Shown here: positions 1 through 50,696 of the stretch, one piece after another | How the letters are laid out: every line of letters begins with the position of its first letter | How positions within the stretch are numbered: the first letter of the stretch is position 1 | DNA from: Gemmatimonadaceae bacterium | GTDB lineage: Bacteria; Gemmatimonadota; Gemmatimonadetes; Gemmatimonadales; Gemmatimonadaceae | Assembly (NCBI GenBank): GCA_035253695.1 | Contig: DATFBS010000064.1 | Span: 1 to 50,696 of the forward strand | Direction: 5' to 3' | DNA length: 50,696 nt | Program-made: the position numbers and the translations under genes | The notes under the pieces: generated by a model | Databases searched by the model: none | Told to the model about the DNA's origin: nothing | The model's input: the letters and a program-made list of their open reading frames with translations, nothing else

Positions 1-588
1 ATCCTCGGCATCTTCGAGCGCGTAGCCTCTGAGAACGGCGCTCGCGATCGGCGATTCCGCGTCGAGCACGCGCAGCATATCGCACCGGCGGACATTTCGC
101 GCTTCGCGGCGCTCGATGTCATTCCGAGCATGCAGCCCTACCACGCGATCGACGACGGACGCTGGGCCGACAAGGTCATCGGGGCGGAGCGCTCGAGGAC
201 CACCTATGCGTTCCGTTCGCTACTCGATGCACGGGCCACACTCGCTTTCGGCAGCGACTGGTACGTCGCGCCGCCGACGCCCCTCGAAGGCATCTACGCC
301 GCCGTCACGCGCCGCACCATCGATGAGAAGCAGCCCGGCGGATGGGTGCCGGAGCAGAAGATCACCGTCGAAGAAGCCCTGCGTGCTTACACCATCGGCT
401 CCGCCCATGCGGAGTTTGCCGAGACCGAGAAGGGGTCCCTGGAGCGCGGGAAGCTCGCCGACTTCGTCCTTCTCGATCGCGACCTCACACGCGTTCCGCC
501 GGAGAGCATCCGCGAAGCACTTGTGATGATGACCGTCGTGGGTGGTCAGGTGGTCTTCGATCGAGAGACCGGTGGAGACAAGAGGTGA
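1..588 (+). CDS. amidohydrolase family protein (Amidohydro_3-like), C-terminal part; 5' end lies outside the window
   Basis: Frame-1 translation is open from nt 1 ([27 protein letters not shown]...) into the ORF 130..588. The C-terminal motifs (GSDW, GSAHAEF...[15 protein letters not shown]) are typical of metal-dependent amidohydrolases. Confidence 0.7.
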
Positions 589-1001
589 TGACCATTCGTG
601 CGCGGGTGTTGGTGGCGGCGCTTCTGGTCGCGGCATGCGACCAACCGAAGGAAGAAGTCCCTTCCGTCGGACAGACACCCATTCAGACCCGCGCCACGCG
701 CGAGGCGCGAATCCGCGAGCTCGAGCAGCAGGCGCGAGCGCTTGTCAGGACCGACGGCTGCGACCAGGCGAATCAATGCGCCACGGCACCGGTGGGCGTG
801 AAGGGATGCGGTGGCCCCCGGAGCTACCTCGTGTACTGTAAAGCGACAACGGATGAGGCAGCGCTGTTGCGCACCCTCGATGAGCTGAAGCGAGTCGAGG
901 AAGAGTACAATCGCGTGGAACAGATCGCGTCCGATTGTATGATGATCCTGCCTCCCGCGGTCCGGCTTGAGGGGCGTACCTGCGCGGCGGCGGTTCCCTG
1001 A
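588..1001 (+). CDS. hypothetical secreted protein or lipoprotein
   Basis: ATG at 588 overlaps the upstream TGA (TGATG), suggesting coupling. N-terminus [19 protein letters not shown] looks like a lipoprotein signal with a lipobox Cys. The ORF-track extension upstream of 588 overlaps the preceding gene out of frame. Confidence 0.5.
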   Translation: MTIRARVLVAALLVAACDQPKEEVPSVGQTPIQTRATREARIRELEQQARALVRTDGCDQANQCATAPVGVKGCGGPRSYLVYCKATTDEAALLRTLDELKRVEEEYNRVEQIASDCMMILPPAVRLEGRTCAAAVP

Positions 1002-1015
1002 CCTTTGCGCAACTT

Positions 1016-1172
1016 CCTTTTAAGAGGCGGTAGCACAGAGACACACCGAGACATTGCACAGAGACACATTGAGGAAGATCAACTGCGAAAGCTTTCCTGA
1101 AGCACTGCAGTGGAGTCCTCGGTGTGTCTGTGTGGAAAGTCTCGGCGTGTCTCTGTGCTACCGCTTTTCAGG
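1016..1172. repeat. long imperfect palindrome (~57-bp arms) built from CACAGAGACA/CCGAGAC units; the loop contains two mini-palindromes (GAAAGCTTTC, CACTGCAGTG)
   Basis: Left arm 1016-1075 is the reverse complement of right arm 1106-1172 with a few mismatches or indels. It lies between convergent genes. The right arm overlaps the last 4 codons of the regulator gene. Confidence 0.6.
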
Positions 1173-3599
1173 CTCGTTGCGCGATGAAGTCATCCGCGCG
1201 GCCCCCACGCGCCTGACGAGCGCCTCGTAGCGCGCGTCGCCGTGTAGCGGCCGCAGCTGCGGATCTACGCCGAGGAATGCCATAGAGTGCGAGCGCTCCT
1301 CGTACGCGCGCTCGAGCAGATCGAGGGCGCGCTCCCGCTCACCGAGCGCTAAATGAACCTTCGCGACCTCGTACTTGGGCACGTACCCTCGTGCGGCGAC
1401 CGTCTCCAGCTCACGCAGGAGCGCTCTCGCTCCGGCACTGTCCCGCGCGACCGCCCGCGCACGGGCGAGCGAGGCGACGAACAGCGTACTGCGATTGGTC
1501 AGCGTCGCGGCTCTCTCCAGCAACGTCACCGACTCGGCCTCGCGGCCGAGCTCCTGTAGTGCCCATCCACGCCAGAGCAGCGCCACAGCGTAGTCGGGAT
1601 CGAGCTCGAGCGTGAGCCGGCACTGCTCGGCTGCGCGCTCGTGCTCTCCAGCGTAATACAACACCCATCCGTGCGCCGCGCTCGCGATCAACGACAACGG
1701 GTCGATCTCCTGGGCGCGTCCCATGGCGCGCACCGCCTCTTCGAATCGGGCACGCACCGTCAGAAAGTTCGCGTACCACTGATACGCGGTCGAATAGCGC
1801 GGCCCGACTTCGATCGCGCGCGTGAACCACTCCTCGGCGCGCGGCCAGTTCCAGTTGTAATAGAGCTCGACGTACCCGAGTGTCGCGTACGGCTGCACCA
1901 ATGCGGAATCGATGGCCATGGCTCGCCGCGCTGCACGCTCCGCTCGCGGGAACGCCTCACGCGGCGCGAGGTAGTCATAGAAGCCCAGGACCGCGTGCGC
2001 GTCGGCGAGGCCCGCGTGCGCGAGCGCATACGTGGAGTCCTTCTCGATGGCCTGCGCGAAATACGCTGCCGCCGCTTTGAGGCCTTCTTCCGTGCGCCGG
2101 TACCACGAGTAGCGGCCTTTCATATACAACGCGTGGCGACCGCGCAGATAAAGATTGTACGCCTCGAGGTCCGTATCGCGCCGGGCTGTTGCCGCCGAAT
2201 CGGCGCGGCCGACGAGCGTCCCCTTGAGAGTCTCGACGATGGACCGCGAGATCTCCTCCTGAATGTCGAACACGTCCTCGAGCTTCCGCTCGTACGTTCG
2301 CGACCAGAGCTGATATCCGTCTAGCGCGTTGGAAAGCCGCGCCGTGATGCGCAGCGTGCTGTCGGCGGCCCGGACGCTGCCGTCGAGCACCGTGGCGACG
2401 CCGAGCTGCCTACCCACCTCACGCACGTCGAGCGTCTTTCCCTTGAACGCGAACGACGACGTGCGGGACGCCACGCGCACGCCCTGCACGCGACCGAGTG
2501 TGTTGATCAGCTCCTCGGTCATACCGTCGCTGAAATACTCGTGATCGTGCGCGGCACTGAGATCGACGAACGGAAGCACGGCGACGCTGGCGCTGCTCGC
2601 TTTACTTCCTTCGGACGCGCGACCGCGCGCGGTCATCGCGACGGCGATCACGATCGCGATGATGGCGGCGGCGACGGGCCACCAGTGTCTTCGCGTGGAG
2701 GGTTGTCTCGCGACGACAGCCGGCGGACTCGGCGTCTGCGTCGGTGGTGCCGACTCCGTCGCGACGCTGGCTGAGGCCGGTGGAGACGGAGCGGGCGCGA
2801 TCGGCTGCGCGCGCATCGATGCTGCCAGCTCCGCCACGGCTGCGTCCGGCTCGGTCCCGAATTCCTCGGCGAGGAGCGTCGCGTGGATACGAGCGTGCTG
2901 GAGCGCCGCGGCCCGGTCACCGGAGCGGTCGAGCGCCCGCATGAGCCTCACCACGACGCGCGAGCTATACGGGTCCTGCGCAGCCAGAGCACGCCACCAC
3001 CGAACGGCCTCGACCGCATTGCCTCGACGTTCGGCACTCTCACTGAGGGACTCGAGTACCCGTGCGTACGCGCGGCCCAGCCGATCGCGCTCGCCGGCAG
3101 CCCACCGCTCGAACTCCTCGGCGTCGGCGAGGAAGAAGCCATCGAGAAAGGGGCCGCCGTACAGCTCGGCTGCCCGCTGCCATTCCCCGCGCTCGATCGC
3201 GTCCTCGAAGTCGCCGACATCGCTCGGCAGCACATCGATCGAAAGGCGAAGGTCGTCACCGGCGCTGATGATCGCCTCCGCCCCAAGAGCCTGGTTCACC
3301 CGATAGATCGAATCGGAGAGGAGGGCTCGGCCGTGTTCGGCGTCCTGCTCGGGCCACAGATAGGCAATCAGCTTGTCGCGACTGACCCCTCGTCCACGGG
3401 CGGCGGCCAGCATCGCCAGCAGGGCGACGCGGCGCCGTTGAGCGGCGCGGCCGGCGAGAGGACCCGCCGGCGTCTGAATCGACGCGCCGCCGAGCAGCTT
3501 GAGTGAGAACACCTTAGGCGTGGCGAGAGCAGGGCGAGAAACGGACGAGAGCGCGCCGAGGCCGCTCCGACATGATACGCGCGCCCCCGGTCCGGGCAA
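1158..3599 (-). CDS. BTAD/SARP-type winged-helix transcriptional regulator with a TM segment, a TolB-N-like domain and C-terminal TPR repeats
   Basis: N-terminal OmpR/BTAD-like region (LKLLGGASIQT...RRRVALLAMLAAA...). One hydrophobic helix (WWPVAAAIIAIVIAVAM). A VLPFVDLS...YFSDGMTEELINTL motif as in TolB_N-like domains, followed by multiple TPR-like repeats. The true start may be an alternative codon downstream of 3599. Confidence 0.7.
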   Translation of the reverse strand: MPGPGARVSCRSGLGALSSVSRPALATPKVFSLKLLGGASIQTPAGPLAGRAAQRRRVALLAMLAAARGRGVSRDKLIAYLWPEQDAEHGRALLSDSIYRVNQALGAEAIISAGDDLRLSIDVLPSDVGDFEDAIERGEWQRAAELYGGPFLDGFFLADAEEFERWAAGERDRLGRAYARVLESLSESAERRGNAVEAVRWWRALAAQDPYSSRVVVRLMRALDRSGDRAAALQHARIHATLLAEEFGTEPDAAVAELAASMRAQPIAPAPSPPASASVATESAPPTQTPSPPAVVARQPSTRRHWWPVAAAIIAIVIAVAMTARGRASEGSKASSASVAVLPFVDLSAAHDHEYFSDGMTEELINTLGRVQGVRVASRTSSFAFKGKTLDVREVGRQLGVATVLDGSVRAADSTLRITARLSNALDGYQLWSRTYERKLEDVFDIQEEISRSIVETLKGTLVGRADSAATARRDTDLEAYNLYLRGRHALYMKGRYSWYRRTEEGLKAAAAYFAQAIEKDSTYALAHAGLADAHAVLGFYDYLAPREAFPRAERAARRAMAIDSALVQPYATLGYVELYYNWNWPRAEEWFTRAIEVGPRYSTAYQWYANFLTVRARFEEAVRAMGRAQEIDPLSLIASAAHGWVLYYAGEHERAAEQCRLTLELDPDYAVALLWRGWALQELGREAESVTLLERAATLTNRSTLFVASLARARAVARDSAGARALLRELETVAARGYVPKYEVAKVHLALGERERALDLLERAYEERSHSMAFLGVDPQLRPLHGDARYEALVRRVGAARMTSSRNEPEKR

Positions 3600-3629
3600 G
3601 ACACCTCACCGCATCTCTCAGGAGACGAT

Positions 3630-4205
3630 ATGCGTATGCCAATCACTGCCACAGTCGCCACGCCTGTACTGGCCGCCAGCGTGGTCGCGATCGCCCTCGC
3701 GTGCGCCGAGCGCCGCGAGCCGACGAGTCCAGCGGTCGCGCACGTGCACGTCGCCGCGAAGCAGACGGCCGCCCCCATTTCCGATCTGGGTCCCAAGCTG
3801 GCCGCGCTCAGGGGCGCGACCGCGCGATATCACGACTTCGCTGCGGCGCAGGCCGATGGATACGGCATTCAGGTCACCGGCTGCATGGAGGACGCGTCCC
3901 GAGGAGGAATGGGCTATCACTTCGGCAAAGGCGACCTGATCGATGGACAGGTGATCGAAGCGCGTCCGGAGGTATTGCTCTACGAGCCACAAGGGAAGGG
4001 GAAGCCGCGGCTCGTCGGGGTCGAGTTCATCATCCCCTTCACCGCGTGGACAGGTACCGAGCCGCCGACGCTTTATGGCCAGACCTTCGCGCGCAACGAG
4101 ACGTTCCAGGTTTGGGCGCTGCACGTCTGGGCGTGGCGGAACAACCCCGCCGGTGTGTTCACGGACTGGAATCCGGCGGTCAGCTGCGACCGCGACAACG
4201 CCTAA
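3630..4205 (+). CDS. hypothetical lipoprotein
   Basis: Signal peptide with LACAE lipobox. No recognisable catalytic motif. Divergent from the regulator gene. Confidence 0.5.
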   Translation: MRMPITATVATPVLAASVVAIALACAERREPTSPAVAHVHVAAKQTAAPISDLGPKLAALRGATARYHDFAAAQADGYGIQVTGCMEDASRGGMGYHFGKGDLIDGQVIEARPEVLLYEPQGKGKPRLVGVEFIIPFTAWTGTEPPTLYGQTFARNETFQVWALHVWAWRNNPAGVFTDWNPAVSCDRDNA

Positions 4206-4217
4206 CAGGAGCCTCTC

Positions 4218-4499
4218 ATGCGACGCTACATGATCGAGCGGGACCTGACGGGCGCCGGCCAGCTCACCGCGGATGAGCTCCGTGGCATCTCGACGAAGTC
4301 ATGTGAGGTGCTCCGTGACCTCGGCCCGGAGGTCCAGTGGGTGCAGAGCTACGTCACCGACGACAAGATCTACTGCGTGTACCTCGCGTCGAACGAGCGG
4401 CTGATCCGCGAGCACGCCAAGCGCGGGGGATTCCCCTGTAGCCGGGTGAGTGAAGTACGGGCAGGGATCGATCCGACGACGGCGGAGCTGAGGCAATAG
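4218..4499 (+). CDS. DUF4242-like small protein
   Basis: 93 aa. Pattern MRRYMIERDL...AGQLT..EL.....KSCEVLRDLGP.VQWVQSYVTDDKIYCVYLA...IREHAKRGGFP matches the DUF4242 family I recall. SD-like CAGGAG upstream. 13 nt after the previous gene. Confidence 0.55.
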   Translation: MRRYMIERDLTGAGQLTADELRGISTKSCEVLRDLGPEVQWVQSYVTDDKIYCVYLASNERLIREHAKRGGFPCSRVSEVRAGIDPTTAELRQ

Positions 4500-4500
4500 G

Positions 4501-4617
4501 TCCCAAGGGTCCTCAGGGTCCTCAGGGTCCTCAGGGTGCGTAGTGCTCAGGGGGTTCACACTCTGAGGACCCTGAGGACCCTGAGGACCCTGAGGACCCT
4601 GAGGACCCTTGGGACTA
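4501..4617. repeat. palindromic element made of tandem 9-mers: (GGGTCCTCA)x3, loop, (TGAGGACCC)x5
   Basis: Direct reading of 4501-4617. Arms are reverse complements with unequal repeat numbers. The loop sequence GGGTGCGTAGTGCTCAGGGGGTTCACACTCTGAGG is conserved in the second copy at 17947-18058. It sits between convergent genes. Confidence 0.75.
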
Positions 4618-5760
4618 GGGCTTTTGACTCGTCTCCACCGGCATTTCGAACTTCACCGGCAGCTGCACCAGCTGTCGCACGCGCTGGCCGCCGAGCAAAG
4701 CCGGATGGAATCGAGCGTTCTGCAGCGCGCGGCGTACGGCGTCGGTGAAGAGCGCGTGGCTCGTCGAGATCGCCGAGATGCTCTCGAGAACCACGAGGCC
4801 GCCTGTGTCGACCACGAACTCCACGAGGACCTGACCGGTCACGCGCTCACGGAACAGGGAATCGGGATACGCGGGCCGCACGGTCGAGCTGCTGTCGGGG
4901 CGCGCGACGTGATCGACCTGGTCGGCGGTGAAGAGCTGGCGCTCCTCGACCTGCTTGGTCAGCTCGGCCGGTGGGGCAGCGGCGCGCCGGGCCTTCCGCC
5001 GACGCTCCTCGAATCCCGTCCAGATCACGATGGCGCCGCATGAGCCCCCACCCCGGACCCACCGGAATTCGGGAGGAACGGTGGCCACGCCGAGGTAGAC
5101 CTCGATTCCCTCGATGATGTAGGGGTCCAGCGCGTCGAGGTCGAATTCTCCGGCGGTCGCCGGGAATCCGTCGAGCCAGACGAGCGGCGCACAACGCATC
5201 CCGCGGAACCGAACGACGTTCGAGAACGTCGACGAGTAGATGCGAGCGCCTGGGACGCTGCGGAACAGGTCGGTCACCTGCGACGGATTCCGCTGGTCGA
5301 TCTGCTCGCGCGTGATGAAATGCCCGCCTGACGAGCGTGAGCGCCGCTGGTAGAATCCCGCCAGCCGTCCATGTTCATCGAACCGGCGGTTGCCGCGGAC
5401 GATCACAGCGGCAAGTGACTGGGCAAGGGGGGTCACGATGACGGACATCGCTGCCGCCTCGTTGGCGGCGATCGCGATGCTGGCGACCGTGGGGATGAAT
5501 CCCAGCCGCCGGACGCCGACGGTGAGCGTGCCCGCGGGCACGTTCGTTAGGCGAAACTCGCCCTGGGCGTTGGTGTGCGCCCGCAGGTTGGTGCCGACGA
5601 TCGTGATCTCGGCTCCGGCGATTCCGGCTCCGGATGAGTCACGCACCATCCCCGCCACGGTACCGCGCGCCGACGGCTGCTGGGCGCGGAGGGACGCGGG
5701 AGTGAGCGCGAGCGCGCCCCCTGCCAGGCCAATGGCGGCCACGCCGCACAGACGACGCAT
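4615..5760 (-). CDS. TonB C-terminal domain protein with N-terminal CarboxypepD_reg-like and plug-like domains
   Basis: The likely start is MRRLCGVAAIGLAGGALALTPASLRAQQ (signal peptide) at 5760. The ORF-track start at 5844 adds 28 aa with no signal-peptide character. CarboxypepD_reg-like β-sandwich (GTVAGMVRDSSGAGIAGAEITIVGT...). C-terminal TonB-like motif (RVTGQVLVEFVVDTGGLV...RQLVQLPVKFEM). Confidence 0.6.
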   Translation of the reverse strand: MRRLCGVAAIGLAGGALALTPASLRAQQPSARGTVAGMVRDSSGAGIAGAEITIVGTNLRAHTNAQGEFRLTNVPAGTLTVGVRRLGFIPTVASIAIAANEAAAMSVIVTPLAQSLAAVIVRGNRRFDEHGRLAGFYQRRSRSSGGHFITREQIDQRNPSQVTDLFRSVPGARIYSSTFSNVVRFRGMRCAPLVWLDGFPATAGEFDLDALDPYIIEGIEVYLGVATVPPEFRWVRGGGSCGAIVIWTGFEERRRKARRAAAPPAELTKQVEERQLFTADQVDHVARPDSSSTVRPAYPDSLFRERVTGQVLVEFVVDTGGLVVLESISAISTSHALFTDAVRRALQNARFHPALLGGQRVRQLVQLPVKFEMPVETSQKP

Positions 5761-5946
5761 GGGACCACCTCCGCCTGCGAGGGTAGGGTCGGGGATGAGG
5801 GGGCGCAAGGGCCAGGCCGTCAGCGCAGTGTAAAGGCAGGCCAACGCTGAGGTCCGCGAGGTAGTGGAGGTAGTCCAGGCGATCGACGAGAAGTCGCCTG
5901 ATCAGCTTGGTCTACCTGGACTCCCTGGACAACCTGGGCAACCTCT

Positions 5947-6876
5947 CTAGGGCGTAATGTCTATCGCGAGATGAAGCTGTAGGTATCGCTCGATGACTCG
6001 AGCGAGAGAAGAAGCGAATCTCGCTCTGTTCTCTTCCGTATCCCGAACTCCAACTCGGTTCGACTCGATCTGCACCGCGCAGATCTGACCCCCTCCCCGA
6101 CACCCATGCACCGCGGTGTTATAGCCGCCGGCGAAGTACTCGGCGTCGCCGGGGTCGGGCGTCGAGTCGCTGGGAACGGCGGGGAAGCCCTCCGCCTCGA
6201 GCAGCGCGCCAAGGCTCGAAGGGCCGCGCAGCAGCTCGGAGAACGACAGTGGGGAGAGCACCGATATCGTTCGGATGCTGCTCGAGCTCTCGAACGCGGG
6301 GCGGCTGTCCAGAGAGTCGTTCGGCTTGCGAAGATCTCCCGCGTCCAGGAGATAGCCGAGCTCCAACCGCTGGATCGCGTGGCCATGGCCGTGCAGGTCG
6401 AGGTAGAGGCCGCCCGTGAGATCCCTGCTGATCGCGTTCTTGGCTTCGGCGATGAACTGGTGGAATTCCTGCCACGCGAGCTGGGCCTCCGCGTCCCCCT
6501 GTGCGCCCTCGACGATCTCGCGGTTCGCGTCGAGCTTCACGCGATGCAGGTGCACGATGACGACATGCGCATGCTTTCCCGTCAGCCTGACGAGAGCGGA
6601 ATCGGCCGCGCGAGCCAGCTCGCCCGTGTTCAGGTCGGTGACGGTCGTCCCGTACGTGCGATCGGGAATCTCCGCCGGTCGAAGCGATCCGCCGTGGGGC
6701 GCAGTGAGGATGACCGGAAGCTCTCCGGCGATGTACTCGATGTAGTTGTTGCGTCCGAAGTAGGAGGTGCCCGGCGTATAGCGCGCCGTGTCCACCGGGT
6801 CCACGCGCGGCGACGCCGGAGAGGCGCACGCCGACAGCAGGACGAGGAGTCCGAGCGACGAGCGAGCGTTCAGAAC
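5947..6876 (-). CDS. N-formylglutamate amidohydrolase (FGase)-fold zinc hydrolase, secreted or lipoprotein
   Basis: Motifs [19 protein letters not shown] and HGHGH are typical of the FGase/succinylglutamate desuccinylase-like fold. Lipoprotein-like N-terminus [10 protein letters not shown]. The exact start is uncertain: no ATG/GTG/TTG sits immediately before the signal peptide. The ORF-track extension to 7422 overlaps the E1 gene and is spurious. Confidence 0.5.
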
Positions 6877-8981
6877 GCCGCGATCTCCTGCACGACGCGC
6901 TTGAAATCGTCGATCTGCGGGAGGATCGCGTCTTCGAGCGACGGCGCGTAGCCGACGAACGTATCGGTCGACGCAATGCGCATCACCGGCGCGTCGAGCC
7001 AGGCGAAGCATTCCTGCGCGATCGCGGCGGCGATCTCGGCGCCGTATCCCCACGACAGCGAGTCCTCGTAGGCGACGATCACGCGATTCGTCTTCTTCGT
7101 CGATGCGAACACCGCCTCTCGATCCCACGGCGAAAGCGTGCGCAGATCGATCACCTCGACATCTGGACCGCCAGCCTCGGCGATCTGGTTCGCGGCGACG
7201 AGCGCGCGCTGCACCGTTGCACCGTAGGTGACGATGGTGATGTCCTTCCCGTCGCGGACCACCTTCGCCTTGCCGAACGGAATCATGAAGTTCGGCCCGG
7301 GGTACCGCGATTTGTTGTATGTCTGCCGATAGAGATGCTTGTGCTCGAGGAAGATCACCGGATCGTCGCAGCGAATCGCCGTGCGCAGCAATCCGTTGGC
7401 ATCGAGCGCGGTCGCGGGACACACGACGCGAAGCCCGGGCGTGTGCGTGAACAGCGACGCGCCGGTCTGCGAGTGGTAGACGGCACCGCGGATGTAGCCA
7501 CCGTAGGTCGTGCGCACGACGACCGGCGCGGAGAACGCGTTATTCGACCGCCAGCGCATCGTGGCCAGCTCGTCGCGGAGCTGCATGTATGCCGGCCAGA
7601 TATAATCGAAGAACTGAATCTCGACGACCGGCTTCAATCCGCGGATCGCCAGACCAACGGCGCGACCGACAATGTTCGCCTCGGCGAGCGGTGAGTTGTA
7701 GACACGGGTGCCGCCGAACTCCTTTTGCAGTCCCCACGTCACCTTGAAGACGCCACCCTTGCCTTTCACCTTGCCCATGTACTGCTCGCGTGACAGGTCG
7801 GCGACATCCTCACCGAACACCACGATCTTCTCATCGCGCCGCATCTCATCCTTCATGCACGCGTTGAGCAGATCGACCATCGTCGTCGGCTCGCCGGCGA
7901 ACTGTGGATCGTCCTCCGTGTCGAACGCATCGCTAGTGGGATCGACGTCGGGCGAATAAACGGCGAAGTACACCGTGTCAGCGGCGGGCTGCGGCTGGGC
8001 GAGGGCGTCGTCGGTCGCGGCAAGGATCTCGGCGTCCACCTCCTGACGAAGTCGATCGAGCTCATCCTCCGTCGCCATTCCCTCCGCCACCAGCCAGCGC
8101 GGGAAGGTGATGAGCGGATCGCGCTGCGCCTCCGCCTCGCGCTCCTCGGGAGGCTTGTAGAAGACCTCGTCGTCGGACTGTGAATGCGAGTACGGACGAA
8201 TGACGCGAGCGTGCACGAACGCCGGGCCCTTCCCTTTGCGCGTGTGATCGACGGCTTTCTTCATCACCTCGTATGAGGCGACCAGATCGCACCCGTCGAC
8301 TTCCAGGATCAACAGATTCGGGAAGCCGCTCACGAGCTTCGAGATCGAGCCACCCGCTGTATTCACCTCGACCGGGACGGAAATCGCGTAGCCGTTGTCC
8401 TCCACGAGGTAGACGATGGGCAGCGACAGATTGCAGGCGGTGTTGAGGGATTCCCAGAACTCGCCTTCGCTGGTCGTGCCATCGCCGGTGGTGACGAGAA
8501 CGATCTCATCTTTCTGGAAACCTTCGGTGAGGCCAAGCGCCTTCGCGCGAACGATTGCCTCAGCGGACCCGACTGCCTGGAGGAACTGCGTTCCGGTCGG
8601 CGACGAGGTGGAGACGATGTTCAGCTCTTTTTTTCCCCAGTGGCTGGGCATCTGCCGCCCGCCGGAGTTGGGATCGATCGCCGCGCCAACCGCCGAGTAG
8701 AGCATCTCCGCGGGCGTCATGCCGAGCTGCAGGCACAGCGCGCGGTCGCGGTAGTACATGTAGAACCAGTCATGCGCCGACCGCGTAACCATGCCAGCGG
8801 CGGTCAGGATCGCCTCATGTCCCGCGCCGGAGATCTGGAAGAAGATCTTATTCTGCTTCTTGAGCTGGATCTCTTTGTCATCGAGCCGGCGCGAGAGGTA
8901 CATCGTGCGATAGGCGGCGACGAGCTGATCGCGCCCGAGCTCCGATGTCCCTTTCCGCTCCGCTTTCGTTTGAGTCGCCAT
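6870..8981 (-). CDS. 2-oxoacid (pyruvate/branched-chain) dehydrogenase E1 component, fused alpha and beta subunits, TPP-dependent
   Basis: N-terminal E1-alpha TPP-binding region ([17 protein letters not shown]...GAGHEA...[15 protein letters not shown]) and C-terminal E1-beta transketolase-like region ([11 protein letters not shown]...[14 protein letters not shown]...). The start is set at [10 protein letters not shown] (ATG ~8981). The 39 upstream codons in the ORF track are translation of the repeat element. Confidence 0.8.
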
Positions 8982-8997
8982 AGAACTTGAAGATAGT

Positions 8998-9095
8998 CGT
9001 CGAACGAGGAACGAGGAACGAGGAACGAGGAACGAGGAAGCCGTCGCGAGCTCCGCGCCGCGTTTCCTCGTCCCTCGTTCCTCGTTCCTCATTGG
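8998..9095. repeat. palindromic element: (GAACGAG)x5, 22-nt loop, (CCTCGTT)-type units x4
   Basis: Direct reading. It lies in the divergent region between the E1 and HIT gene starts. The unit GAGGAAYGAGG is shared with the elements at 20053-20133 and 38488-38590. Confidence 0.65.
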
Positions 9096-9134
9096 CACCT
9101 TCCGTGCTTCTTCGAGTGGTACCAGGAGGGTCTC

Positions 9135-9617
9135 ATGGGAACGCAGTCAGGACACTGCATCTTCTGCGACATCATCAAGGGCGCGGCCGAGGTCTCGGTG
9201 TGCTACGAGGATACCGAGTCGATCGCGTTCATGGACATCCAGCCGGTGAACGCGGGCCACGTTCTTGTCGTGTCGCGGCAACACTTCGAGTCTTTCCTCG
9301 ACTTGCCGAAGAGTCTGGGGACGCACCTGTTCGAGGTGGCAATGCAGCTGGCGCCGGCCATTCGAAAGGTGTCGGGGGCCGACGGCATGAACCTCATCGT
9401 CTCGAGTGGAGCCTCGGCCGGTCAGGATGTGTATCACTTTCACATCCACCTGATCCCCCGGCGGCAGAACGATGGATTCGACGTCCCGCTCCCATTCGCC
9501 AACTCGGAGATGCCCGACCGTACGGTGCTCGACATGATGGCGGCGCGGATCATCAGCGCGTTACGGGATCCCACACGCGCGCGTCCGACGCCCCGTGAGG
9601 CGGCGGCCGTTCCGTGA
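9135..9617 (+). CDS. HIT (histidine triad) family protein
   Basis: HFHIHLIP histidine-triad motif. Zn-finger-like CIFCDI at the N-terminus. SD AGGAGGG 6 nt upstream. Confidence 0.8.
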
Positions 9618-9845
9618 CCTTTTTCGGGATGGCACCGTCGAAAATATGAAAGGCGGACGCGCCGCGCCCTTGCGCCCCGACGTTCCGCTCCGCATTCGTA
9701 AGGCGCGCGGTGCTCCACCGTACCCGCGCCGATCAACGACTGGAGGCACATGAGCGTCGATCGACGACCCTCTTCCGACCGAACAGACCGTCGGCCCACC
9801 GTCGTCGTCCTACGCTGGTGCACTCTATCCACCATGCCACATCGC

Positions 9846-9892
9846 CCCGCCCGGGTTCCCCATCCGGCGCGGGGCGACGTGCTTTTCGGCGA
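9846..9892 (+). terminator. GC-rich hairpin (TCGCCCCGCCCGG..CCGGCGCGGGGCGA) followed by CTTTTC; terminator or attenuator-like
   Basis: Inverted repeat read directly. A short T-run follows. It ends ~10 nt before the SD (GAGGTG) of the HNH gene and ~230 nt after the HIT gene. Confidence 0.3.
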
Positions 9893-9898
9893 GGTGCA

Positions 9899-10303
9899 AT
9901 GTCTCGGCACGGCATTCATCGCATCTGCCTTCCCCGCGCCCCGCGTGGCCTTCTCCGGCGGCGCCGTTCCTCCCACCTCCGTCACGTCGATTTCAAGCGA
10001 GCGCTCAAGCGCGCCGTAATGCGCGACTGCGGCCGGCGCTGCGTGTACTGCGGTGCCGGGCTCGAGCATGATCATGCGACCATCGATCACGTGCACCCGC
10101 GCGCGCGGGGAGGCATCACCGCGTACGGGAACCTCGTCGCCGCCTGCGCACCCTGCAATCGACTGAAGGGTGACATGCTGCCGCACGATTTCTTCGTCCG
10201 ATATCCGCTGGCGGGGATGAACTTTCTGTTGTACGCGCGGGTGGTGCATCGCGCCTTGAAGCGCGGCGCGCGACGCGCGGTGAGTCTGGCCCTGGCGGCG
10301 TGA
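9899..10303 (+). CDS. HNH endonuclease domain protein
   Basis: CVYCG...HDHATIDHVHP...GG...NLV.ACAPCNRLKGD matches the HNH C-x2-C/H-N-H/C-x2-C pattern. The start is chosen at the ATG with a GAGGTG SD (9899). The ORF-track start at 9710 is probably an extension and 10019 is an alternative. Confidence 0.55.
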   Translation: MSRHGIHRICLPRAPRGLLRRRRSSHLRHVDFKRALKRAVMRDCGRRCVYCGAGLEHDHATIDHVHPRARGGITAYGNLVAACAPCNRLKGDMLPHDFFVRYPLAGMNFLLYARVVHRALKRGARRAVSLALAA

Positions 10304-10313
10304 AGTAGGAACT

Positions 10314-10434
10314 AGTGGTCAGGGGTCAGGGATCAGGGGGTGTCAGGGAGGAGGTTGAAGGAGAGAACGGCGCGCTGAAGTTCTCTCCTATGACCTATTC
10401 CCTGACACCCCCTGATCCCTGACCCCTGACCACT
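10314..10434. repeat. 37-bp near-perfect inverted repeat of (GGTCAGG/GATCAGGG) units with a nested inner hairpin (GGAGAGAAC...GTTCTCTCC)
   Basis: 10314-10350 is the reverse complement of 10398-10434 with one mismatch. The inner 9-bp stem is at 10361-10389. It lies between convergent HNH and nadE genes. Confidence 0.75.
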
Positions 10435-10446
10435 AACTCCTGGCTC

Positions 10447-12288
10447 TCAATAATCCACCGGCCTTAAGTACGACTCGCCAATCGCATTCGGGCTCACCAT
10501 CGCGACCGTGGGCAACCGGCGCTTCCAGTGCGTACCCTCGAGGCGCTGCCTGACGAGCTCCACTTCCTTGCCCTCGAAGCCGCGCGCCACCAGTTCGGCG
10601 GGCGCGTAGCCGCTGAGCAGCCATTGGAGAATCCGATCGGCTTTCTCATAGGTGATGCCGAGATCCCCCTCGTCCGTCTGACCGTGGATGAGATCAGCCG
10701 TGGCGGGCTTTTCGACGATGGCCTTCGGAACGCCGAGATGGCGCGCCAGCTGCCAGACTTGCGTCTTGAACAGGTCGCCAAGCGGATTCACCGGAGGCGA
10801 GTCGTCGGCGTGCCAGGTGAAATAGCCGAACAGGCGCTCCGTCTTGTTCCCCGTGCCTAACGGAATGGCCTGGTACTTGGACGACAGATCGAAGAGCGCG
10901 ATCATGCGCACGCGCGCCATCACGTTGCCGCGACGGCCCGGGGACGCATCGGACTCGGCGGTGAGATACCCGTCCACCGCCGGGGAGATGTCGAGCGTTC
11001 TTCCCGTGATACCGAGCGCGTCGATGACGAGCTGCGCGTGCTCCAGGCTCTCCCTGCTCGAGGTGCGATAGGGCAGTCGCACACCGATGACGTTTTCGGG
11101 GCCGAGTGCGCGCGCCGCGAGAAAGGCGGTGACGGCGGAGTCGACTCCGCCGGACAGGCCAATGATCCCCTTCGAGAATCCGCGGCGCTTCACTTCCTCC
11201 TCGATGAAGTGCACGAGCCATTTTTCCGTCAGGCCGCCGTCGATGTCGAGCGGCGGTGGCCCGCCCGCCCCTTCGAGCGGCGCGACCTGAACGACCCGCA
11301 GCGGACCGCGCGCGGGCGCCTCGACATCGGGATGCACCAACGCGTGATCCCCGTTCTCACTGGGCGGATCGAAGGCGAGGGGTGGCGCCTCACGAGACTC
11401 CTTCGCGAGCAGGCTTTCCATGAGATGCGGCATCGCCGTGCGGAGATCGGCGAGCAGTGGCATGTCGGCGCGCGCACGGGTGAGGTCGGCGAGGTCGAGG
11501 GGCAGCGTCACCAGCGCTTCATCCCAGAGCGGTGCGCGAGTGCGGACGTCACCCTTCGGGCCCGAAATGAGCGACGCCCCGGAGAAGATCTTTCCCCCCT
11601 CACTCCCGGCGAGGTTCGCGAAGGACACGAAGACGCCATGCTCCTCGGCGATGTCCCGGATGAGACGCTCCCATCGCGCGACACTCGCGGGGCCCGGAAT
11701 CGCGTCTTCACGAGGCCACGCCCCCCGCGCCGGTGCCGCGCTCGAGACGAAAATGACCTGCGCACCATCGAGCGCGGCGAGCGTTCCCGAGAGCGAATGC
11801 CAGGCGTCTTCGCAGACGAGAATCGCCGCGCGTCCCCACGATGTATCGAAGGCGTGAAACTCGTGGCCGCGCTCGACGAACCGCTCCTCATCGAACAGCC
11901 CGTACGTCGGAAGGAACACTTTGCGGTGTACGTGCAGCACATCCGGTCCCTCGGGGCCGAGTGTGACGTACATCGCGCTGTTGAAGAGCGTGTTCTGGAA
12001 GATCTCGTAGAAGCCGACGACGACGTCGAGGCTCGCCAGCCCGTTGGTCGCACCGCGCCACGCGTCCTGCAGGTCGCGCGCGAGCGTTCCCGCGGTGACG
12101 GCGAGATCCCGCACGCCGCCTTCGACGAAGTACCCGGTGAGCGCGGTCTCGGGGAGATGCAACACCTGCGGCCGCGGGCGCATGCCGTTCACCTGCGCGA
12201 ACACTTCGCGGAGCCGCGTCAGATTCGCGGCGTAGTCGCCCTTCGCGGGCTTGATCTGAGCAAGGGCGAGGTGAACGAGGGGGGGCAT
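10447..12288 (-). CDS. nadE: glutamine-dependent NAD+ synthetase (N-terminal CN-hydrolase domain and C-terminal NAD synthetase domain)
   Basis: Nitrilase-superfamily region (ILVCEDAWH). ATP-pyrophosphatase region with SGGVDSAV P-loop and GTGNKTE..FGYFT motifs. 613 aa. Confidence 0.85.
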   Translation of the reverse strand: MPPLVHLALAQIKPAKGDYAANLTRLREVFAQVNGMRPRPQVLHLPETALTGYFVEGGVRDLAVTAGTLARDLQDAWRGATNGLASLDVVVGFYEIFQNTLFNSAMYVTLGPEGPDVLHVHRKVFLPTYGLFDEERFVERGHEFHAFDTSWGRAAILVCEDAWHSLSGTLAALDGAQVIFVSSAAPARGAWPREDAIPGPASVARWERLIRDIAEEHGVFVSFANLAGSEGGKIFSGASLISGPKGDVRTRAPLWDEALVTLPLDLADLTRARADMPLLADLRTAMPHLMESLLAKESREAPPLAFDPPSENGDHALVHPDVEAPARGPLRVVQVAPLEGAGGPPPLDIDGGLTEKWLVHFIEEEVKRRGFSKGIIGLSGGVDSAVTAFLAARALGPENVIGVRLPYRTSSRESLEHAQLVIDALGITGRTLDISPAVDGYLTAESDASPGRRGNVMARVRMIALFDLSSKYQAIPLGTGNKTERLFGYFTWHADDSPPVNPLGDLFKTQVWQLARHLGVPKAIVEKPATADLIHGQTDEGDLGITYEKADRILQWLLSGYAPAELVARGFEGKEVELVRQRLEGTHWKRRLPTVAMVSPNAIGESYLRPVDY

Positions 12289-12424
12289 CGCCTTAAAGAT
12301 GGTCGAGATCGGCGTTGGAGGCCAGCTTTCGGGTCTAACGCCAAAGACGTCCCAATGTCGGAATACGGAGTTCAGAACTCAGACATAACGATGGGACCCG
12401 CAATCCCCGGTGTCGACGCCGCGG

Positions 12425-13888
12425 TCACCTCGTGATGAACGGAGGAGGCTTGATCGCATTCACGCATTGAGTATCTACGCCTGTCAGGCCACCCCGCCTG
12501 ATGAACTCCACGACGATCGCTTCGACGCATTTCTCCGCCCCTGCGTGTGCCATGCCCGGCACCGTGATCACGGTCGCGTTAGGCACGGCGCTGGCGACCG
12601 CGGCAGCGAGCCGAGGTGGCGTCACCGGGTCCAGCGCTCCGGAGATGACGAGGACGGAAAGGGGGCGCGTGGCGACCGGTTCGACGCCGGGCGGCCTCGC
12701 ATGCGGCCACACGGCACACGCCTCCTGGTACATCCGCAGGCGATAGTCCCCAAGGAAGGTCGCGTGTCCGTGTCCCGGCGGACGCGCTTCCATCGCATCC
12801 CTGGGAAGCCTGCTATCGACGCAGGCCACACTCAGGTGCGCGCCGACATCGAGCTGATCGAACACCACTCGGCTGAGCTCGTACGCCACTCTCACGAACG
12901 GAGTCCAGTCTCCGCCGTGAGCGGCATGAACGACTATCGGAATGCGACGGGACAGGCGCGTCGAGTAAAGCATGAGTCGGAGGCGATCGGCGAAGACGCC
13001 GCGTGTCAGACTCACGGTGATGCTGTCGCGGGAGCGCGGATGCTCCACGCGCAACGACATCGGTCCGCGGTCGAACCGCTCGAGCAGCGCATTCAGCTCG
13101 CTTCGTAAGCGCGGAAACGAGCCTCGACAGAATGGATCGGCTGCGCAATCCAGCATGACACGCTCGAGTGCCGCTTGTGCGTCACCCGCGGCCGAGCGTG
13201 GAAGCGACGCGCCGAGCGGCATGGCACCCTGCAGCACGACGGTCCGGAGACGGTCCGCGTGCCTTCCCAAGTAGTCCAGGGCGACCTGCGTGCCGTAGGC
13301 GCTGGCATCGAGATCGATCGAGGAAAAGCCGAGCGCGCTTCGCACTGCTTCGAGATCGGCGGCGGCATTGGCGGTCGTGTACTGCGTCAGGTCGGCACGG
13401 CGGGAGAGGCGCAACGCGCACGCCCGGACTGAATCGGAGGGGAATTGGTCGCCGAGGTACGCGCCGACGTCGCCGGCCGTTCCGTAGAACTCGCAGCGCA
13501 ACGCATTCGAGGCCCCGGTTCCGCGCTGATCGACGAGCACGATGTCGTGCGTCGCCCGCGTCGTCGAATGCGAAGCGGCAACCAGGTCGGCGAGCGGTGT
13601 GGCCGCCAAGCCGGGGCCACCGACCAGATAAAACAACGCCTGCCGCGGGGCGTTCGCGGGAGCACGCGAGGGCAGAATGACGATCCGAAGCGGTATCGTG
13701 CGGCCACCCGTGATCGCCCGGTTCTCGGGGACCTCGAGGGTGGCGCAGCGGACCTGTTCGTCGAGCCCGGGTACGCGACAGGGACTGGACGACAGCGCTG
13801 GCTGGGCGAATCCGACTCTTACCGCACAGACTCCGAGTCCGGCCAATGTTGCCGCCCAGCCGGCGTGCCGCGTTAGCATGGTCATCAC
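12425..13888 (-). CDS. secreted alpha/beta hydrolase (proline iminopeptidase/TAP-like S33 family)
   Basis: Signal peptide. GGPG oxyanion motif (FYLVGGPGLAA). Nucleophile elbow-like SAYGTQVA. C-terminal TAP-like region. Confidence 0.65.
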   Translation of the reverse strand: MMTMLTRHAGWAATLAGLGVCAVRVGFAQPALSSSPCRVPGLDEQVRCATLEVPENRAITGGRTIPLRIVILPSRAPANAPRQALFYLVGGPGLAATPLADLVAASHSTTRATHDIVLVDQRGTGASNALRCEFYGTAGDVGAYLGDQFPSDSVRACALRLSRRADLTQYTTANAAADLEAVRSALGFSSIDLDASAYGTQVALDYLGRHADRLRTVVLQGAMPLGASLPRSAAGDAQAALERVMLDCAADPFCRGSFPRLRSELNALLERFDRGPMSLRVEHPRSRDSITVSLTRGVFADRLRLMLYSTRLSRRIPIVVHAAHGGDWTPFVRVAYELSRVVFDQLDVGAHLSVACVDSRLPRDAMEARPPGHGHATFLGDYRLRMYQEACAVWPHARPPGVEPVATRPLSVLVISGALDPVTPPRLAAAVASAVPNATVITVPGMAHAGAEKCVEAIVVEFIRRGGLTGVDTQCVNAIKPPPFITR

Positions 13889-13978
13889 TCAATCCTCGCC
13901 GCGCGTGTCGATCGTCACAAGCTATGAGCCGTACGTGCTGATACCATTCGGGTCCCTTCGGGGTATTTTTCTGGACGT

Positions 13979-16024
13979 ATGAATCGCTCGATCAGTCCTC
14001 GCCTCCTTCTCGTCACAGCGCTGTTCGCGCTCCCGGCGCTTTCAACGCCGTTGCTGTCCGCGCCTGTGCTGCTTGCACAGGAGACGGAAAGCTCCGAGCC
14101 GTGGCGTCTCATTCAGCCGCCGCAGTCCTCGCTCGTCGTTGCGCGTGATGGCTCGCTCATCGGTGAGATCGGGAAGGAGTGGCGCACATCCGTATCCATC
14201 AAGTCGCTGCCGAGGTACGTACCGCAGGCGTTCGTCGCCATCGAGGATCACCGCTTCTACGAGCACGGTGGCGTCGACGTCATCGGGATCGCCGGCGCGA
14301 TCAAGGATGCGGTCACCGGCTCACCGCGCGGCGCGAGCACGATCACGCAGCAGCTCGTCGGGAACATGCATCCGGAGGAGATCGATCGCCGCGATCGGTC
14401 GCTCAGCCGCAAGGTTCGCGAGCAGCGCGCCGCGATCGAGATGGAGAAGCGCTATTCGAAGGATGAGATCCTCGAGGCGTACCTGAATCAAATCGCGTTC
14501 GGCCACGGCTGGTACGGCATCGAGGCGGCGGCACGGCACTACTTCGGGAAAAGCGCGGCGCGTCTGACGCTCGAAGAAGCGGCCACGCTGGCGGCGCTTC
14601 CGAAGGGGCCGGCCATCTACGATCCCATTCGTCATCCCGACCGCGCGAAGAGCCGTCGCGATGAAGTACTCGGGCGAATGGCGGCCAACGGATTCATCAC
14701 CCGCGCGCAGGCGGATGCGGCGAAGAAGCGCCCCCTCGTCGTTGCGCCCAACATGGGGATGTCGGCACCGTCGCCGTACTTCGTGGATGTCGTTAGGTCT
14801 CAGGCGGAGCGCGCCGGGGTACCGGTGATGAATGGGGGATACCGGATCGTCACGACGCTCGATGCCGCGTTGCAGAACGCCGCCGTCGAAGCGCTGACGG
14901 AGGGCACGCGTCGCGTCGAGGGGCTACCAGGATACGGGCAGCCGACCTATGCGAAGCGTGCGCGCGGCCAGCTCGACTATTTGCAGGGCATGGTCGTGTC
15001 GCTGGACGCTCTCACCGGAGAGGTTCGTGCGCTCGTCGGCGGACGTGATTACGCCGAGTCGCCGTTCAATCGAGCGGTCAACGGTGTTCGTCAGCCGGGA
15101 TCGGCGTTCAAGCCGATCGTCTATGCGGCAGCCGTCACCGACAGCATGCCGGCGAACGCGATCGTTCCCGATACCGCGATCGCGATTCCCTTGCCGGACG
15201 GTACGATGTACGAGCCAGGGAACGCCGACGATGAGTTCCTCGGGCCCATCACTGTTCGCGAGGCGCTGGTGCGCTCGCGCAATCCCGTCGCCGTGCAACT
15301 CGGGCTGTTGGTGGGAATGGATTCGGTCGCGTCCTTCGCGCGCCGTATGGGCATCGAGTCGCAGATCGTGCCCGTGCCATCGTCGGCGATCGGGGCCTCG
15401 TCGCTGCGCCCCATCGAACTCGTCGCCGCGTATTCGGCGTTCGCCACGTTAGGTGTGGCGGTCGAGCCGCGCTACATCACGCGCATCGAGGATCGCACCG
15501 GTCGCCCCGTGTGGACGCCGGAGCCGAAGCCGCCCGCCCTCGCGATCGATCCGCGGGTCGCCTTCATCGTGCGCGACATCATGCGGGAAGCCGTGGAGCG
15601 GGGAACGGGCTCATGGGTCCGAAGGCTGGTCGACCCGCGGGTTCCCGTGGCGGGGAAAACGGGCACGACGAACGACAACACCGACGTGTGGTTCGTCGGG
15701 ATGACGCCGGAGCTGGTCGCGGGGGTATGGCTCGGATTCGACCGTCCGCGGCCGATCGCCCGCGGCGCGGGAGGCGGGACGTACGCGGCCCCCATCTTCG
15801 GTCAGATGATCGCGAAATACTACGAGGGCAGAGCGGTCGGTACGTGGACGCCGCCAGCGGGTCTCGTGTCGGCCGAGCTCGATCGCGCAACCGGCCTGCT
15901 CGCCGACGCGTTCACGCCGGATGAGCGCCGCTATACGGAGTACTTTCTCGAGGGGACGGAGCCGATCGAGCTGCGGCCGACTCCGTGGATGATATTCCAG
16001 TACGGGCCACTGGGTGGTGCTTGA
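13979..16024 (+). CDS. class A penicillin-binding protein (bifunctional GT51 transglycosylase/transpeptidase, PBP1A type)
   Basis: GT51 motifs (EDHRFYEHGGVD, GASTITQQL, RKVRE, KDEILEAYLN). Transpeptidase motifs (SAFKP, SRN, KTGTT). Confidence 0.85.
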   Translation: MNRSISPRLLLVTALFALPALSTPLLSAPVLLAQETESSEPWRLIQPPQSSLVVARDGSLIGEIGKEWRTSVSIKSLPRYVPQAFVAIEDHRFYEHGGVDVIGIAGAIKDAVTGSPRGASTITQQLVGNMHPEEIDRRDRSLSRKVREQRAAIEMEKRYSKDEILEAYLNQIAFGHGWYGIEAAARHYFGKSAARLTLEEAATLAALPKGPAIYDPIRHPDRAKSRRDEVLGRMAANGFITRAQADAAKKRPLVVAPNMGMSAPSPYFVDVVRSQAERAGVPVMNGGYRIVTTLDAALQNAAVEALTEGTRRVEGLPGYGQPTYAKRARGQLDYLQGMVVSLDALTGEVRALVGGRDYAESPFNRAVNGVRQPGSAFKPIVYAAAVTDSMPANAIVPDTAIAIPLPDGTMYEPGNADDEFLGPITVREALVRSRNPVAVQLGLLVGMDSVASFARRMGIESQIVPVPSSAIGASSLRPIELVAAYSAFATLGVAVEPRYITRIEDRTGRPVWTPEPKPPALAIDPRVAFIVRDIMREAVERGTGSWVRRLVDPRVPVAGKTGTTNDNTDVWFVGMTPELVAGVWLGFDRPRPIARGAGGGTYAAPIFGQMIAKYYEGRAVGTWTPPAGLVSAELDRATGLLADAFTPDERRYTEYFLEGTEPIELRPTPWMIFQYGPLGGA

Positions 16025-16041
16025 GATCGTTTAGCTAAACT

Positions 16042-16154
16042 TCCGAAGACGTCGGACATCAGACGTCAGAGTTCAGATGTCAGAAACCGAAACCGCACTA
16101 GGCAACGAGGTGTCTGACGTCTGACCACTGACGTCTGATGTCTGAGGTCTTCGG
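16042..16154. repeat. imperfect palindrome built from GACGTCAGA-type units (~42-bp arms)
   Basis: 16042-16083 is approximately the reverse complement of 16111-16154. It sits directly after the PBP gene and overlaps the ORF-track start of the next gene. Confidence 0.6.
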
Positions 16155-16181
16155 ATGTGTCTCTTCTCGCAAACCATCGCA

Positions 16182-16934
16182 ATGCGAAACGTCCTCCTGT
16201 TCTCGCTGCTCGTGTCGGGCTGCGCAACGCAGCCGGCCCCGACTCCAGCCCCGGCCACTCCGTCGATCACCACCGCCGAGCAGCTCGTCAGCGCGATGCA
16301 CGACCGGTACGCCGGCAAATGGTATCCGACGCTCGCCTTCGTGCAGAAGAACACCCGCTACCTGCCGCAAGGGGGCACCGACACGTCGACGTGGAGCGAG
16401 GTGCTGAGCTTCCCCGGCAAGCTGCGGATCGACGTCGAGCCGCGGGCCAACGGCAACGGCAACATCTACCGCAACGACACGGTCTACGTCTTCAACAATG
16501 GGCGACTCGTCAGGCAGGCGCGTGCGCCGCATCCCCTCCTGCTGCTGGGCTTCGATGTGTACTTCCTGCCCGTCGACCGTGCGATCGCCGGTCTGCGCGA
16601 GATCGGCTTCAATCTCGCGCGGATGCACGAATCGACCTGGCAGGGACGTCCCGCATACGTGGTCGGCGCGGTCGCTGGGGATCTCCGGTCACGGCAGTTC
16701 TGGATCGATCGCGATCGCCTCGTGTTTGTGCGGATGATCGAACCGTCACGCCGCGATACGACGAAGACGTCGGAGATCCGCTTCAACCGGTATTACCAGG
16801 TGGGCGACGCCTGGCTCTCTCCGGAAGTGGAGTTCCTCACCGACGGCACCCGCGATTTTCTCGAGGAGTACACGCAGATCAAGACGGGCGTGCCGGTCGA
16901 GGCTTCCGTGTTTGATCCGGGGAAATGGAGATGA
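16182..16934 (+). CDS. hypothetical lipoprotein
   Basis: The likely start is MRNVLLFSLLVSGCATQ (lipobox). The 9 upstream codons in the ORF track overlap the palindrome arm. Confidence 0.5.
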   Translation: MRNVLLFSLLVSGCATQPAPTPAPATPSITTAEQLVSAMHDRYAGKWYPTLAFVQKNTRYLPQGGTDTSTWSEVLSFPGKLRIDVEPRANGNGNIYRNDTVYVFNNGRLVRQARAPHPLLLLGFDVYFLPVDRAIAGLREIGFNLARMHESTWQGRPAYVVGAVAGDLRSRQFWIDRDRLVFVRMIEPSRRDTTKTSEIRFNRYYQVGDAWLSPEVEFLTDGTRDFLEEYTQIKTGVPVEASVFDPGKWR

Positions 16935-16947
16935 CCCTGAGGTAGTC

Positions 16948-18084
16948 CTACCTCGGGTCGTCCCCGGGCTTCCTCCCGACGAAATGGAACCCGACGAGTC
17001 GATGATGCTCGTATCCCGCGAGGATCGCTCGCTTCTTGTCGCGCGGGTCGAACCGTTGAACGCCAAGTACCTGCGACACGATCGGGATGGACGCGAGGGC
17101 CTCCTGAAAGACGGTCGTGACTTCCAGGTCGATGAGTCCCTTCACCTTCGGGCTTCGTGACAGGCGGAGCACTGATCGCCGAATCTGAAACGTGTTGGGG
17201 TCGAGAAAGATCGATCCGTTCACGTCGGGATTCTCGATCTTGGCCCACGCGTAGAGGTCGATGCGAAGGAGGTCCGTTCCATCGACATGATCGAGTCCGC
17301 CATCGACGAAGCAGTGGTTGTCGAGAAAGAGCGGATCGGCGAAGTCGAGCAGCGTTGGAATATTGAAGAACACCTCTCCACGTTGACGGCGAGTGGGACG
17401 CGTCAGGATCCGCCCGGGCCGATACCGCCAGGGCGGCTTACTTGCGACTACCACCGTGTCGATATCGTCGATGCGGGTTTCGCCGTCCCGCAGCTCGCTG
17501 CTGACGATCAACTCCTGCGAGTAGACAAACGGATATCGCTCCGACAGGAGACGGTATTGCTCTCCGTTCATCTGCAGCTGCGTGAGGAGCGTCAGGAGCG
17601 AAGAGTCCGTCACCGCGCGGAGTCCGGGTGTCGTACACGAGGGATTCGCGCGAACCTGCACGGGAGCGAGCTTCAGAGCCACGCGCGTGAGCTCGATCCG
17701 TAGGGAATCCTGTGCTCCCGCCCGCACGGTGAGCATCAGATCCTTTGGCGCATAGCCGAGCCGGCGGATGTGAAGCGCGAACGATCCCGGCGGGAGCGCG
17801 CGCAGCACGAACGTGCCGCTGTCGTTGGCGAAGCGGTGGATCTCCAGCGACGGCACCGCGATCACGCTATGCGCGAGCGGCTCTCCACTCTCGCGCGCGA
17901 CGACGATGCCGACGACGCTGCCTTGCGCCGAGAGAGATGCTGGAAGAAGGGTGCTCAGGGTCCTCAGGGTCCTCAGGGTCCTCAGGGTGCGAGGTGCTCG
18001 GGGTTTTCGCACCCTGAGGACCCTGAGGACCCTGAGGACCCTGAGGACCCTGAGCACCCTGAGCACCTCTGCTCTACTTGGCAT
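16948..18084 (-). CDS. CarboxypepD_reg-like domain protein; N-terminal region encoded by a repeat element (possibly disrupted signal peptide)
   Basis: Mature-like region ASLSAQGSVVGIVVARESGEP...RRLGYAP is paralogous to the N-terminal domains of genes 4615-5760 and 42760-45843. The ORF from ATG 18084 reads through the 9-mer palindrome as MPSRAE(VLR)5...(TLR)4. That ATG overlaps the stop of the upstream cupin gene by 11 nt. True start and secretion status are uncertain. Confidence 0.5.
   Translation of the reverse strand: MPSRAEVLRVLRVLRVLRVLRVLRVRKPRAPRTLRTLRTLRTLSTLLPASLSAQGSVVGIVVARESGEPLAHSVIAVPSLEIHRFANDSGTFVLRALPPGSFALHIRRLGYAPKDLMLTVRAGAQDSLRIELTRVALKLAPVQVRANPSCTTPGLRAVTDSSLLTLLTQLQMNGEQYRLLSERYPFVYSQELIVSSELRDGETRIDDIDTVVVASKPPWRYRPGRILTRPTRRQRGEVFFNIPTLLDFADPLFLDNHCFVDGGLDHVDGTDLLRIDLYAWAKIENPDVNGSIFLDPNTFQIRRSVLRLSRSPKVKGLIDLEVTTVFQEALASIPIVSQVLGVQRFDPRDKKRAILAGYEHHRLVGFHFVGRKPGDDPR
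17947..18058. repeat. palindromic element of tandem GGGTCCTCA / TGAGGACCC units (~45-bp stem), second copy of the family at 4501-4617
   Basis: Near-perfect palindrome centred at ~18003. The loop GGGTGCGAGGTGCTCGGGGTTTTCGCACCC is homologous to the loop of the 4501 element. Confidence 0.75.
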
Positions 18085-18445
18085 ACCTCCCAGCCCCGAG
18101 AAAATGCAACGACACGTACAGCTCGTTCCCTACCACCCAGCTGTCGTGCGGGTCGGCCGGAACGTGGAATAGAGTTCCCGGCACCAGGTCGTGCACCTTT
18201 CCGTCGGCGAACTCCACCGTCGCGTGCCCAGACAGGACGAGACCAATGTGCTCTACATCACACCGCTCCTTGCCGACCGTTGGACCGACGTGCACCGACC
18301 AGCGCCAACCAGGCTCGTACGTCGCCCGGCCAATGGTCATCCCGCCCATCGAGACGAGCTCGAAGCGGCCCTTCTCGAAGTGACGCACTTCATCGGGCGT
18401 TTCGAAGCGCTTTAGAATCAGCTCGTACATCACGGACCTTAGCAA
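18074..18445 (-). CDS. cupin domain protein
   Basis: Small β-barrel cupin pattern (G..H.H....E..YVL.G......G). 123 aa. The start may be the internal MYELIL. Confidence 0.6.
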   Translation of the reverse strand: MLRSVMYELILKRFETPDEVRHFEKGRFELVSMGGMTIGRATYEPGWRWSVHVGPTVGKERCDVEHIGLVLSGHATVEFADGKVHDLVPGTLFHVPADPHDSWVVGNELYVSLHFLGAGRYAK

Positions 18446-18545
18446 AGGTGGATGGCGCTGGACTACATCTGGCGGTTACAGCACGGGACTTGCCTTTTGA
18501 ACGGGCAAGGAAACGAAAAGTCTGCCCGTCAGAGAGGATGAGACC

Positions 18546-19310
18546 ATGCGCCCCTCTTCGTTCTTCGGATTGCTGTCCATCGCACTGATTGGCGCGCTGC
18601 CGCTGGGCTGCGGCGACGATGGGCCGACCGCGCTCGACGATTCCACGGACGGCCCCACCAGCCCGCAAGGGCCACAGGCCACACCGCCCAATCTGGCACC
18701 CACAGCAGTGGCGGGACCAGACCAGTCCGCCGAGTGCGCGTCACACGCGGGCTCGACCGTTACGCTGACCGCTGCGGGGTCCGCGGACAGCGACGGCCAG
18801 ATCACACTGTACGAATGGTTCGAGAGCGGGAAGCGCATCGCAATCGGTTCAACGCCGACAGTCACGCTCGCATTCGGTGAGCACACCATCATCCTCCGCA
18901 CGACGGACGATGACGGTGGAACGAACGATGACGTCGTCGTCGTCAACATCCGGGATACCCAGGCCCCGACGGTCGCCATGGTTGTCAGCCCTGCGAGCCT
19001 GTGGCCGCCTAACCACACCATGCACGTCGTTGCGCGCGGCGTCACGGCGAGCGATGTCTGTGATCCGGCGCCTGCGCTGAGCTTCGCGATCACTAGTGAT
19101 GAGCCGGAGAACGGCCTCGGCGATGGCGACACCGCGCCCGACTGGGCGGTGCAGCCGTCCGGAGCATCCCTCGCCGACGTGCTCGTCCGAGCCGAGCGCA
19201 GTGGACTCGGGAATGGGCGAGTGTACACGATTCGCGCGACCGCGGTCGATCGTGCGGGCAATGGCTCCAGCGCCGCGACCGGCACCGTGACCGTGCCGCA
19301 CAACCAGTGA
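18546..19310 (+). CDS. secreted lipoprotein with PKD/Ig-like domain
   Basis: Signal peptide with LGCGDD lipobox. PKD-like stretch (TVTLTAAGSADSDGQITLYEWFESGKRIAIGSTPTVTLAFGEHTIILRTTDDDGGTNDDVVVVNI). Confidence 0.55.
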   Translation: MRPSSFFGLLSIALIGALPLGCGDDGPTALDDSTDGPTSPQGPQATPPNLAPTAVAGPDQSAECASHAGSTVTLTAAGSADSDGQITLYEWFESGKRIAIGSTPTVTLAFGEHTIILRTTDDDGGTNDDVVVVNIRDTQAPTVAMVVSPASLWPPNHTMHVVARGVTASDVCDPAPALSFAITSDEPENGLGDGDTAPDWAVQPSGASLADVLVRAERSGLGNGRVYTIRATAVDRAGNGSSAATGTVTVPHNQ

Positions 19311-19312
19311 CG

Positions 19313-20092
19313 TCAGGGCACCGAGTCGAGCACGCGCCGCTTACCTAACGGGTCGATGTCGAACGCGACGGCCTGGCGCCGTCGCGCTTCGGCGCCCCGT
19401 ACCGTCGCCAGGGCCGTGTAGTAATCCAGATACGCGAACGACGAGACCCCGCCACGCACGAACTCGTAGCTCGAAACGAGCTCGCGCCACTTGGCCATGT
19501 GGTCGCTGACGTCGATGTACAGGTACGGCTGAAACCGCTCGGTGTCTTCCCAGTTCTCGGCGTACCAGAGACGGGTCCCGCGATGCGCGGGCTCTCCCTT
19601 CGAGCCCACCTCGATCGCGGCGAGCAGCACCGCGTCGACGACGATGGCGTGCGCGGCCGCATGGTCGCGGTGAATGCTCTCCCGCCAATGTGTGATGACG
19701 AGGGTCGGCTTGGTCTGACGAATGACATCGGCCACGTAGCGCCGAGCCTCGTCGGTGTCTGGAACCTCCCCATCGCGATAGGGGGCGAAGATGACGTCCC
19801 CGCCTAACACACGCGCTGCCGCTTCCGCTTCTTTCCGCTTTTGTGCCCCGTACGCCGTCGGCGGAAGCTTGGGATTCCCGCGCTCTCCCAGGCTCAGGTG
19901 CAGAATGACGACGCGATCGCCGAGCTGACGCTGCTTGAGAAGCACGGCACCGGCGGTGAGCTCCATGTCCCCCGCGTGCGCGCCGACGGCCAGGATCGTC
20001 CGGGGTGCTTGCTGACCCTGGGTCGGAACCGCGACCAGGGCGAGAACGACGAAAGGAACGAGGAATGAGGAAGCTGAGATCGTCTTCCTCAT
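19313..20092 (-). CDS. PIG-L/LmbE family deacetylase, secreted
   Basis: LmbE-like N-terminal motif (ILAVGAHAGDMELTAGA) and a conserved HxxH region. The signal peptide MRKTISASSFLVPFVVLALV is encoded by the arms of the repeat element at 20053-20133. Confidence 0.7.
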   Translation of the reverse strand: MRKTISASSFLVPFVVLALVAVPTQGQQAPRTILAVGAHAGDMELTAGAVLLKQRQLGDRVVILHLSLGERGNPKLPPTAYGAQKRKEAEAAARVLGGDVIFAPYRDGEVPDTDEARRYVADVIRQTKPTLVITHWRESIHRDHAAAHAIVVDAVLLAAIEVGSKGEPAHRGTRLWYAENWEDTERFQPYLYIDVSDHMAKWRELVSSYEFVRGGVSSFAYLDYYTALATVRGAEARRRQAVAFDIDPLGKRRVLDSVP

Positions 20093-20133
20093 TCCTCGTG
20101 CCTCGTTTTCCTCATTCCTCGTTCCTCGTTCGC
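20053..20133. repeat. palindrome AGGAACGAGGAATGAGGAAG / CTTCCTCATTCCTCGTGCCT plus a tandem extension of the right arm (GAGGAAYGAGG family)
   Basis: 20053-20072 is the reverse complement of 20083-20102 with one mismatch. A further direct repeat runs to ~20133. The deacetylase start codon (~20090) lies inside the right arm. Confidence 0.65.
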
Positions 20134-20142
20134 AGAACTACC

Positions 20143-21840
20143 TCAGAGTAGCGGTGCGCAACCTGACGGATTCGTGCACACCGGCACCAGCTCGATCCCC
20201 CGATAGTAGTGCTTCAGGATCTCGATGAACGACGCCTTCTTTTCCGCCATGCCGACCGCACCCGTCTGCGACATCCCGACGCCGTGACCGAAGCCGCCGC
20301 CCCACGCCACGAAGCCGGTGAGCTCCTTTGTCTTCCTGTCGTGCACCGGCTCGATGTACACCAGCGTGCTCGGCAGGTTGACCTTCGCGCCGCTGGCGTC
20401 GATGAAGCGAAGCGACGAGCGGATGCGATCCTTCGTATCGGTGAAGGTGCCGGCCTCCGTCACGTACTCGATCGTCTTCACGCGGCCCGATCCGCTGCGC
20501 TCGAGCACGTTGATCGCCAGCACGGCGCCGACGTCCTGACCTGCCCATAGAGAGAGGACGTTGCGGATCTCGGCGTTGGTCCACTCGAACGTCCAACGGT
20601 GGAAGCGGCTCCAGTCCGCCTCGAAGTCGCCTGCCTTCGTCGCGCGGAGCTGCCGCGCGTTCGCGTTGTTCTGGACGCCGTCGTCGTGATTCTCGAGCGA
20701 GTTGCCGCGCTGATGATCGGGGATCCCCCGCAGGTAGGCGACCGGTGCGGAGTTGAAGACATCCTCATTGTTGGCGGTGAATCCACCACTCGTCGAGAAG
20801 TACAGGGCCTCGATCGGACGGATACGATCGACCGTCGCGATCAACCCGTCAGTCTCGTTCACCGCCTGCGTGGAGAGCGGATGCTCATCCTGGAAGCCGC
20901 CGTACACCTGATCGGCGGTCGTCGGGAGCAGATTGTAGCCGTCGGACGCCCGCTTGTTGAAGTTCGCGATCGCGTAGGTGCGCGCGGCGACCGACTGCGC
21001 CTTCAGCGCCTCGAGCTCGGGGAAGGCGATAGGACCCAGCTCGCGAGGCACGACGCCCCACAGATACTGCTCGAGTGGAAGCTCGTTGACTCCGGCGATC
21101 GCACCTCCACCGGTCGCGATGTGAACCTCGGCGACGCCCCGGTACAGCCGCGTCCCGATGCGGACAATGCCGTCGGGCGACGCGAGCACCACGTTCCCCG
21201 GTACATTGGCGAGCGAGGTCGTGCCGCGCCGCACGTCGATCTGCGCGACGCCGTCGGAGCGCGTCACGGTGAAGGGGCCACCAGGCGCAGTCGGGGGGAA
21301 GGTGAGTCCCGCGGCAGTGAAGCTGGCGACGAAGGCGGTGCGTTGCGCCGCGGTCGCGTTCGTCGGCAGCGAGCCAATGCGAAGGCGCCAGCAGTTCGCT
21401 CCCGCCACGAACTCGGTATACCACTCGAACCCGGCGGTAGTTACTCGCGAGGTCCAGTTGTCGCGGGTCGCAACGCTCCCCGTGCAGGCCACCTGCCACC
21501 AGAGCCGCGTGCGAGGCGTTCCACCGGGAATCAACACCGCCGTGAGATTCTCGGCGTTCCCGGTCGCGATCGTTGCACCCGTGGTCTTGTTGATCACGGT
21601 GAACGACGTCGGACTGCCGATCGTCAGGCTAGTCGTGGGCGTCGATCCGTTGATCGCGGCAATGACGCCAATCCGGATCATCCCGGTAAATCCGGCAGGC
21701 GGATCGATCGGCTCACCGATGGTATCATCGCGGCCGTTCTCGAAGCGGGGGGAGTGCGGGCTCGTGACGAGATCGGTGCAGGCGGCAACCATAACGAGCG
21801 TGCCCGAGGCGAGGCTCGTCACCAGACGACCGAGACGCAT
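20143..21840 (-). CDS. SpoIID/LytB domain protein (peptidoglycan amidase-enhancer-like), lipoprotein
   Basis: C-terminal SpoIID/LytB signature region (AQSVAARTYA...YFSTSGGFTANNEDVF...). N-terminal lipobox VAACTD. Confidence 0.7.
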   Translation of the reverse strand: MRLGRLVTSLASGTLVMVAACTDLVTSPHSPRFENGRDDTIGEPIDPPAGFTGMIRIGVIAAINGSTPTTSLTIGSPTSFTVINKTTGATIATGNAENLTAVLIPGGTPRTRLWWQVACTGSVATRDNWTSRVTTAGFEWYTEFVAGANCWRLRIGSLPTNATAAQRTAFVASFTAAGLTFPPTAPGGPFTVTRSDGVAQIDVRRGTTSLANVPGNVVLASPDGIVRIGTRLYRGVAEVHIATGGGAIAGVNELPLEQYLWGVVPRELGPIAFPELEALKAQSVAARTYAIANFNKRASDGYNLLPTTADQVYGGFQDEHPLSTQAVNETDGLIATVDRIRPIEALYFSTSGGFTANNEDVFNSAPVAYLRGIPDHQRGNSLENHDDGVQNNANARQLRATKAGDFEADWSRFHRWTFEWTNAEIRNVLSLWAGQDVGAVLAINVLERSGSGRVKTIEYVTEAGTFTDTKDRIRSSLRFIDASGAKVNLPSTLVYIEPVHDRKTKELTGFVAWGGGFGHGVGMSQTGAVGMAEKKASFIEILKHYYRGIELVPVCTNPSGCAPLL

Positions 21841-21912
21841 GGAAACTCCGTCAAAATTGGGGAGCCGTAACTTAGCGGCGTGCCGCGCTCTCGGAAGTCC
21901 GAAAACTCCCCG

Positions 21913-22320
21913 CTACGGTGCGCGCTTCAGCAGCGCGGTGAGGGCTACCGGCCGCACGTGACACTCATCGGCGGTTACGACGACGTCGCGGCGCTCCCAG
22001 TCGACGAACCCCGGCTTTCGCACGGTTACCGTGTAGGTTCCCTCGCGTTCGCCGGCGGCGACGAGCGGCAAATTGTCGAGATCAGGCCGGTTCGGCGGAT
22101 AGCTCGAGGTGTCGGCATACGCGGCGTCCCGTGCGATCAGCTGAGCTCCGGAAGCCGACGGCCCTCCCGTGACGGAGTCCTGCACGGTCACGTGAAGGCC
22201 CCACACGAAGTTAGCAGTGCAGGCTACCGGCAGCCCGTCGACGGTATCACACGCGCCGAGTGCGAATGCGCAGAGGGCAAGAAGCGCCTGCGGGACAAGA
22301 CGGGAGGCACGCATCACCAC
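21913..22320 (-). CDS. hypothetical lipoprotein (small β-sandwich-like)
   Basis: Signal peptide with lipobox LGACDT. GTYTVTVRKPGFVDWERRDVVV resembles carboxypeptidase-regulatory-like folds. Confidence 0.45.
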   Translation of the reverse strand: MVMRASRLVPQALLALCAFALGACDTVDGLPVACTANFVWGLHVTVQDSVTGGPSASGAQLIARDAAYADTSSYPPNRPDLDNLPLVAAGEREGTYTVTVRKPGFVDWERRDVVVTADECHVRPVALTALLKRAP

Positions 22321-22359
22321 CGAGACCCCACGCGATTCCCGGTAGTCACCGCCTACACC

Positions 22360-22770
22360 TCAGTTTGCGGGGGTGACAGCACCTCCCGACCGCGCGCGTG
22401 GCCGGCAGACGACGAGCGTGGCGACAAGCGCCGGAAGTCCGGCCGCGAGGCACAGCGCAAATGCGCCCCAGCGTCCCGGGTCATCCGGATACCCGAGCTG
22501 ATGATCGTAGAAGGCGACCTCGAGGACGGGCTCAACCCCCTGAGCCAGGAGTACCGCCAGCCCGACGATGCCGGCGGCCGCACGGGCGGGCGCATCAGGC
22601 CAACCCCGCGCGATGAGGCAGCCGACAATGGCGAAGGCCGCGACGGCGAAGATCCAGTGGTCGGTCCAGCCGAGGCTGAGCCGATGATGCACAGGACGGG
22701 CAAGATGCCAGTCGATGTGAATGACGGCTGCAAGCCCAAGGACCAGCGCGGCGTATGCGGGACGGCGCAT
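22360..22770 (-). CDS. hypothetical integral membrane protein
   Basis: Four hydrophobic segments. No recognisable motif. Confidence 0.4.
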   Translation of the reverse strand: MRRPAYAALVLGLAAVIHIDWHLARPVHHRLSLGWTDHWIFAVAAFAIVGCLIARGWPDAPARAAAGIVGLAVLLAQGVEPVLEVAFYDHQLGYPDDPGRWGAFALCLAAGLPALVATLVVCRPRARSGGAVTPAN

Positions 22771-22824
22771 AGGACTGTCACCTCAAATGGGCGATCTCAT
22801 TCTGCGGCGTGGAATCGTCACCCG

Positions 22825-24213
22825 CTAGCGCACCCAATCGTTCACGCGCTGGTCGGGCATCATCCCCACGGACCCAAGGAGCGCGTCGAGGTCCTTTCGC
22901 TGGAAGACGCGCCCACGCAAGACGACCGCCGCGATGCGCCGGGTGTTGGTGATATCGGTGAGAGGATTGGCATCGAGCAGGACGAGATCCGCGACTTTGC
23001 CCTGTTCGATCGTACCCACCGAGTCAGCGAGGCCGAGCCACTCGGCGGGCTTTCGCGTCGCGCTGGCGAGCGCTTCCAGTGGGGTCATGCCGACCGAGTC
23101 GACGAACAGCCGCAGCTCCTCGTGCAGCGAAGCACCCGGAAAGATGTTGAGGACGGCGACGTCCGAGCCGGCCATGATGCGGACGCCGGCTTCGCGCATC
23201 TCCCGGAGATGCTTGAGCGCGATGGGCCAGGCGCGATCGAAGTATTGCCGTCGCTGCGGCGTCACCTCCTCGACCTGCTCGCGCCAGTCGAGGATCATGA
23301 ATCGCGACAGATACGGCCGTAGCGGATGCGCGGCCGGGGTCGTGTCGGACACGAGGGCGCGAAAGTACTCCAGAGGACGGAAGACCGATTCGGTCGCTAC
23401 GACGATCGTGGGGACCACTCCGACGTCGCGAGTCGCGAGCTGACGCCAGAACGCCATTCGCTCGTCGCGCGGAAGGGAGTCGAGCGAAATAGGAAATCCA
23501 TGCTCCACACCATCCTGGCCGGCCTCGATAAACCCCGCCGGCGTCGCCGTGACCACGTGCCCCACGAGACGCTTTCCGCGTGCATGTGCCGCAGCCGCCA
23601 ACGCGAGATAGGTCTCGCGATCCTGCACCGTGCGGATCTTGAAATGGTCGAGCTCCAGCGCGGCCAGCGAGTCGATGGTCCGACGCGCGTCGTTAGGTGA
23701 GCCGACGGGAATCCGCGCCCGCTCGAACGGCTCGACACGCTCCTCCGGCGGATCGCGTCGCATGCGCTCGATGTTTCGGAGCGATTCGAGATAGGGCCCC
23801 GCGATGAGCATCCGCGGCCCGATCCGCTGCCCGCCCCGTATCTCCCGGCGCCACCGCAGCACCTCGGCGTGCTCGCTTCCCTGATCGCGGAGGGTCGTCA
23901 CCCCGTGCACGACGTACAGTCCGAGCGCCGAGGCGCGGGTCTTCGACGTGTGGGCGTGCATCTCGAAAAGACCGGGGATGAGGAATTTGCCGCTCCCATC
24001 CACGACGATCGCTCCCGCTGGAGCGCGCACGTCAGCGGCGCTACCGATGTCGGCGATTCGGCCATCACGGACGAGCACCGTGCGGTCGGCGGACGGAGCA
24101 GCCTCGGTCATCGGGATGACCGTCACATTCTGGATTACGATCGACGTCTGGCGCGCCGCGCATCCTGGCAGGGCGGCGAGCGCCGCCGCGAGAACCACGA
24201 GATGTCGGATCAC
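22825..24213 (-). CDS. amidohydrolase family protein (secreted)
   Basis: Signal peptide. Metal-binding HAH motif (EMHAHT). Amidohydrolase C-terminal region (GSDVAVLN...GKVADLVLLDANPL). Confidence 0.75.
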   Translation of the reverse strand: MIRHLVVLAAALAALPGCAARQTSIVIQNVTVIPMTEAAPSADRTVLVRDGRIADIGSAADVRAPAGAIVVDGSGKFLIPGLFEMHAHTSKTRASALGLYVVHGVTTLRDQGSEHAEVLRWRREIRGGQRIGPRMLIAGPYLESLRNIERMRRDPPEERVEPFERARIPVGSPNDARRTIDSLAALELDHFKIRTVQDRETYLALAAAAHARGKRLVGHVVTATPAGFIEAGQDGVEHGFPISLDSLPRDERMAFWRQLATRDVGVVPTIVVATESVFRPLEYFRALVSDTTPAAHPLRPYLSRFMILDWREQVEEVTPQRRQYFDRAWPIALKHLREMREAGVRIMAGSDVAVLNIFPGASLHEELRLFVDSVGMTPLEALASATRKPAEWLGLADSVGTIEQGKVADLVLLDANPLTDITNTRRIAAVVLRGRVFQRKDLDALLGSVGMMPDQRVNDWVR

Positions 24214-24229
24214 AGCCCTCCTCGATCTA

Positions 24230-25075
24230 TCATTGTTCGGTGGTCTTCGTCGCCACGACGAGCAAGTGCGCGCTACAGCCGAGTACCGAAGGCTCCGACT
24301 CCAAAAGCCGCGCCACGTGGAGAAGGGCCTTTCGTTGCTCGGGATTCGTCCAGCGTTCGTCGAAGTCAGACAGAATCCATCCCGGGCCTTCCACTCCGTA
24401 GAGGCCTTTCACGGCGAGACCGACTTGCTGCGTCTCCCCGCGCAACTCCTCCGGCGCATGGAAGTACGCTGTCGTGAAGTAGTCCATGCGCTCCGTAGTA
24501 TTGCGGTGCTGGCCTTCCCGCACATCGCGCTCGACGATCCTCGCGAATCGCGCGTCGCCGAGGAGGTTGCGGGAAAGACCATCGAGCGCGGACGCCCAGC
24601 GTGAGATGGCTGCGGCGATGAGCACGCCTCCGGGCGCGAGCACTCGCGCCGCCTCGGCCAGCGCGCGTTGCCGATCGATCGCGTCGACGAGGTGATACAG
24701 CGGCCCGAGCAGGAGCACGAGCTCCGCCGTGGCGTCGGCGAAGGGAAGCTGTCGTGCATCGGCCACGCGACAGGACGCGAGCGCGTGCTTCGCGCGCGCG
24801 TTCCGACGCCGCGCTTCCTCTACGAGGCGCGGCACGGCGTCGACGAGGTGGACGGTGTAGCCACGCTCGGCCAACCAGAAGGCGTACGCACCAGCAGCCC
24901 CACCGACATCGAGCACCGTCGCCGGCGGAGGGGGGCCGTGTCGCTCGACGAGCTCCCGCGTTCGCGCCTCTTCGAGCTTGAAGGGGCCTTGCTCGAGGCG
25001 GGATTCCTCGGGCGTTCGGTCATAGAAGTCGGCGATGGCAGGGTCGAGGCCCGGTAACCGTTCCACGTTAGGCAT
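24230..25075 (-). CDS. class I SAM-dependent methyltransferase
   Basis: SAM-binding motif I VLDVGGAAGAYA, then acidic β2 (VHLVD) and motif post-I (RVLAPGGVL). Confidence 0.75.
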   Translation of the reverse strand: MPNVERLPGLDPAIADFYDRTPEESRLEQGPFKLEEARTRELVERHGPPPPATVLDVGGAAGAYAFWLAERGYTVHLVDAVPRLVEEARRRNARAKHALASCRVADARQLPFADATAELVLLLGPLYHLVDAIDRQRALAEAARVLAPGGVLIAAAISRWASALDGLSRNLLGDARFARIVERDVREGQHRNTTERMDYFTTAYFHAPEELRGETQQVGLAVKGLYGVEGPGWILSDFDERWTNPEQRKALLHVARLLESEPSVLGCSAHLLVVATKTTEQ

Positions 25076-25486
25076 CCAGGAAAGCCACCGCTTCTCGAAA
25101 CTGCTCAGGGGCAGCCAGAAAGGTCAGGAGCGGAATCGTCGTGTCCCGAATCTCGCTCAGCGGCTGAAACCCGAGCTTCGAGAGCAGCTTGAGCGATTCC
25201 GTATTCGGTGCATCGACGGCCGCGCGTATCAGCGGCAGCCGAAGTGCGTCGAAGCCATGAGCAAGTCCGCTCACCATAGCCTCCGTGGCGAGCTCGCGTC
25301 GCCACACCCGGGATGCAAAGCGATTACCGGTTCATGGAACGTGAACGCGCCCTTCAACGCTACCTCGCGATCATCGAAAAGGTATCGCCGCACCGGAGGG
25401 GCATTCCAGATCCTGAGTATCCGGTCGACGTCATCGTCCATTGTCGGACGCAGCGTCAGCCGGCGGGTCTGCAGCGCGGGAAGCAC
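25068..25486 (-). pseudogene. GNAT (RimJ/RimL-like) N-acetyltransferase, frameshifted and possibly internally deleted
   Basis: N-terminal GNAT segment (GTG 25486; LQTRRLTLRPTMDDDVDRILRIWNAPPVRRYLFDD) ends at a stop at 25271. The C-terminal GNAT segment (RFASRVWRRELATEAMVSGLAHGFDALRLPLIRAAVDAPNTESLKLLSKLGFQ) is in another frame (25068-25330). Span 419 nt is not a multiple of 3. The middle acetyl-CoA-binding region looks shortened. Confidence 0.45.
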
Positions 25487-25506
25487 ACGAATCGTGTGTA
25501 GGAGAG

Positions 25507-25959
25507 CTAACGCGGTGCCGAGGAAGCGCGACGGACGCGTCGCACGACGATGAGCATCCAGAGGGCGCTCGCGAGCAGCAGGGGCGACGACCAGACACCG
25601 GGTGCAGGCCGGCCGAGCCACAGACTCGTGAGGCTGTGACCCAGCGCGTTCGCGATGTGAACGACACTGAGCGCGGTGGCCAGCGGAACACACCATCGGC
25701 GACCACGATAGGCAAACGGCGCGAGGCCGAGCCAGAGGACGACCGCAATCGCGAGGCCGCTGAGCCACGCCCTGAACGAGAACGTCGGCGGAAACGGAAA
25801 GCCGCCCAGGCGCTGTTGCAAGGAGAGCGCGGTGGAGTTGTACAGCGCGAGAAAGTCGTTTGCCGCTTCGTCGGCGACGTGCACCGCCAGCGCGAGTCCG
25901 AGTGCGATCCACGCGTGGCCGAACGTGCGGTGGACGGGAGCATGGGAACGCGGGGTCAC
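25507..25959 (-). CDS. hypothetical integral membrane protein
   Basis: Four predicted TM helices. 150 aa. No recognised motif. Confidence 0.45.
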   Translation of the reverse strand: MTPRSHAPVHRTFGHAWIALGLALAVHVADEAANDFLALYNSTALSLQQRLGGFPFPPTFSFRAWLSGLAIAVVLWLGLAPFAYRGRRWCVPLATALSVVHIANALGHSLTSLWLGRPAPGVWSSPLLLASALWMLIVVRRVRRASSAPR

Positions 25960-26160
25960 GTGTCGTCAGGCATTCGAGCGCCGCAGGCCGCCCCGCGCAT
26001 CAGGCCTAACGAGAAGACCATTCCGCCGCGGCCGGAGCGGGAGACGAAGACCCGAGAAGTGTGACGTGCATCACGAATGTTGCCCCTTGATGGAACACCT
26101 GTCCCTTCTAGATTGCGCGGCCCTGCGGGGTTCCTGTCAACTCCTCTTCAGGAGGCAGGT

Positions 26161-26313
26161 GTGCGGAAGAAACCCACGCTTGTGCTCGAGACCCTCGAGC
26201 CACGGATCGCTCCCGAAGCGATCGGCAATCCGGGGAACAACAATCCCCCCGCCAACAACACCAACAATCCGGGCAATGAGGGCACCGGTGGCAAGGTCTC
26301 GACCGGCCCGTAA
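26161..26313 (+). CDS. small precursor-like peptide A (50 aa): conserved leader + Gly/Asn/Pro-rich core
   Basis: GTG start preceded by AGGAGG. Sequence MRKKPTLVLETLEPRIAPEAIGNPGNNNPPANNTNNPGNEGTGGKVSTGP. It shares the leader with peptide B. The ORF-track version starts further upstream at 26077. Confidence 0.5.
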   Translation: MRKKPTLVLETLEPRIAPEAIGNPGNNNPPANNTNNPGNEGTGGKVSTGP

Positions 26314-26377
26314 GTGCCGGGCCGGGCAAGCTGGTTCCACTGAGTTTCCAATCACATCAACCTGGGAGTGAACTCAC

Positions 26378-26554
26378 ATGGAAGAGAAACCCACGCTGAA
26401 GCTCGAGGAGCTCGAGCAGCGCATCGCACCGGAAAGTGTCGGCAACCCGCATGACGCTCCTCCAGGCCAGGGCAATTGGGGCGGCGGTCCGGGCAACTCC
26501 GGCCCAGGCGATCAGAACGGCCAGAACAATCAAGGCGACGGCGGCCAGCCGTAG
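26378..26554 (+). CDS. small precursor-like peptide B (58 aa), paralog of peptide A
   Basis: ATG with GGGAG 8 nt upstream. Sequence MEEKPTLKLEELEQRIAPESVGNPHDAPPGQGNWGGGPGNSGPGDQNGQNNQGDGGQP. It is below the ORF-track cutoff. The leader KPTLxLExLExRIAPExxGNP is conserved with peptide A. Confidence 0.5.
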   Translation: MEEKPTLKLEELEQRIAPESVGNPHDAPPGQGNWGGGPGNSGPGDQNGQNNQGDGGQP

Positions 26555-26569
26555 CACGGCGATCGAAGG

Positions 26570-26646
26570 GTGGCTGTCGCGATCCCTGCGACAGCCACTC
26601 CTCGGCGTAGCTGCTTGAACTCGTTCCGCCGCGAAGTCGGCGGAAC
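26570..26646 (+). terminator. two consecutive stem-loops (11-bp and 9-bp perfect stems) between the peptide genes and the processing/export gene; attenuator or partial terminator
   Basis: GTGGCTGTCGC-gatccct-GCGACAGCCAC (26570-26598) and GTTCCGCCG-cgaagt-CGGCGGAAC (26623-26646), read directly. Confidence 0.4.
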
Positions 26647-26654
26647 ATGAGGGG

Positions 26655-28982
26655 GTGCGGGCCGGACTCATGACAATGAGCGCGGAACCGAAGCTTCGGA
26701 CCGATCTGATCGTCAGCCGGATGGAGACGCCGGAAGGTCCGCGGTTTGTGCTCAAGGATCCACGCACTCGGCGGTACTTTCGGCTTCGGGAGCTCGAGTA
26801 CGCAATCGCCCGCCGGCTGGATGGACGGTCGCCGACCGCCGAGCTGGCGCCGGCCCTCTCCGCCGAGCTGGATGTCGATCTCGATGCCAGCGCACTCGAT
26901 GCGTTCGTGGCCCAGCTCCGTCGGCAGGGGTTGATCGACGACCCCTCGGCGCCGACACCACCACGCGAAGGCTTCGTCCGCGGCACGCCCCTCTATCTCC
27001 GCTTCCGCGCGTTCGACCCCGACCGACTGCTCGACTGGCTGATCGTTCGGGTGCGGTTCTTCTTCACCCCGTACTTCGTCCTCGGCTCGGCGGTGCTTCT
27101 GGGCTGGGCGATCATCACAGTCGTCACGCATCGTGCCGACATCATGCAGGACCTCACCCGCCTGTGGAACTTCCAGAGTCTGTTCCTCGCCTGGGTCGTG
27201 GTCCTCTGTGTCGTGACGTTGCACGAGTTCGCGCACGGGCTCACCTGCAAGAACTTCGGCGGCAGGGTGCACGAGATGGGCTTCATGCTCATCTACTTTC
27301 AGCCAGCCTTCTACTGCAACATCAGCGATGCGTGGCTGTTTCCGCAGAAGTCCCGGCGACTCTGGGTGACGGCGGCGGGCGCATACTTCGAGCTGTTCGT
27401 ATGGTCGGTCGCCACGCTGATCTGGACGGTCGTCGAGCCGGGGACGTGGATCAGCGGCGTGGCCCTCATCGTGATGGCGACTTCGGCCATCAAGCAGTTC
27501 TTCAATCTGAATCCGCTGATCAAGCTGGACGGCTACTATTTCCTGAGCGATCTCCTCGAGGTGCCGAACCTGAGACAGCGGGCATTTTCATATCTGAGTG
27601 GCAGACTGAGACGCCTCGTCGGAGCGATTGAGCCCTCTGGATTGCTGGACGCCTCCGGACGGGAGCGCGCGATATTCGTCGCCTACGGCGCGATGGCGTT
27701 CACGTTCTCGTACTGGTTCCTCGCGAAGATCGTGCTTGGTATCGGTGGGTATCTGACCTCTCGGTATCAGGGTCCGGGCTTCGTGGCGTTCACGATGTTC
27801 CTCGGCCTGGTATTTCCACAGCCCGTGCGTCGCCTTATCGGACGCCGCACGAGTTCGCGTCCCACGCCACCCCCGTCGACGGCGGTCTCTCCGCAGACGG
27901 ACACAACCGCGTCCGCGGCCCCGGCGCCTTCTGCGTCGGGAGTAAAGCTCGGTAGTCGAAAGCGGAGGGCGGTGTCGCTCACGCTCGCCGCCGTGGTGGT
28001 CGCGCTCCTTTTCGTGGCGCGCATTCCGTTACGCGTCGGCGGGGCGTTCGAGCTTCTTCCCGCGCGGAACGCCGACGTTCCCTCCACGATCGGCGGCGTC
28101 ATCGAACGGGTGTATGTCGAGGAAGGAAGCGTAGTGGAAGCCGGCGACACCATCGCGCGTCTCTCCGGGCGAGACCACCGCGCTCGTTTGAGAGCGGTGG
28201 AGGCCGATGTCGCCGAACGCGAAGCACAACTTCGGCTGCTCAAGGCTGGGGCACGTCCGGAAGAGCTCGCTCTCGCGCGACTCGCGGTGGCGAGGGCGGA
28301 GGAACCGCTCCGGGTTGCGCAGGCGGAAGTGGAACGGGTGCGCACACTCGCGGCGACGCAGGTCGTGACGCGCGCGGAGCTCGAGCGGGCCGAAGAGCAA
28401 GTGGCGGTGCTCACCAACGAGCTGGAGCAGGCGCGCGGGCGGCTCGCGATGCTGACCGCGGGAAGCCGTCCTGAAGAGATCGCCGCGACGGCACAGGCGG
28501 TCGCGCGGGCGGTGGCCGAGCGAAATCGACTGGAGGCCGAGATCGCGCGCCTGGTGGTGGTCGCACCCCATGGCGGTGTGGTCATGACTCCGCGTCTCTG
28601 GGAGAAAGTCGGGGGCTACGTCGAGCCTGGCGACCTGGTCGCGGAAATCCACTCCCTCGATCGCCTAACGGCGCAGATCGACGTCTCCGAGCGGGACATT
28701 GGAGAGGTCCAGCTCGGGCAACCCGTCGCACTGCGACTTCGTGCGTACCCCAACCGAACATTTCAGGGGACGGTCACGCGCATCGCCGGCGCTGCCGCCG
28801 ACAGCGGCTGGCTCACGGAGCGAACGGTTCGGGTCGAGGTGGACCTCCCGAATGCCGGCCACCTGCTCCGGCCGATGATGACGGGCTATGCCCGTATCCA
28901 CGTCGGGGACCGGCGAGCCGTCGACGTCTTGACGCGCCGCGTTAGGCGTTACGTTCGCGTCGAATTCTGGTCGTGGTGGTGA
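26655..28982 (+). CDS. tripartite fusion: PqqD-like RRE domain + M50/site-2-protease-family metalloprotease + HlyD-type periplasmic adaptor
   Basis: N-terminus (YFRLRELEYAIARRLDGRSPTAELAPAL...ALDAFVAQLRRQGLI) fits the PqqD/RRE pattern. The TM region contains HEFAHGL (HExxH) and FNLNPLIKLDGYYF (NxxPxxxLDG), diagnostic for S2P/M50. The C-terminal half has a biotin-lipoyl-like hairpin (VYVEEGSVVEAGDTIARL), a long coiled coil and a HlyD β-barrel region. GTG start at 26655; alternative ATGs at 26670 and 26676. Confidence 0.8.
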   Translation: MRAGLMTMSAEPKLRTDLIVSRMETPEGPRFVLKDPRTRRYFRLRELEYAIARRLDGRSPTAELAPALSAELDVDLDASALDAFVAQLRRQGLIDDPSAPTPPREGFVRGTPLYLRFRAFDPDRLLDWLIVRVRFFFTPYFVLGSAVLLGWAIITVVTHRADIMQDLTRLWNFQSLFLAWVVVLCVVTLHEFAHGLTCKNFGGRVHEMGFMLIYFQPAFYCNISDAWLFPQKSRRLWVTAAGAYFELFVWSVATLIWTVVEPGTWISGVALIVMATSAIKQFFNLNPLIKLDGYYFLSDLLEVPNLRQRAFSYLSGRLRRLVGAIEPSGLLDASGRERAIFVAYGAMAFTFSYWFLAKIVLGIGGYLTSRYQGPGFVAFTMFLGLVFPQPVRRLIGRRTSSRPTPPPSTAVSPQTDTTASAAPAPSASGVKLGSRKRRAVSLTLAAVVVALLFVARIPLRVGGAFELLPARNADVPSTIGGVIERVYVEEGSVVEAGDTIARLSGRDHRARLRAVEADVAEREAQLRLLKAGARPEELALARLAVARAEEPLRVAQAEVERVRTLAATQVVTRAELERAEEQVAVLTNELEQARGRLAMLTAGSRPEEIAATAQAVARAVAERNRLEAEIARLVVVAPHGGVVMTPRLWEKVGGYVEPGDLVAEIHSLDRLTAQIDVSERDIGEVQLGQPVALRLRAYPNRTFQGTVTRIAGAAADSGWLTERTVRVEVDLPNAGHLLRPMMTGYARIHVGDRRAVDVLTRRVRRYVRVEFWSWW

Positions 28983-29025
28983 TCGTCACCGATTCGGGCC
29001 AAGGCGCCAGCGCGCGCCGTGGGAA

Positions 29026-31224
29026 TCAGTAGCGATAGTAGTCGACCGCCATCCTCAGGCCACCACCGGGCTCGCGACGCCAGATCACGAGAAACTCGAC
29101 CACCGACGTGCGGTCGCCGTTCGGCCCAGTCGTCACGAGTGTCGAGCGGCCGATCTGATAGGGATTGTCCGGATGTCCGCCGACATCGATTACGTCGAGC
29201 TTCCAGGACTTGGCGTTGCGGATGCCGGTCCAGTACTTGTCGATTGCCGCACGGCCCTGCACGAGCTCGCCCCGTTCCCCGTCGATGCGCGCGTCATCGG
29301 TGTAGAAGCGAGCGACCGCAAGCATGTCCCCCGAGTTGAACGCCGCGACCATGGAGTCGTTGACGGCCTGAATCTCCGCGCGCAGAGCCGGGTTCTGCAC
29401 CGGCGCACGTACCACAGGTGGCGTCGCCTTCGTCGGGTGTTCGCCACGCTCCGCGTGCGAAAACTCCCAGAGGACGTTCACGATCTTCCATTCCCCGTTG
29501 ACACGCGCCAGGTGCATGAGGTCGATCCAGTCCGTCATCCGGGCGCGAGCACTTGCCGCGTTGCCGAAGATCTCGAGGATCTCGACCTCGCGCCTCCGCA
29601 ACGAGTCCGGCGTCTCCCGGCCCCAGCCACGGCGCGTACCCTGCACCAAGGTCATCGCCGTCTGGTTCTCCATTCGATTCGCGCCGCGCTCCGGATCGGG
29701 ACGCCAGATCCGCTTGGCCAAATCCGGATGAACCGCGCGCTCCATCCGTGCCGCGTCGCCGGTGTACCAGCCGTCCACATAGTCGAGGACGGCGGCCCTG
29801 ATGCGTACACTATCGATCGACGATCCCATCATCGGGACACGCTCCATCACCTGCCACGAGCCGACCGTGAGGTGCGTGATTCGCCCGAGGGAATCCTCGT
29901 GAAACCCGAAGCGCCGCGATCCATCGTCGCTGCGGAAGAAGCGGGGGCTGACCTCGATGAATCGGCCATTGAACGCCGAAAGCGAGCCGTCCTGATTGGC
30001 GACGACGTCGGCCTCTCCCATCTGTCGTGGATTGGCGCACGTGTGACAGACGATGTTCGCGCGATAGTGACCAGCGTACCGAGCGGCCGACCGGGCCGCA
30101 GCCTCGCGCGACGCGTGCATCGGCACCGGTCGCTTCGCGGCCTCGGGTGCGGGGGCGAGGCGATCGAGCACCGCGCGCGTGACGGTAAAGCGCAAGTTGC
30201 TTCCCTCACGGTGGCTCGCGACGAAGACACCGAGGTTCCGCGCTGGAAGCAGGGTCATGAGCGATGAGAAACCGGCGACGTCGCCGCCATGCTGGACGCC
30301 CCGATCATCGTTGGCTCGCTGGATTTGCTGCCACCCGAGCCCGTAGCCGGGGATCAACGGGTGCATCGTGACATGCTGGCGCTGCATCTCGCGAGTCATC
30401 CGCTCACTCATGATCGCGCTGCGTCCGGCGAGCTGGGCGATCATGAAGCGCGCCATGTCTCGCGCCGTGCTGTTCATCGACGACGCCGGCGTCGTGTGAT
30501 ACCACTCCCAGGGCGCCCTTGCGGCGGTGTCCCCCTGGACGTCGTACGGCGTCGCCGCCTGAGATCGCACGGCCTCCGGGACGGTCACCCAGGTGCGCGT
30601 CATGCCGAGCGGGCGCCAGATGCTGTCGACGAGATACTTCTCGAAGGGGAGTCCCGACACATCCTCGACGATGACGCCGGCAAGCGCGACCCCGTACGTC
30701 GAGTACGCCGTCGCCCAGCCTGGTGCCGCATACTGGATGAGCCTCGGACGCAGGTAATCCCGCAGCGGCTGCAGGCTCGCTTCGCCGTCGGCGAGAGGGC
30801 CGGGACGGATCTCGTCCAGCGCCGCCGTGTGGGTCAAGAGGTGCCTAACGGTGGTCGGCGTCCGATATCGCGTCCGGATCCGCAGGTCGCGCAAGTATCG
30901 ATGGACGTTGGAATCCAGGTGGACGCGGCCGCGATCGATCAGCTGCGCCACCGCCACGGCGGTCATGATTTTGCTGATCGACCCGATCCGGACGATCGTC
31001 GAATCGGTCATGGAGCGCCGGCTCTCGAGGTCGGCGAAGCCGTATCCCTTCGAGAAGATCACGCGCCCTCCACTCACTACCGTCACCACCGCCCCCGGAA
31101 TCCGCTCGGCGGCCATCGCCGCCGGTACGACCGAGTCGAGCATCGATCCCAACCCGGATGCGCTCTGCGCCGACGCGATCCGCGTCAGGCCGCAGACGAG
31201 AAGAGCCACGATGAGTTTTGTCAT
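29026..31224 (-). CDS. serine hydrolase (beta-lactamase/PBP-like, class C fold) fused to two C-terminal NTF2/SnoaL-like domains
   Basis: S-x-x-K motif (SISK) and YxN-like region. Signal peptide. The C-terminal ~250 aa contain two NTF2-like modules, the first closely related to the protein at 33576-34043. Confidence 0.7.
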   Translation of the reverse strand: MTKLIVALLVCGLTRIASAQSASGLGSMLDSVVPAAMAAERIPGAVVTVVSGGRVIFSKGYGFADLESRRSMTDSTIVRIGSISKIMTAVAVAQLIDRGRVHLDSNVHRYLRDLRIRTRYRTPTTVRHLLTHTAALDEIRPGPLADGEASLQPLRDYLRPRLIQYAAPGWATAYSTYGVALAGVIVEDVSGLPFEKYLVDSIWRPLGMTRTWVTVPEAVRSQAATPYDVQGDTAARAPWEWYHTTPASSMNSTARDMARFMIAQLAGRSAIMSERMTREMQRQHVTMHPLIPGYGLGWQQIQRANDDRGVQHGGDVAGFSSLMTLLPARNLGVFVASHREGSNLRFTVTRAVLDRLAPAPEAAKRPVPMHASREAAARSAARYAGHYRANIVCHTCANPRQMGEADVVANQDGSLSAFNGRFIEVSPRFFRSDDGSRRFGFHEDSLGRITHLTVGSWQVMERVPMMGSSIDSVRIRAAVLDYVDGWYTGDAARMERAVHPDLAKRIWRPDPERGANRMENQTAMTLVQGTRRGWGRETPDSLRRREVEILEIFGNAASARARMTDWIDLMHLARVNGEWKIVNVLWEFSHAERGEHPTKATPPVVRAPVQNPALRAEIQAVNDSMVAAFNSGDMLAVARFYTDDARIDGERGELVQGRAAIDKYWTGIRNAKSWKLDVIDVGGHPDNPYQIGRSTLVTTGPNGDRTSVVEFLVIWRREPGGGLRMAVDYYRY

Positions 31225-31329
31225 GTCGCCGAAGGTTTGGGGACGCTCGGCTCCGCGACAGAGGCAATGTGACGAACTGGCCGCGCCATGGAGTGGGTTG
31301 TCACTAGCCAGATGCCATCAAGACCTACA

Positions 31330-31546
31330 GGCTGGCATCAAGAACAAGAAGCGGTTTGACACGGATGACACGGATTGAACTGAAGGTGCCTAATCGTTCA
31401 TGCGCGGCGTAACTCTCCTCTCGCAACCAGAAAAAAAAGACATTTCTTGTTGTTGTAGAGGAGGGATCCCTGCGCCCCGCGTCGATCCGGCCGCTTCGGT
31501 TCAATCCGTGTCATCCGTGTTCAACTGCTCTCCGTTCTTGATGCCC
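31330..31546. repeat. ~217-bp highly structured element, copy A (terminal ~48-bp inverted repeats with GACACGGAT tandem units, inner hairpins); candidate MITE or structured ncRNA
   Basis: Near-identical to 35545-35738 apart from a central A-rich insertion. The termini GGCTGGCATCAAGAA...TTCTTGATGCCC are reverse complements. It lies between same-strand genes. Confidence 0.6.
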
Positions 31547-31578
31547 GCCTGTCGCCTCACAAGCCCCGGCAGAGAAGA

Positions 31579-32295
31579 TCACCTCGGCTTGAGGAGGGCG
31601 CGAAGCTTGGCGCTGTGCGTCCGGCTCGACGTGATGCGAGATCCATCCTTCATCGTGAGGACGTATTGTCCGTGGACGTGCGGCTCCAGGGTCGTAACGC
31701 AGTCCACGTTGACGATCGCCGAGCGATGCACGCGCACGAATTTGCTCGGATCGAGGCGTGCCTCGACGGACTTGAGCGTCTCGCGGACGAGATGCCGCCG
31801 GCCGCCGCTGTGCAGACGAGCGTAATTCCCCTCGCCGGCGATCCACTCCACGTCGGCGGCGCGGACAAGGGTCATTCGGGACGCCGACCGTACGACGAAT
31901 CGCGCTTCGGGGCGCGGACGTTCGCTCACCCGCGCGCGCGCGCGTGCCAGCGCCGCCCGAAACCGGGCACGGTCGAAGGGCTTGAGAAGGTAGTCGACCG
32001 CGCTGACGTCGAATGCGCGCAGCGCGTACTCATCGTACGCGGTGACCACGACGATGAACGGACGCTGCTCGGGGGCCAGATGGGACTCGAGCAGCTGCAC
32101 GAGACCAAATCCATCCATCCCGGGCATTTGCACGTCGAGAAAGAGCACCTGGGGGGCCGACTCGAGGATTCCCGTCAATGCCTCTTCGCCAGTGCGGTAT
32201 TCCCCGACGAGCGTGACGTCCATTTCGTCAGCCAGCAGCGCACGAATGCGTTCGCGTCCCAGCGGCTCGTCGTCGACCAGGGCGACGCGTACCAT
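31579..32295 (-). CDS. LytTR-family response regulator (REC + LytTR DNA-binding domain)
   Basis: REC domain with phospho-acceptor Asp (LFLDVQMPGMDG). C-terminal LytTR domain (RFVVRSASRMTLVRAADVEWIAGEGNYARLH...FVRVHRSAIVN). Confidence 0.85.
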   Translation of the reverse strand: MVRVALVDDEPLGRERIRALLADEMDVTLVGEYRTGEEALTGILESAPQVLFLDVQMPGMDGFGLVQLLESHLAPEQRPFIVVVTAYDEYALRAFDVSAVDYLLKPFDRARFRAALARARARVSERPRPEARFVVRSASRMTLVRAADVEWIAGEGNYARLHSGGRRHLVRETLKSVEARLDPSKFVRVHRSAIVNVDCVTTLEPHVHGQYVLTMKDGSRITSSRTHSAKLRALLKPR

Positions 32296-32296
32296 C

Positions 32297-33421
32297 TCAG
32301 GCGACGGCCGCTCGGAACGGGATGTCCACCGCGACGAGCAGGCCGCCGTCCTCGCCGTTGGTGAGGTGGAGCGAGTGGTCAGCCCCGTAGCGCTCGCGAA
32401 GCCGCTCGCGGGTGTTCGTTAGGCCGACCCCTTCGCGCGGAAAGCCATTGCCCTGAAGGGCCCCTCCCGGACCGTCGTCGGAAACGGAAAGGTGCAGACG
32501 CTCGCCGTCTCGCCTGGCGCTAATGGTGACGCGGCCGCGCCCATGACGGGACCCGATGCCGTGTTGCAGCGCATTCTCGACGAGCGGCTGCAACACGAAC
32601 CGCGGAACCAGCGCGCTTTTCGTCTCGGTCGCGACTCTCACATCGAGCGTCAGTCGGTCCTCGAATCGCACCCGCGCGATGTCGAGATACGCGTCCAGCA
32701 GTTGCAGCTCCTCGTCGAGCGGGACCTCGGGCCGGTCGCGACCGTCGAGCGTGCGGCGCAGGAGATCCCCGAGCCGAGCCAGCATGGTGTCGGCTGCCTC
32801 GACGTCCCGGTGCATGAGCGTCGAGATGGCGTGCAGTGTGTTGAACAGAAAATGAGGCTGGAGCTGCGCGGTGAGCGTTTCAAGACGTGCTTCGGCGAGT
32901 CGCGTCTCCAGACGTGCGGCGCGCGCGGTGTCCTCCATGGCGCGGCGGTTGAACTCGACGGCGTGGATGACGGCGAACATCGCTGCGAACGCCATGAACT
33001 CGTAGACGATGTTGCTGAGAATCAGGCGGCCGACGACGACACTCCGGTAGTCGGGGATGAGCCAGGCGGCGATCCCAGCGTACATGAAGTACTTGATCGG
33101 AACGCAGGCGAGCGCGACGAGCGTTTGAACGCTCACCGACCGCCACCACCGCGCCCGCTCCCACGGGATCGCGCGCACGACCCAGAAAAACAACGGCGTG
33201 AAGACCGCGCAGGTGTACCAGTCCGCGAGCCGGTCGATCAGCACCGGCGTCCATGGCACCGGGCGGCCGTCGCGCATGAAGTAGATGGACGTCTGGACCG
33301 CCGAGAGCAGTCCGAGCGCCGTCCAGACGACGAAGCCGAGCAGCCATGGCTGCCATCGGCGCGCGGGCGATCGGGAAGAGAGCATCAGAAGAGAATCTGG
33401 CCCCGAACCGAGGGGAGGCAA
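32297..33421 (-). CDS. LytS/YehU-type sensor histidine kinase
   Basis: Multi-TM N-terminus. His_kinase-type H-box (LQPHFLFNTLHAISTL). HATPase_c motifs (LQPLVENALQHGI, DDGPG, GVGLTNTRERL). The gene ends 1 nt before the response-regulator start, so the two form an operon. Confidence 0.8.
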   Translation of the reverse strand: MPPLGSGPDSLLMLSSRSPARRWQPWLLGFVVWTALGLLSAVQTSIYFMRDGRPVPWTPVLIDRLADWYTCAVFTPLFFWVVRAIPWERARWWRSVSVQTLVALACVPIKYFMYAGIAAWLIPDYRSVVVGRLILSNIVYEFMAFAAMFAVIHAVEFNRRAMEDTARAARLETRLAEARLETLTAQLQPHFLFNTLHAISTLMHRDVEAADTMLARLGDLLRRTLDGRDRPEVPLDEELQLLDAYLDIARVRFEDRLTLDVRVATETKSALVPRFVLQPLVENALQHGIGSRHGRGRVTISARRDGERLHLSVSDDGPGGALQGNGFPREGVGLTNTRERLRERYGADHSLHLTNGEDGGLLVAVDIPFRAAVA

Positions 33422-33575
33422 GCACCGCTCGTCCCGTCGGAGGGCCAGTTCGTCTCACGGACAGCCGTCGTTAGGGCCCCAGCCCCGCGCGGCGTAGCAA
33501 GCTCTGGAAACGCGGATCGCCGCGCAACGGGTCCCGCACCGCACCGACCTTCAGTTCGGTCGGTCCATTGTCACC

Positions 33576-34043
33576 CTACTGCGGCCGAAGCTCCCACAGC
33601 ACGTTGACGATGACCCACCGGTCGTTCCACCGAGCGACGTGGAGGTAGTCGACCCAGGTGCCGGCATCGACGCGCACGCTGGCGGTGTTTCTGAAGATGT
33701 CCAGGATGCGGACGTCCTTGCGCTGCTCGCCGGGTGGCGTGTCCTTCCCACCGCCACCCCGCGTGTTGAGCACGAGTGTCATTGCGCTCTGGTGTCCGAG
33801 CACGCGTCGCCCGCGCTGGTCGGTATTCATGATTCGCTTGGCCAGATCCGGGTGAACCGCGCGTTCCATGCGCTCGGCGTTTCCGGCGTACCATCCCTCG
33901 ATGTAGTCGAGTGCGGCGGCGCGGATCGCGACGCTGTCTGCCGCCGATTGAGCGTGCGACATGGATGGCAACGCGATCGCCAGGACAGCGGTGATCGCGA
34001 GCGAGAGGCGTTTCGCGGCGGGGATCACGGAGAGAGTCGACAT
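33576..34043 (-). CDS. NTF2/SnoaL-like family protein, secreted
   Basis: Signal peptide. Strong paralogy to the first NTF2 module of gene 29026-31224 (DY.EGWY.G.A.RMERAVHPDLAKRI...W.IVNVLWE). Confidence 0.6.
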   Translation of the reverse strand: MSTLSVIPAAKRLSLAITAVLAIALPSMSHAQSAADSVAIRAAALDYIEGWYAGNAERMERAVHPDLAKRIMNTDQRGRRVLGHQSAMTLVLNTRGGGGKDTPPGEQRKDVRILDIFRNTASVRVDAGTWVDYLHVARWNDRWVIVNVLWELRPQ

Positions 34044-34101
34044 ATCGGCAATGGATGGAAGCTGCGCTTGACGTCAGGCGCGCCGGAGTGCGAGCGAGAT
34101 G

Positions 34102-34776
34102 TCACAGCCGCTTGATCGGCGGTGGCGCCGGGATGGTGTGCACGGGAGCGATTGAGAACCCCATTTCCGAAACCGGCCTATCGGCATCGGAGGGATCTCC
34201 CCTCTCGATGACGCCGCCGCGCTCAATGGAGGATGTGACGCGTGCGTCACCCCAATAGGTGATGTTTCCGCCCTCCACGACGGTGGCGGCGATCCTGGTG
34301 ATCGGCTTCGTAAAGATTCTGCCCCCGCTCAGCACGGAAGCGGCGACGCTGCCCACCGCCATCGAACGAATGTCGATCGTCCCGCCATTGTCCACGCTGG
34401 CCTCAATGGCCACCTGACGCGGGAAGCTGCCCGTGCTCTCGATCATACCTCCATGCGCGATCGAAACGCGGGCGAGCTCTGGCGTCAGGATCTCGATCTC
34501 GAGCTCCCGTCGCGGTCTGCCTTTGCTCTTCACCTTCTCGATGACGAGCGCGTCTCCGGAGGCGATGGTGACTCGCGCATCGTCCCGGCTGCCTTTGAGG
34601 AAGGTTACGCGCTGGGTGGGCCCGTAGCGAAGGATCACTTTGCCACCATGCCGCAGCTCGACCGAGCGGAAGGGAGCAACATCAACCGACGTCGGTTCCG
34701 ATTGGCCACTGGCGCGAACGGAAAGGATTCCCGAAAACACCAGTAGCCCGCAGGCGCGCGCAATTCCCGATGACAT
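34102..34776 (-). CDS. DUF2807/GIN-domain-like secreted protein (putative adhesin-head β-helix)
   Basis: Signal peptide. Repetitive β-strand pattern with GG and I/V-rich segments, typical of head-domain GIN/DUF2807 proteins. Confidence 0.5.
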   Translation of the reverse strand: MSSGIARACGLLVFSGILSVRASGQSEPTSVDVAPFRSVELRHGGKVILRYGPTQRVTFLKGSRDDARVTIASGDALVIEKVKSKGRPRRELEIEILTPELARVSIAHGGMIESTGSFPRQVAIEASVDNGGTIDIRSMAVGSVAASVLSGGRIFTKPITRIAATVVEGGNITYWGDARVTSSIERGGVIERGDPSDADRPVSEMGFSIAPVHTIPAPPPIKRL

Positions 34777-34990
34777 GGCTCTTCTCCTGGGCGACGGGTT
34801 CCATCGCGTTCCGGAGAAGACCGCGCTGCCCAGTCGCGCCTCCTCCGTGGCGATACCTTGTCATCCGACAATACGTGCCGTGTTGTCGAACGTCAAGGTA
34901 TCCCGGCCGGCCGATGTCAGCCCTCGACTGGCTCGAGGCAGTCCAACCCCGTCGGCGGACCGCCCCTTGAGCTTCGGTTGCGGTTCGTGT

Positions 34991-35494
34991 TCACGCGCGG
35001 ACCAGAGGGCTCACACCAAGCGCGCAGACATACAGCCCGAGCCCGAATACGGTATGTGTCACGAGGCTCTTCAGCCGGGCCTGCATGGGTTTGGGCGTTC
35101 GTGATGCCGCGATGCCGAGGCCGAGGGATGGCTGTAAGAGAAAGAACGGGAACACGAGCGTGGCAACGCCGTACAGCAGAGCGGGGAGCAGCGTTGGCTG
35201 AGCGAGCCAGTCACCTGCTGTCAGAGCCACGAACCCCAACGCCAACGCGATCCCGATGGCATAGTGGCCAATCCATCCGACCACGCACTCCCGGGGCTTC
35301 CGTGGAGCGGTCGCAATGCTCGCGTGCCGAAGAATGCCCTCCGGCATGTGCCGAAGCCAACGCCCGAGCAGGCAGTAGTCGAGCGATGGAATGCTGAACG
35401 CCCGCCTCAGGAAGAGATTCCATAAGTCCATGAGCAGGGTTGCGCCGATGCCAATTCCCACCGCCCCAAGGACGTCGTTTGCGTCAATGCTCAT
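34991..35494 (-). CDS. DUF2938-like integral membrane protein
   Basis: The likely start is MSIDANDVLGAVGIG (ATG ~35494). The 50-codon ORF-track extension to 35644 is translation of element copy B. Four TM segments. Confidence 0.5.
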   Translation of the reverse strand: MSIDANDVLGAVGIGIGATLLMDLWNLFLRRAFSIPSLDYCLLGRWLRHMPEGILRHASIATAPRKPRECVVGWIGHYAIGIALALGFVALTAGDWLAQPTLLPALLYGVATLVFPFFLLQPSLGLGIAASRTPKPMQARLKSLVTHTVFGLGLYVCALGVSPLVRA

Positions 35495-35544
35495 TATCCG
35501 CGGCGAGGCCAGCGAGCGGTAAGAGTATTTCGCGACAGGCGTGA

Positions 35545-35738
35545 GGCTGGCATCAAGAAGGAGAGCAGTTTGACACGGATGACACGGATTGAACGGAAGG
35601 TGCCTGATCGCTCCTGGCCAGCGTAACTCTCCTCGCGCAATCACAAAGAGAGGAGGGATTTCAGCGCACCGAGTCGATCCCGACGCTACCGTTCAATCCG
35701 TGTCATCCGTGTCAAACTGCTCTCCTTCTTAGATGCCC
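35545..35738. repeat. ~194-bp structured element, copy B (paralog of 31330-31546)
   Basis: The outer ~48-bp arms GGCATCAAGAAGGAGAGCAGTTTGACACGGATGACACGGATTGAACGG and their near-perfect reverse complement were read directly. The inner CTCTCCTC...GAGGAGGG hairpin is present as in copy A. Confidence 0.65.
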
Positions 35739-35742
35739 AGTC

Positions 35743-36117
35743 TTATTCCGGAACCGGAAAGAACAGCTCATTGCCGTCGGGATCGTCGATCTGGAGCGTG
35801 TCGTACCCCCACCAGGTCTCCTTGGTGGGAACAGAGCGCTCGACGAGCTCACGACGAAGATCGGTGAGCCCCTCGGCGGTCAGCTCGATGAACAGACGCG
35901 CTTTGTCTCGACGCGTAGCATCCTGGCAGAGGATGATCTCGCACTCTCCATGATTGACCTGACAGACCGTCCCTGCGCCGTCGCCTTCATGCCAACCCTT
36001 CTCGAAGCCGAGCATGTCGACGTAGAAACGAATTGCGCGGTTCACGTCGGCAACGAAGAACACCGGGCGCGTGTACCACCGATGAACGGTCTGGCTTTCC
36101 ATGGGTTGCTCCGTCAT
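35743..36117 (-). CDS. VOC/glyoxalase-bleomycin resistance family protein
   Basis: Single βαβββ VOC module pattern (FFVADVNRAIRFYVDMLGF...DPDGNELFF). Confidence 0.7.
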   Translation of the reverse strand: MTEQPMESQTVHRWYTRPVFFVADVNRAIRFYVDMLGFEKGWHEGDGAGTVCQVNHGECEIILCQDATRRDKARLFIELTAEGLTDLRRELVERSVPTKETWWGYDTLQIDDPDGNELFFPVPE

Positions 36118-36125
36118 TCGGCGGA

Positions 36126-37817
36126 TCAGCGACTCCGCTCCGGACGCGGAACCTCCTTCCTCGGCGATAATGGCGTATCCGCCGGCGCCACGACGCCGTT
36201 CTCGTCATGGGAATTCCCATCACCGACGAGCGCCGACGGCGTGACGTCCGCATCGGCGGCTCGCGTCTCACCGGCGATCTTTCCCAGATACGTCGGCAGC
36301 TCGACCCCGGCAATCTCCCGGAGCACGTGCATCATCGGGGGCAGGGTGTTCGCCATGCTCTGGAGGAAGCCGGAGGTCGCCCCGTTAGGCCCGCCGCCAT
36401 CCCATACCACCACCTTGTCGAACTTGATGTTCGAGATCGCCTTCGCGGACGTCTCCGCCAGCGTGTCGAGATGCTCGACCATCATCAGCTGGAATGCTTC
36501 CTTCGCTCCGCCCGCGGCGACGACCAGCTCCTTCATCGCCTCCGCCTTCTTCGACATGATCTCGTACTGGCCGCGCGCTTCCGCCTCGAGCTTCATGTAG
36601 ATCGCCGCCGCTTCCGCCTCGGCCTCGATGCGCCGACGCTGCGCCTCGGCCTCCGCCTCGACGATCGTCCTCGCCTTTTCCGCCTTCGCCGGCGCCTCGA
36701 GCTCGGCGCGACGAACCGCTTCCACACGCTCCGCATCGGCAAGCGCGGCCCGCGCCATTGCGCGGTTCTGCGCTTCCTGCACCGACGCTTCCGCCTCGCG
36801 CTTCCGCGTCTCCGCCAGCTGATACGCCTCGGCTTCGCGGACCTGGAGCGACGCGCGTGTGGACGCGATGAGCGCCATCGATTCCGCTTCGCCTGCCACG
36901 GCCTTTGCCTCCGCGCTCGCGACAGCGATACGCTTCTCCTGCTCGGCGTCCTTGACCGCGGCGTCTCGCAGGAATGCGGCGCGCTGTTCGCCCACCCGCT
37001 GCTCCTTCTCGAGATCGGCGATCCGCACCAGCTTCTCGCGGTCCGCCTCGCGCGTTCCGATCTCGCGCAGCTTCATCGCGTTGGCGACCTGAACCAGCCG
37101 ATCGCGCTCCGCCTCCGCCACGCGCACCTCGCCGAGCTTTTCCTGCTCGGCCACGTCACCGCGCGCCTGTTGCACGGCGGTCGCGGCGGCCTTCTTTCCG
37201 ATCGCCTCGATGTACCCGGAATCGTCCTTGAGGTCGGTGATGTTCACGTTGATCAGCACGAGGCCGATCTTGTTCAGCTCCGGCTCGAGCGACTGCTGCA
37301 CGCGGTGCAGGAACGCGTCGCGATCGCGGTTGATCTCCTCGATCTTCATCGACGCGATCACCTGACGCAGCTGGCCGAAGATGATGTCCTGCGCCTGACG
37401 CTTGATCTGGTCGTGCGTGAGGTTGAGCAGACGAATCGCCGCGTTCTGACGCACCTCCGCTTCGGTTCCGATCGCCACCGTGAACACACTCGGCACCGAC
37501 ACGCGAATGTTCTCGAACGACAGCGCATCCTTGAGCGGGATGTCGATCTGAATCGGCTCGAGCCCGAGATACGCGTACTCCTGAATCACCGGCCAGACGA
37601 ACGCGCCCCCGCCGGAGATGCACTTCGCGCTCTCGCCGCCGCCGACCTTTCCGGAAATGACGAGCACCTTGTTCGCCGGACAGCGTTTGTATCGCGAGAC
37701 GAACAGCGAGACCATGCTCATCACGAGCACGGCACCCAGGAGTACGCCGCCGATGGCGATCGTCGTCGCGCTCAGATCGGGCAGCTGAAGAGCGGGGAAG
37801 ATGTCAGCGAACGGCAT
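36126..37817 (-). CDS. flotillin-like SPFH/band-7 protein (YqiK-type)
   Basis: N-terminal TM segment, SPFH domain, and a long Ala/Glu-rich coiled coil with EA repeats (AEAEAQRRRIEAEAEAAA). Confidence 0.85.
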   Translation of the reverse strand: MPFADIFPALQLPDLSATTIAIGGVLLGAVLVMSMVSLFVSRYKRCPANKVLVISGKVGGGESAKCISGGGAFVWPVIQEYAYLGLEPIQIDIPLKDALSFENIRVSVPSVFTVAIGTEAEVRQNAAIRLLNLTHDQIKRQAQDIIFGQLRQVIASMKIEEINRDRDAFLHRVQQSLEPELNKIGLVLINVNITDLKDDSGYIEAIGKKAAATAVQQARGDVAEQEKLGEVRVAEAERDRLVQVANAMKLREIGTREADREKLVRIADLEKEQRVGEQRAAFLRDAAVKDAEQEKRIAVASAEAKAVAGEAESMALIASTRASLQVREAEAYQLAETRKREAEASVQEAQNRAMARAALADAERVEAVRRAELEAPAKAEKARTIVEAEAEAQRRRIEAEAEAAAIYMKLEAEARGQYEIMSKKAEAMKELVVAAGGAKEAFQLMMVEHLDTLAETSAKAISNIKFDKVVVWDGGGPNGATSGFLQSMANTLPPMMHVLREIAGVELPTYLGKIAGETRAADADVTPSALVGDGNSHDENGVVAPADTPLSPRKEVPRPERSR

Positions 37818-38412
37818 CGGTCAGCTCCTTCCTGGTGGGGTCGGCGACGACGTGGACCGTGTTGGGGCCGACGACATCGACGACCATGATCGACGCGCCC
37901 GTCGGAAGCGGCGCGTCCGAGGTGATTGCCTGGTACTCGACGATCCGGTTCTGGAGCTTCAGCATCACTTTCCCCGATCCCTTTCGCTCGCCCGGGATCG
38001 TGAGGTACACGGTGCCGGTGGCCCCAACGGCGCCGTGAATCGACACCGTGCCGTCGTCCTCGAAGCCCAGCATCCAGCGCATCGCGACGGCGGTGCCGAA
38101 CATCGCCGCGACCCCGGCGATGAGCGCGAGCGGAATCGCCGCCCACAGACCGAGCGGTGTCGCCAATCCCGTCAGCCCGCCCAGCCCGAAGAACGCGACG
38201 CCCGCCGACAGGGCTCGAACGCTCAGCAGATCGAGCCCCTCGTGCGCCGTATGCATGCCCGCGAGGCCATGCCCCTCGCCCGCGTCCACATCGCCCCCGG
38301 CATCGATGACGCCGAGGAGGCCGAGGAGTAGCTGGACGACGAGGACGCCGCCTCCGAGGGCGGCGCATACGACGAAAAAGGTGGTCATGCGAAAGTGTGG
38401 CGGGGGAGTCAT
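37804..38412 (-). CDS. NfeD-like membrane protein (YqiJ-type flotillin partner)
   Basis: Multi-TM N-terminus and a C-terminal OB-fold-like region (GTVYLTIPGERKGSGKVMLKLQNRIVEYQAITSD). It overlaps the flotillin start by 14 nt, which is the classic nfeD-flotillin operon arrangement. Confidence 0.7.
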   Translation of the reverse strand: MTPPPHFRMTTFFVVCAALGGGVLVVQLLLGLLGVIDAGGDVDAGEGHGLAGMHTAHEGLDLLSVRALSAGVAFFGLGGLTGLATPLGLWAAIPLALIAGVAAMFGTAVAMRWMLGFEDDGTVSIHGAVGATGTVYLTIPGERKGSGKVMLKLQNRIVEYQAITSDAPLPTGASIMVVDVVGPNTVHVVADPTRKELTDAVR

Positions 38413-38487
38413 ACAGATACTGCTTTGTCGCCACTTTCGCCAGAGGAAAAGATGCCGATGCGGCGCTAGTTATGCGCGTCGATACGG

Positions 38488-38590
38488 GTCCTGCGAGGGA
38501 GGAATGAGGACCGAGGAGTGAGGAATTCGATCGGGCGAGACCGAGGTCATCAGACTTCCTCACTCCTCACTTCTCATTCCTCCATACCTC
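38488..38590. repeat. palindrome of GAGGAATGAGG/GAGGAGTGAGG units (~28-bp arms), third member of the GAGGAAYGAGG family
   Basis: 38488-38515 is approximately the reverse complement of 38563-38590. It sits between the 3' end of gene 38599-39483 and the nfeD start. Confidence 0.6.
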
Positions 38591-38598
38591 TCCCGGCG

Positions 38599-39483
38599 CT
38601 ACCGAAGATGTTGGACCGAGACTGGATCTCTTCGCTTCACGCCGAACCGGGAGGCGAAGTCGCCCTGATTGATCGAGAGCGAGAGCACACCTCGCGAGTG
38701 CATCACGGCGAGGGCCTGGCCGGTAGGCACATCGCTGAACGTGCTGCGCCAGGGGAGACGTAAGGTGCGGGAGCCGACCCGCACCTCGAGCGAGTCTCCG
38801 ACCTTCGCGCCGAGCGAATCGAGCAGCGCTGCCCGAATGTCGGTTACCACGTTGCCGTACGGGTCTTCGACATACCGCACTGCTCCTTCGATGCGTCCTC
38901 CGCTCAGACGCGGGGGTCGGACATCGAGCATCACCGGGGTGATCGGTGGGCCGAGCGAGTCGAGCGGGGTCCCGGCCGCGAGGTGGGCGGCCACGGGCGC
39001 GAAGATGTCGCGGCCGTGAAAGGTGAACGACGGCTGCTCGGCGCGGAAATACCGTGTGTTGCGCAGCTCGACGGCGCGCTCGACCCCCTCGGTCTGCATA
39101 ACGAGAGTGAAGACGCCATTGTCCGGACCGACGAGGCGATGCCCCCGCTTCGTGAGGACGGCGATGGCCTTCCGCTCGCTCCCGACGCCCGGGTCGACGA
39201 CGGCGACGGCGACGGTGCCTTCGGGATAGAACGGCAGTGCCTGCTCGAGCACCTCGCCCGCAATCTCGATGTCGTACGGCGGAACGTCGTGCGTGAGATC
39301 GACGATCCGCATGTTGGGCGCGATGCCCAGCATCACCCCCTTGCAGGCCGCGACAGCACCGTCCTTGACGCCGAAGTCGGTCAGAAAGAGCACGGTGGCC
39401 GGCTCGCGCGGCGGAGTCTCTCGTGCACACGCTACCGCGGCACCAAGCGCCAGAACCACCAGCGTCCGCACCGCTCGTCTCAA
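38599..39483 (-). CDS. SAM hydroxide adenosyltransferase family protein (DUF62; fluorinase/chlorinase-like fold), secreted
   Basis: Conserved DFG (LFLTDFGVKD), VVDPGVG and C-terminal β-barrel region typical of DUF62. N-terminal signal peptide. Confidence 0.65.
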   Translation of the reverse strand: MRRAVRTLVVLALGAAVACARETPPREPATVLFLTDFGVKDGAVAACKGVMLGIAPNMRIVDLTHDVPPYDIEIAGEVLEQALPFYPEGTVAVAVVDPGVGSERKAIAVLTKRGHRLVGPDNGVFTLVMQTEGVERAVELRNTRYFRAEQPSFTFHGRDIFAPVAAHLAAGTPLDSLGPPITPVMLDVRPPRLSGGRIEGAVRYVEDPYGNVVTDIRAALLDSLGAKVGDSLEVRVGSRTLRLPWRSTFSDVPTGQALAVMHSRGVLSLSINQGDFASRFGVKRRDPVSVQHLR

Positions 39484-39872
39484 GGCGTGCCTGTGCGCAT
39501 CTCCTCGAGCGCGAGCTGCATGTACATGAACGCGGCGGCCTCATCGGACATCGGCTGCTGGCGGAAGGAATCCAGCCACGCCGTGATCCGCGCATCGGAG
39601 GGCGCAAGTGCCTGCTCGAGCTCGGCGCGCTCGGCGGGAGTGGCGCGATCCACCGCGGCGTTGCGGTCGACGTCATCGCCAATACCCCAGCGCTCGGCAA
39701 GCGGCACGAGATGCCGCAGATCCTCAGGGACATTGTTCGTGTTGAGCTTCTGCGACGCGACGGTACTGCCTGACGGCTCCCGCCGTGCCTCGTCGGAGGT
39801 CGAGCCGCATCCGAGGAGCAGAATGAACGCCATGACGTGTGGCGCGATACGAACGTCAGGAGCAGAGATCAT
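39480..39872 (-). CDS. hypothetical lipoprotein
   Basis: Probable start MAFILLLGCGS (lipobox). Its stop overlaps the downstream gene start by 4 nt. Confidence 0.4.
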   Translation of the reverse strand: MISAPDVRIAPHVMAFILLLGCGSTSDEARREPSGSTVASQKLNTNNVPEDLRHLVPLAERWGIGDDVDRNAAVDRATPAERAELEQALAPSDARITAWLDSFRQQPMSDEAAAFMYMQLALEEMRTGTP

Positions 39873-39917
39873 CGGATGGCGCCTCTCCCTATCGCGCCGG
39901 AAAAGCAGGTAATCGAC

Positions 39918-40316
39918 TTAGACGTCGGCGACAACTGCGTCCGCTTCGATCTCGACCAGCCACTCGGGATCGATGAAGCGCGCCACCTGCATGATGGTGT
40001 TCGCCGGCCGAATGTCGCGGAAGACCTCTCCGTGCGCACGCGCGACGGCCTCCCAATCCTGGATTCGGGTGAGCAGAATGCGGGTGCGAACGACGTCCGA
40101 GAGCGACGCGCCCGCCGACTCGAGTGCCCGCTGGATGATCTCGAGACACCGACGCGCCTGCGCACCGGCATCACCAACACCGACCGTCCGTCCATCCGGG
40201 CCTAACGGCGCGGTTCCCGAGACCACGAGGAGGGGCCCGGCGCGAACCGCGCGGGAGATGCCCACGCGCGGTTCGTAAGGGCTGCCTGACGAGACCAGCT
40301 GGTGATGGACCGCCAC
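39918..40316 (-). CDS. RidA/YjgF family protein
   Basis: 132 aa. Pattern S.AV.AG.L.VSG....G..........Q....L.NI...L..AG.....VVK..V.L. Confidence 0.75.
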   Translation of the reverse strand: MAVHHQLVSSGSPYEPRVGISRAVRAGPLLVVSGTAPLGPDGRTVGVGDAGAQARRCLEIIQRALESAGASLSDVVRTRILLTRIQDWEAVARAHGEVFRDIRPANTIMQVARFIDPEWLVEIEADAVVADV

Positions 40317-40337
40317 GGTGTTCCCGCCGACGCGGCC

Positions 40338-41033
40338 TTACGGAGCGGTCCGCTCACGCGCGGCAGGAAACGCGGCCGCAGGGTAGGGGCCAATCTTGTC
40401 GACGGTGTACGCACTCGCCCAGAAGTCCGGCGGCCCTTCGCTGTCGGCGACGCGGTTGCTCACCGGTTTCACGCCGCGCTTGAGATACGCGGCGACGTCG
40501 CGCAGGTCCTGGTCGGACATGTGTCGGAACGCCGGCCATGGCATGGGCACGGCAAGATACTTTGGATGTGCCGGAAAGTTGCCCTGGCCCGGAGTGGTCG
40601 ACGTGATGTCGACGTCCGGCGTCTCACCGGGGCGCAAGCCGTATCGCAACGCGTTGAAGATCTGGCGCTCGCTGAACCGGCCGAGCCCCGTCATGTTGTC
40701 AGGGGTGAGATTGCGCGGCCGCGTCCTGAAGGGCCCGATCTTGAATTCCTGCGAGGTGTCTCGCGCCCCGACGAGCCAGCCATCCGCGTTCGGATTCGAG
40801 CCGCCGCCATGGCAGTCTCCGCACGCGTGGTGAATCACCAGCGTCCGTCCGCGCATCACCTGCTCATCCGCCGCCAGGCTCGCCGATGCGTCGTCCACGC
40901 CAAGACTCACGAAGAAGGAGCCAGCGAGAGCCGCGACGACGACAAGACCCAGCACCACCGGGGCCGACCTGCTTCGTGTGCGCTGCGATCCCACGATATC
41001 CTCCTTGCGATAGATGAGGCGTATCCCCTTCAT
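40338..41033 (-). CDS. membrane-anchored mono-haem cytochrome c
   Basis: Start MKGIRLIYRK (ATG 41033). One TM/signal segment. CGDCH haem-binding motif. The ORF-track extension to 41534 overlaps the multicopper oxidase gene. Confidence 0.65.
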   Translation of the reverse strand: MKGIRLIYRKEDIVGSQRTRSRSAPVVLGLVVVAALAGSFFVSLGVDDASASLAADEQVMRGRTLVIHHACGDCHGGGSNPNADGWLVGARDTSQEFKIGPFRTRPRNLTPDNMTGLGRFSERQIFNALRYGLRPGETPDVDITSTTPGQGNFPAHPKYLAVPMPWPAFRHMSDQDLRDVAAYLKRGVKPVSNRVADSEGPPDFWASAYTVDKIGPYPAAAFPAARERTAP

Positions 41034-42436
41034 GGCGAGCGCGTCGCGCTGCGCGCGTCGGCGTTTCGCTCTTCGATCACTTCGAGAATCCCCATCATCC
41101 CGTGATCCTCGTGGTCGAGGATGTGGCAGTGGAACATCCACTTGCCCGGGAAGTTGGCGTACCGGACGATGAACCGCGCCGATCCGTGCTTCGGCACGTT
41201 CACCACATCCTTCCAGGCGCGGAACCGCTCTGGCACCCCGTTGCGATCGAGCACCTGGAACTGGAAGCCATGCAGGTGGAAGGGATGGTCCATTCCGACG
41301 AGGTTCTCGATCTCCCAGATCTCGGTGGCGCCCAGCTTCGCGGCGACGTCCACGCGGCTGTGATCCATCATCTGACCGTTGATCATCCCCTGCGTGAGCA
41401 CCATGAGCCGCGTGGCGGTCGACTGCGTGGTGTCCAGCGCCGGCACTGGACGCAGCACGGCAGGCAACGGTGCGGCGCTGATCGGCCGTCGCTTCGTGTA
41501 TTGCAGTGTGAGCAGGTCGCGGGTGCGATTCCACGTCTGCGGGCGCGTCTGCGGGACGTAGCGATCGTAGGGAAGGGCCTGCAGGGGAACACGGTCTCCC
41601 GGCGCACCGGTTCCCCGTATCAGCAGCTCGACGCGCTCCGCGTTCGCGACGAGAATCTCATCGACTTCGACCGGATGCTCGAAGAGCCCGCCATCGCTGC
41701 CGACATGCAGCAGCGTGTGGCCGGGCAGTGAAAGCCGGTACACCCGGGCAGCCGACGCATTGATCACGCGCCACCGCTGCATTTCTCCAGCGCGGATGCT
41801 GATCGTCGGCATCACCGTGCCATTCACGAAAACGATGTCGCCTTCGCGGCCGTTCTCCCGGTCGACGATGCCCGCCGTCGAGAGCGACGCCGGCAGATCG
41901 ATCGAGTTGTCGGCCGCGAATCGGTTGTCGGAGATGACGATCAGCTTTTCGGGGAGCCCGCGGAGTGGATCGTCGGCCGCCCGGACGATGACGGCGCCGT
42001 AGAGTCCTTTCGCGATCTGATAGCCCGTCCGGTGATGCGGGTGGGGATGATACCAGTACGTGCCAGCCGTCCCCGGCCGAATGGTGAAGACGTAATCGTA
42101 CGTTTCCCCGGGGGCGACCGGATGAAATGGGCTTCCGTCCGACGTGAACGGCAGATGCAGGCCGTGCCAGTGAATGGTCGTCGGCTCAGGGAGCTTGTTT
42201 CGAAAGTGGACCGTCACCCGGTCTCCTTCGCGGAACTCCAGCGTAGGCCCGGGGAATTGCCCGTTGTAGGCGAACATCTCGGTCGGCGCGCCCGGCGCGA
42301 GCGACAACCGTGTGGGCGCGGCGGTGAGCGTTACCTCCACCCGCCGCTGCGAGAGAGCGGGCATCGCCCACATCGCCGTGAGGCCAACGAGCACCAACCC
42401 GCGGCGGAGCGTCGTCGCTCGGCGGTTGATCGACAT
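41030..42436 (-). CDS. multicopper oxidase (laccase/CueO-like), probable Tat substrate
   Basis: Copper-binding motifs HWHGLH, WYHPHPH, HPFHLHG and HCHILDHEDHGMM. Tat-like RRATTLRRG N-terminus. It overlaps the cytochrome c start by 4 nt. Confidence 0.8.
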   Translation of the reverse strand: MSINRRATTLRRGLVLVGLTAMWAMPALSQRRVEVTLTAAPTRLSLAPGAPTEMFAYNGQFPGPTLEFREGDRVTVHFRNKLPEPTTIHWHGLHLPFTSDGSPFHPVAPGETYDYVFTIRPGTAGTYWYHPHPHHRTGYQIAKGLYGAVIVRAADDPLRGLPEKLIVISDNRFAADNSIDLPASLSTAGIVDRENGREGDIVFVNGTVMPTISIRAGEMQRWRVINASAARVYRLSLPGHTLLHVGSDGGLFEHPVEVDEILVANAERVELLIRGTGAPGDRVPLQALPYDRYVPQTRPQTWNRTRDLLTLQYTKRRPISAAPLPAVLRPVPALDTTQSTATRLMVLTQGMINGQMMDHSRVDVAAKLGATEIWEIENLVGMDHPFHLHGFQFQVLDRNGVPERFRAWKDVVNVPKHGSARFIVRYANFPGKWMFHCHILDHEDHGMMGILEVIEERNADARSATRSP

Positions 42437-42759
42437 GGTGGGATCTCGGAGAGAGCCGCCGGGCGAAATTCCCGCGCGACTCGTCAGGCAGCGTCAGCGC
42501 AACCGTCGGCGCACCGTTGCGCCGGCGCGCAAAAATGCCTCGTCCAGGCGATTTCGGAAAGACCCGACCTTACCGGAGGGGGTGCTCGCCTGTTTCCAGC
42601 GGGTATCGGCCGACGCAGAGTTGCGGCCGGCGCCGCGGCCGGTAGCTTAGCAGCACCTGCGCGGGCATTCGCGCAAGTCTCCTGGAAGTCCTCCCGGCGG
42701 TGACCTTTCCCCGTCAGAGGAGGCGTACGCAGCAAGCCCGTTCTCGCCACGAGGTGCCC

Positions 42760-45700
42760 ATGGGTACGCGCAGTCTGATTCGCGCGGTCGTGCTGACCGC
42801 ATCGTTGGGGACGCTCGCCAGCATCGCTGGCGCACAGGAACAGCAGGCGACGATCACCGGCCGAGTCACCGATGCCAGCACCGGCGAGCCGATCGCCTCG
42901 GCGCAGGTGAGCGTGGTCGGGACGGCGATCGGTGCCGCGACGAACAGCGAAGGTCGCTACACGATCCGAGGTGTTCGCGCCGGAGTCGTAGAGCTGCGCG
43001 TGCTGCGCGTGGGCTACGCGGAACGGAAGCAATCCGTCACCGTGGCCGCGGGCCAGGCGACCACGGCCGACTTCGCGATGACGGTCGCGCCGATCTCCCT
43101 CGCGCCGGTCGTCACGACCGCCACCGGCGAGCAGCGACGTGTCGAGCTCGGCAACTCGATTGGGAACGTCGATGCGGCGAAGCTCACGGAAGAGAAGCCG
43201 ATATCGAACATCGGCGACCTCCTGGCCTCACGCGTCTCCGGAGTGACGGTGACCCCCGGCGTGCAAACGGGCGCCGGTATCCGCATCCGCATTCGCGGAA
43301 CGAGCTCGCTCTCACTCACCAACAATCCCATCTACGTCATCGATGGGATCCGCGTCGAAGGCACCACCGGCGCGTCGTCGGTGAGCGTGGGCGGGACGAC
43401 GACGAGTCGCGTCGGCGACATCAACCCGGAAGAGATCGAGTCGATCGAGATCGTCAAAGGCCCCTCGGCGGCGACGTTGTACGGCACGGACGCGGCGAAC
43501 GGCGTGGTCGTGATTCGCACCAAGCGCGGCGTCTCCGGTCGCGCCCAATGGACGTACTACACCGAGCAGACGGCGATTACCGATCGCAGCGACTACCCGA
43601 CCGCGTATCGCGCGTGGCGGACCGGCACGACGAGCACGACGAACTCGACGCCGTCGAACACGGTGCAGTGCTTCCTGAGCCAGGTGTTGACGGCGGCATG
43701 CACGCAGGACAGCGTCACGAGCTTCAATCTGCATGAGGACGACGAGACGACTCCATACGGCATCGGCTATCGCCAGCAGCATGGCTTGCAGCTCGCCGGG
43801 GGCTCGGAGACCATTCGCTACTTCGTGCATGGCGAGTGGGAGGATGAGGATGGTGTCACCAAGCTGCCCAAGTTCGACGAGCGGTACCTGGCCGCGCGCG
43901 GCCTGTCGCTCCGGGACGAGCAGCAGGACCCCAACCATCTGCGGCGCATAACGGGTCGCGCCAACATCAGCTTCGCACCGCGCGACAACCTCGACCTCGC
44001 CGTCCACGCCGGCTACACATCGCTCGACATCCGGCTGCCGATGAGCGACGACTCCGGCACCGCGGGCATTGCGGCGAACACCTACGGAGGACCGGGCTTC
44101 AAGTACAACATGAACGCCGCCGGCGACACGCTCTATGGCTGGCGCGAGTTCACGCCTCGCGATGTGTACGAGGCGGTCACGGAGCAGAACATCGAGCGCC
44201 TCATCAGCTCGGTGTCGGCCAACTGGCGCCCACGCGAGTGGCTGGCCGTGCGCAGTAACTTCGGTGTCGACTACATCAACCGCGTTGATCTGCAGCTTTG
44301 CCGGTTCGGCGAGTGCACCAACAGCACCGACCGCGCCGGGTTCAAGGAAGACAATCGGACGAACTATTTCCTGTACACGCTCGACGCCGGTGCAACGGCG
44401 ACGCGCCAGCTGAGCGATGCGCTCGAATCACAGACGACGGCCGGGCTCCAGGTCACGCGCAACGTGTTCAATCGCAATGGTGCGCGGGGCGAGCAGCTTC
44501 CCCCGGGCGCCACGACGGTGGGCACGGGAAGCGTGATCCGGGCCGACGAAGCGACCACCGAGAGCCGGACAGTCGGAGCGTTCCTCGAGCAGCGCATGGC
44601 GTTCCGCGACCGACTCTTTGTGACGGGCGCGATCCGCTCCGATCGGAACAGCGCGTTCGGCGCCGACTTCGAGACGGTGTTCTACCCGAAATTCTCGCTC
44701 TCATGGATCCTATCGGAGGAGCCCTCCTTCCCGGCGCTGGGATGGCTCAACCAGTTCCGGTTGCGTACGGCGTACGGAGCCTCTGGCGTTCAGCCGGGCA
44801 CCACGGACGCAGTGCAGTTTTACAGCAGTACTCGCACGATTGGCGAGAGCGGGGAAGCCACGGGCGTCGCTTTCACGGCATTGGGCAACCGCGACCTCAA
44901 ACCGGAGCGATCCAACGAGTGGGAGGGCGGGTTCGACGCCAGCTTCTTCAACAGCAGGGTGAACACCGAGCTGACCTACTATCGCAAGATCTCCAAGGAT
45001 GCGCTCGTCAGCCGCACGCTTCCTCCTTCCATAGGGACGGGTGCCACGACCCGCTTCGAGAACCTGGGGGAAGTGCGCAACTCCGGGTGGGAAGCAATGA
45101 TCGATGCCCAGATCATCGACATGGATCGCTTCGGCTGGAGCCTGACGATGACCGGATCGACCAACAGCAACGAGCTCGTCAGCCTCGGGGGCGTTCCGCC
45201 GATCATCACCAGCAGCACGCTCCGTCAGGTCGAGGGCTATCCGCTCAATGGATGGTGGTCGCGGCGCCTGGTGAGCTACAACGACGCCAACCGTGACGGG
45301 ATCATCGCGCTCGGCGAGATCGTGGTCAGCGACACCGCCGAGTTTCACGGGTACTCCTCGCCCCGCCGCGAGGCGGCGTTCACCAACACGTTCAGCTTCC
45401 TGAACCGTCGGCTGCGGCTGTCCGCCTTGATGGACTACAAGGGCGGCCACCTCGTCTACAACAACAGCGAGCGCATCCGTTGCGCGAGCCGCTTCAACTG
45501 TGCCGGCCTGGTCTCTCGCAACGCATCGCTCTTCGAGCAGGCGAGGACGGTGATGGTGCGCGAGCATGCGAGCCGATCCGTCGCGGGGTTCTTCGAGAAG
45601 GGCGACTTCCTCCGCTTCCGCGAGCTCGCGCTCACCCTCACGCCATCGGATGAGTGGGCCGCGCGGCTGTTCCGCGGACGGAGCATCACCGCCACGGCCG

Positions 45701-45843
45701 CCGTGCGCAACCTCGGCATGCTGTGGACGGAGTACACGGGGGTCGATCCCGAAGCCTTCGGCACCACCGGGGATGCGCCGTCATCGTTCCAGGCCTTCGG
45801 CCCGCCAACGTACTTCTCGTTCCGTCTCACCCTCGGCTTCTAG
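42760..45843 (+). CDS. SusC/RagA-family TonB-dependent outer-membrane receptor
   Basis: Start MGTRSLIRAVVLTASLG (signal). CarboxypepD_reg N-terminal domain. Plug region (IDGIRVEG...NPEEIESIEIVKGPSAATLYG). Long β-barrel ending in an aromatic residue (TLGF). Confidence 0.85.
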   Translation: MGTRSLIRAVVLTASLGTLASIAGAQEQQATITGRVTDASTGEPIASAQVSVVGTAIGAATNSEGRYTIRGVRAGVVELRVLRVGYAERKQSVTVAAGQATTADFAMTVAPISLAPVVTTATGEQRRVELGNSIGNVDAAKLTEEKPISNIGDLLASRVSGVTVTPGVQTGAGIRIRIRGTSSLSLTNNPIYVIDGIRVEGTTGASSVSVGGTTTSRVGDINPEEIESIEIVKGPSAATLYGTDAANGVVVIRTKRGVSGRAQWTYYTEQTAITDRSDYPTAYRAWRTGTTSTTNSTPSNTVQCFLSQVLTAACTQDSVTSFNLHEDDETTPYGIGYRQQHGLQLAGGSETIRYFVHGEWEDEDGVTKLPKFDERYLAARGLSLRDEQQDPNHLRRITGRANISFAPRDNLDLAVHAGYTSLDIRLPMSDDSGTAGIAANTYGGPGFKYNMNAAGDTLYGWREFTPRDVYEAVTEQNIERLISSVSANWRPREWLAVRSNFGVDYINRVDLQLCRFGECTNSTDRAGFKEDNRTNYFLYTLDAGATATRQLSDALESQTTAGLQVTRNVFNRNGARGEQLPPGATTVGTGSVIRADEATTESRTVGAFLEQRMAFRDRLFVTGAIRSDRNSAFGADFETVFYPKFSLSWILSEEPSFPALGWLNQFRLRTAYGASGVQPGTTDAVQFYSSTRTIGESGEATGVAFTALGNRDLKPERSNEWEGGFDASFFNSRVNTELTYYRKISKDALVSRTLPPSIGTGATTRFENLGEVRNSGWEAMIDAQIIDMDRFGWSLTMTGSTNSNELVSLGGVPPIITSSTLRQVEGYPLNGWWSRRLVSYNDANRDGIIALGEIVVSDTAEFHGYSSPRREAAFTNTFSFLNRRLRLSALMDYKGGHLVYNNSERIRCASRFNCAGLVSRNASLFEQARTVMVREHASRSVAGFFEKGDFLRFRELALTLTPSDEWAARLFRGRSITATAAVRNLGMLWTEYTGVDPEAFGTTGDAPSSFQAFGPPTYFSFRLTLGF

Positions 45844-45855
45844 GACGACGATCCG

Positions 45856-47253
45856 ATGATTTCATACACGAGGACACGCTCGGTACTCACCCGGCTGCGT
45901 CGGTCCGCGGCGGTGGTGTCACTCACCGTCGCTGCCGCGGGAGCTCTTCCGCTGGCGAGCTGCTCGCCGGACGATTTTCTGACGATTACCGACCCGGACA
46001 TCATCAATCCCAGCGATGTGCAGTCGCCCGCGGGAGCGAACGCGGTACGACTCGGCGCAATATCTCGGTTCAAAATGGCCACCAGCGGAGCGCCGCCCAC
46101 GGGAGCCGATACCTCGAGCCTATTCCTGCTCGGAGGGTTGTTCGCTGACGAATGGATCAACGGCGATTCGTTCATTGCACGGCAGGAGATCGACCAGCGG
46201 GTCATCACCACCGAGAACACGTTCCTGACCACGGCCAACCGCATTCTGCACCGCGCGAGGTTCAACGCCGAGCTCGCCGTCGAGCTGCTCGCGCAGTGGG
46301 TCCCCAACGCCCCCGCGTGGCAGGTCGGCGAGATGCACCTCATTCAGGCCTACGTCGCGAACATTCTGGCCGAGCACTATTGCGACGGCCTGGTCTTCAG
46401 CGAAGTCGTCGACGGACGGGAAGTGTACGGAACGCCGATCACCGTGATGCAGACGTTGGAGCGTGCCCTCGAGCACGCGAACGACGGGCTCGCGCTAACG
46501 TTCGGTACGGACACGGCATCGCTTCGCGTCCAGCGGTCGCTGCAGGTCATCAAAGGACGCATTCTGTTGAACCTGAATCGCCCGGCTGAGGCAGCCACGG
46601 CGGTGGCAGGGGTACCCGCGAATTTCGCGTACATCAACGCGCACAGCACGACGACCAGCATCAACGGGGTGTGGCAGTACAACAACCTCGCGCGGCGGTA
46701 CAGCGTCGGGAACGCGGAGGGTGGGAACGGGATCAACTTCGCGACAGCCGGGGACCCACGACTCCCGGTGTGCGTCGGCGGTACGACCGGATGCATCTCG
46801 CAGTCGACCCGCGACGATCAGTCGCAGCCGATACACGTGCAGCGGAAATGGCCGAATTCGGATAGTCCCGTCGCCATCATCACTGGCGTCGAGGCTCGGA
46901 TGATTCGGGCCGAGGCATTGCTCCGCGCGGGAAACTTCGCGGCGGCATTGGACACGATCAACGCCGCGCGGACGGGGGTCACCGGGCTCACGCCGCTGAC
47001 CGACCCGGGAAGTGACTCGGCTCGGGTGAGTCTGCTCTTCCGCGAGCGTGCCTTCTGGATGTTCGGGACCGGCACTCGCGTCGGGGATCTTCGCCGGCTC
47101 ATTCGCCAGTATGGCCGACCACAGAACACCGTCTTCCCGACGGGAGTGTGGCACAAGGGCGGGAACTACGGCACCGACGTCAACATGCCCGTTCCGCAGG
47201 CCGAGCTGAACAACCCGAACGTCGAGCAGGCCTGCCTCAATCGGAATGCGTAG
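45856..47253 (+). CDS. SusD/RagB-family outer-membrane lipoprotein
   Basis: Lipobox LASCSPDD. C-terminal RagB/SusD signature (EARMIRAEALLRAGNFAAALDTINAAR). Immediately downstream of the SusC gene. Confidence 0.7.
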   Translation: MISYTRTRSVLTRLRRSAAVVSLTVAAAGALPLASCSPDDFLTITDPDIINPSDVQSPAGANAVRLGAISRFKMATSGAPPTGADTSSLFLLGGLFADEWINGDSFIARQEIDQRVITTENTFLTTANRILHRARFNAELAVELLAQWVPNAPAWQVGEMHLIQAYVANILAEHYCDGLVFSEVVDGREVYGTPITVMQTLERALEHANDGLALTFGTDTASLRVQRSLQVIKGRILLNLNRPAEAATAVAGVPANFAYINAHSTTTSINGVWQYNNLARRYSVGNAEGGNGINFATAGDPRLPVCVGGTTGCISQSTRDDQSQPIHVQRKWPNSDSPVAIITGVEARMIRAEALLRAGNFAAALDTINAARTGVTGLTPLTDPGSDSARVSLLFRERAFWMFGTGTRVGDLRRLIRQYGRPQNTVFPTGVWHKGGNYGTDVNMPVPQAELNNPNVEQACLNRNA

Positions 47254-49387
47254 CTGGCTGTTCGCGGCCGCCTGTGTGGCCGCGGTCGGACACGGCGTCG
47301 CAGCTCAGGCACCTAACGAGGTGCCTGAGCTCGCGCGCCGCGTGGAGGTGCGGCGGACGGCGTTCGGAGTTCCGCACATCAAGGCCGACGATCTGCGTGC
47401 CGCGGCGTATGCGCTCGCCTACGTGCAGCTCGAGGATCACGGCGCGCGGGTCGCGATCGGTCTGCTGCGTGCGCGCGGCGAGATGGGTCGCTGGTTCGGG
47501 CGCGACAGCATGGAAAGCGACTTCTCGGCCAAGCGGGACTATGCGCTGGCGGTGGAGCACTACGCGCAGATCGATCAGGCGACACGCGACGTGTACGAGG
47601 GGTTCGCGGCCGGGGTCAATCGATACATCGCGCTCCATCCCGAGGAGTTTCCGCCGGAGTTCGCGCCGAACTTCACCGGATACGATGTCGCGGCGCGCGA
47701 CGTGAGCTCGGCGTCAGCCGCGCAGGCTCGGCGATTTCTCGCCCGATTCGAGGCCCCACGGCAGCGCGGGCCCGGCGACGCGCCTCCTCCGAGCGAGGGC
47801 ATCGACGACATCGAGGAAGGATCCAACGCCTGGGCCTTCGCGCCGAGCCGCACGAGGTCGGGGCGCGCGATTCTCCTTCGCAATCCGCACCTCTCGTGGA
47901 CCGCCGGATACTACGAGGCGCACGTCACCGTCCCTGGGGTGCTCGATTTCTACGGAGATTTCCGCATCGGCGGGCCCTTCGGCGTCATCGGCGGCTTCAA
48001 TCGCCACCTCGGGTGGGCGACGACGAACAATGCGCCCGATCTCGACGAGATCTACGCGCTCGACGTCGATCCATCACTCCCCGATCACTTCCTGTTCAAT
48101 GGGACGTCGCTTCCCGTGCAGCGCGAGCTCGTGACGGTCGCCTTCCGGAACGGGCCCGGCGTGTCCACCGAGACTCGTGAGATGTGGCGGACGCCGCTCG
48201 GACCGGTCATCCATCGCGACAGCGGCAAGGTGTACGTGCTTCGCGCAGCTGCCGAGGGAGAGTTCCGCGCCGGCGAGCAGTTCCTGCGGATGATGCGGGC
48301 GCAATCGCTCGCCGAATGGAAGGACGCGATGCGTATCCGTGCCCGGGTGAACTCCAACTTCACCTATGCCGATCGTGCGGGAAACATCTTCTACGTATGG
48401 AACGCCTCGATTCCCGCGCTGCCGCATCCAAGCGGAGGAGATACGACGGCGGTGCCAGCGCGCGGTATCGACGACGTGTGGACTCGTTATGTGCCCTTCG
48501 ATTCGCTGCCGCAGCTCCTCAACCCGCGCGGCGGCTATGTGCGCAACGAGAACGATCCGCCCTACCATACGAACTTGCGGCAGGTGCTCGATCGCTCGCG
48601 CTACCCCGCCAACTTCCCCGAGCCGCTGCTGCGACTCCGCAGCCAGCTGAGTCTCGCGTTGATCGACCCACCGAAGAAGCTGAGCCTCGAGGACGTCGTC
48701 GCGCTGAAGCACTCCTATCGCATGCTGCTCGCCGATCGCGTCAAGGATGACCTCGTGGCGGCGGTGAGAGCCTCGTCGCCTTCCCCGCCGGTGAGCGAGG
48801 CGATCGAGCTCCTCAGGCGCTGGGACAACACCGCCGGACACACGAGCCGTGGGGGCGTGCTCTTCGAAACGTGGTGGCGGAAATACGTCGAGGGCGCCAA
48901 TCCCGACACGATGTTCGCACAGCCGTGGTCCGTCGAAGCCGCGGCGACGACTCCCCGAGGTCTGAAGGACCGCTCGAGAGCCGCCGAGGCATTTGCCTGG
49001 GCTGTCGAGGAGACGACGCGGCGGCATGGCCGCTACGATGTCGCCTGGGGTGAAGTACATCGCGTGCGCATCGGCACGGTCGACGTGCCGGTTGGTGGAT
49101 GCAGCGGCGCCCTTGGCTGCTTCCGCGTGCTCAACTTCAGAACCGACGCCGACGGCAAACGCTCGGTGGTCGGGGGCGATGGCTGGGTCATCGCCGTCGA
49201 GTTCACCGATACGCCGCGCGCCTACTCGGTGCTCGCGTACGGAGAAAGCGCGCGCGAGGACTCACCGCATCACGCCGATCAGGCCGAGATGTTCGCGCGC
49301 GGCGAAATGAAGCGCGTGGCCCTCACCGAGCGCGACATCGAGTCACAAACGATTCGTCGCTACCGCCCGGGCGCCATCGCCCCGTGA
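47246..49387 (+). CDS. penicillin acylase-family Ntn-hydrolase (AHL acylase/PvdQ-like), secreted
   Basis: Signal peptide. β-subunit N-terminal nucleophile motif GSNAWA. Overall length and motifs fit the family. It overlaps the SusD stop by 8 nt. Confidence 0.8.
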   Translation: MRSWLFAAACVAAVGHGVAAQAPNEVPELARRVEVRRTAFGVPHIKADDLRAAAYALAYVQLEDHGARVAIGLLRARGEMGRWFGRDSMESDFSAKRDYALAVEHYAQIDQATRDVYEGFAAGVNRYIALHPEEFPPEFAPNFTGYDVAARDVSSASAAQARRFLARFEAPRQRGPGDAPPPSEGIDDIEEGSNAWAFAPSRTRSGRAILLRNPHLSWTAGYYEAHVTVPGVLDFYGDFRIGGPFGVIGGFNRHLGWATTNNAPDLDEIYALDVDPSLPDHFLFNGTSLPVQRELVTVAFRNGPGVSTETREMWRTPLGPVIHRDSGKVYVLRAAAEGEFRAGEQFLRMMRAQSLAEWKDAMRIRARVNSNFTYADRAGNIFYVWNASIPALPHPSGGDTTAVPARGIDDVWTRYVPFDSLPQLLNPRGGYVRNENDPPYHTNLRQVLDRSRYPANFPEPLLRLRSQLSLALIDPPKKLSLEDVVALKHSYRMLLADRVKDDLVAAVRASSPSPPVSEAIELLRRWDNTAGHTSRGGVLFETWWRKYVEGANPDTMFAQPWSVEAAATTPRGLKDRSRAAEAFAWAVEETTRRHGRYDVAWGEVHRVRIGTVDVPVGGCSGALGCFRVLNFRTDADGKRSVVGGDGWVIAVEFTDTPRAYSVLAYGESAREDSPHHADQAEMFARGEMKRVALTERDIESQTIRRYRPGAIAP

Positions 49388-49399
49388 GCGAGGCCTCCC

Positions 49400-49921
49400 T
49401 CAAAAGGGGATGCGCGACGCGATCGCAAGCGAACCATGCCTCGTCGGTAGGATCGAGAGACGCGCTGGAACGTCAGTGTCCCGCCAGCGCTCGAAGCTGC
49501 CGACGACGAGCCCCAGGATAGTTCCGACTGCGAGACCGGTTGTGGCACCAAGAGCGGCGGCCGGCCCCCCTTCGAAGCACCAAAAGCCCGTACAGTCGAT
49601 CACCTCCGCCCAGGCGAAGCCGACCACGCCGCCGACGACCAGGCCACCGAGGGCGCCCCTCCCAGCACTCCGGCCGCGACTGGTTCCCCTGCTGACCTCG
49701 AGCCGGCGTATCACCGAGCGCGGAAAGGTGAAGTCACCCCGGTCGTGACGAACCACCAGCGTCGAGTCGGTAACCGCGATCAGCCGTCCGACGACCACTT
49801 GGGCTGGGGACGCGGGCGTGATTCGGATTCGCGTCCCCCGAGGAAGAGTCTCCGCCGTCTGCGCCGATGCAGCTCCGACAACGAAGAGCATTGCCAGCAG
49901 GATCGTAGGTGACGCTCTCAT
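49400..49921 (-). CDS. hypothetical secreted/membrane protein with C-terminal glycine-zipper segment (paralog 1)
   Basis: Signal peptide, small β-rich domain, then a Gly-rich hydrophobic segment (GALGGLVVGGVVGFAWA). About 40% identical to the next gene. Confidence 0.5.
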   Translation of the reverse strand: MRASPTILLAMLFVVGAASAQTAETLPRGTRIRITPASPAQVVVGRLIAVTDSTLVVRHDRGDFTFPRSVIRRLEVSRGTSRGRSAGRGALGGLVVGGVVGFAWAEVIDCTGFWCFEGGPAAALGATTGLAVGTILGLVVGSFERWRDTDVPARLSILPTRHGSLAIASRIPF

Positions 49922-49976
49922 TGCGACCCCCGCACTGAAGACGGTGCCAACTTAGGAGGTCGGGGCGGCCCGCAGC

Positions 49977-49994
49977 CTACGTCATGTTACGTAG
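49977..49994. promoter_or_regulatory. palindromic motif CTACGTcatgttACGTAG, ~56-73 bp upstream of the paralog 1 start
   Basis: Read directly. The same motif with the same spacing occurs upstream of paralog 2 (50591-50607). Confidence 0.35.
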
Positions 49995-50004
49995 CCGTGG
50001 AACG

Positions 50005-50535
50005 CTAGAACGCGATGCTCGATACGATCGACACCGACCGCCCGGCTATCGGTACCATCGAGAGACGCATCGGCACCGCCGTGGCTCGCCAGATCTCGCC
50101 ACCGCCTGTAACAACGCCGATGAGGGTGCCTATCGACAGGCCAGCGAAGGCGCCGAACGCCCCAGTCGCGCGTCGGTCAAAGCAAATGAAATCCCCGCTG
50201 TCGCAGTCGTCTCCCGCGGCAACACCCAACACCCCTCCGATCGCGAGGCCGATGAGGGCGCCCTTCCTGGCGTTTTCGCCGCGACTGACTCTTCGGCGGA
50301 CCTCGAGGCGCTCGACATCCGAGCGGGGGATGCTGACGTCGCCCGAGTCGAGCTGCCGGACCAACAGCGCCGAATCGCTCAGGGCGACCAGCTGCCCAAC
50401 CACGACGGACGGGTTGTTCGCGGTCCTCACCCGGACGAGAGCACCCGTGGGAACCGGCCGAGACGCCTGCGCTGGAACTGAAGTAACGACGACCACCGAA
50501 AGCAGTGCACACAGAGGCATTGATGTCGCTCGCAT
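50005..50535 (-). CDS. hypothetical secreted/membrane protein with glycine-zipper segment (paralog 2)
   Basis: Same architecture as 49400-49921 (signal peptide, β-domain, GALIGLAIGGVLGVAAG). Confidence 0.5.
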   Translation of the reverse strand: MRATSMPLCALLSVVVVTSVPAQASRPVPTGALVRVRTANNPSVVVGQLVALSDSALLVRQLDSGDVSIPRSDVERLEVRRRVSRGENARKGALIGLAIGGVLGVAAGDDCDSGDFICFDRRATGAFGAFAGLSIGTLIGVVTGGGEIWRATAVPMRLSMVPIAGRSVSIVSSIAF

Positions 50536-50590
50536 GGCGACCTCCCCACTGAGGACGGTCGCAAGCTAGACCACATGGGTGTACCACGCC

Positions 50591-50607
50591 CTACGTCATG
50601 CTACGTA
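50591..50607. promoter_or_regulatory. palindromic motif CTACGTcatgcTACGTA flanked by CCACGCC direct repeats, ~56-72 bp upstream of the paralog 2 start
   Basis: Read directly. It is conserved with 49977-49994. A T9 run follows at 50618-50627. Confidence 0.35.
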
Positions 50608-50696
50608 TCCACGCCGCTTTTTTTTTCTTACGGCAGAGGGAGGCGAGGATGTCCAGGTCGTCGAGGTGATCGAGGAGAAACAACGACGTTCTCTGG

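Follow-up and report, generated by a model that had tools for sequence, protein, structure and literature searches.

The three long palindromes at about 1007-1183, 10307-10441 and 16039-16158, here called elements A, E and G, are probably not one-off local inventions. Judging from sequence comparison, they are likely to be copies, similar rather than identical, of fast-evolving dispersed families: REPIN/MITE-like hairpins that would act as terminators or 3'-end stabilizers and whose arms would evolve by slippage and template switching. They lie in a window (the whole stretch of DNA that was analyzed, 50,696 nucleotides) originating from a soil Gemmatimonadaceae genome with a G+C content of 62-68%. 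The initial annotation had presented the palindromes as unique to their loci, each built from a private tandem unit, and had proposed either slippage with template switching or strong selection for bidirectional terminators as their cause. The slippage/template-switch component and the terminator idea appear to survive from that reading, now within a picture of dispersed families. Since bacterial genomes are compact, a clade with about one quarter of its intergenic DNA in long palindromic repeats needs explaining. A literature search found no description of such elements in Gemmatimonadota.

The palindromes themselves are readily recovered by a repeat finder, with arms of 49, 62 and 50 nt and a complementarity of 88, 89 and 86% for A, E and G, respectively. 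Folded as RNA from the + strand they reach -102, -119 and -80 kcal/mol, corresponding to z-scores of -12.9 to -14.2 against dinucleotide shuffles (-9.5 to -16 when both strands are considered). The window as a whole holds eight palindromic regions of at least 60 nt, compared to none in each of 30 dinucleotide shuffles, and palindromic elements make up ~26% of its intergenic DNA. Rfam gave no match at gathering score across the whole window, and a permissive search around A returned only sub-threshold generic miRNA hairpins (28.6 bits against a gathering score of 90).

Element A illustrates the family behavior best and is composed as follows.

1007-1017, no strand: left outer inverted repeat, degenerate (GCGCAACTTCC; family consensus CGCGCnACGAGCC, from the alignment of nine copies)
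1027-1075, no strand: 5' arm, purine-rich, with the head GCGGTAGC followed by CACAGAGACA-type units
1076-1115, no strand: loop core with the mini-palindromes AAAGCTTT (1088-1095) and ACTGCAGT (1104-1111), kept among dispersed copies
1116-1164, no strand: 3' arm, holding the TAG stop codon of the regulator gene (CTA at 1158-1160), then TTTT at 1165-1168
1171-1183, no strand: right outer inverted repeat GGCTCGTTGCGCG, encoding part of the regulator end (…RNEPEKR*) on the minus strand
1158-3512, minus strand: BTAD/Trans_reg_C/TPR regulator gene, whose 3' end enters element A

On its left side A follows a + strand gene ending at 1001 (TGA stop codon at 999-1001), beginning 6 nt after it; on its right side the minus-strand regulator gene runs into the element. 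The overlap that had been noted with this gene is genuine, as its stop codon lies in the right arm and its last ~7 codons in the outer part of A, and both mini-palindromes reported for the loop are present. The palindrome had been placed at 1016-1172. In full it reaches further, to about 1007-1183, because the aligned copies carry an extra outer inverted repeat beyond the main stem. A ~10-nt repetition does not reach significance in the window copy when gaps are disallowed (p = 0.09-0.36), but is clear in the family consensus as four repeats of CACAGAGACA.

When JGI metagenome contigs were searched for exact matches to the terminal 20-mer of A, 10 contigs were returned, representing nine other loci after two pairs of same-locus contigs were merged. 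These copies match the window only across about 1008-1184, with 78-83% identity, and their flanks are without homology; two of them lie 6 kb apart on one contig (L083). A is thus a multi-copy family at unrelated loci rather than unique to its locus. In the alignment the head GCGGTAGCACAGAGACAC and the loop core are conserved, the segment GCGGTAGC is invariant in 8/9 copies and the 13-bp outer inverted repeat (CGCGCnACGAGCC … GGCTCGTnGCGCG) is present in 7/9. The family consensus measures ~195 nt compared to ~177 nt for the window copy (1007-1183). Its main stem is flanked by A4 and T4 tracts, and its fold comprises 52 pairs, five of which show compensatory changes among the copies. One copy (L087) is minimal and has retained the outer stem alone. 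The contigs with A copies also hold the window's other palindrome families. A loop core and an outer inverted repeat shared between copies would not be yielded by convergent evolution, and recent common ancestry of copies across sites is already indicated for A. A plasmid or phage origin was rejected: blastn with A against a plasmid collection gave no match, and neither an exact A motif nor an exact G motif occurred in viral contigs.

To place these elements among relatives, palindromes were surveyed in the window and 80 loci from related genomes (1.17 Mb), a long palindrome being defined as a palindromic region of at least 60 nt in a blastn-based scan. Gene calls in this survey are composition-based and were made in this analysis; they agree with the deposited calls on L001, a metagenome contig 99.77% identical to window positions 2776-16258. 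L001 came from an exact-protein look-up with nadE, which, together with a NadE scan covering one genome per species, assigns the window to soil Gemmatimonadaceae. Loci L002-L005 encode NadE proteins with about 90% identity and share 81-85% nucleotide identity with the window in the flanking genes, L002 and L005 being 93% identical to each other in these genes. The remaining loci (L006-L081) belong to more distant Gemmatimonadaceae or Gemmatimonadales. L001 is too close to the window to be informative beyond a mild excess of substitutions inside palindromes (4/31 substitutions in 3.4% of the sequence, p = 0.02). Exact-protein look-ups with three flanking genes, aimed at near-identical strains across site A or G, matched no record.

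Element G is located between genes transcribed in the same direction and thus not in a convergent spacer.

13979-16024, + strand: gene for a class A penicillin-binding protein (PBP1A), stop codon at 16022-16024; G begins 15 nt after it
16039-16088, no strand: 5' arm of AGACGTC / GTCAGAC heptamers (TRF array at 16047-16084)
16109-16158, no strand: 3' arm with GTCTGAC heptamers at 16112-16150, overlapping the predicted start of the downstream + strand gene (16155)

Its unit had been read as a 9-mer. The period is actually 7 (shuffle p < 0.0002), and the unit is therefore a heptamer. In L003 and L005 an ortholog of G follows the PBP gene. A second spacer, between an abhydrolase gene and nadE (site F), holds paralogous copies in L002, L003 and L005; these three loci have two G-type sites per ~20 kb. 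Termini are shared between copies of one genome (ACGGCAAAGA in L005, CCGsAGACGTCAGG in L003), and such copies resemble each other as much as orthologs do (87% vs. 76-84%). Uniqueness to the locus, as first supposed, is largely contradicted by these orthologs and paralogs.

Element E fills the whole spacer between two convergent genes.

About 10019-10303, + strand: small HNH gene, TGA stop codon at 10301-10303; E begins 4 nt after it
10307-10368, no strand: 5' arm with GGTCAGG / GATCAGG heptamers (TRF array at 10317-10339), then GGGGGTGTCAGGGA and the inner stem GGAGAGAAC at 10360-10368
10380-10441, no strand: 3' arm with the inner stem GTTCTCTCC at 10380-10388 and CCCTGAC heptamers at 10409-10442
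10447-12288, minus strand: nadE (NAD synthetase), stop codon at 10447-10449, 5 nt past the end of E

The nested inner hairpin that had been described for E is confirmed by the pairing of GGAGAGAAC with GTTCTCTCC, and the element is 7-periodic (shuffle p = 0.002-0.02). A single ortholog, with the same inner hairpin, was found in L002. Moreover, single elements in L003 combine the GTCAGGG unit of E with the GTCAGAC unit of G, and heptamer arrays of the form nnCAGnn number 33 in the fetched loci compared to none in a shuffle. What is established for E is one ortholog and a GTCAGnn heptamer class in common with G. Neither does each palindrome own a private unit, as a TCAG core is common to E, G and the 9-mer family of the window (GGTCCTCAG). 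Taken by element, the alignments establish occurrence in several copies within one genome for A, support it well for G and suggest it only indirectly for E.

Comparison of orthologous spacers bears out the expectation that the palindrome is kept while the sequence of its unit changes between species. This holds for three sites.

Site E, window and L002: GTCAGGG type
Site E, L003 and L004: 9-mers GGTGCTCAG, the family found at window 17948-18067
Site E, L007: GGGATTA
Site E, L012: CTGACGTCTGAA type
Site E, L010: plain palindrome
Site E, L011: none
Site B (window 4499-4615), window: GGTCCTCAG
Site B, L003: GAGGAAT type, a family present in the window at 38495-38583
Site B, L005: GTCGAGGnn
Site D (divergent spacer, window 9002-9093), window: GAACGAG
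Site D, L004: GACCGAG
Site D, L003: TGCGGAT
Site D, L002 and L005: GAATGCGGAA

Site F adds gain and loss of whole elements, being occupied in L002, L003 and L005, empty in L004 and reduced to a decayed remnant in the window. Between L002 and L005 the element at this site is 72% identical, compared to 93% for the flanking genes. Eight pairs have changed on both sides and all are still paired, none has changed on one side only, and the same G-to-T change is present in 4/5 units. At site E, the window and L002 differ by one unit, mirrored in both arms, and a one-arm deletion of a 23-nt unit separates L090 from L091, which sample the same A locus. Unit number thus changes by slipped-strand mispairing and both arms evolve together. 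Quasi-palindrome template-switch mutagenesis, described by the Ripley model, has reportedly been studied in E. coli by Lovett and colleagues. By analogy, the mirrored arm changes would fit quasi-palindrome template switching, perhaps reinforced by selection for pairing.

Slippage, and probably template switching, hold as processes that shape the arms (the deletion, the mirrored units, the compensatory pairs), but not as the local origin of unique palindromes. That each palindrome was made in place from a tandem repeat by these two processes, and is unique to its site, appears unlikely to us. Slippage and arm-to-arm copying are indeed seen, orthologous spacers of different species hold different units, and 17 of the 58 intergenic heptamer arrays lack an exact inverted partner, implying that arrays can precede palindromes. 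A local origin does not explain, however, why the termini, loop core and outer inverted repeat of A recur together at nine other unrelated loci, nor why G-type elements at different sites share genome-specific termini. The occupants of site B in L003 and of site E in L003 and L004 are families of the window as well, which looks like replacement and not like new invention. In situ generation could still describe the first birth of each family.

Two structural events at these sites may be read differently, with the palindromes as attC-like or fragile recombination sites that mediate gain and loss of gene blocks. In L005 a gene for a 788-aa protein with a Big_1 domain lies between the two arms of the site E palindrome, and in L004 the 3.6-kb block between A and B (about window 1000-4615) is missing and the outer genes adjoin; a conserved structure with a variable sequence is also an attC-like pattern. 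We regard this role as very improbable. The neighbors (nadE, PBP1A, E1 dehydrogenase) have housekeeping functions, keep their synteny and occur in both orientations, no integrase is found among the Pfam-scanned genes, element ends carry no GTTRRRY / RYYYAAC core sites, and the support consists of two anecdotes. An integron attC site in the strict sense was rejected, since core sites, integrase and cassette organization are all missing.

As to a mobilizing function, Pfam found no transposase, RAYT or Y1_Tnp domain in ~26 window genes and 10 neighbors of A copies; since a genome carries just one copy of such a gene, this negative weighs little. Insertion sequences were likewise absent from all fetched loci, and target-site duplications are present neither around the aligned A copies nor at the site F element when compared to the empty L004 site.

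Across the survey, among the 50 long palindromes not located at an edge (53 in all), 48 are intergenic, while only 11% of the DNA is intergenic (p~1e-43). Long palindromes are present in 21/173 convergent, 19/385 co-directional and 8/186 divergent spacers; the scan of inverted repeats against gene ends that had been suggested thus reveals an enrichment between convergent genes (21/173 vs. 27/571 other spacers, odds ratio 2.8, p = 0.0012). Their distance to stop codons is typically -9 to +17 nt. They often occupy the whole spacer, and some span the stop codons of both convergent neighbors (offsets -1/-1, -3/-3 or -9/-9). The window and the relatives nearest to it hold 1.6-1.9 of them per 10 kb, compared to 0.27 per 10 kb in distant family members, where 21/72 loci still have at least one long palindrome.

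Such placement invites an explanation by function alone, in which strong bidirectional terminators are selected separately at each gene end, with neither mobility nor common ancestry. The association with stop codons, the enrichment in convergent spacers, the lack of canonical terminators and the ordinary short GC hairpins that more distant relatives have at such sites are all in its favor. We nevertheless judge pure convergence to be improbable, given ~80% identity over ~180 nt, unpaired loop included, between unrelated loci, the occurrence of elements in divergent spacers too, and the fact that hairpin selection predicts neither tandem 7-mers nor a G-rich first arm.

A role at transcript ends is compatible with dispersal, and the elements probably mark such ends, as their position suggests. 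For the window, the premise that U-tract terminators are lacking is borne out: motifs of a hairpin with a T-run number 6 compared to 8.9±3.5 in shuffles, and 9 compared to 8.5±2.8. A terminator scan detected none of A, E and G, and its matches were at shuffle level, mostly inside genes and not at gene ends. Behind the stem, A has a T4 tract, while E and G have none; with A4 and T4 around its stem, the A consensus looks like a bidirectional terminator. To our knowledge, stems of 50-60 bp far exceed the length required by any intrinsic terminator. In 19 elements from co-directional spacers, neither fold energy nor G:U counts showed a consistent bias between sense and antisense, the sense strand being the more stable one in about half of them. 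The advantage of the + strand fold at A and G is therefore not general, and, with no sense-strand excess of G:U wobbles, no feature singles out selection at the RNA level. Termination is an unlikely role for the 8/53 elements located in divergent spacers.

Most intriguing are two regularities, the preference for heptamers and the arm polarity. Intergenic tandem arrays favor period 7 (n = 58), with 22 arrays of period 14 and 25 of period 9, whereas genic arrays favor period 12 (n = 110; period 7, n = 9). An inverted partner lies within 260 nt for 41/58 of the intergenic 7-mer arrays. In addition, the 5' arm is purine-rich with G exceeding C in 46/53 long palindromes (p = 4e-8), compared to no arm bias in short intergenic hairpins (22 vs. 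25). Although these tallies count orthologous sites more than once, the bias persists among distant independent loci (24/31). Arrays adjacent to a stop codon (within ~15 nt) are G-rich relative to C on the sense strand in 25/26 paired cases and in 16/16 cases without exact inverted partner. The need for a hairpin does not predict this polarity rule.

The nearest precedent appears to be the inverted pairs of GGGAATC heptamer arrays in Xanthomonas. X. campestris and X. axonopodis contain 70-75 pairs per genome with a potential to form stem-loops; the G-rich array comes first, 0-50 nt after stop codons, and has been interpreted via G-quadruplexes, while the arrays do not occur at the same genes in two related species and their mechanism is unexplained (Rehm et al., 2015, PMC4692102). 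Both systems thus consist of intergenic, stop-adjacent tandem units of 7 nt in convergent arrays that begin with the G-rich one. Xanthomonas relies on essentially a single unit (GGGAATC / GGGANTN), compared to dozens of unrelated units here, several per genome and some of 9-10 nt (~10 nt in A). Many of the present units have no G-runs and most cannot form quadruplexes. Finally, the present elements have conserved non-repeat termini and cores, behave as dispersed families and reside in Gemmatimonadaceae, a different phylum.

This match in layout and position, together with the sense-strand G excess in both paired and unpaired stop-adjacent arrays, would also fit a switch between G-quadruplex and hairpin, as proposed for the Xanthomonas repeats; function would then reside in the G-rich 3'-UTR array, and its inverted partner would modulate it. 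The 5' arm of E indeed holds four G-runs of at least three (GGGG…GGG…GGGGG…GGG), a G-quadruplex-type motif, as does the 9-mer family. Among the three elements, however, four such runs occur in E only; the units of A, G and many further families (GACGTCA, GAACGAG, TGCGGAT, CACAGAGACA) lack G-runs but show the same architecture and polarity, and hairpins as stable as those predicted (-80 to -119 kcal/mol) would prevail over a quadruplex. We hold such a switch to be decidedly unlikely.

A somewhat speculative thought, which we put forward with little confidence, is that the primary feature may be a rule for gene ends: a tandem array with a period of ~7 nt that begins a few bases from the stop codon and whose sense strand is rich in G and purines. 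Palindromes would in that case be secondary, formed by the head-to-head meeting of two arrays or by the mirroring of one. Such a rule would point to a dedicated 3'-end process, e.g., a unit-adding polymerase or template slippage on both ends of a break, since addition of units at both 3' ends would give a polarity like that of head-to-head telomere fusions. Alternatively, a heptamer-periodic RNA- or ssDNA-binding protein could define transcript ends. The same rule could underlie the heptamer excess in Xanthomonas, cyanobacteria, Beggiatoaceae and Bacteroidetes.

Heptamer repeats are known from these last three groups in the form of TAACTGA, whose origin is unexplained (MacGregor, 2015, PMC4679880). 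The cyanobacterial STRR and TAACTGA heptamers resemble the present arrays in being intergenic and tandem, with several unit types per genome in some taxa. They are mostly direct arrays, often upstream of start codons, with inverted pairs being rare, whereas the arrays described here are mostly paired and stop-adjacent.

Regarding dispersal, REP/REPIN elements offer the closest parallel in size and location. In Pseudomonas, Enterobacteria and Stenotrophomonas they are mobilized by RAYT transposases, and in enterobacteria REP elements act as terminators or as blocks to 3' exonucleases. Like them, the elements described here are multi-copy extragenic hairpins of about 100-200 nt that lie at gene ends, form lineage-specific families and are devoid of target-site duplications. 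A carries GTAG near its 5' end (within GCGGTAGC), in contrast to the ends of E and G. The overall hairpin has two inverted arms around a spacer, but each arm is a tandem array of 7-10-nt units, whereas a REP is a single short imperfect palindrome. In addition, several unrelated families exist here side by side, one taking the place of another at orthologous sites. Bacterial MITEs such as Correia, RUP and Nezha are likewise short, non-autonomous, dispersed and intergenic, and can provide neighboring genes with stop codons or terminators. They share terminal inverted repeats with the present elements (the outer repeat in A; E and G are palindromic up to their ends), yet here the whole element is palindromic, internally tandem-repetitive and without target-site duplication or a known parent insertion sequence that has matching ends. 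With the hairpin-only ('I-shaped') or bidirectional terminators of high-GC bacteria the elements have in common a GC-rich hairpin directly after the stop codon that convergent genes share, and a weak or absent U-tract, apart from the A4/T4 tracts of the A consensus. The present elements differ in being multi-copy, with stems 5-10 times as long that are built from tandem repeats and polar in composition.

Combining these observations, we propose a model in which one clade of soil Gemmatimonadaceae abounds in non-coding, dispersed families. Each element would consist of a G/purine-rich 5' arm of tandem units, usually 7 nt and sometimes 9-10 nt long, then a core that lacks repeats and forms a small hairpin itself, and finally a C/pyrimidine-rich 3' arm complementary to the first arm. 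When transcribed, the hairpin may end or stabilize transcripts arriving from either side, thereby replacing U-tract terminators, as the position of the elements suggests. Arm complementarity would be maintained by intrastrand template switching (quasi-palindrome correction), which carries a change from one arm over to its partner, and selection for pairing may help. Via some transposase or recombination between copies, families would spread to new gene ends and displace one another. The mobilizing agent, the preference for 7-nt units, the G-rich-first polarity and the role in divergent spacers fall outside this model.

The elements unite features that are usually seen apart, namely REPIN/MITE-like families, heptamer arrays and terminator-like placement, and add two clean regularities: the G-rich 5' arm (46/53) and the stop-adjacent arrays that are G-rich on the sense strand (41/42). 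They thereby provide a tractable system for the heptamer over-representation in several phyla and for transcript ending in high-GC bacteria without U-tracts. For genome annotation it is relevant that they can give neighboring genes their stop codons and C-terminal residues. Evolving several-fold faster than the flanking genes, they are candidate strain markers for abundant but poorly cultured soil bacteria. They also break short-read assemblies, and contig ends coincide with these elements.

Besides the tandem-unit palindromes A, E and G (window 1027-1164, 10307-10441 and 16039-16158), our repeat and palindrome scan identified seven more elements of this type in the window:

Window 4499-4615, tandem-unit palindrome (site B)
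Window 9002-9093, tandem-unit palindrome
Window 17948-18067, tandem-unit palindrome
Window 20054-20131, tandem-unit palindrome
Window 31327-31552, tandem-unit palindrome
Window 35549-35737, tandem-unit palindrome
Window 38495-38583, tandem-unit palindrome

They comprise a 9-mer family with units GGTCCTCAG / GGTGCTCAG (two copies), a 7-mer family with units GAACGAG / GAGGAAT (three copies, one of which lies in a divergent spacer) and a composite, longer family of 190-226 nt that includes TGACACGGA 9-mers (two copies). When A, E and G are counted as well, the palindromes cover approximately 26% of the intergenic DNA of the window.

Arrays are also found at gene ends without a palindromic partner. 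An unpaired array of 3.4 copies of ACCTGGACA (window 5914-5944) adjoins the minus-strand gene 5947-6804, with 2 nt between it and the stop codon, and the sense strand of this gene carries its G-rich side; the polarity rule for stop-adjacent arrays is thus obeyed although no palindrome is formed. In the more distant relative L007, a convergent spacer (5620-5744) carries two differing arrays that face each other head-to-head: TCGGGAG x9 follows the first stop codon, and CCTATTCCCTAATC x3 precedes the second. They are not complementary to each other, and each is G-rich on its own gene's sense strand. This layout suggests that arrays are linked to gene ends one by one.

A 3.6-kb block of the window (~1001-4615), encoding a BTAD/TPR regulator and two small genes, is flanked by palindromes A and B. 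The block is missing from the near relative L004 (15737-15820), where the outer genes adjoin, and L002 has different DNA in its place, so that the indel boundaries coincide with the palindromes. L005 has a GTCGAGGnn palindrome at its ortholog of site E; its arms (11850-11885 and 14275-14310) lie 2.4 kb apart, and between them a gene (ORF 12004-14370) encodes a 788-aa protein with Big_1 (Ig-like) domains, which looks as if it had been inserted at the palindrome centre. In the window, the E-site palindrome is directly adjoined by a small HNH-endonuclease gene (10019-10303), convergent to nadE and kept across many Gemmatimonadaceae (orthologs in L002-L012). Between nadE and the abhydrolase gene (window 12289-12424), the window retains only a remnant, GTCTGAGTTCTGAA, of the G-type palindrome by which this spacer is filled in L002, L003 and L005.

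Three copies of the dispersed family A element adjoin the 3' ends of genes for TPR-containing proteins, namely the BTAD/TPR regulator (window 1158-1183), a Ser/Thr kinase-TPR protein (metagenome contig L083, 239-290) and a TPR protein (L084, 765-800). The codons for the last residues of all three, R[DN]EP..E[KR][RQ], lie inside the element, and their TAG stop is the TAG within the family A head GGTAGC. The association could reflect chance, an insertion preference or gene ends supplied by the element.

Short-read contigs of relatives stop at, or at most ~100 nt from, palindromes G and A (the start of L001 corresponds to window ~16258, the end of L003 to window ~1100), and several other long palindromes are also found at contig edges. 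Assemblies are probably broken by these elements, which are likely under-represented in MAGs. When the window is compared with the 99.77%-identical contig L001, 4 of the 31 substitutions fall inside palindromes (window 4499-4615, 9002-9093, 10307-10441 and 16039-16158) that make up 3.4% of the alignment (p=0.02), which hints that the palindromes evolve faster already at strain level.

Follow-up and report, generated by a model that had tools for sequence, protein, structure and literature searches.

A multi-copy family of dispersed intergenic palindromes with tandem-repeat arms in soil Gemmatimonadaceae

Two long palindromes built of tandem nonamers lie in a 50,696-nt stretch of a Gemmatimonadaceae genome (GCA_035253695.1, contig DATFBS010000064.1; the whole stretch is called the window here), and they raise the question of what such elements are, how they change and what they may do where genes end. 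Element 1 (4499..4615; this and the other whole hairpins are not assigned to a strand) takes up precisely the space that two convergent genes leave between their stop codons. The genes are a SCO4226-like gene of 93 aa (4218..4499, + strand), whose TAG stop at 4497-4499 touches the 5' arm, and a CarboxypepD_reg-Plug-TonB_C gene of 381 aa (4615..5760, - strand; a database call), whose stop, CTA on the + strand at 4615-4617, touches the 3' arm. Read on the + strand, the 5' arm (4500..4537) consists of GTCCCAAGG, three copies of GGGTCCTCA and GGGT, the centre (4534..4563) is GGGTGCGTAGTGCTCAGGGGGTTCACACTC, which is the family centre with its near-invariant loop GTGCTCAGGG, and the 3' arm (4564..4615) consists of five copies of TGAGGACCC and TTGGGAC. 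Complementarity between the arms is 100% over their outer 38 nt. The predicted fold reaches -109.5 kcal/mol as RNA (z = -10.8) and -58.8 kcal/mol as DNA (z = -10.3), and 0 of 200 shuffles are as good in either case.

Element 2 (17948..18067) is placed 7 nt downstream of the stop (18074-18076) of a 118-aa cupin gene (18074..18430, - strand) and overlaps the 5' end of the next gene, which carries a CarboxypepD_reg domain (16948..18084, - strand). On the + strand, its left arm (17948..17988) is formed by GGGTGCTCA, three copies of GGGTCCTCA and GGGT, and its centre (17985..18014) by GGGTGCGAGGTGCTCGGGGTTTTCGCACCC, which differs in one base from the centre of a non-orthologous element in L079. The right arm (18015..18067) has four copies of TGAGGACCC and about two of TGAGCACC(C); these outer GGTGCTC-type units match those of which the orthologous L186 and L189 hairpins are built. 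Arm length is 41-45 nt, with 98-100% complementarity, and the RNA fold of -110.9 kcal/mol (z = -12.7) is equalled by 0 of 200 shuffles. The own start and half of the signal peptide of the CarboxypepD_reg gene, which orthologues retain (MKYRFPLLLTVALLPAALSAQG...), are overwritten by element 2, and the frame is open only from an ATG at 18084 and passes through the hairpin. Nonamer arms around a conserved centre are thus present at both loci essentially as a preliminary description had them, and the centres quoted there agree with the sequence letter for letter. The locus of element 2 was also right, but its extent is slightly longer than the 17947-18058 reported.

Chance origin of these structures is excluded by nonamer counts, Tandem Repeats Finder scores and fold energies. 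Allowing up to one mismatch, the nonamer matches 24 times vs 12.8 +/- 3.6 in shuffles, and 0 of 100 shuffles reach 24; all 15 exact matches fall inside elements 1 and 2, and Tandem Repeats Finder scores are 64-100. An assembly artefact is ruled out by the recurrence of the elements in independent assemblies (ERZ27257136, ERZ27257138, Logan SRR5195107 and four GTDB MAGs), and is further disfavoured by the length of the arms, at most 60 nt and so below the k = 141 that was used. The unit could also be read as a collagen-like coding repeat (GGT CCT CAG = Gly-Pro-Gln). This is rejected for element 1, which sits between two stop codons, and for element 2, in which the sole through-frame gives VLRVLR rather than GPQ. 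One-stranded arrays of the GGGTCCTCA 9-mer occur without an inverted partner in Streptomyces, Paenibacillus, giant viruses and others, and are, as a group, probably collagen-like coding repeats. An Rfam scan of the whole window gives 0 matches at gathering score.

Pattern searches, proposed as a check when the elements were first noticed, place both of them in a larger family. The 18-mer (GGGTCCTCA)x2 is found in 34 fetched stretches spread over four Gemmatimonad MAGs, with 31 contributed by two Gemmatimonadaceae MAGs (DATFFP01 and JAICOJ01). The inverted pair is present in 26 of these 34 loci vs 0 of 66 loci from other taxa. A phage or virus origin is rejected, inverted-pair copies of the hairpin type being found in 0 of 32 viral contigs. 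The family plan is n copies of GGGTCCTCA, a conserved asymmetric centre and m copies of TGAGGACCC. The inner stem of the centre, GGGTGCGA/TCGCACCC, encloses the loop GGTGCTCAGGGTT; the centre GGGTGCGA-GGTGCTCAGGG-TTTCGCACCC is common to 20 elements, with GTGCTCAGGG invariant or nearly so, and element ends read (A)AGGGTCC...GGACCCT(T), i.e., AAGGGTCC...GGACCCTT. Elements 1 and 2 are members of a multi-copy, lineage-restricted family of dispersed intergenic palindromes of soil Gemmatimonadaceae. Literature searches for hairpin repeats in Gemmatimonadota returned nothing specific.

The count of two copies given at first is far too low for the architecture as such. The window holds about nine more hairpins of the same design with other units, which brings its total to ~11 tandem-repeat-armed hairpins with differing units of 7-11 nt. 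Two of them lie between convergent genes, one with 10-11-nt units (AGCACAGAGAC; 1027..1164) and one with 7-nt units GGTCAGG (10307..10441), the latter between the HNH and NadE genes. Three follow a gene stop: an imperfect hairpin of ~9-nt units (GGAGGTAGT / ACCTGGACA; 5842..5950) after a FGase-like gene, one of 7-nt units AGACGTC (16039..16158) after a PBP gene, and one of 7-nt units GAGGAAT / GAGTGAG (38498..38583). The hairpin of GAACGAG units (7 nt; 9002..9093) is the only one of the window in a divergent promoter region. That of CGAGGAA units (7 nt; 20054..20131) includes the PIG-L start codon (at 20092), and its 3' arm codes signal-peptide residues. Two larger hairpins of TGACACGGA units (31327..31552 and 35555..35730) are paralogues with 77% identity. 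Soil Gemmatimonadaceae have more than 20 families of tandem-repeat-armed hairpins, that of GGGTCCTCA included. The density of the architecture per 10 kb is 1.6-1.7 in this lineage, 0.25 in more distant Gemmatimonadota and ~0.03 in controls.

How the arms change can be read from strains that are 99.2-99.8% identical and independently assembled. Element 1 has three and five units on its 5' and 3' arms in the window and in L185, and five and four in L001. Three other hairpins have lost exactly one 7-nt unit between strains, those at 9002..9093 and 10307..10441 being one unit shorter in L001 and that at 20054..20131 in L102. Hairpins make up 3.1% of the sequence and contain five of the nine indel events (binomial p = 3e-6), which concern whole units; imperfect arrays do not vary between strains. 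These whole-unit changes in the arms of 99%-identical strains are the signature of slipped-strand mispairing. Slippage would be tolerated because array arms with unequal unit numbers should still pair in shifted register. The suggestion of a hypervariable unit number is supported by element 1 and three other hairpins; element 2 is unchanged in the sole strain covering it (L102, identical to the window). A search for further alleles of element 2 through the neighbouring gene at 16155-16934 retrieved no record, and contig L103 terminates inside the element. The earlier proposal that the palindromes form a family, with a centre that is conserved and unit numbers that change by slipped-strand events, is supported by the pattern search and the strain comparison alike.

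At larger distances other events appear. The centre is inverted in two of the compared orthologue pairs, L017 vs L013 and L019 vs L008 (genomes 92-94% identical), and such flips between orthologues are the hallmark of inverted arms recombining with each other. Copies are kept at orthologous sites across ~7% DNA divergence, and at 82-91% protein identity hairpins are gained, lost or swapped for another unit family at the same site; for example, L105 has a hairpin of a different unit family at the site of 9002..9093. L186 and L189 share the idiosyncratic 25-mer GGTGCTCGAGGTGCTCAATGTGCTC at sites that are not the same, which points to copying between sites. In the hairpin of L186 orthologous to 16039..16158, five pairs are changed on both sides and none is broken.

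Unit numbers that differ between near-identical strains would also be expected of a contingency (phase-variation) switch, in which unit number tunes or switches the neighbouring genes. For element 2, 9-nt units preserve the frame of the ORF running through the hairpin into the CarboxypepD_reg gene, and for hairpins of 7-nt units a change by one unit would shift frame or spacing at a downstream start. Element 2 and the hairpin at 20054..20131 do overlap the 5' ends of downstream genes, and 17 of the 28 hairpins between tandem genes overlap, or end <=18 nt from, a predicted downstream start. Yet element 1 and most copies lie between two stops, where unit number can affect neither frame nor promoter, so that the coding-frame or promoter placement of a contingency locus is absent, with element 2 as a possible exception. 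No functional class is enriched among the neighbouring genes, and element 2 is invariant in the single strain compared. A phase-variation role is accordingly very improbable.

That both elements adjoin CarboxypepD_reg genes is true within this window. In DATFFP01 and JAICOJ01, any one Pfam family is found at most twice among the 63 proteins next to family members, and the domain is common in the window (4 of 49 proteins). A functional link is therefore rejected, and the adjacency is coincidental.

Position relative to genes is the more general feature. Of the hairpins that can be classified, 55 of 56 are intergenic. They lie in convergent (20), tandem (28) and divergent (8) contexts vs 10.4, 27.3 and 18.2 expected (chi-square p = 7e-4), so that convergent gaps hold more of them than expected and divergent gaps fewer; for loci beyond the window, gene context rests on a simple codon-usage gene caller, verified against database calls at window-related loci only. 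The median distance past the upstream stop is 5 nt in tandem and 3 nt in convergent contexts, and between convergent genes one stop codon is base-paired with the other. The same 3'-end enrichment is equally expected from purifying selection on a neutral or selfish repeat.

A G+C-rich hairpin just after a stop codon resembles an intrinsic terminator. The canonical type is rejected because the stems lack a U-tract: T residues 3' of the stems number 2.2 per 10 nt on the sense side vs 2.25 on the antisense side, and a TTT run is found in only 7%. A terminator scan gives six canonical terminators vs 8.9 expected, none of them at gene ends, and leaves the hairpins unflagged. Selection on the sense-strand RNA is likewise not seen, as fold energy is lower in sense for 12 hairpins vs 15 in antisense (p = 0.72) and an excess of G-U over A-C pairs is absent (G-U pairs, 53 vs 66). 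The hairpins share with I-shaped or bidirectional high-G+C terminators a G+C-rich stem-loop just past the stop and symmetry between convergent genes. They differ in stems of 40-60 bp, several-fold longer, in repetitive arms that belong to multi-copy sequence families, and in having neither a U-tract nor a strand bias.

Enterobacterial REP/BIME elements halt or pause RNA polymerase and are a block to 3'-5' exonucleases, and roles in mRNA 3'-end stabilisation and in termination have been proposed for REPs. The hairpins described here resemble REP-like repeats and may stand in for classical terminators. They are probably REP/REPIN-like dispersed palindromes that evolve by slippage and arm-arm recombination and serve, where transcripts end, as a barrier without a U-tract. 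The family would spread by copying of whole elements or gene conversion between copies, a route to which the asymmetric loop points because such a loop cannot arise separately at each site. Independent in-situ birth of each GGGTCCTCA element is rejected on the same common centre; in-situ growth and change of resident elements are observed. Copies would survive where insertion is harmless, at gene 3' ends. There, transcription of either strand would leave an mRNA ending in a hairpin of -110 kcal/mol, a bidirectional barrier expected to halt or pause RNA polymerase and to keep out 3'-5' exonucleases, and an element lying over the start of the next gene (element 2; 20054-20131) should also occlude translation start. 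Several observations run counter to this barrier reading, namely the absence of a U-tract and of sense-strand selection, and the eight of 56 hairpins in divergent promoter regions, as well as the absence of a transposase or RAYT gene from the window and of target-site duplications.

The likeness to REP, BIME and REPIN elements (Bertels & Rainey 2011, PMC3116915; Di Nocera et al. 2013, PMC3733652) is that of high-copy extragenic palindromes at gene 3' ends and between convergent genes, of inverted doublets forming long hairpins, and of lineage-specific families that persist vertically. REPs are imperfect palindromes of 20-40 nt tagged by GTAG or CGTC (PMC3733652), whereas here each arm repeats a non-palindromic unit of 7 or 9 nt in tandem, and GTAG/CGTC ends are lacking. 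High-copy, extragenic, lineage-specific occurrence and an inverted pair around a spacer are thus found in these elements, and a palindromic tagged repeat is not. Unlike the REPINs mobilised by RAYT (TnpA-REP), they are accompanied by no RAYT gene in the available sequence, and their hypervariable unit number is not a REP feature.

Much of the same evidence can be read as that of a purely selfish or neutral REPIN/MITE-like element, copied by a hairpin-recognising enzyme (e.g., an IS200/IS605-type or RAYT-like transposase). The position after stops would then be only where insertion is tolerated in a compact genome, and effects on transcripts would be incidental. This possible, if rather unlikely, origin accords with the asymmetric loop common to non-orthologous copies in three genomes, with same-site presence or absence and family replacement, with the occurrence of one sub-variant at several sites, and with the lack of strand bias. 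Convergent gaps without a hairpin are only ~13 nt, so that any insertion would automatically abut both stops, and the overwriting by element 2 of a start and signal peptide intact in orthologues resembles damage, not function. It is countered by the lack of a transposase or RAYT gene among the 49 proteins of the 50-kb window and by the lack of defined termini and of target-site duplication; of the features of a MITE, inverted arms are present, and no direct repeat flanks the 20 elements at convergent sites or appears in the filled-vs-empty comparison. In addition, copies have lasted and changed at their sites over a range of 82-93% identity, double-sided changes leave the pairing intact, the unit is non-palindromic and the ends lack the REP GTAG/CGTC tag (PMC3733652).

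The closest published analogue is the set of inverted GGGAATC heptamer pairs that Xanthomonas campestris and X. axonopodis have at 70-75 per genome (Rehm et al. 2015, PLoS One, PMC4692102). The two arrays of a pair lie close together and can form stem-loops. Of these pairs, 89-93% are intergenic, with the ORF on the 5' side as the nearer neighbour (on average 28 nt away), 16% lie between convergent ORFs vs 7-8% between divergent ones, and array length varies between related genomes while the single or inverted-pair type is kept. The Gemmatimonadaceae elements are likewise inverted arrays of a short unit, intergenic, near the upstream ORF, variable in length and with the G-rich array first. In contrast to one G-rich heptamer in Gammaproteobacteria, they belong to Gemmatimonadota, comprise more than 20 unit families and have a focal 9-mer in which G = C. 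The conserved centre, its inversion, stop-to-stop filling and unit changes at the strain level, all found here, are not described for the Xanthomonas pairs in the passages of PMC4692102 considered; that study treats the arrays as G-quadruplex (G4) motifs.

The elements might work as DNA structures, cruciforms and/or G-quadruplexes that affect supercoiling, replication, recombination or nucleoid protein binding independently of transcription. At least four GGGTCCTCA units fit a G3-N6 G4 pattern on each strand (the unit has three G and three C), so that (GGGTCCTCA)x4 gives G3-N6-G3-N6-G3-N6-G3 on the 5' arm of each strand. Six of the eight canonical G4 motifs in the window lie in arms of three hairpins, always the 5' arm of each strand, and 18 unit families have a G-rich 5' arm vs one with a C-rich one; the Xanthomonas pairs are reported to show the same polarity and to form G4 in vitro (PMC4692102). 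The DNA hairpin of element 1 is also very stable, and sense and antisense do not differ. This reading is nonetheless improbable, since most unit families have no G-runs (GAACGAG, CTGCGAA, AGACGTC, CAGAATA, TGACACGGA), GGGTCCTCA itself has as much C as G, a G4 with 6-nt loops should lose out to pairing with the fully complementary partner arm, and the tight association with stop codons is left unexplained.

Two further likenesses are more partial. Streptococcus pneumoniae BOX elements and minisatellite-containing MITEs (e.g., in Porphyromonas gingivalis, PMC4596501) are also small dispersed intergenic repeats that fold, with an internal repeated module that differs in copy number between loci and strains. 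In them, unique terminal boxes or inverted repeats flank the variable module, whereas in the hairpins it is the inverted repeat that is made of repeated units, around a unique centre. The asymmetric centre found in both orientations between the same flanks recalls flip-flop inversions, such as hairpin-associated ones in plastids and the flip/flop telomeres of parvoviruses, an analogy that covers the recombination mechanism only and not the function or origin of the elements.

Beyond the REP/REPIN-like barrier reading, the hairpins could form a distinct "microsatellite palindrome" class, born or seeded at gene ends, lengthened by slippage on both arms with arm-to-arm conversion restoring the pairing, flipping centres, exchanging sites and, in this lineage, collectively taking over a terminator and insulator role. 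Under the same proposal they would in places also carry the ribosome-binding site, start codon and signal-peptide codons of the downstream gene, and the conserved G-rich-first polarity, found in Xanthomonas as well, would hint at a common mechanistic constraint. Taken jointly, these points make an unlikely proposal.

For practical work, the hairpins offer hypervariable markers with which strains in metagenomes can be typed; they can also break short-read assemblies, as in contig L103, which ends in element 2, and mislead gene callers into start codons inside hairpins. They provide a natural system for a structural element under microsatellite dynamics, with unit change at 99%, centre inversion at 93% and family replacement at ~90% identity. 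They extend the inverted-heptamer observation from Xanthomonas to a second phylum and many unit sequences, and therefore it is argued that what counts is the architecture rather than the G-quadruplex potential of a single unit. If the hairpins are working 3'-end signals, they would show how transcripts are ended or insulated without U-tract terminators in an abundant, poorly studied soil phylum.

The two nonamer-armed palindromes lie at 4499–4615 (element 1) and 17948–18067 (element 2). Element 1 consists of GTCCCAAGG, three copies of GGGTCCTCA, the centre GGGTGCGTAGTGCTCAGGGGGTTCACACTC, five copies of TGAGGACCC and TTGGGAC, and spans the interval from the TAG of a SCO4226-like gene to the stop codon of a CarboxypepD_reg-Plug-TonB_C gene. 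Element 2 consists of GGGTGCTCA, three copies of GGGTCCTCA, the centre GGGTGCGAGGTGCTCGGGGTTTTCGCACCC, four copies of TGAGGACCC and approximately two copies of TGAGCACC(C). All 15 exact nonamer copies in the window fall inside these elements, and 24 matches are found with at most one mismatch vs. 12.8 ± 3.6 in shuffles. The outer arms (38–45 nt) are 98–100% complementary; RNA folds reach -109.5 kcal/mol (z = -10.8) for element 1 and -110.9 kcal/mol (z = -12.7) for element 2, and the DNA fold of element 1 reaches -58.8 kcal/mol (z = -10.3). The two palindromes with conserved centre, proposed in the preliminary description, are thus borne out by direct sequence reading, arm complementarity and folds, and its interpretation is supported overall; the adjacency to CarboxypepD_reg genes, also remarked there, is coincidental. 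Rfam gives no matches. The protein encoded at 4615–5760 (-), 381 aa, has an unusual combination of CarboxypepD_reg, Plug and TonB_C without a TonB-dependent-receptor beta-barrel.

Further family members were found by a pattern scan for (GGGTCCTCA)x2 in one genome per species, counted throughout among the matches listed. Four Gemmatimonad MAGs contribute 34 stretches, 31 of them from the Gemmatimonadaceae MAGs DATFFP01 (SMAG_U8639) and JAICOJ01 (OFX_bin.8), and 26 of the 34 carry the inverted pair, which is present in 0 of 66 stretches of other taxa and 0 of 32 viral contigs. One JAICOJ01 locus shares 80% DNA identity with window 1195–2060, which places the window in a related Gemmatimonadaceae genome distinct from these representatives. 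Twenty elements from three genomes can be aligned over the centre, with an inner stem GGGTGCGA/TCGCACCC and an invariant or nearly invariant loop core GTGCTCAGGG, and the centre of element 2 is one base apart from that of a non-orthologous element (L079). An asymmetric loop common to non-orthologous loci cannot have had a separate origin at every site, and therefore argues for spread by copying or gene conversion. No transposase or RAYT gene is found within the window, and no target-site duplication was recognised around convergent-site elements or in a comparison of filled with empty sites. One-stranded GGGTCCTCA arrays with no inverted partner occur in Streptomyces, Paenibacillus, Frankia, giant-virus MAGs and phage contigs (L003–L101, L192–L223), and are probably collagen-like Gly-Pro-Gln coding repeats.

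Repeat scans and folds reveal about nine more long hairpins in the window, each pairing a short-unit tandem array with an array of its complement: 1027–1164 (unit AGCACAGAGAC), 5842–5950 (imperfect 9-mers), 9002–9093 (GAACGAG), 10307–10441 (GGTCAGG), 16039–16158 (AGACGTC), 20054–20131 (CGAGGAA), 31327–31552 and 35555–35730 (TGACACGGA; paralogues, 77% identical) and 38498–38583 (GAGGAAT). The TGACACGGA pair (31320–31560 and 35548–35738) forms a second two-copy family of 190–240 nt with a long structured centre; its identity covers the full length in the same orientation, and each copy lies downstream of a gene stop in a minus-strand gene run. A stand-alone small HNH endonuclease gene (10043–10303, +; 86–94 aa) stops 4 nt before hairpin 10307–10441, and a link between this gene and the repeats is possible. 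A custom detector built on Tandem Repeats Finder gives densities of 1.6 hairpins per 10 kb in the window, 1.7 in the fetched Gemmatimonadaceae MAG loci (biased upward, these having been chosen for the 9-mer), 0.25 in 80 loci of more distant soil Gemmatimonadota and approximately 0.03 in about 65 loci of unrelated taxa. Over 20 unit families can be distinguished, and the unit is 7 or 9 nt long in nearly all of them.

Five independent contigs (L001/L184, L102, L103, L185, L191), found via exact-protein look-ups and 99.2–99.85% identical to the window, allow unit numbers to be compared between near-identical strains. Over the 41.7 kb covered there are nine indel events, five of which add or remove whole units of a hairpin arm: element 1 has changed by +18 nt and -9 nt, and the sites at 9002, 10317 and 20108 by -7 nt each. 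The hairpins account for 3.1% of the sequence compared (enrichment p = 3e-6). Element 1 has 5/4 units (left/right arm) in L001 and 3/5 in the window and L185, in line with the hypervariability by slippage first suggested from its unequal arms; element 2 is unchanged in L102. The imperfect-array hairpins at 31327, 35555 and 38498 show no change among the strains compared, as slippage predicts. A phase-variation role for such length changes is one of the weaker rival explanations. The short-read contig L103 (Logan SRR5195107_11549) terminates within the right arm of element 2, at window 18043, which suggests that the hairpins are able to break assemblies.

At greater distance, DATFFP01 and JAICOJ01 (89–94% identical, mostly 92–94%) retain GGGTCCTCA elements at orthologous sites with differing unit numbers and A/G unit variants. 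The centre is reverse-complemented between identical flanks in two of the orthologue pairs compared (L017/L013, L019/L008), the product expected from recombination between inverted arms. The element 2 site has no hairpin in L190 (81% protein identity; gap 14 nt), a small 2/1-unit hairpin of GGGTGCTCA units in L189 (82%), a 3/4-unit hairpin of GGTGCTCGA units followed by an intact start codon in L186 (86%), and in the window a 6/4-unit hairpin in gene orientation, with outer units of GGTGCTC type and inner units and centre of family type. The convergent gap adjoining the CarboxypepD_reg gene beside element 2 measures 13 nt in the window; in L190 it has 17 nt and one unit, in L189 a full hairpin, and in L186 a hairpin built from a different unit; an idiosyncratic 25-mer is common to the L186 element at one of these two sites and the L189 element at the other. 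At the site preceding the HIT gene, the window and L104 have a GAACGAG hairpin, L105 has a GGATTGC hairpin with the same flanks, and L106 and L107 have none. In the hairpins after the PBP gene, compared between the window and L186 orthologues, five pairs have changed on both sides, five on one side, and none is broken. These sequence comparisons indicate that the elements are long-lived residents that change in place and are also gained, lost and replaced. Turnover in the lineage extends to long intergenic hairpins without tandem-repeat arms, such as a long imperfect hairpin of ~230–260 nt in one MAG (L049 6108–6370) that the other MAG, ~93% identical, lacks at its orthologous site (L023 5300–5390; also L044 vs. 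L088).

On the window gene map, checked against database gene calls and Pfam, nine of ten hairpins start 0–27 nt past a stop codon. Among 56 classifiable hairpins of Gemmatimonad loci (one more is intragenic), 20 are convergent (10.4 expected, taking every gap of 40 nt or longer), 28 tandem (27.3) and 8 divergent (18.2; chi-square p = 7e-4). Tandem hairpins start a median of 5 nt beyond the upstream stop codon and convergent ones a median of 3 nt, and both stop codons of convergent pairs often base-pair together at the stem foot. The main rival to a function at gene ends is a selfish repeat, with purifying selection on it producing the 3'-end bias; this would yield the observed positions equally well. 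Canonical hairpin-plus-T terminators show no enrichment within window 1–20000 (6 vs. 8.9 expected in shuffles), with none at gene ends, and no T-tract follows the hairpins (2.2 T per 10 nt, sense and antisense sides alike). In tandem contexts the sense strand folds better in 12 cases and the antisense in 15 (p = 0.72), and G-U pairs show no sense excess (53 vs. 66), giving no sequence evidence of selection specifically on the sense RNA. A DNA-level role, as G4 or cruciform, is another weaker rival. Read along either strand, the 5' arm is G-rich in 18 unit families and C-rich in one (p = 8e-5), six families, GGGTCCTCA among them, having G = C units. The arms of three hairpins, both focal elements included, contain six of the window's eight canonical G4 motifs. 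Across the window, L002–L088 and L104–L167, the 5' array is nearly always G-rich or purine-rich and the 3' array C-rich, on either strand.

In 17 of the 28 tandem cases the hairpin ends at most 18 nt from, or overlaps, the predicted downstream start. Compared with orthologues P0001–P0012, which read MKYRFPLLLTVALLPAALSAQG, the CarboxypepD_reg gene at 16948–18084 (-) lacks its own start codon and one half of the signal peptide, both overwritten by element 2. An ATG overlapping the final codons of the cupin gene upstream opens a frame through element 2 (MPSRAEVLRVLRV...TLRTLRTLSTLLPASLSAQG); L186 and L189 have this ATG too, and in L189 it is the called start. A PIG-L family gene begins within hairpin 20054–20131, and likewise in L186 (~7862–7940). 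Within the 5' arm, which has repeated Shine-Dalgarno-like GAGGA, the gene's ATG/GTG occupies the final GAGGAA-type unit, and the pyrimidine-rich 3' arm codes for hydrophobic signal-peptide residues (SSFLVPF).

The closest published description comes from Xanthomonas, in which each genome has 70–75 pairs of inverted GGGAATC heptamer arrays with placement, polarity and length variation alike, treated there as G-quadruplex motifs (PMC4692102). REP/REPIN is the closest functional and evolutionary concept, but the present elements fall outside it by the definition of the REP unit as a palindrome tagged GTAG/CGTC (PMC3733652). No description of such repeats in Gemmatimonadota was found in the literature searched, coverage of which is incomplete. 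The elements fit a known kind of repeat as a variant, not a separate category. The palindrome family is dispersed and lineage-restricted; its microsatellite arms are hypervariable in a slippage-type pattern, its centres flip, and its members reside at gene 3' ends and turn over. It would spread by copying or conversion through some agent. Most plausibly, the hairpins would act as very stable, bidirectional, U-tract-less barriers at transcript 3' ends, much as REP/BIME elements do, in a stretch of genome without classical terminators, and where they overlap a downstream gene they may have side effects on its translation start.

Follow-up and report, generated by a model that had tools for sequence, protein, structure and literature searches.

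The window, meaning the whole 50.7-kb stretch of DNA analysed here, comes from a Gemmatimonadaceae MAG. Its E1_dh and HIT genes diverge from a 153-nt spacer that holds a long palindrome assembled from 7-nt repeats, and two more palindromes with the same type of unit lie at the junction of the SpoIID and PIG-L genes and between the SAM_HAT gene and a gene for a membrane protein:

Positions 8998..9095, no strand assigned: E4, GAGGAAY member 1, in the divergent E1_dh/HIT spacer
Positions 20053..20133, no strand assigned: E8, GAGGAAY member 2, at the SpoIID-PIG-L junction, with asymmetric arms
Positions 38488..38590, no strand assigned: E11, GAGGAAY/GAGGAGT member 3, with arms at 38498-38528 and 38553-38583

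The first-pass annotation had recognized three GAGGAAYGAGG palindromes at these coordinates, and motif counts, tandem arrays, arm complementarity and predicted folds all bear them out. At up to one mismatch, GAGGAAYGAGG occurs 19 times in the window, against 2.60 +/- 1.32 expected from 100 shuffles, none of which attained 19 (the maximum was 6); 18 of the 19 matches fall inside the three palindromes. TRF resolves each palindrome into two arrays of a 7-nt unit, at 9002-9039 and 9064-9090 in E4 (5.4 and 3.9 copies), at 20054-20072 and 20085-20131 in E8 (2.7 and 6.4 copies) and at 38495-38524 and 38557-38582 in E11 (4.3 and 3.7 copies). The arms are 87-96% complementary across loops of 24-38 nt, and the predicted folds reach -41.8 to -68.0 kcal/mol, with z-scores of -4.5 to -7.9 against shuffles on both strands. 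The loops and flanks of the three copies are unrelated to each other and carry no target-site duplication. A search of Rfam 15 gave 0 matches at gathering thresholds; the sub-threshold matches were to eukaryotic miRNA-precursor models only and are spurious, reflecting generic long hairpins.

The neighbouring genes are largely as first described. E4 does lie between the diverging E1_dh and HIT starts, and the PIG-L start codon (ATG at 20092-20090, minus strand) is indeed in the right arm of E8, which begins 10 nt past the SpoIID stop (20143-20145). E11 was correctly placed between a gene end and a gene start, 8-15 nt past the SAM_HAT stop (38599-38601) and 76 nt ahead of the membrane-protein start at 38412; the name nfeD for this downstream gene comes from its Band_7 neighbour only, the product itself having no Pfam match. 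The SAM_HAT gene on record uses another start (290 aa vs 294).

A lineage-wide class of repeat hairpins

The three copies do not form a special family, as had been supposed, but belong to a class of about 11 hairpins of the same architecture in the window, or roughly one element per 5 kb. Nine were detected automatically and two by eye, against 0 in 40 Markov simulations. Each element runs from a tandem array of a short unit (7 nt in most, 8-11 nt in some) through a core or loop without repeats to the reverse complement of that array; the units, which in the window are of 7, 9 or 10 nt, are unrelated. The remaining members are:

Positions 1027..1164, no strand assigned: E1, unit of ~10-11 nt AGCACAGAGAC, arms of 49 nt, 88% complementary; overlaps the stop (1158) of a BTAD/TPR regulator
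Positions 4499..4615, no strand assigned: E2, 9-nt unit AGGGTCCTC, arms of 38 nt, 100% complementary; exactly spans the convergent gap from the SCO4226-like stop (4497-4499) to the TonB/Plug-like stop (4615-4617)
Positions 5849..5945, no strand assigned: E3, a weaker member, arms 74% complementary, with a 9-nt unit ACCTGGACA; reaches to within 1-2 nt of the stop of the gene at 5947
Positions 10307..10446, no strand assigned: E5, 7-nt unit GGTCAGG, arms of 62 nt, 89% complementary; occupies the convergent gap from the HNH ORF stop (10301-10303) to the NAD synthase stop (10447-10449)
Positions 16039..16158, no strand assigned: E6, 7-nt unit AGACGTC; 15-22 nt past the PBP1 (Transgly/Transpeptidase) stop at 16024
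Positions 17948..18067, no strand assigned: E7, 9-nt unit AGGGTCCTC, arms of 41 nt, 100% complementary; 6 nt past the cupin gene stop (18074)
Positions 31327..31552, no strand assigned: E9, dispersed and palindromic, ~200 nt long, each arm containing two TGACACGGA units
Positions 35555..35730, no strand assigned: E10, a paralogue of E9; 13-27 nt past the glyoxalase-family stop (35743)

E2 and E7 have unit and loop in common, and E9 and E10 are 80% identical over ~200 nt. Runs of three G are confined to some of the sister families (GGTCAGGGG); GAGGAAY, with no such run, contains no G-quadruplex-capable G-rich unit.

The class is lineage-wide in the Gemmatimonadaceae. Unit families recur at different loci across several MAGs of this family, and GAGGAAC hairpins in other such MAGs stand directly after stops, the copy in L077 filling a convergent stop-to-stop gap. 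The GAGGAAC hairpin of L046 may be inside a 766-aa ORF. Scanning a genome collection for GAGGAAYGAGGAAYGAGG gave more than 116 loci from many phyla, mostly one-armed arrays and often beside other heptamer arrays; an exact inverted arm was nearby in only 7 of 116 GAGGAAY loci. By our own estimate, chance alone would yield about 70 matches to an 18-mer with two Y positions in 2 x 596 Gb; occurrence in many phyla therefore tells little about homology.

Placement at stop codons and turnover of units

The elements are intergenic and approach a stop codon to within a few nt. Among 69 elements surveyed in high-GC loci, the median distance from near edge to stop was 5 nt (54 stop-codon flanks), and 48 of the 54 fell within -30 to +35 nt. 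The gaps divided as 30 tandem, 12 convergent and 9 divergent against a baseline of 140 : 42 : 42, in loci from mixed taxa whose gene starts are rough (longest-ORF heuristic); this mix resembles the baseline, so the elements prefer neither starts nor any gap type. They lie far nearer the end of the upstream ORF than the next start, the exception being E4 in its divergent gap. Strong structure downstream of stops was seen in the window only at these elements, and three of its five convergent gaps have no hairpin. The view that the GAGGAAY palindromes are positioned over translation start regions thus holds for one of the three, as E11 is distant from its downstream start and E4 stops ~30 nt short of the HIT Shine-Dalgarno sequence (AGGAGG, 9124-9129) and ~40 nt short of the ATG (9135); nor is a link to gene starts consistent with the GAGGAAC hairpins that follow stops in other MAGs, a distribution that the first-pass annotation had itself named as refuting its reading.

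No bias towards the sense strand was detected: sense and antisense forms were each the more stable in 15 cases, with 68 vs 78 G-U pairs (Wilcoxon p = 0.93), and at the PIG-L site the two strands had 17 vs 14 G-U pairs. The stem-loop right after the gene is as expected of an intrinsic terminator, but the U run 3' of the stem is missing, direct reading of E1-E11 having found no T run at any element flank. Scans for terminators and sigma70 promoters showed no enrichment and flagged no element; canonical hairpin-plus-T-tract sites numbered 6 vs 8.9 expected and 9 vs 8.5, none of them at a gene end. By eye there were no consistent GTAG/CGTC tags or target-site duplications, CGTC occurring ahead of E4 only, and a Pfam scan of the ~45 window proteins found no Y1_Tnp/RAYT, integrase or other transposase. 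A REP is a conserved imperfect palindrome of 20-40 nt with an end tag, while these elements are periodic, 80-140 nt long and have no shared tag at E8 or E11. They do not conform to MITEs either, in that the three GAGGAAY copies differ internally, and E2/E7 and E9/E10 share their interiors without consistent duplication.

Comparison of orthologous sites is most informative at E4, where a left arm of (GAACGAG)x5.4 at 9002-9039 and a right arm of (TTCCTCG)x3.9 at 9064-9093 enclose a 24-nt loop (-66.1 / -68.0 kcal/mol, z -7.5 / -7.9). Two putative promoter boxes flank it:

Positions 9093..9108, plus strand: sigma54-type -24/-12 box TGGCAC-N5-GTGCT, inferred promoter, adjoining the right arm of E4
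Positions 8990..8995, minus strand: -10-like box TATCTT, inferred, 8 nt upstream of the E1_dh ATG (8981)

The sigma54-type box, 27 nt upstream of the HIT ATG, was found in 56 of 76 orthologous loci against a background of 0.027 per 130 nt, and AAGATA, the plus-strand form of the -10-like box, is kept in orthologous spacers. E1_dh has no Shine-Dalgarno sequence, so its mRNA is probably leaderless; since E4 is upstream of both boxes, it probably lies outside the HIT and E1_dh mRNAs alike. Between the two invariant boxes, HIT loci with 94-100% protein identity have hairpins of differing units or none that is clear. GAACGAG units are found at this site in the window and in L120, and GGATTGC units in L121 (HIT 88% identical), where a GAATGAGGA relic adjoins the loop of the GGATTGC hairpin. 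Hairpins of various units adjoin the conserved TGGCAY box in the window, L120, L156 and L195, and in L121, L143, L165, L176 and L183 they fall within the 100 nt preceding the HIT start; most of the bulged hairpins upstream of HIT had been missed by a strict ungapped inverted-repeat detector, which was replaced by a TRF-based detector and direct alignment. At the HNH/NadE site, likewise, the window and L121 carry a 7-mer hairpin, and L120 carries a 9-mer GGGTGTCGA hairpin.

The PIG-L junction combines the same turnover with overlap of a coding region. On the minus strand, E8 contains Shine-Dalgarno-like units, the PIG-L ATG and codons 1-13, and this ATG is the sole possible start upstream of the Pfam domain (from residue 34). 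Relatives with PIG-L 81-85% identical share a hairpin here, and five such loci have kept GAGGAAC arms around unrelated loops; in L207, L209 and L211 the called PIG-L start is upstream of the entire hairpin, with both arms within the called ORF. Unit number differs between near-identical strains: contigs encoding identical HIT protein differ at E4 by one unit (7 nt) and two C-to-T changes, and contigs encoding identical proteins differ at E8 by one GAGGAAT unit in the 5' distal arm, upstream of the ATG, leaving the reading frame intact. At orthologous sites (E4, E8 at PIG-L, and HNH/NadE), length and sequence vary among related genomes and the element type is kept; the arms are still complementary, the loops are unalignable and the unit itself is replaceable.

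Origin and significance of the elements

We favour, at a probability of roughly 0.5, the interpretation that the elements are self-maintaining palindromic microsatellites with incidental RNA-level effects. Replication slippage would lengthen and shorten the arrays, and intrastrand, hairpin-templated copying or repair would keep the two arms complementary, out-of-register pairing of the repetitive arms allowing the shorter one to be filled in. Many may originate from ordinary small gene-end hairpins, because several elements have a central GC hairpin, which in L171 and L102 is followed by a T tract. The elements would survive where no promoter or ribosome-binding site is destroyed, and survival only away from such signals would leave them hugging stop codons. 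When transcribed, they would form near-perfect RNA stems of 20-60 bp, expected to block 3' exonucleases, to pause or terminate polymerase and to serve as RNase III substrates; these would be side effects and not a designed function. In the case of E8, the purine arm would happen to provide a Shine-Dalgarno-like unit and the ATG of PIG-L, with a stem predicted to bury the start. Judging from the comparison of loci, the elements appear non-essential, as their presence and units vary among HIT loci 94-100% identical and three of five convergent gaps are bare, and we infer that the class has no selected function. Persistence at PIG-L (~15% protein divergence) and at E1_dh/HIT (9-12%) could equally reflect selection for structure. 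Since E2/E7 and E9/E10 share loops too, at least some families spread as whole copies, for which slippage alone is an insufficient explanation.

Other explanations account for parts of these data. The elements could be selected at the 3' ends of RNAs, as U-tract-less terminators, insulators or REP-like stabilisers that mark cistron ends, in a genome without canonical intrinsic terminators where tandem repeats are merely the local route to a long stem. The short distance to stops, the exact fit of E2 and E5 in convergent gaps, the dearth of hairpin-plus-T-tract sites at gene ends, the restriction of strong post-stop structure to these elements and the terminator-like way in which a hairpin stays at its site while its sequence changes all agree with this, as does the finding that Xanthomonas transcripts start or stop at such repeats above the control rate (PMC4692102). 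We nevertheless regard it as unlikely, if worth serious consideration: no element has a T tract, neither stability nor G-U pairing favours the sense strand, 18% of elements are in divergent gaps, equal to baseline, E4 is upstream of both inferred promoters, most convergent gaps of the window are bare, and presence varies among relatives with nearly identical HIT. Mobility of non-autonomous elements (RAYT-moved REP/REPIN-like sequences, or MITEs) that favour stop-adjacent sites or existing hairpins would explain the E2/E7 and E9/E10 pairs, the same unit families at different loci in several MAGs and different elements in the same orthologous gap. It is made improbable by the unrelated loops and flanks of the GAGGAAY copies, by the absence of consistent tags or duplications and of transposase, RAYT or integrase among the window proteins, by a length and internal periodicity foreign to REPs, and by the GAATGAGGA relic in L121, which argues for change in place.

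The original proposal, that the GAGGAAY hairpins are translational regulators sequestering or mimicking the ribosome-binding sites of adjacent genes, finds its best case in E8. Folding of the SpoIID-PIG-L transcript with and without the partner arm changes the predicted probability that the PIG-L AUG is unpaired from 0.001 to 0.63, the AUG and the Shine-Dalgarno-like unit being in a 17-bp perfect helix, and four additional unpaired GAGGAA units 5' of the stem could be a ribosome standby site; retention of the hairpin by relatives points the same way. Yet the E8 structure, at -43 to -52 kcal/mol, is a perfect stem unlike the marginally stable, signal-openable stems of riboregulators, and in three relatives the PIG-L start is called upstream of the whole hairpin. 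Sequestration does not extend to E4, for which predicted accessibility of the HIT Shine-Dalgarno sequence is unaffected (0.297 vs 0.292), or to E11, predicted to be self-contained and far from the start. The proposal is further weakened by sister units (AGGGTCCTC, GGTCAGG, AGACGTC, TGACACGGA, CACAGAGAC) unlike a Shine-Dalgarno sequence, by GGATTGC at the orthologous E4 site and by the relatives' GAGGAAC hairpins at stops or in a convergent gap (L031, L077, L097); that GAGGAAY, a single unit type, resembles such a sequence is coincidental. For a dedicated ribosome-binding-site switch the result is mostly negative, and regulation of this kind seems quite improbable. Still less probable are contingency (phase-variation) switches, in which gain or loss of 7 nt would alter the frame or promoter spacing of a neighbouring gene. 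One-unit polymorphisms at two of the three GAGGAAY members, beside identical proteins, a unit length that is not a multiple of three, and the L207, L209 and L211 arms, in which gaining or losing 7 nt would put the called PIG-L ORF out of frame, are in keeping with switching. Most elements, however, follow stops or sit in convergent gaps, places in which a change of length would have nothing obvious to act on, and the E8 polymorphism spares the frame; the variable unit of E4 is upstream of the sigma54-like box, in the periodic left arm, which would overlap the inferred E1_dh -35, and as the array is periodic, loss of one unit should leave the sequence at the -35 position unchanged. Least credible is a role of the DNA itself, with the elements serving as arrays for protein binding or as supercoil-absorbing cruciforms, for example sigma54 upstream activating sites at E4. 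The palindromes are strand-symmetric, several adjoin the TGGCAY box or precede the HIT start, and divergent transcription favours cruciform extrusion, but with a unit sequence that differs from each site to the next, there is no one conserved protein site; close relatives have no hairpin, and most elements are far from such promoters.

We consider rather doubtful, too, a more ambitious version in which arms co-homogenised by hairpin-templated copying are combined with a structure retained over long spans as a terminator substitute or RNase III site and, at PIG-L, as a switch. If it were true, a new unit would sweep both arms in place (GAACGAG to GGATTGC, 7-mer to 9-mer), and arms of the PIG-L type, translated into the charged and the hydrophobic segments of a signal peptide, would combine slippage with a buried start, making PIG-L a structural plus frameshift switch in a soil bacterium; the elements would be a general, self-renewing punctuation of the genome, not junk.

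Heptamer repeats have been known since 2007 to be puzzlingly over-represented in the intergenic DNA of bacteria. Here the two-armed heptamer form is found at very high density in the Gemmatimonadaceae, a phylum for which we found no earlier description, and comparison of metagenomes displays its evolution, with arms kept, loops drifting, units replaced in place and copy number flickering. Palindrome maintenance and slippage thereby become testable by comparative genomics. For annotation there is a risk of taking these hairpins for regulatory RNAs, and, as PIG-L illustrates, a start codon and N-terminal residues of a protein can come from them.

Comparison with known repeat systems

Several known systems share features with these elements. 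Intrinsic terminators are also stable GC-rich stem-loops right after stops, convergent gaps included; the present elements differ in having no U tract, in their repetitive stems of 20-60 bp, and in occurring also in divergent promoter spacers and one 5' coding region. The REP/BIME/REPIN sequences of Enterobacteria and Pseudomonas are likewise abundant extragenic palindromes after genes and between convergent genes, lie within mRNAs and have been assigned roles in mRNA stabilisation and termination. REPs, however, are imperfect palindromes of 20-40 nt with one or a few sequences, a GTAG/CGTC tag and a link to RAYT (PMC3733652, PMC3333891), whereas the elements here measure 80-140 nt, are periodic and of many unit types, and come with neither the tag nor, in the window, a RAYT. 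The STRR heptamers of cyanobacteria and the TAACTGA direct repeats are intergenic tandem heptamers of variable copy number in distant phyla (MacGregor 2015, PMC4679880), but mostly one-armed direct arrays, whereas ours are two-armed, stop-hugging palindromes; in Beggiatoaceae, TAACTGA repeats immediately precede start codons and have been suggested to act in translation (PMC4679880). With the SSR contingency loci of Haemophilus and Neisseria the elements share a non-triplet unit, strain-variable number and one member at a gene 5' end. They differ in being paired palindromes, mostly without a gene target, in a soil bacterium and not a host-adapted pathogen, and the unit-number alleles seen at E4 and E8 break no reading frame.

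Fast-evolving structural repeats of this kind have a precedent in Xanthomonas, the inverted pairs of a GGGAATC heptamer (Rehm et al. 2015, PLoS One 10:e0144275; PMC4692102). Both systems have tandem 7-nt units, in many cases as two opposed arrays with stem-loop or cruciform potential (PMC4692102); in all three GAGGAAY elements a short unit is repeated head-to-tail at least twice, and arm complementarity and fold z-scores indicate that the opposed arrays are able to pair. The Xanthomonas repeats are 89-93% intergenic, with a mean of 28 nt from the upstream ORF end vs 160 nt to the next; they often overlap the stop codon, and divergent gaps hold few (PMC4692102). Their length and sequence vary among related genomes, the single-array or inverted-pair type being kept, and no function has been established for the inverted pairs (PMC4692102). 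In our survey a Pseudoxanthomonas locus (L116) carries three such hairpins, one with GGAACGAG units. The present data show unit turnover at orthologous sites and an element that overlaps a coding start, neither of which was reported for Xanthomonas (PMC4692102). The Xanthomonas repeats amount to essentially a single G-rich unit family, investigated for its formation of G-quadruplexes (PMC4692102), whereas here many unrelated units, with periods of 7, 8, 9 and 10-11 nt, occur together in one genome of another phylum.

The GAGGAAY hairpins and neighbouring translation starts

The GAGGAAY repeats are genuine and far from random. The window contains 19 matches to GAGGAAYGAGG (at most one mismatch), where dinucleotide shuffles give 2.60 +/- 1.32. 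Three hairpins, E4, E8 and E11, account for 18 of the 19, and TRF and an inverted-repeat finder concur on all three. They match the description and positions given in the first-pass annotation. On both strands they are much more stable than shuffled controls, with fold energies between -41.8 and -68.0 kcal/mol (z between -4.5 and -7.9). The gene context given there is also borne out: E4 sits in the divergent spacer of the E1 dehydrogenase (E1_dh) and HIT genes, the PIG-L start lies within E8, and E11 is intergenic, with a SAM_HAT gene on one side and a small membrane protein, then a Band_7 gene, on the other.

The GAGGAAY hairpins and an adjoining box
9002-9093: E4, (GAACGAG)x5.4, 24-nt loop, (TTCCTCG)x3.9
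9093-9108: sigma54-type box, adjoining the right arm of E4
20053-20133: E8, AAGGAACGAGGAATGAGGAAG, 10-nt loop, longer pyrimidine array
38498-38583: E11, GAGGAAT / GAGGAGT pair, more degenerate

The suggestion that such hairpins sequester or mimic ribosome-binding sites survives, by prediction, at E8 only. The PIG-L AUG (ATG 20092; no other start is available before the PIG-L domain) lies inside a 17-bp perfect helix of E8, where its probability of being unpaired is 0.001, as opposed to 0.63 without the partner arm. E11 is self-contained, with a stop codon 8-15 nt before it and the next start 76 nt away. E4 is predicted to leave the accessibility of the HIT Shine-Dalgarno sequence unchanged (0.297 versus 0.292), even if E4 is transcribed.

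Transcription of E4 is itself doubtful. A sigma54-type -24/-12 signature, TGGCA(C/T)-N5-(C/G)TGC(A/G), is conserved ahead of HIT: 56 of 76 orthologous loci from soil metagenomes carry it, against a background rate of 0.027 per 130 nt, at a distance of 17-76 nt from the HIT-family gene (loci L120-L199 and the window). On the other side, a TATCTT box 8 nt upstream of the E1 dehydrogenase ATG (8979-8996, minus strand) is conserved in orthologous spacers (plus-strand AAGATA / TAAGGTA); no Shine-Dalgarno sequence is found upstream of this gene, and the sequence suggests a leaderless mRNA. If both boxes are promoters, E4 would lie upstream of both start sites and thus in neither mRNA. Clade-wide sigma54 control of a small HIT hydrolase would be unexpected.

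At E8 the hairpin encodes part of the PIG-L signal peptide (20040-20092, minus strand). At the same SpoIID|PIG-L junction in three of five relatives, the called PIG-L ORF begins upstream, overlapping the SpoIID stop, so that both arms are translated (…RNEERG…FLVPRS…); in these close relatives (L207, L209 and L211) the purine arm gives RNEERG(T)RK and the pyrimidine arm (S)FLVPRS. PIG-L homologues of 80% identity or less carry ordinary signal peptides without a hairpin-coded segment. Here a repeat element has been taken into N-terminal coding sequence. The window allele also has an 8-codon mini-ORF (20093-20120, minus strand), opened by an AUG that a GAGGAAU unit upstream of PIG-L supplies; its UGA overlaps the PIG-L AUG (AUGA). 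The GAGGAAU unit with this AUG is missing in three of four sister contigs, so the mini-ORF is not conserved.

A wider class of tandem-unit hairpins

About 11 elements in the window are built on one plan, with a tandem array of a short unit on one side of a core or loop and its inverted counterpart on the other; their units are unrelated.

Elements of the window with other units
1027-1164: hairpin, unit AGCACAGAGAC
4499-4615 and 17948-18067: two hairpins (E2, E7), unit AGGGTCCTC
5849-5945: hairpin, unit ACCTGGACA
10307-10446: hairpin E5, unit GGTCAGG
16039-16158: hairpin, unit AGACGTC
31327-31552 and 35555-35730: two elements (E9, E10), unit TGACACGGA

A detector that called for TRF arrays with a period of 5-12, 2.5 or more copies and a reverse-complement partner at most 160 nt away recovered nine of the 11 or so elements, and none in 40 Markov-simulated windows. 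Because the units are unrelated, the Shine-Dalgarno-like look belongs to the GAGGAAY unit type, not to the class, and is incidental.

E2 and E7 have their loop as well as their 9-mer unit in common and are therefore copies of one another; a related hairpin with unit CCCTGAGCA occurs in another Gemmatimonadaceae MAG (L106, 7396-7510). E9 and E10 are 80% identical palindromic elements of about 200 nt each. Their ends are GGCATCAAGAA…TTCTTGATGCC, each arm contains two units, and the inner stem GCGTAACTCTCCTC…AGAGGAGGGAT is conserved. As a dispersed family they stand apart from the simple tandem-repeat hairpins; a MITE and a structured RNA are two possible identities. The internal sequence common to each of these pairs indicates whole-copy spread in some families.

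Placement was surveyed, with genes predicted from GC3, in high-GC loci comprising the window, the genome loci and 80 metagenome loci that surround HIT orthologues; together they contain 69 elements. Where the flank is a gene end (n=54), distances have a median of 5 nt, and 48 of 54 lie within -30 to +35 nt; E2 and E5 exactly fill convergent stop-to-stop gaps. Tandem, convergent and divergent gaps with elements number 30 : 12 : 9 against a baseline of 140 : 42 : 42, a match that speaks for neither a preference for starts nor avoidance of divergent gaps. In relatives, GAGGAAC hairpins immediately follow stop codons in L031 and L097 and occupy a convergent gap in L077, and the proposed tie of the family to gene starts is thereby contradicted. 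A small HNH endonuclease ORF (PF01844 / PF14279; 10019-10303) ends 3 nt before E5, and the order of HNH ORF then hairpin recurs in L001 and L002.

Other Gemmatimonadaceae MAG loci carry GAGGAAC hairpins in other places (L031, L046, L077, L091, L097), a GGTCAGG hairpin (L102), and CCCTGAGCA and GAGGAGT hairpins (L106). A scan for GAGGAAYGAGGAAYGAGG, with one genome per species, found it at more than 116 loci spread over many phyla, mostly one-armed heptamer arrays, with an exact inverted arm nearby at only 7 of 116. By our own estimate, about 70 chance matches to an 18-mer with two Y positions are expected in the DNA scanned, so this phylum breadth is no evidence of homology. A perfect GAGGAAC hairpin (L046, 1034-1155, Gemmatimonadales MAG) stands inside an open frame of 766 aa, shortly before the Walker A region of an ABC transporter, as either an in-frame insertion or the junction of two genes. 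A 13-bp perfect hairpin of the window, AGCUCAGGCACCU-AACG-AGGUGCCUGAGCU (47295-47335), lies inside the 5' part of a penicillin amidase gene, in a 161-nt region of fold z -2.8.

Unit turnover and the origin of the arrays

The most interesting by-product of the comparative data is the maintenance of arms through turnover of their units. E4 and E8 each show exactly one 7-nt unit difference between contigs encoding identical proteins. At the SpoIID|PIG-L junction a GAGGAAC-type hairpin is present in 5/5 relatives with 81-85% identical PIG-L, with conserved arms and unalignable loops. At the E1|HIT site, L120 (HIT 91% identical) keeps GAACGAG units around a new loop, in L121 (88% by tblastn, 89% by MAFFT) the arms are GGATTGC / GCAATCC and a GAATGAGGA relic adjoins the loop, L143 has arms of GAGCGAG type, and L122 and L123 have no hairpin. 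Among HIT loci with 94-100% identical protein, both flanking boxes are invariant and the filler between them consists of hairpins with differing units, or of no clear hairpin. The HNH|NadE gap holds the 7-mer GGTCAGG in the window and L121, and the 9-mer GGGTGTCGA in L120.

Symmetric palindromes, arms that stay complementary through unit replacement, hypervariable copy number and presence differing among close relatives together point to a DNA-level mutational process, not a sequence-specific function. Arrays would change by slippage, one arm may be copied from the other through the hairpin, and siting would be set by selective tolerance: after stops, between convergent genes, upstream of promoters and, occasionally, in a stretch of N-terminal coding sequence that tolerates them. 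At the centre of several elements lies a plain GC hairpin, with a T tract behind it in L171 and L102, which suggests outward growth from pre-existing gene-end hairpins. The window encodes no transposase or RAYT, its elements have no common tag or target-site duplication, and the loops of the three GAGGAAY elements are unrelated to one another.

A selected role as terminator or stabiliser is conceivable, given that strong post-stop structure is found at these elements only and that canonical terminators are absent from gene ends: hairpin-plus-T-tract searches of window 1-40000 gave 6 versus 8.9 expected and 9 versus 8.5 (shuffled), none at a gene end, and this lineage appears to do without classical intrinsic terminators. 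The elements, however, have no T tracts, are as frequent in divergent spacers as the baseline predicts, and are lacking in three of the window's five convergent gaps. Nor is there a strand bias: sense and antisense are more stable in 15 versus 15 cases, with 68 versus 78 G-U pairs (p = 0.93), and G-U counts at the PIG-L site are 17 versus 14.

Comparison with known repeats

The elements differ from REPs in size and periodicity and in having no tag and no RAYT in the window, from MITEs, from intrinsic terminators in lacking a U tract, and from the STRR and TAACTGA heptamer arrays, which are one-armed (PMC4679880). No Rfam family matches them, and no description of such elements in Gemmatimonadota was found in the literature. 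The closest description is that of the heptameric GGGAATC repeats of Xanthomonas (PMC4692102), with about 185 per genome and 70-75 cases of paired convergent arrays. These are 89-93% intergenic, have mean distances of 28 nt to the end of the ORF upstream and 160 nt to the next ORF, frequently overlap stop codons, and vary between Xcc and Xac with type preserved; their function is unknown (PMC4692102). The window elements share all of their structural and positional features except G-quadruplex potential, and add a new member to a group of bacterial repeats that is known but unexplained.

Follow-up and report, generated by a model that had tools for sequence, protein, structure and literature searches.

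Probable repeat-driven remodelling of a gene 5′ end at a stop-codon-proximal tandem-nonamer hairpin in a Gemmatimonadaceae genome

The window analysed here, a stretch of 50,696 nucleotides from a Gemmatimonadaceae bacterium (contig DATFBS010000064.1, positions 1 to 50,696), contains an ORF of 378 aa at 16948..18084(-) that is open across a long palindrome at its 5′ end (Table 1). The ORF belongs to a conserved synteny group (PIG-L / PKD / cupin / gene / 250-aa gene / PBP1A). The upstream gene was assigned from this synteny and from a weak Cupin_2 match (E 1.8e-05; 24.8 bits, under the Pfam gathering score of 27.2), and its exact product is recorded in two other assemblies; exact look-ups of the 378-aa, 369-aa and 123-aa products found no record. 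In a fold search, the predicted model of the C-terminal domain resembled the envelope proteins DUF1329, LolA-like and RseB/MucB, and this modelled fold suggests a need for export.

Table 1. Features of the locus and of the related copy elsewhere in the window
Feature	Coordinates	Strand	Description
Whole palindromic element	17948..18067	-	Two convergent tandem-nonamer arrays and loop; 120 nt
5′ arm (mRNA sense)	18011..18067	-	GGTGCTCAG x2, then GGTCCTCAG x4
Loop/spacer	17989..18010	-	GGTGCGAAAACCCCGAGCACCTCGCA on the - strand
3′ arm (mRNA sense)	17948..17988	-	CCCTGAGGA x3, then CCCTGAGCA
Second copy of the nonamer element	4499..4615	.	Same units, homologous loop
Upstream cupin gene, 118 aa	18074..18430	-	Stop TAG 18074-18076; synteny and Cupin_2 match
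Only in-frame ATG, and only start-type codon outside the hairpin	18082..18084	-	Context GGGAGGTATG
Residual signal-peptide codons LLPASLSAQ	17923..17949	-	Collinear with ..ALLPAALSAQ of orthologues (alignment, DNA)
Mature part of the gene	16948..17922	-	CarboxypepD_reg (transthyretin-like) domain (Pfam), then LolA/DUF1329-like-fold domain (model and fold search)

The element, whose first base lies 6 nt past the cupin stop codon, is a near-perfect palindrome in which six GGTSCTCAG units face four CCCTGAGSA units. Tandem Repeats Finder gave a period of 9 for both arms, counting 4.6 copies of the unit at 17948-17988 and 6.3 at 18011-18067 (units of the latter arm matching at 97%), and the arms can pair either over 45 nt with 98% complementarity (17948-17992 and 18007-18051) or, in an alternative register, over 41 nt with 100% complementarity (17948-17988 and 18020-18060), leaving 14-31 nt between them depending on the register. 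As RNA, the element folds into a stem of 41-45 bp at -119.4 kcal/mol (z = -12.8; range -108 to -119), with 0 shuffles as stable. An 18-nt two-unit probe had 16 matches in the window versus 0 in 100 shuffles, and all 16 were confined to this element or to the second copy at 4499-4615. In the frame of the ORF, the 5′ arm encodes (VLR)6 and the 3′ arm (TLR)3TLS, the latter continuing straight into the residual signal-peptide codons, and the translation starts MPSRAE(VLR)6VRKPRAPR(TLR)3TLSTLLPASLSAQ. A preliminary description of this DNA had reported the palindrome as in frame and stop-free, which the repeat, complementarity and fold analyses and the translation bear out; the coding pattern that it gave is also present, but its counts of (VLR)5 and (TLR)4 were each off by one. 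Since four of the six frames of the palindrome are open, the stop-free state of the ORF frame is unremarkable and makes weak coding evidence, and as an argument for coding it was ruled out; for the same reason, the likeness to Rickettsia palindromic elements (RPE) given by an in-frame, stop-free palindrome inside an ORF is weak. The intrinsic-terminator test found the G+C-rich hairpin but no U-tract, and no T-run follows any hairpin in the window. A promoter and terminator scan of 16000-20300 detected nothing at the element, its two terminator-like matches being no more than shuffles give, and Rfam at gathering thresholds gave no match over the whole window.

The element belongs to a class of hairpins that lie close to stop codons and whose arms are convergent arrays of tandem 7-10-nt units. 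Ten such hairpins were found in the 50 kb. Nine of them follow a stop codon at a distance of 0-26 nt, and where the spacer leaves room they lie at its stop-proximal end. They use at least seven unrelated units of 7-10 nt (GGTCCTCAG, GAACGAG, GGTCAGG, CAGACGT, TGACACGGA and others) and have no conserved head in common. The nonamer kind occurs in two copies in the 50 kb of genome examined, which are 92% identical over 104 nt with the loop included (BLAST), while the hairpins at 31327-31552 and 35555-35730 form a second family with 82% identity. The 4499-4615 copy fills exactly the gap between two convergent stop codons, and the TAG found on both sides of it also forms these two stop codons; at the 17948-18067 copy, target-site duplication is absent. 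Counterparts of the window hairpins occur at orthologous positions in the related loci L001 and L006, with diverged units, and one heptamer array is a single 7-nt unit longer in one strain than in another. The neighbouring PIG-L gene has its start codon and h-region inside a heptamer hairpin, in L001 as well as in the window, which shows that a hairpin arm can encode part of a signal peptide. No transposase or RAYT was found among the 24 window ORFs scanned against Pfam, and no literature on repeat hairpins in Gemmatimonadetes was found. Matches to (GGTCCTCAG)3 in viral contigs were set aside as unrelated, all 12 being one-orientation collagen-like Gly-Pro-Gln coding repeats, several of them in giant-virus bins.

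The relatives show what the 5′ end of the gene normally looks like. Of the 35 closest homologues (56-86% identity), 30 are full-length, and every one of these has an n-region and a hydrophobic h-region ending in ..LSAQ; the remaining five look N-terminally cut. The orthologous signal peptide is of ~20 aa (e.g., MKYRFPLLLTVALLPAALSAQ), and the window keeps its last nine codons only. DNA comparison with L001, L005 and L015 showed that the window lacks the native ATG together with the leader before it, which measures between a few and 35 nt, and the 11-12 codons after it; the 3′ arm directly adjoins CTTCTTCCA. The preliminary description had taken the palindrome to stand in place of the signal peptide found in paralogues of the window; a classical signal peptide is indeed seen in both paralogues, 4615..5844(-) with ..LTPASLRAQQ and the gene from 42760(+) with ..LASIAGAQEQ, and with the orthologues checked, it is the N-terminal half that has been replaced. 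In L001, L015, L005 and L006, the spacer between the cupin gene and this gene holds a tandem-nonamer hairpin that is wholly non-coding, is made of other units and is followed by the gene's own ATG. The L001 hairpin (GGTGCTCGA x3 / TCGAGCACC x4; -61 kcal/mol) is followed by 18 nt and the ATG and that of L015 (-43 kcal/mol) by 35 nt and the ATG, while those of L005, with GTCGAGG-type units, and L006 fold at -56 and -47 kcal/mol, respectively. The spacer hairpins of L009 and L014 have decayed, and the likely start of L014 is a GTG adjoining repeat units. The loop GAAACGGCAG is common to L001, L015 and L004 at this site. The loop of the window element has no homology to it; it is homologous to the loop of the 4499-4615 copy (alignment), which the inner units of the window hairpin also match, and the outermost units are of the resident type (GGTGCTCAG / CTGAGCACC). 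Note that the metagenome and genome scans used a single-protein query and gave 4 and 2 loci, respectively; an alignment query would reach further.

The canonical start is also lost in L004/L008, where the reading frame begins at this same ATG within the cupin gene and passes through a short hairpin into a plausible signal peptide. A common origin of the fused states of the window and L004/L008 was rejected, because the gene body dS between them is 0.88 versus 0.59 to L001, the cupin identity is 82% versus 88% to L001, and the numbers of retained signal-peptide codons differ. As judged from sequence comparison on both flanks, L004/L008 is thus a second, independent fused lineage that is not sister to the window.

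The ATG at 18084 is, as the preliminary description had it, the only one in frame, and it overlaps the cupin stop by 11 nt. This overlap, which had been argued to support initiation, is weak and not independent evidence for it, because the ATG is built from the Tyr-Ala codons of the cupin gene (TAT GCC; conserved as TAT GCN) and is also present in L001 and L009, both of which have their own downstream start. GGAGG lies 1 nt from this ATG, below the usual Shine-Dalgarno spacing. In-frame GTG codons occur at codons 7, 10 and 25 (18066, 18057 and 18012), all within the hairpin. A downstream start that would give a normal signal peptide, which the preliminary description had named as grounds against its reading, was looked for and rejected, since no ATG, GTG or TTG follows codon 25 until codon 74. 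Compared with a signal peptide, the n-region is present in excess, with 14 Arg/Lys and 1 Glu in 41 residues versus 1-3 positive residues in most orthologues, and the c-region is conserved, with ..ASLSAQG collinear with ..AALSAQG of the orthologues. The h-region falls short: the uncharged TLSTLLPASLSA has a Kyte-Doolittle mean of ~1.1-1.2 over 10 residues (calculated by hand), while the best 10-mers of the orthologues reach 2.32 +/- 0.30 with a minimum of 1.71, on what is a crude scale for comparing h-regions. The highest-scoring 10-mer of the window on this scale is the charged VLRVLRVLRV.

Taken together, these observations describe a clear but fairly ordinary repeat-driven remodelling of a gene 5′ end by a hairpin that normally lies in the spacer in soil Gemmatimonadaceae. 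A hairpin of the stop-proximal class in the spacer between the cupin and the CarboxypepD_reg genes predates the divergence of the sampled relatives. In the window lineage it was remodelled, with outermost units that are still of the ancestral type and inner units and a loop of the kind found in the dispersed element that also occurs at 4499-4615. Lost beside it were the leader, the native ATG and the signal-peptide codons up to the 11th or 12th, and the gene body is now fused in frame, via the hairpin, to an ATG within the last cupin codons. We consider this reading as a whole, in which a resident hairpin was remodelled and the gene lost its start and half of its signal peptide and became a fusion, somewhat better than an even bet. 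The loss presumably occurred via slippage or illegitimate recombination at the repeat array, and CCTGA, a microhomology that the repeat unit shares with the Leu-Leu-Thr codons of the ancestral gene (CTC CTG ACN), is a candidate breakpoint. If the protein is made, it would start at ATG 18084, probably coupled to termination of the cupin ORF, and ribosomes would have to melt the stem while reading nine rare AGG codons. The predicted product would have a 41-aa n-region, a weak 12-aa h-region and the conserved ..SLSAQ cleavage region. Expression and Sec export are therefore probably reduced rather than abolished, which would be consistent with the purifying selection that the gene body still shows. 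The protein may be mislocalised or have an Arg-rich N-terminus, as raised in the preliminary description. Against this favoured reading, export may fail outright with such a weak h-region, the 41-bp G+C-rich stem could block or terminate expression, and the short spacing of the GGAGG and the high share of AGG codons in the extension also count. As for the hairpin itself, by analogy with REP elements it would most likely serve, if at all, as a 3′-end structure for the upstream transcript and not as a canonical terminator; that two relatives have let their spacer hairpin decay counts against a function.

Alternatively, the gene could be a young pseudogene, silenced by the loss of its start, RBS, leader and half signal peptide, with the hairpin ending or blocking expression after the cupin gene and the open frame and the ATG being coincidental. 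We regard this as rather unlikely. In its favour, the native start and 11-12 codons are missing by comparison with all close orthologues, an open frame through the palindrome is expected by chance, the cupin codons by themselves account for the ATG, what is left of the h-region scores well under the orthologue range, the stem is very stable (-119 kcal/mol), and AGG makes up 9 of the 13 Arg codons of the N-terminal extension versus 3.9% of the Arg codons in window genes. However, the remaining 333 codons are intact, with neither frameshift nor stop, and the dN/dS of the window gene versus its orthologues (0.11-0.19) is the same as that among the orthologues, with ~0.10 on the window branch; the decaying gene considered in the preliminary description gains no support from these values. 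Note that a low dN/dS is also expected for a recent event, the nearest relative with a different state being at dS ~0.6, and that the window strain and L012 differ in the gene by 2 synonymous and 1 non-synonymous changes, which are too few to decide anything. Also against silencing, the fusion is in frame, and in the unrelated L004/L008 the gene is likewise fused to this ATG and has a good signal peptide. Moreover, GGG AGG TAT G at the cupin end is common to both fused lineages and absent from the six non-fused loci, of which none has AGG and four have TAC.

The preliminary description itself favoured a recent insertion or expansion of an element within a signal-peptide coding region; on this reading, a mobile palindromic element would have entered an otherwise intact region in frame, much as Rickettsia palindromic elements do. 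In favour of this, the inner units and loop of the element recur at 4499-4615 as part of a dispersed element, and its loop differs from that of L001, L015 and L004; in addition, in-frame fusions of small palindromic repeats to ORFs, 5′ ends included, are documented (PMC3184786). Nevertheless, after a pure insertion the element should still be preceded by the native ATG and its 11-12 following codons; these are absent, and the cupin stop is only 6 nt away. A hairpin of related units was already resident and non-coding in the spacer of the relatives, the outermost units of the window are of this resident type, and the element has no target-site duplication, all of which makes a recent insertion improbable.

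Translation could also begin within the hairpin at an in-frame GTG, either at codon 7 or codon 10, both of which belong to the 5′ arm, or at codon 25 on the edge of the loop, and the Arg-rich n-region would then be shorter. The gene call of L012 does begin at the equivalent of codon 10, giving 369 aa, and L014 offers its likely GTG start next to repeat units as a parallel. Yet all three GTG codons are base-paired or at the edge of the stem, none has a spaced purine-rich motif upstream, and the weakness of the h-region is identical for every start, so we hold such a start to be quite improbable. Finally, it is very improbable that the real 5′ end was hidden when short reads over the repeat were collapsed or mis-joined. 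The Logan assembly L013 does break inside the palindrome with a variant unit at its end, showing a repeat that is hard to assemble. However, the hairpin is not a one-off artefact, because L012, an independent metagenome assembly from another sample and another assembler, is 99.6% identical over 4.9 kb and agrees in the 6+4 units, the loop and the junction without any difference; moreover, the junction keeps the frame, and from LLP onward the sequence is collinear with the orthologues.

Among known repeat systems, the paired arrays of Xanthomonas campestris and X. axonopodis provide a close parallel. These convergent heptamer arrays (GGGAATC repeats) are able to form stem-loops, are mostly non-coding, and in most cases lie up to 50 bp from a stop codon or overlap it, with a conserved position and a variable copy number (PMC4692102). 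The window element likewise consists of two convergent short-unit arrays close together (6.3 versus 4.6 copies, period 9), the window hairpins are stop-proximal (9/10 at 0-26 nt), and the position is kept in L001, L015, L005, L006 and L004/L008, with a single-unit indel in one heptamer array. In contrast, the Xanthomonas arrays use one G-rich unit genome-wide (GGGNATC), prefer four units and have been studied as G-quadruplex formers, whereas the window hairpins use many unrelated units, have arms of up to 45-60 nt, comprise at least two kinds that are multi-copy elements with conserved loops, and in one case replaced part of a coding region. Note that GGG recurs every 9 nt in the nonamer arm, and that the heptamer kinds do not have it.

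REP elements are transcribed within the upstream mRNA and can stabilise it (PMC3184786). REP and BIME sequences of Enterobacteria and Pseudomonas are, like the window hairpins, extragenic, located after stops and between convergent genes. In contrast to the window element, which is 120 nt long with tandem-array arms three to four times longer and no conserved head, a REP is an imperfect palindrome of 20-40 nt whose head, conserved and of GTAG type, is what a RAYT transposase recognises. According to Liang, Rudd and Deutscher (in 2015), REPs within ~15 nt of a stop codon can reportedly stall terminating ribosomes. The dispersed copies with a shared interior recall MITEs (92% over 104 nt in the nonamer pair; 82% in the second family). 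The small repeats RPE, RUP, BOX and BRE are found fused in frame to ORFs, with documented 5′-end fusions (PMC3184786). Rickettsia palindromic elements in particular share with the window an in-frame palindrome of ~100-150 nt within an ORF, adding some 40 residues; however, the window element has no sequence relationship to RPE, RUP, BOX or BRE, and native coding sequence and the start were lost here instead of residues just being added. The cyanobacterial STRR and the TAACTGA heptamers of Beggiatoaceae and cyanobacteria form 169 direct sets versus one indirect set and, like the window arrays, are intergenic tandem heptamers of variable copy number, often a few nt from a start codon (PMC4679880). 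The GAACGAG array that supplies the PIG-L start is comparable to them, but STRR and TAACTGA arrays are not paired hairpins and lie upstream of starts and not after stops.

A broader reading would be that the convergent-array hairpins of Gemmatimonadaceae form a fast-evolving, lineage-specific, stop-proximal class that repeatedly rewrites the start or signal peptide of the next gene, and that (VLR)n..(TLR)n is translated and the protein exported, with the copy number tuning the efficiency in frame. Three cases support repeated rewriting (the window gene, L004/L008 and PIG-L); we consider this broader reading, taken whole, to be unlikely. As a side observation, a change in nonamer copy number always adds or removes a multiple of three nucleotides and keeps the frame.

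In practical terms, the 378-aa and 369-aa gene calls carry an N-terminus derived from a repeat hairpin, which makes localisation predictions unreliable for them and probably also for others in these genomes, and gene starts beside such hairpins need checking against orthologues. Beyond annotation, the locus provides a small natural series, from an intact start to a start inside an array and then to a start lost with fusion to the upstream gene, in which unstable repeat hairpins can be seen to wear down 5′ ends and build them anew, and which explains the tolerance of signal peptides for such changes. If these hairpins prove to be a genome-wide class in Gemmatimonadota, they would be the second example, and a more varied one, of paired arrays like those described to date in Xanthomonas, as well as a tractable case of the concerted evolution of both arms of a palindrome.

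The palindrome at 17948-18067 starts 6 nt past the cupin stop codon on the minus strand and is composed, in order, of two GGTGCTCAG units, four GGTCCTCAG units, a loop (GGTGCGAAAACCCCGAGCACCTCGCA, 22-26 nt), three CCCTGAGGA units and one CCCTGAGCA, joining directly to CTT CTT CCA GCA TCT CTC TCG GCG CAA (LLPASLSAQ). Its arms pair over 45 nt at 98% complementarity or, in another register, over 41 nt at 100%. Tandem Repeats Finder gave a period of 9 on both sides, a two-unit probe matched 16 times in the window and never in shuffles, and the region folds as RNA at -119.4 kcal/mol (z = -12.8). The palindrome had been described as in frame and stop-free within the CarboxypepD_reg gene, and both the sequence and the ORF translation (MPSRAE(VLR)6VRKPRAPR(TLR)3TLSTLLPASLSAQ) agree, the numbers of units having been slightly miscounted. 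Note that openness is not by itself evidence of coding, since four of the six frames are open. Nor is the palindrome a one-off assembly artefact, because units, loop and junction recur without change in an independent metagenome assembly of a near-identical strain (L012, 99.6% identity across 4.9 kb); in a third assembly the break falls inside the repeat.

Homologues of the gene body (333 aa, palindrome excluded) are numerous in metagenomes and MAGs of Gemmatimonadaceae, with identities of up to 86%. The gene order SpoIID, PIG-L, PKD, cupin, CarboxypepD_reg gene, 250-aa gene and PBP1A is conserved. Orthologues were expected to keep an intact signal peptide if the palindrome had replaced one here, and, of the 35 closest homologues, each of the 30 full-length ones combines a short n-region with a hydrophobic h-region and ..(A/S)LSAQ (e.g., MKYRFPLLLTVALLPAALSAQ in the orthologous protein P0001). 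The window protein can be aligned with them from LLP on only; its lineage has neither leader nor ATG and is short of the initial 11-12 codons (~54 nt relative to the related locus L001). The window gene has thus lost its native start and half of its signal peptide. The unit (CCCTGAGSA) shares a CCTGA microhomology with the Leu-Leu-Thr codons of the ancestral h-region (CTC CTG ACN, as in the relatives L005 and L009); this would be a possible deletion breakpoint.

In the relatives, the hairpin lies outside the coding sequence. In L001, the cupin stop is followed by three GGTGCTCGA-type units, a loop, four TCGAGCACC units and an 18-nt leader (TAACACGTACAGTCAGGT), then ATG AGG CAC CGG ... GCA CTC CTC CCC. 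L015 carries the same kind of hairpin with a 35-nt leader, while the hairpins of L005 and L006 consist of other nonamers (GTCGAGG-type), with the gene's own ATG after them; the four hairpins fold at -61 (L001), -43 (L015), -56 (L005) and -47 kcal/mol (L006). Only relic units (..GAGCACC) were found in L009, L014 and the more distant L010, L011 and L007, and folding detected no significant hairpin in the spacer of L009 and L014. Because of these four hairpins and the relic units elsewhere, the tandem-nonamer hairpin is an old resident of the cupin-to-gene spacer. The preliminary description, which saw a recent insertion or expansion, or else a decaying gene, was right about the palindrome and only in part about its interpretation. 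As a side observation, one or two ..GAGCACC units are kept in L007 (2880-2945), L010 (1240-1290), L011 (255-320) and L009 (60-120), where a leader ..TACCGTTAGGTATG is conserved upstream of the gene; the cupin gene end was not visible in the upstream sequence read of L007, L010 and L011.

The outermost units of the window hairpin (GGTGCTCAG ... CTGAGCACC) match the type found at the same site in the related loci L004/L008, whereas the four inner units per side and the loop are homologous to the element 4499-4615 (92% over 104 nt, loops alignable), with which no flanking sequence is shared. L001, L015, L004 and L008 have another loop core in common (GAAACGGCAG or GGAACGGCTT). For these reasons the window hairpin looks like a resident hairpin in which a dispersed element with related units would have replaced or converted the interior. 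The element 4499-4615 coincides exactly with the interval separating two convergent stop codons; it is bracketed by TAG on each strand (4497-4499, 4615-4617), the stops of both genes, which could represent a target-site duplication or stops supplied by the element.

The window contains ten long hairpins with folding energies of -35 to -131 kcal/mol; their arms are arrays of tandem 7-10-mers, and the units are unrelated in sequence (GCACAGAGAC, GGTCCTCAG, GAACGAG, GGTCAGG, CAGACGT, TGACACGGA, GAGTGAG). Nine of them start 0-26 nt past a stop codon, at the stop-proximal end where the spacer is long, and one is in a 5′ UTR; none of the ten is followed by a U-tract.

Coordinates of the hairpins and genes considered in the window
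Feature	Position	Strand	Remark
Cupin gene	18074..18430	-	3' end reads ..GGG AGG TAT GCC AAG TAG
CarboxypepD_reg ORF	16948..18084	-	no stop across the palindrome
PIG-L gene	19313..20092	-	ATG part of a GAATGAG unit
Hairpin	1027-1164
Hairpin	4499-4615
Hairpin	9002-9093		GAACGAG/CTCGTTC; divergent intergenic region, not past a stop codon
Hairpin	10307-10441
Hairpin	16039-16158
Hairpin	17948-18067
Hairpin	20054-20131		heptamer units
Hairpin	31327-31552
Hairpin	35555-35730
Hairpin	38498-38583

A second two-copy family (31327-31552 and 35555-35730) is composite, 176-226 nt long with 82% column identity, and has TGACACGGA-unit arms and a conserved interior, each copy lying just past a stop codon. Hairpin 9002-9093 precedes a 2-oxoacid dehydrogenase E1-like gene, 22 nt upstream of its probable ATG start (8979); the longest-ORF call of this gene crosses the hairpin. 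Across 7 kb of synteny in L001 and L006, hairpins of diverged units occupy orthologous junctions. Between the convergent CarboxypepD_reg and 250-aa gene ends, these loci hold a ~100-nt nonamer hairpin (L001 4033-4131, L006 3963-4050), whereas the window has only a 13-nt gap (16935-16947) without hairpin, so that hairpins are gained or lost at single junctions. Across 4.9 kb, the window and L012 differ in length at a single place, by one 7-nt unit (20114-20120) in the heptamer array upstream of PIG-L, i.e., VNTR-like variation between strains. No transposase was found among the 24 window ORFs scanned, and Rfam gave zero matches in the window. Exact (GGTCCTCAG)3 occurrences in viral and giant-virus IMG/VR contigs (L016-L027) proved unrelated, being collagen-like Gly-Pro-Gln coding repeats in one orientation only.

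Hairpin arms can also serve as coding sequence elsewhere. In PIG-L, the pyrimidine-rich arm of hairpin 20054-20131 codes for the h-region (ASSFLVPF), an arrangement repeated in L001 (863-928) with a GTG start. The CarboxypepD_reg gene of L004/L008 also lacks the canonical leader and ATG, and its ORF extends from the cupin-embedded ATG also used by the window ORF and crosses a short hairpin; the resulting N-terminus, MRSSGRVLRVLGGTALTVSTLFAVPVAAVSAQ, is plausible as a signal peptide. L004/L008 as sister to the window is ruled out by gene-body dS (0.88 from the window, vs 0.59 for L001; L004 groups with L014) and by cupin gene identity (82% vs 88%), which means at least two origins of the cupin-ATG fusion. 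Two repeat units lie next to the likely GTG start of L014. Separately, the longest-ORF start of the 259-aa gene (16155) falls within the end of hairpin 16039-16158; the true start of the gene is probably the second ATG (16182), since the L001 homologue has 250 aa and this ATG opens a lipoprotein-type signal peptide (MRNVLLFSLLVSGC).

The main rival reading is that the window gene is a recent pseudogene. Several features speak against its expression or export: the ATG is set by conserved cupin codons, being present also in L001 and L009; GGAGG lies 1 nt from it; the other candidate starts in frame are GTG codons (7, 10 and 25) within the stem; and 9 of the 13 Arg codons of the extension are AGG, vs 3.9% of Arg codons in 29 window genes. 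Moreover, the uncharged leftover h-region TLSTLLPASLSA has a Kyte-Doolittle mean of ~1.2, vs 2.32 +/- 0.30 for the orthologues' best 10-mers, behind an n-region with 14 positive charges. Against a silent gene, however, the body is intact and the fusion in frame, pairwise dN/dS with orthologues (0.11-0.19) is not above the values among orthologues and is ~0.10 on the window's own branch (three-taxon estimate), and GGG AGG TAT G ends the cupin gene in both independent fused lineages, whereas at the six non-fused loci AGG is never found and TAC, removing the ATG, occurs in four. In the AlphaFold model (pLDDT 71), residues 13-68 are without confident structure. The C-terminal domain (16948-17500, residues about 150-370) has no Pfam family and two invariant cysteines; its predicted fold weakly matches DUF1329, LolA-like and RseB/MucB envelope proteins (E ~1e-4, target-normalised TM-scores 0.43-0.46), which fits a need for export. 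The most likely current state would be expression reduced but not abolished, beginning at ATG 18084 in coupling with the cupin gene.

Among published systems, the window hairpins come closest to the paired convergent arrays of GGGAATC in Xanthomonas, located <=50 bp from stop codons, with a position conserved between species and a variable length (PMC4692102); REP/BIME elements are alike in location but differ in architecture (PMC3184786). The feature falls among known kinds, namely stop-adjacent paired tandem-array hairpins and small palindromic repeats joined in frame to 5′ ORF ends. Its importance is mainly for annotation, and the locus provides a neat natural series in which repeats have driven the remodelling of signal peptides.

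Follow-up and report, generated by a model that had tools for sequence, protein, structure and literature searches.

Precursors of daptides carry a leader with the motif ELExMEAP and are processed right behind its conserved Pro; the respective gene clusters also encode ABC transporters (Ren et al., bioRxiv 10.1101/2023.03.08.531785). The daptide leader peptidase, the RRE-S2P protein MpaP (DapP), is the closest characterised relative of a fusion protein encoded in the stretch of DNA analysed here (50,696 nucleotides of contig DATFBS010000064.1 from a Gemmatimonadaceae bacterium; hereafter the window). In both, an N-terminal RRE is fused to an S2P-type HExxH protease, both systems have several short precursors per locus, and alignment of the leaders ELExMEAP and ELE(E/Q/P)RIAP pairs identical residues at E, L, E, A, and P but not at the two central positions. 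The pheromone protease Eep, which the sequence-only reading of this DNA had named as precedent, is a looser analogy than MpaP. However, the fusion reaches 216 bits with NF041824, the daptide intramembrane metalloprotease model (E = 8.7e-64, residues 24-383), which lies under the equivalog cut-off of 300 bits and places it outside the equivalog; it also contains a complete HlyD-type adaptor. Daptides have an invariant C-terminal Thr, whereas none of the 125 leader peptides described below ends in Thr; daptide cores are aliphatic and helical, those found here hydrophilic and rich in Gly, Asn, Pro, and Ser; and daptide hosts are Actinomycetota or Bacillota, the hosts here diderm soil phyla. Homologs of MpaB, MpaC, MpaD, and MpaM (DUF-RRE protein, oxidoreductase, aminotransferase, methyltransferase) are not encoded nearby, nor is an ABC transporter. 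With daptide enzymes, C-terminal Thr, and ABC transporter all missing, the system does not belong to the daptides.

YydH/LiaK (NF058609, which matches the fusion with E = 8.6e-11) and Eep/RseP have neither an RRE nor a fused adaptor; the partners of YydH are a radical-SAM epimerase and an ABC exporter, and the substrates of Eep and RseP are signal peptides or transmembrane segments, neither of which is present in the precursors described here. In the export of bacteriocins and NHLP/Nif11 peptides by a C39-peptidase ABC transporter and an HlyD adaptor (TIGR03794), leader removal and export are joined via an HlyD-family adaptor, as is proposed here, and the adaptors of the tripartite pumps MacAB-TolC, EmrAB-TolC, and HlyBD-TolC share the fold of the present one. 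However, the locus has no ABC or C39 component, its leader ends in RIAP instead of a double glycine, and the peptidase is an S2P enzyme fused to the adaptor itself. The fusion falls far under the cut-offs of TIGR03794 (22.2 vs 156.2 bits) and TIGR01843 (69.7 vs 208.65 bits), and type I secretion or double-glycine bacteriocin export was rejected on the latter score and the lack of an ABC gene and of a GG motif. Unlike the RREs of lasso-peptide B1 proteins and PqqD, this one shares its polypeptide with a membrane protease and an adaptor, and the locus lacks a lasso cyclase, a B2 protease, and a radical-SAM partner. A leader-peptide/RRE-S2P-adaptor system was not found described in the searchable literature.

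Precursor genes and the hairpins behind them

Two small genes precede the fusion gene on the plus strand. The first, pep1, had been taken to begin at 26077, which is an upstream in-frame ATG giving a 78-aa ORF; the real gene encodes 50 aa from a GTG (26161-26313), as in the NCBI model, and its product, MRKKPTLVLETLEPRIAPEAIGNPGNNNPPANNTNNPGNEGTGGKVSTGP, is a precursor of core family A identical to the hypothetical protein HJU68439.1 (a cluster of 24 members), with 24 family A orthologs in related loci. The second, pep2 (26378-26554, ATG start, 58 aa, HJU68440.1), encodes a precursor of core family B, with orthologs in loci L007, L012, L036, L058, and L096. Each has its own Shine-Dalgarno sequence, as had been noticed: AGGAGG for pep1 (26150-26155, plus strand), 5 nt 5′ of the GTG, and the Shine-Dalgarno-like GGGAG for pep2 (26364-26368, plus strand), 9 nt 5′ of the ATG, both read directly from the sequence. 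Both translations contain the segment KPTLxLExLExRIAPExxGNP and no Cys, again as first described; neither has a transmembrane segment, and both end in Pro.

The common part is an amphipathic leader of 18 residues (...L.LE.LE.RIAP), encoded by codons 26161-26214 in pep1 (MRKKPTLVLETLEPRIAP) and 26378-26431 in pep2 (MEEKPTLKLEELEQRIAP); the consensus is K-x-L-x-L-x-(I/V/L)-E-E-L-E-(E/Q/P)-R-I-A-P. By analogy to daptides, which are cut behind the conserved Pro, the predicted cores are EAIGNPGNNNPPANNTNNPGNEGTGGKVSTGP for pep1 (26215-26310) and ESVGNPHDAPPGQGNWGGGPGNSGPGDQNGQNNQGDGGQP for pep2 (26432-26551). If cut after RIAP, the two unmodified peptides would have computed monoisotopic masses of 3059.393 Da and 3807.588 Da.

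Between the peptide genes and the fusion gene, RNA folding places two stem-loops on the plus strand: stem-loop 1 at 26551-26614, with a 14-bp core stem (26568-26581/26587-26600) and no match to an Rfam family, and stem-loop 2 at 26620-26651 (GTTCCGCCG/CGGCGGAAC), just 5′ of the start region of the fusion gene. The strength ascribed to them earlier holds, with a folding energy of -60.2 kcal/mol (z = -4.43) equaled by none of 200 shuffled sequences. Both lack a T tail and are therefore not canonical terminators. Hairpins 3′ of precursor genes are a general feature of the related loci; there, 35% of the windows downstream of precursor genes have z < -3, versus 0.5% of control windows.

Architecture of the fusion protein

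The fusion gene (26655-28982, plus strand) encodes 775 aa when read from a GTG; translation might also start at one of two in-frame ATGs (26670, 26676), and the NCBI model is 768 aa long. Residues ~12-95 (26688-26939) form the RRE, a PqqD-like domain predicted to bind the leader; PF05402 matches residues 32-94 with 29.0 bits (cut-off 23.4), and the fold is that of a winged helix, with a three-stranded sheet followed by three helices. The site-2 (M50) intramembrane metalloprotease domain follows at residues ~120-396 (27012-27842) with six hydrophobic helices. Its zinc-binding/catalytic motif HEFAH (H190/E191/H194; 27222-27236) and the second S2P motif, NLNPLIKLDG (N284/N286/P287/L288/D292/G293; 27504-27533), lie at the ends of the hydrophobic helices 172-195 and 262-283. 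The residues given are invariant in 82 homologs, and fold comparison recovers the S2P core, in which HExxH and NxxPxxxLDG sit. Of the Pfam families expected from the first inspection, PqqD (PF05402) and HlyD_3 were matched; Peptidase_M50 (PF02163) stayed under its gathering score, with 24.7 bits against 27.2. On its motifs, its fold, and its matches to NF041824 and NF058609, the protease is a divergent M50 member.

A basic, disordered linker rich in Pro, Ser, Thr, and Ala (residues ~397-438, 27843-27968; pLDDT <50 at residues 405-434), variable among homologs in length and sequence, leads to a seventh transmembrane helix (residues ~439-462, 27969-28040; hydropathy maximum 2.45, helix 432-454 in the model) which anchors the adaptor. 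The latter (28041-28979) is of the HlyD/MacA/EmrA type, and lipoyl, α-hairpin, and β-barrel domains are all recognizable in its fold; the RND_mfp profile scores above its own curated cut-off and HlyD_D23 also matches. Two AG(A/S)RPEE motifs mark the hairpin tip (near residues 531-537 and 602-608), and the C-terminus, EFWSWW (28962-28979), is invariant. Because six transmembrane helices are followed by the basic linker, which would be cytoplasmic, and a seventh helix, the RRE is assigned to the cytoplasmic side and the adaptor to the periplasmic side. Profiles, invariant motifs, and fold comparison thus agree on the earlier description of an RRE, an S2P protease, and an HlyD adaptor in one polypeptide.

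Linkage and selection across related loci

The comparison set, 80 related loci (81 with the window), spans nine phyla or more. A six-frame scan of 955 kb of related loci returned 125 occurrences of the leader pattern, all on the strand of the fusion gene and no farther from it than 1,958 bp (upstream) or 573 bp (downstream); peptides with the pattern are present in 62 of the 81 loci. Among the 66 informative loci, that is, those with more than 600 bp of upstream sequence, 60 have at least one leader peptide and two more have variant leaders, and the co-occurrence of homologous fusions with small leader-sharing peptides, which the sequence-only reading had named as a check, is thereby seen in 62 of 66, with one to six peptides per locus. 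Apart from the peptides, the fusion has no conserved neighbor, either in the 80 loci or in close relatives, and a fusion 79% identical to the one in the window has kept peptides of families A-B-C-D in an entirely different neighborhood; the cassette is portable, consisting of the peptides and the fusion only. This three-gene cassette is widespread among soil bacteria. Clustered at 90% identity, the peptides in public data amount to at least 1552 clusters, all of them unnamed.

The cores, in which Gly, Asn, Pro, and Ser are abundant, can be grouped into some ten families, and these are under strong purifying selection. Differences between family A cores are concentrated at the third codon position (344, 324, and 2529 at positions 1, 2, and 3), with 2310 synonymous versus 422 non-synonymous codon differences, and the mean identity is 88.8% for the family A core compared to 51.2% for the adjoining fusions. 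Selection acts on leader and core alike, and the coding signal claimed for the small ORFs is present; pep1 and pep2 are real genes. Such extreme conservation of low-complexity cores hints at a further partner, either a modifying enzyme or a receptor; neither was found.

Proposed route of maturation and export

On balance we favor, with some confidence, a three-gene cassette, complete in itself, by which two small hydrophilic peptides rich in Gly, Asn, and Pro are matured and secreted in a leader-dependent manner. Pep1 and pep2 would be translated with their amphipathic leader, which may be bound by the cytoplasmic RRE of the fusion, as the co-occurrence of both suggests. The six-helix protease, with HExxH near the cytoplasmic face, would cut directly behind the invariant Pro of RIAP, the position being taken from daptides, and free a core of 32 aa (EAIGNPG...STGP) and one of 40 aa (ESVGNPH...GGQP), presumably without modification. 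The adaptor on helix 7 could then form the periplasmic part of a conduit toward an outer-membrane channel encoded elsewhere; processing would thereby be coupled to export, for which the domain architecture argues. The hairpins behind the peptide genes probably increase the ratio of peptide to enzyme transcript. The core of the sequence-only reading, shared-leader precursors beside a fusion that matures and would export them, accords with motifs, linkage, and coding signal.

Pep1 and pep2 might instead be true RiPPs, with Asn, Pro, Gln, or Ser residues modified by enzymes encoded elsewhere in the genome and the fusion just removing the leader and exporting the product. Cores better conserved than the enzyme are expected of enzyme substrates, RRE domains are typical for RiPP pathways, and sister branches of the leader/fusion system do carry candidate tailoring genes beside the fusion: collagen-like GYEGQPGNQG cores occur together with a 2OG-Fe(II) oxygenase (PF13759) in seven loci, and with His/Ser/Lys-rich cores there are FemAB-like proteins (five loci) and an uncharacterised 335-aa protein (23 loci). 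We nevertheless consider this rather unlikely, as core families A-G (~40 loci) have no conserved tailoring gene next to them, the sole RRE present is the protease-fused one, and the cassette moves among unrelated neighborhoods as peptides and fusion alone. The divergent methyltransferase (of a generic type) and the GNAT remnant in the window, once put forward as tailoring genes, show synteny with the system in none of the 80 related loci and not in the 79%-identical relative either, and have to be given up as such. A comparably modest chance is accorded to the fusion being a conventional adaptor, its HlyD part docking on a separate pump (ABC, RND, or MFS) and on a TolC-like channel, both encoded elsewhere, with RRE-S2P standing in for the C39 peptidase domain found in bacteriocin ABC exporters. 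All solved homologs of the adaptor module work with a pump (MacAB, EmrAB, AcrAB, HlyBD), and the ABC transporters of daptide clusters point the same way; against it, a pump gene is conserved in none of the 80 loci, and none of the genes in Proteobacterial operons with homologous fusions is annotated as a pump, though TolC and additional adaptor-like genes are among them. Against the favored cassette, the 50-kb window itself encodes neither an inner-membrane transporter (ABC, RND, MFS) nor an outer-membrane factor, no outer-membrane factor is conserved in the 80 loci either, and periplasmic adaptors are not known to function without a pump.

That a large LEPR-type protein from another part of the genome is the real cargo, and that pep1 and pep2 are regulators, competitors, or signals with the same leader rather than products themselves, appears very improbable; Proteobacterial homologs of the fusion adjoin giant proteins with a related N-terminal motif, but in the clade of the window small peptides accompany the fusion in 62 of 66 loci and a giant gene in none, and the peptide cores are themselves under strong purifying selection. 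Next to no weight is left for chance ORFs beside a signaling S2P of the RseP or SpoIVFB kind without such a peptide substrate. GC-rich DNA does give rise to many spurious ORFs, and membrane-anchored regulators are the substrates of most characterised S2P enzymes; yet leader scan, third-position bias, and the 62/66 linkage in practice refute this reading, and the amino-acid conservation across phyla, the number of homologous peptide clusters, the ribosome-binding sequence before each ORF, the lack of transmembrane segments in the peptides, and the presence of an RRE, a domain binding peptide leaders, all speak against it.

The leader of pep1 and pep2 resembles the unexplained tag of LEPR-XLL proteins (NF012209), giant secreted bacterial surface proteins with an N-terminal ...LEPRxLLS, the shared core being (E/D)-x-(L/I)-E-x-R-hydrophobic. 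Tentatively, and with clearly less assurance than for the cassette itself, the fusion may be the signature component of an unrecognised, envelope-spanning secretion route free of an ABC pump: an N-terminal (E/D)x(L/I)ExR-type leader would be bound in the cytoplasm by the RRE and clipped by a ring of S2P domains on which, in the inner membrane, the adaptor tube also rests, and the cargo would go on to an outer-membrane channel. Gly/Asn/Pro-rich peptides of 30-40 residues, as in the window and in at least 1552 peptide clusters, would share this route with giant Proteobacterial proteins of the LEPR-XLL, DUF4347, LamG, and Ig-like kinds; if so, the purpose of the LEPR-XLL motif would be explained. 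Pep1 and pep2 are not themselves LEPR-XLL members, being no N-termini of very large proteins and not reaching the 17-bit cut-off of NF012209: LETLEPRIAP of pep1 matches weakly (12.5 bits, E = 0.085), pep2 does not match, and one of 40 related peptides does. Where LEPR-XLL proteins have LL, the motif here goes on with AP, and the cargo has 50-58 aa versus thousands of residues. The Proteobacterial giant-protein operons add a second fusion paralog and a short adaptor, and most of them TolC and DUF3467, all absent here. On Proteobacterial plasmids, an annotated giant protein is encoded directly upstream of the homologous fusion (27% identity to the window protein over 582 aa, E = 5e-52) in six loci, and all five giant proteins whose N-termini were read carry the LEPR-XLL-type motif there.

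Leader peptides and their linkage to the fusion gene

Three co-directional genes, pep1, pep2 and the gene of the RRE–site-2 protease (S2P)–adaptor fusion, occupy 26.1–29.0 kb of the window on the + strand. The pep1 gene (26161–26313, + strand) starts with GTG, has an AGGAGG 5 nt ahead, and encodes 50 aa, MRKKPTLVLETLEPRIAPEAIGNPGNNNPPANNTNNPGNEGTGGKVSTGP; pep2 (26378–26554, + strand) starts with ATG, has a GGGAG 9 nt ahead, and encodes 58 aa, MEEKPTLKLEELEQRIAPESVGNPHDAPPGQGNWGGGPGNSGPGDQNGQNNQGDGGQP. The left coordinate of 26077 chosen in the sequence-only reading is an upstream in-frame ATG and not the start of pep1, while the 50-aa form proposed there matches that of homologues and the NCBI models (HJU68439.1 and HJU68440.1 for the two peptides, both “hypothetical protein” of a Gemmatimonadaceae MAG).

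In the window and 80 related loci (955 kb), the leader pattern retrieved 125 small ORFs with a median length of 53 aa; all 125 share the strand of the fusion gene and are located 4–1,958 bp upstream or 26–573 bp downstream of it, and no match away from a fusion was found in this material. At least one leader ORF is present in 60 of the 66 loci having more than 600 bp of upstream sequence, and two more contain variant leaders, which bears out the proposal that small ORFs sharing this leader accompany homologous fusions. The consensus is K-x-L-x-L-x-(I/V/L)-E-E-L-E-(E/Q/A/P)-R-I-A-P-(D/S), with E(-2), R(0) and A(+2) invariant and L(-3), I(+1) and P(+3) almost so. The cores that follow (median 35 aa; Gly 24.8%, Asn 14.5%, Ser 10.9%, Pro 10.7%) belong to about ten recurrent families combined differently from locus to locus; present in the window are family A (GNPGNNNPPxNNTNNPGNEGTGGxVSTG) and family B (GNPHDxPPGQGNWGGGPGNSGxGDQNGQNNxGDGGQP). 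Beside a 79%-identical fusion of another Gemmatimonadaceae, families A, B, C and D are encoded in a row, so the window cassette is a shorter version. Two separate cassette copies with differing sets of core families are found in one MAG for the locus pairs L017/L072, L018/L027, L026/L080, L033/L073 and L071/L078; the system is multi-copy within genomes.

Profile searching with 40 peptides recovered at least 1552 clusters (at 90% identity) from public protein data, all unnamed and devoid of a Pfam domain. They define a large family of ribosomal peptides with a sharply delimited leader, every cluster of which is annotated “hypothetical”. Pfam and NCBIfam profile searches with the window peptides gave no Pfam match and, for pep1 only, a sub-threshold NCBIfam match to LEPR-8K; additional matches of related peptides (collagen-like Scl models, HxsA4) are restricted to distant branches. 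The fusion itself belongs to a family of at least 2726 proteins at E ≤ 1e-10 in a search limited to 8000 candidates, with 424 relatives among GTDB species genomes (a retrieval resting on EFWSWW together with HEFAHGLT, which is specific enough); among its hosts are Gemmatimonadota, Eisenbacteria, Planctomycetota, Verrucomicrobiota, Acidobacteriota, Rokubacteria, Bacteroidota, Betaproteobacteria and Nitrospirae.

That the small ORFs are real coding genes, as had been supposed, is borne out by orthologous genes of family A, whose cores differ at codon positions 1, 2 and 3 in 344, 324 and 2529 cases, with 2310 synonymous versus 422 non-synonymous codon differences. Mean identity of the family A core is 88.8% over 26 residues (about 84% without the 8 of these 26 that served as search anchor) versus 51.2% for the adjacent fusion proteins. 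The low-complexity core up to VS recurs in 23 loci across phyla, including the window (26224–26301), its variation being focused on two positions. About ten core families are conserved in nine or more phyla, and more tightly than the enzyme that processes them; such constraint on a low-complexity Gly/Asn/Pro sequence needs explaining, for which a receptor, a mineral or metal ligand, a matrix component or a hidden modification are candidates.

Two stem-loops follow 3′ of pep2 on the + strand (26551–26614 and 26620–26651), with a joint folding energy of -60.2 kcal/mol (z = -4.43). Strong GC-rich hairpins devoid of a T tail were likewise encountered behind the precursor genes in most of the surveyed loci (L003–L082), where z lies below -3 in 35% of 124 downstream windows of 70 nt versus 0.5% of 186 control windows taken from within the fusion gene. 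Rfam contains no match for the window hairpins at E ≤ 1. Lacking a T tail, they escaped a simple terminator scan and are not canonical terminators; probably they are attenuators or 3′-end stabilisers setting the peptide-to-enzyme ratio. A GAGGGGG (26649–26655) is situated right behind the second hairpin, which could influence ribosome access at the fusion start.

Architecture of the fusion protein

The fusion ORF (26655–28982, + strand) comprises 775 aa when started at GTG 26655; in-frame ATGs at 26670 and 26676 are further candidates, the latter being used in the NCBI model (768 aa). The profile matches predicted from sequence were all obtained, with PqqD (residues 32–94) exceeding its Pfam cut-off, Peptidase_M50 (residues 180–254) slightly under it, and HlyD_D23, HlyD_3 and Biotin_lipoyl_2 within residues 470–742. 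The top NCBIfam match is the daptide intramembrane metalloprotease NF041824 (216 bits, E = 8.7e-64, residues 24–383), the score falling short of the equivalog cut-off of 300 bits; YydH/LiaK (E = 8.6e-11) and RND_mfp, which exceeds its cut-off, were also matched. Across 82 aligned homologues H190, E191 and H194 as well as N284, N286, P287, L288, D292 and G293 are invariant; the sequence-only reading had described both M50 motifs as intact. Equally invariant, in 82 of 82 homologues from many phyla, is the C-terminal EFWSWW (28962–28979, residues 770–775), which lies on an amphipathic helix.

An AlphaFold model built on this alignment is confident (mean pLDDT 86.8). Residues 19–90 adopt the winged strand-strand-strand-helix-helix-helix order of an RRE, the N-terminus being PqqD-like by fold and by profile, as claimed. 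Behind it come a membrane domain made of helices and a basic linker modelled as disordered (399–434), then a transmembrane helix that leads into the adaptor, in which lipoyl, hairpin and barrel parts can be told apart. In structure comparison the S2P part scored 7.7 with RseP, 7.6 with the S2P of M. jannaschii and 7.6 with SpoIVFB, and the module assignment was concordant in Foldseek and in a profile search of PDB sequences. Hydropathy analysis located six helices in the protease and a seventh after a linker rich in Lys and Arg; the predicted topology therefore puts the RRE, together with the HExxH end of helix 2, on the cytoplasmic side and the adaptor in the periplasm. The tips of the adaptor alpha-hairpin contain a duplicated, nearly invariant AG(A/S)RPEE(L/I) (28245–28265 and 28458–28478, residues about 531–537 and 602–608), candidate docking sites for an outer-membrane factor, and in some homologues about 30 additional residues are inserted in each coiled-coil arm.

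Relation to daptides and to LEPR-XLL proteins

Daptides came to light through the RRE domain that is joined to the N-terminus of an intramembrane S2P in MpaP, and each cluster encodes several precursors whose leaders share the motif ELExMEAP (Ren et al., bioRxiv 10.1101/2023.03.08.531785). This motif can be aligned position by position with E-L-E-(E/Q)-R-I-A-P of the window peptides, E, L, E, A and P being in register and the two central positions differing; by analogy, cleavage of the window peptides after RIAP is predicted to yield products of 32 aa (EAIGNPG...STGP, monoisotopic mass 3059.393 Da) and 40 aa (ESVGNPH...GGQP, 3807.588 Da). Nevertheless, the window cassette does not belong to the daptide systems: a C-terminal Thr is present in none of the 125 peptides, neither an MpaB/C/D/M homologue nor an ABC transporter accompanies the cassette, and the fusion stays below the NF041824 equivalog cut-off and has a complete periplasmic adaptor attached.

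Weak similarity links pep1 to the N-terminal LEPR-XLL domain of NCBIfam (12.5 bits, under the cut-off of 17). A translated search of plasmids revealed homologous fusions in Proteobacteria; the one of Thalassospira shares the HExxH and NPL...D motifs with the window protein, to which it is 27% identical over 582 aa (E = 5e-52). Directly upstream of the fusion, 7 of the 8 Proteobacterial loci examined encode a giant ORF, six of which are annotated as LEPR-XLL, LamG-like, DUF4347 or Ig-like (genes up to 38.7 kb) and the seventh, in Caballeronia, is a reading frame without annotation that extends over at least 2,073 codons. In Pseudohalocynthiibacter the giant gene apparently runs across the point where the circular record begins. 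Alongside, the loci encode a short adaptor and another, shorter paralogue of the fusion; the six annotated operons contain TolC in four cases, DUF3467 in three and an annotated pump in none. All five giant proteins whose N-termini were examined display a related motif (HVEPIEPRILLSADP; KMEALEPRFLLSADP; IFDTLEPRVLLNADV; LLALEPRVVYDASV; HFEALEPRLLLSADF), sharing the core (E/D)-x-(L/I)-E-x-R-hydrophobic with the window leaders (compare 26161–26214). In the Proteobacterial plasmids (L001, L083–L085, L086, L087, L089–L091 and L093) the motif has the form ...(E/D)x(L/I)EPR(h)LLSAD; in the Magnetospirillum neighbour, an ELWxxDGT repeat protein, no LEPR motif occurs within the first 100 residues. As motif-bearing giant genes lie directly upstream of fusion homologues, the comparison suggests a leader function of the LEPR-XLL motif in the RRE/S2P/adaptor machinery. 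Three previously unconnected things, the daptide leader peptidase, the LEPR-XLL motif and TolC operons without annotated pump, are thereby joined, which makes the function of LEPR-XLL directly testable.

Leader peptidases of the S2P type guided by an RRE are known, and so is peptide export assisted by HlyD; new are the three-way fusion, the lack of a pump, the large precursor family and the LEPR-XLL link. A full-text literature search, outside of which many subscription papers lie so that a prior description is possible, gave no description of the fusion, the leader, the core sequences or a role of LEPR-XLL; within the same scope no paper combined PqqD, HlyD and M50, or “peptidase M50” and HlyD, and LEPR-XLL and DUF4347 were named only in a few papers unrelated to this system. 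HlyD is mentioned neither in the original daptide report nor in one follow-up. Such fusions are currently called “PqqD family peptide modification chaperone”, “efflux RND transporter periplasmic adaptor subunit” or “multidrug resistance efflux pump”, each of which overlooks the protease and its peptide substrates.

Proposed export route, genomic surroundings and distant branches

In the route we propose, the leader would be captured by the cytoplasmic RRE and cut after RIAP by the S2P domain close to the cytoplasmic face, and the adaptor module would couple release to passage through the periplasm toward an outer-membrane channel encoded elsewhere, with the hairpins presumably setting the peptide:enzyme stoichiometry. 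As no conserved pump is present in window-type loci or in the Proteobacterial operons, the S2P ring itself might be the inner-membrane portal, a reading which is allowed by these data and which we regard as rather doubtful. In the proposed route, a single polypeptide would bind the leader, cleave it and span the periplasm with its adaptor, giving a minimal, portable three-gene cassette that lends itself to an easy heterologous test.

Partners were sought around the cassette. Among the 80 related loci no other gene is conserved beside its close relatives, and Pfam scans of the main ORFs in the 50-kb window detected no ABC, RND or MFS pump and no TolC. The 1047-aa ORF at 42700–45843 is a TonB-dependent receptor, behind which genes for a SusD-like protein and for a penicillin amidase are located. 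The generic SAM methyltransferase (24230–25075, - strand) and the GNAT gene (25068–25307, - strand) had been put forward as tailoring candidates, the latter as degraded; degraded it is, only its C-terminal third being left as an ORF (PF13302, profile positions 92–138), and the tailoring role was abandoned, since the domains are generic and neither gene has a counterpart in any of the 80 loci or beside the 79%-identical cassette, which is flanked by histidine and leucine biosynthesis genes. LytTR regulators are often peptide-responsive, and a LytTR-type response regulator with a His_kinase (PF06580) sensor is encoded 2.6 kb downstream on the opposite strand (31579–33421, - strand); a role as peptide-sensing pair was rejected, the pairing not being kept in related loci and the cluster 5 two-component genes being of mixed types. 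An HXXEE membrane protein, an amidohydrolase and a beta-lactamase/SnoaL protein are non-syntenic neighbours unrelated to the system. A multicopper oxidase (41030–42436, - strand) and, in series, the TonB-dependent receptor with its carboxypeptidase-regulatory domain, the SusD-like protein and the penicillin amidase (42700–49387, + strand) form an ordinary context.

More distant branches of the system do have companions. A 2OG-Fe(II) oxygenase (PF13759) adjoins the fusion in seven loci (L031, L035, L039, L040, L060, L065 and L079), whose cores are perfect collagen-like Gly-X-Y repeats, (GYEGQPGNQGG)n; a hydroxylated collagen-like RiPP is a possible product. In 23 loci (among L042, L046, L050 and L055–L082) a 335-aa protein with no Pfam or NCBIfam match is encoded directly 3′ of the fusion, and the cores consist of His/Ser/Lys/Gly-rich repeats (SKGSKGSK, HKSKSHKS), two of them matching the HxsA4 model. 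FemAB-like genes are present in five loci of the distant branches.
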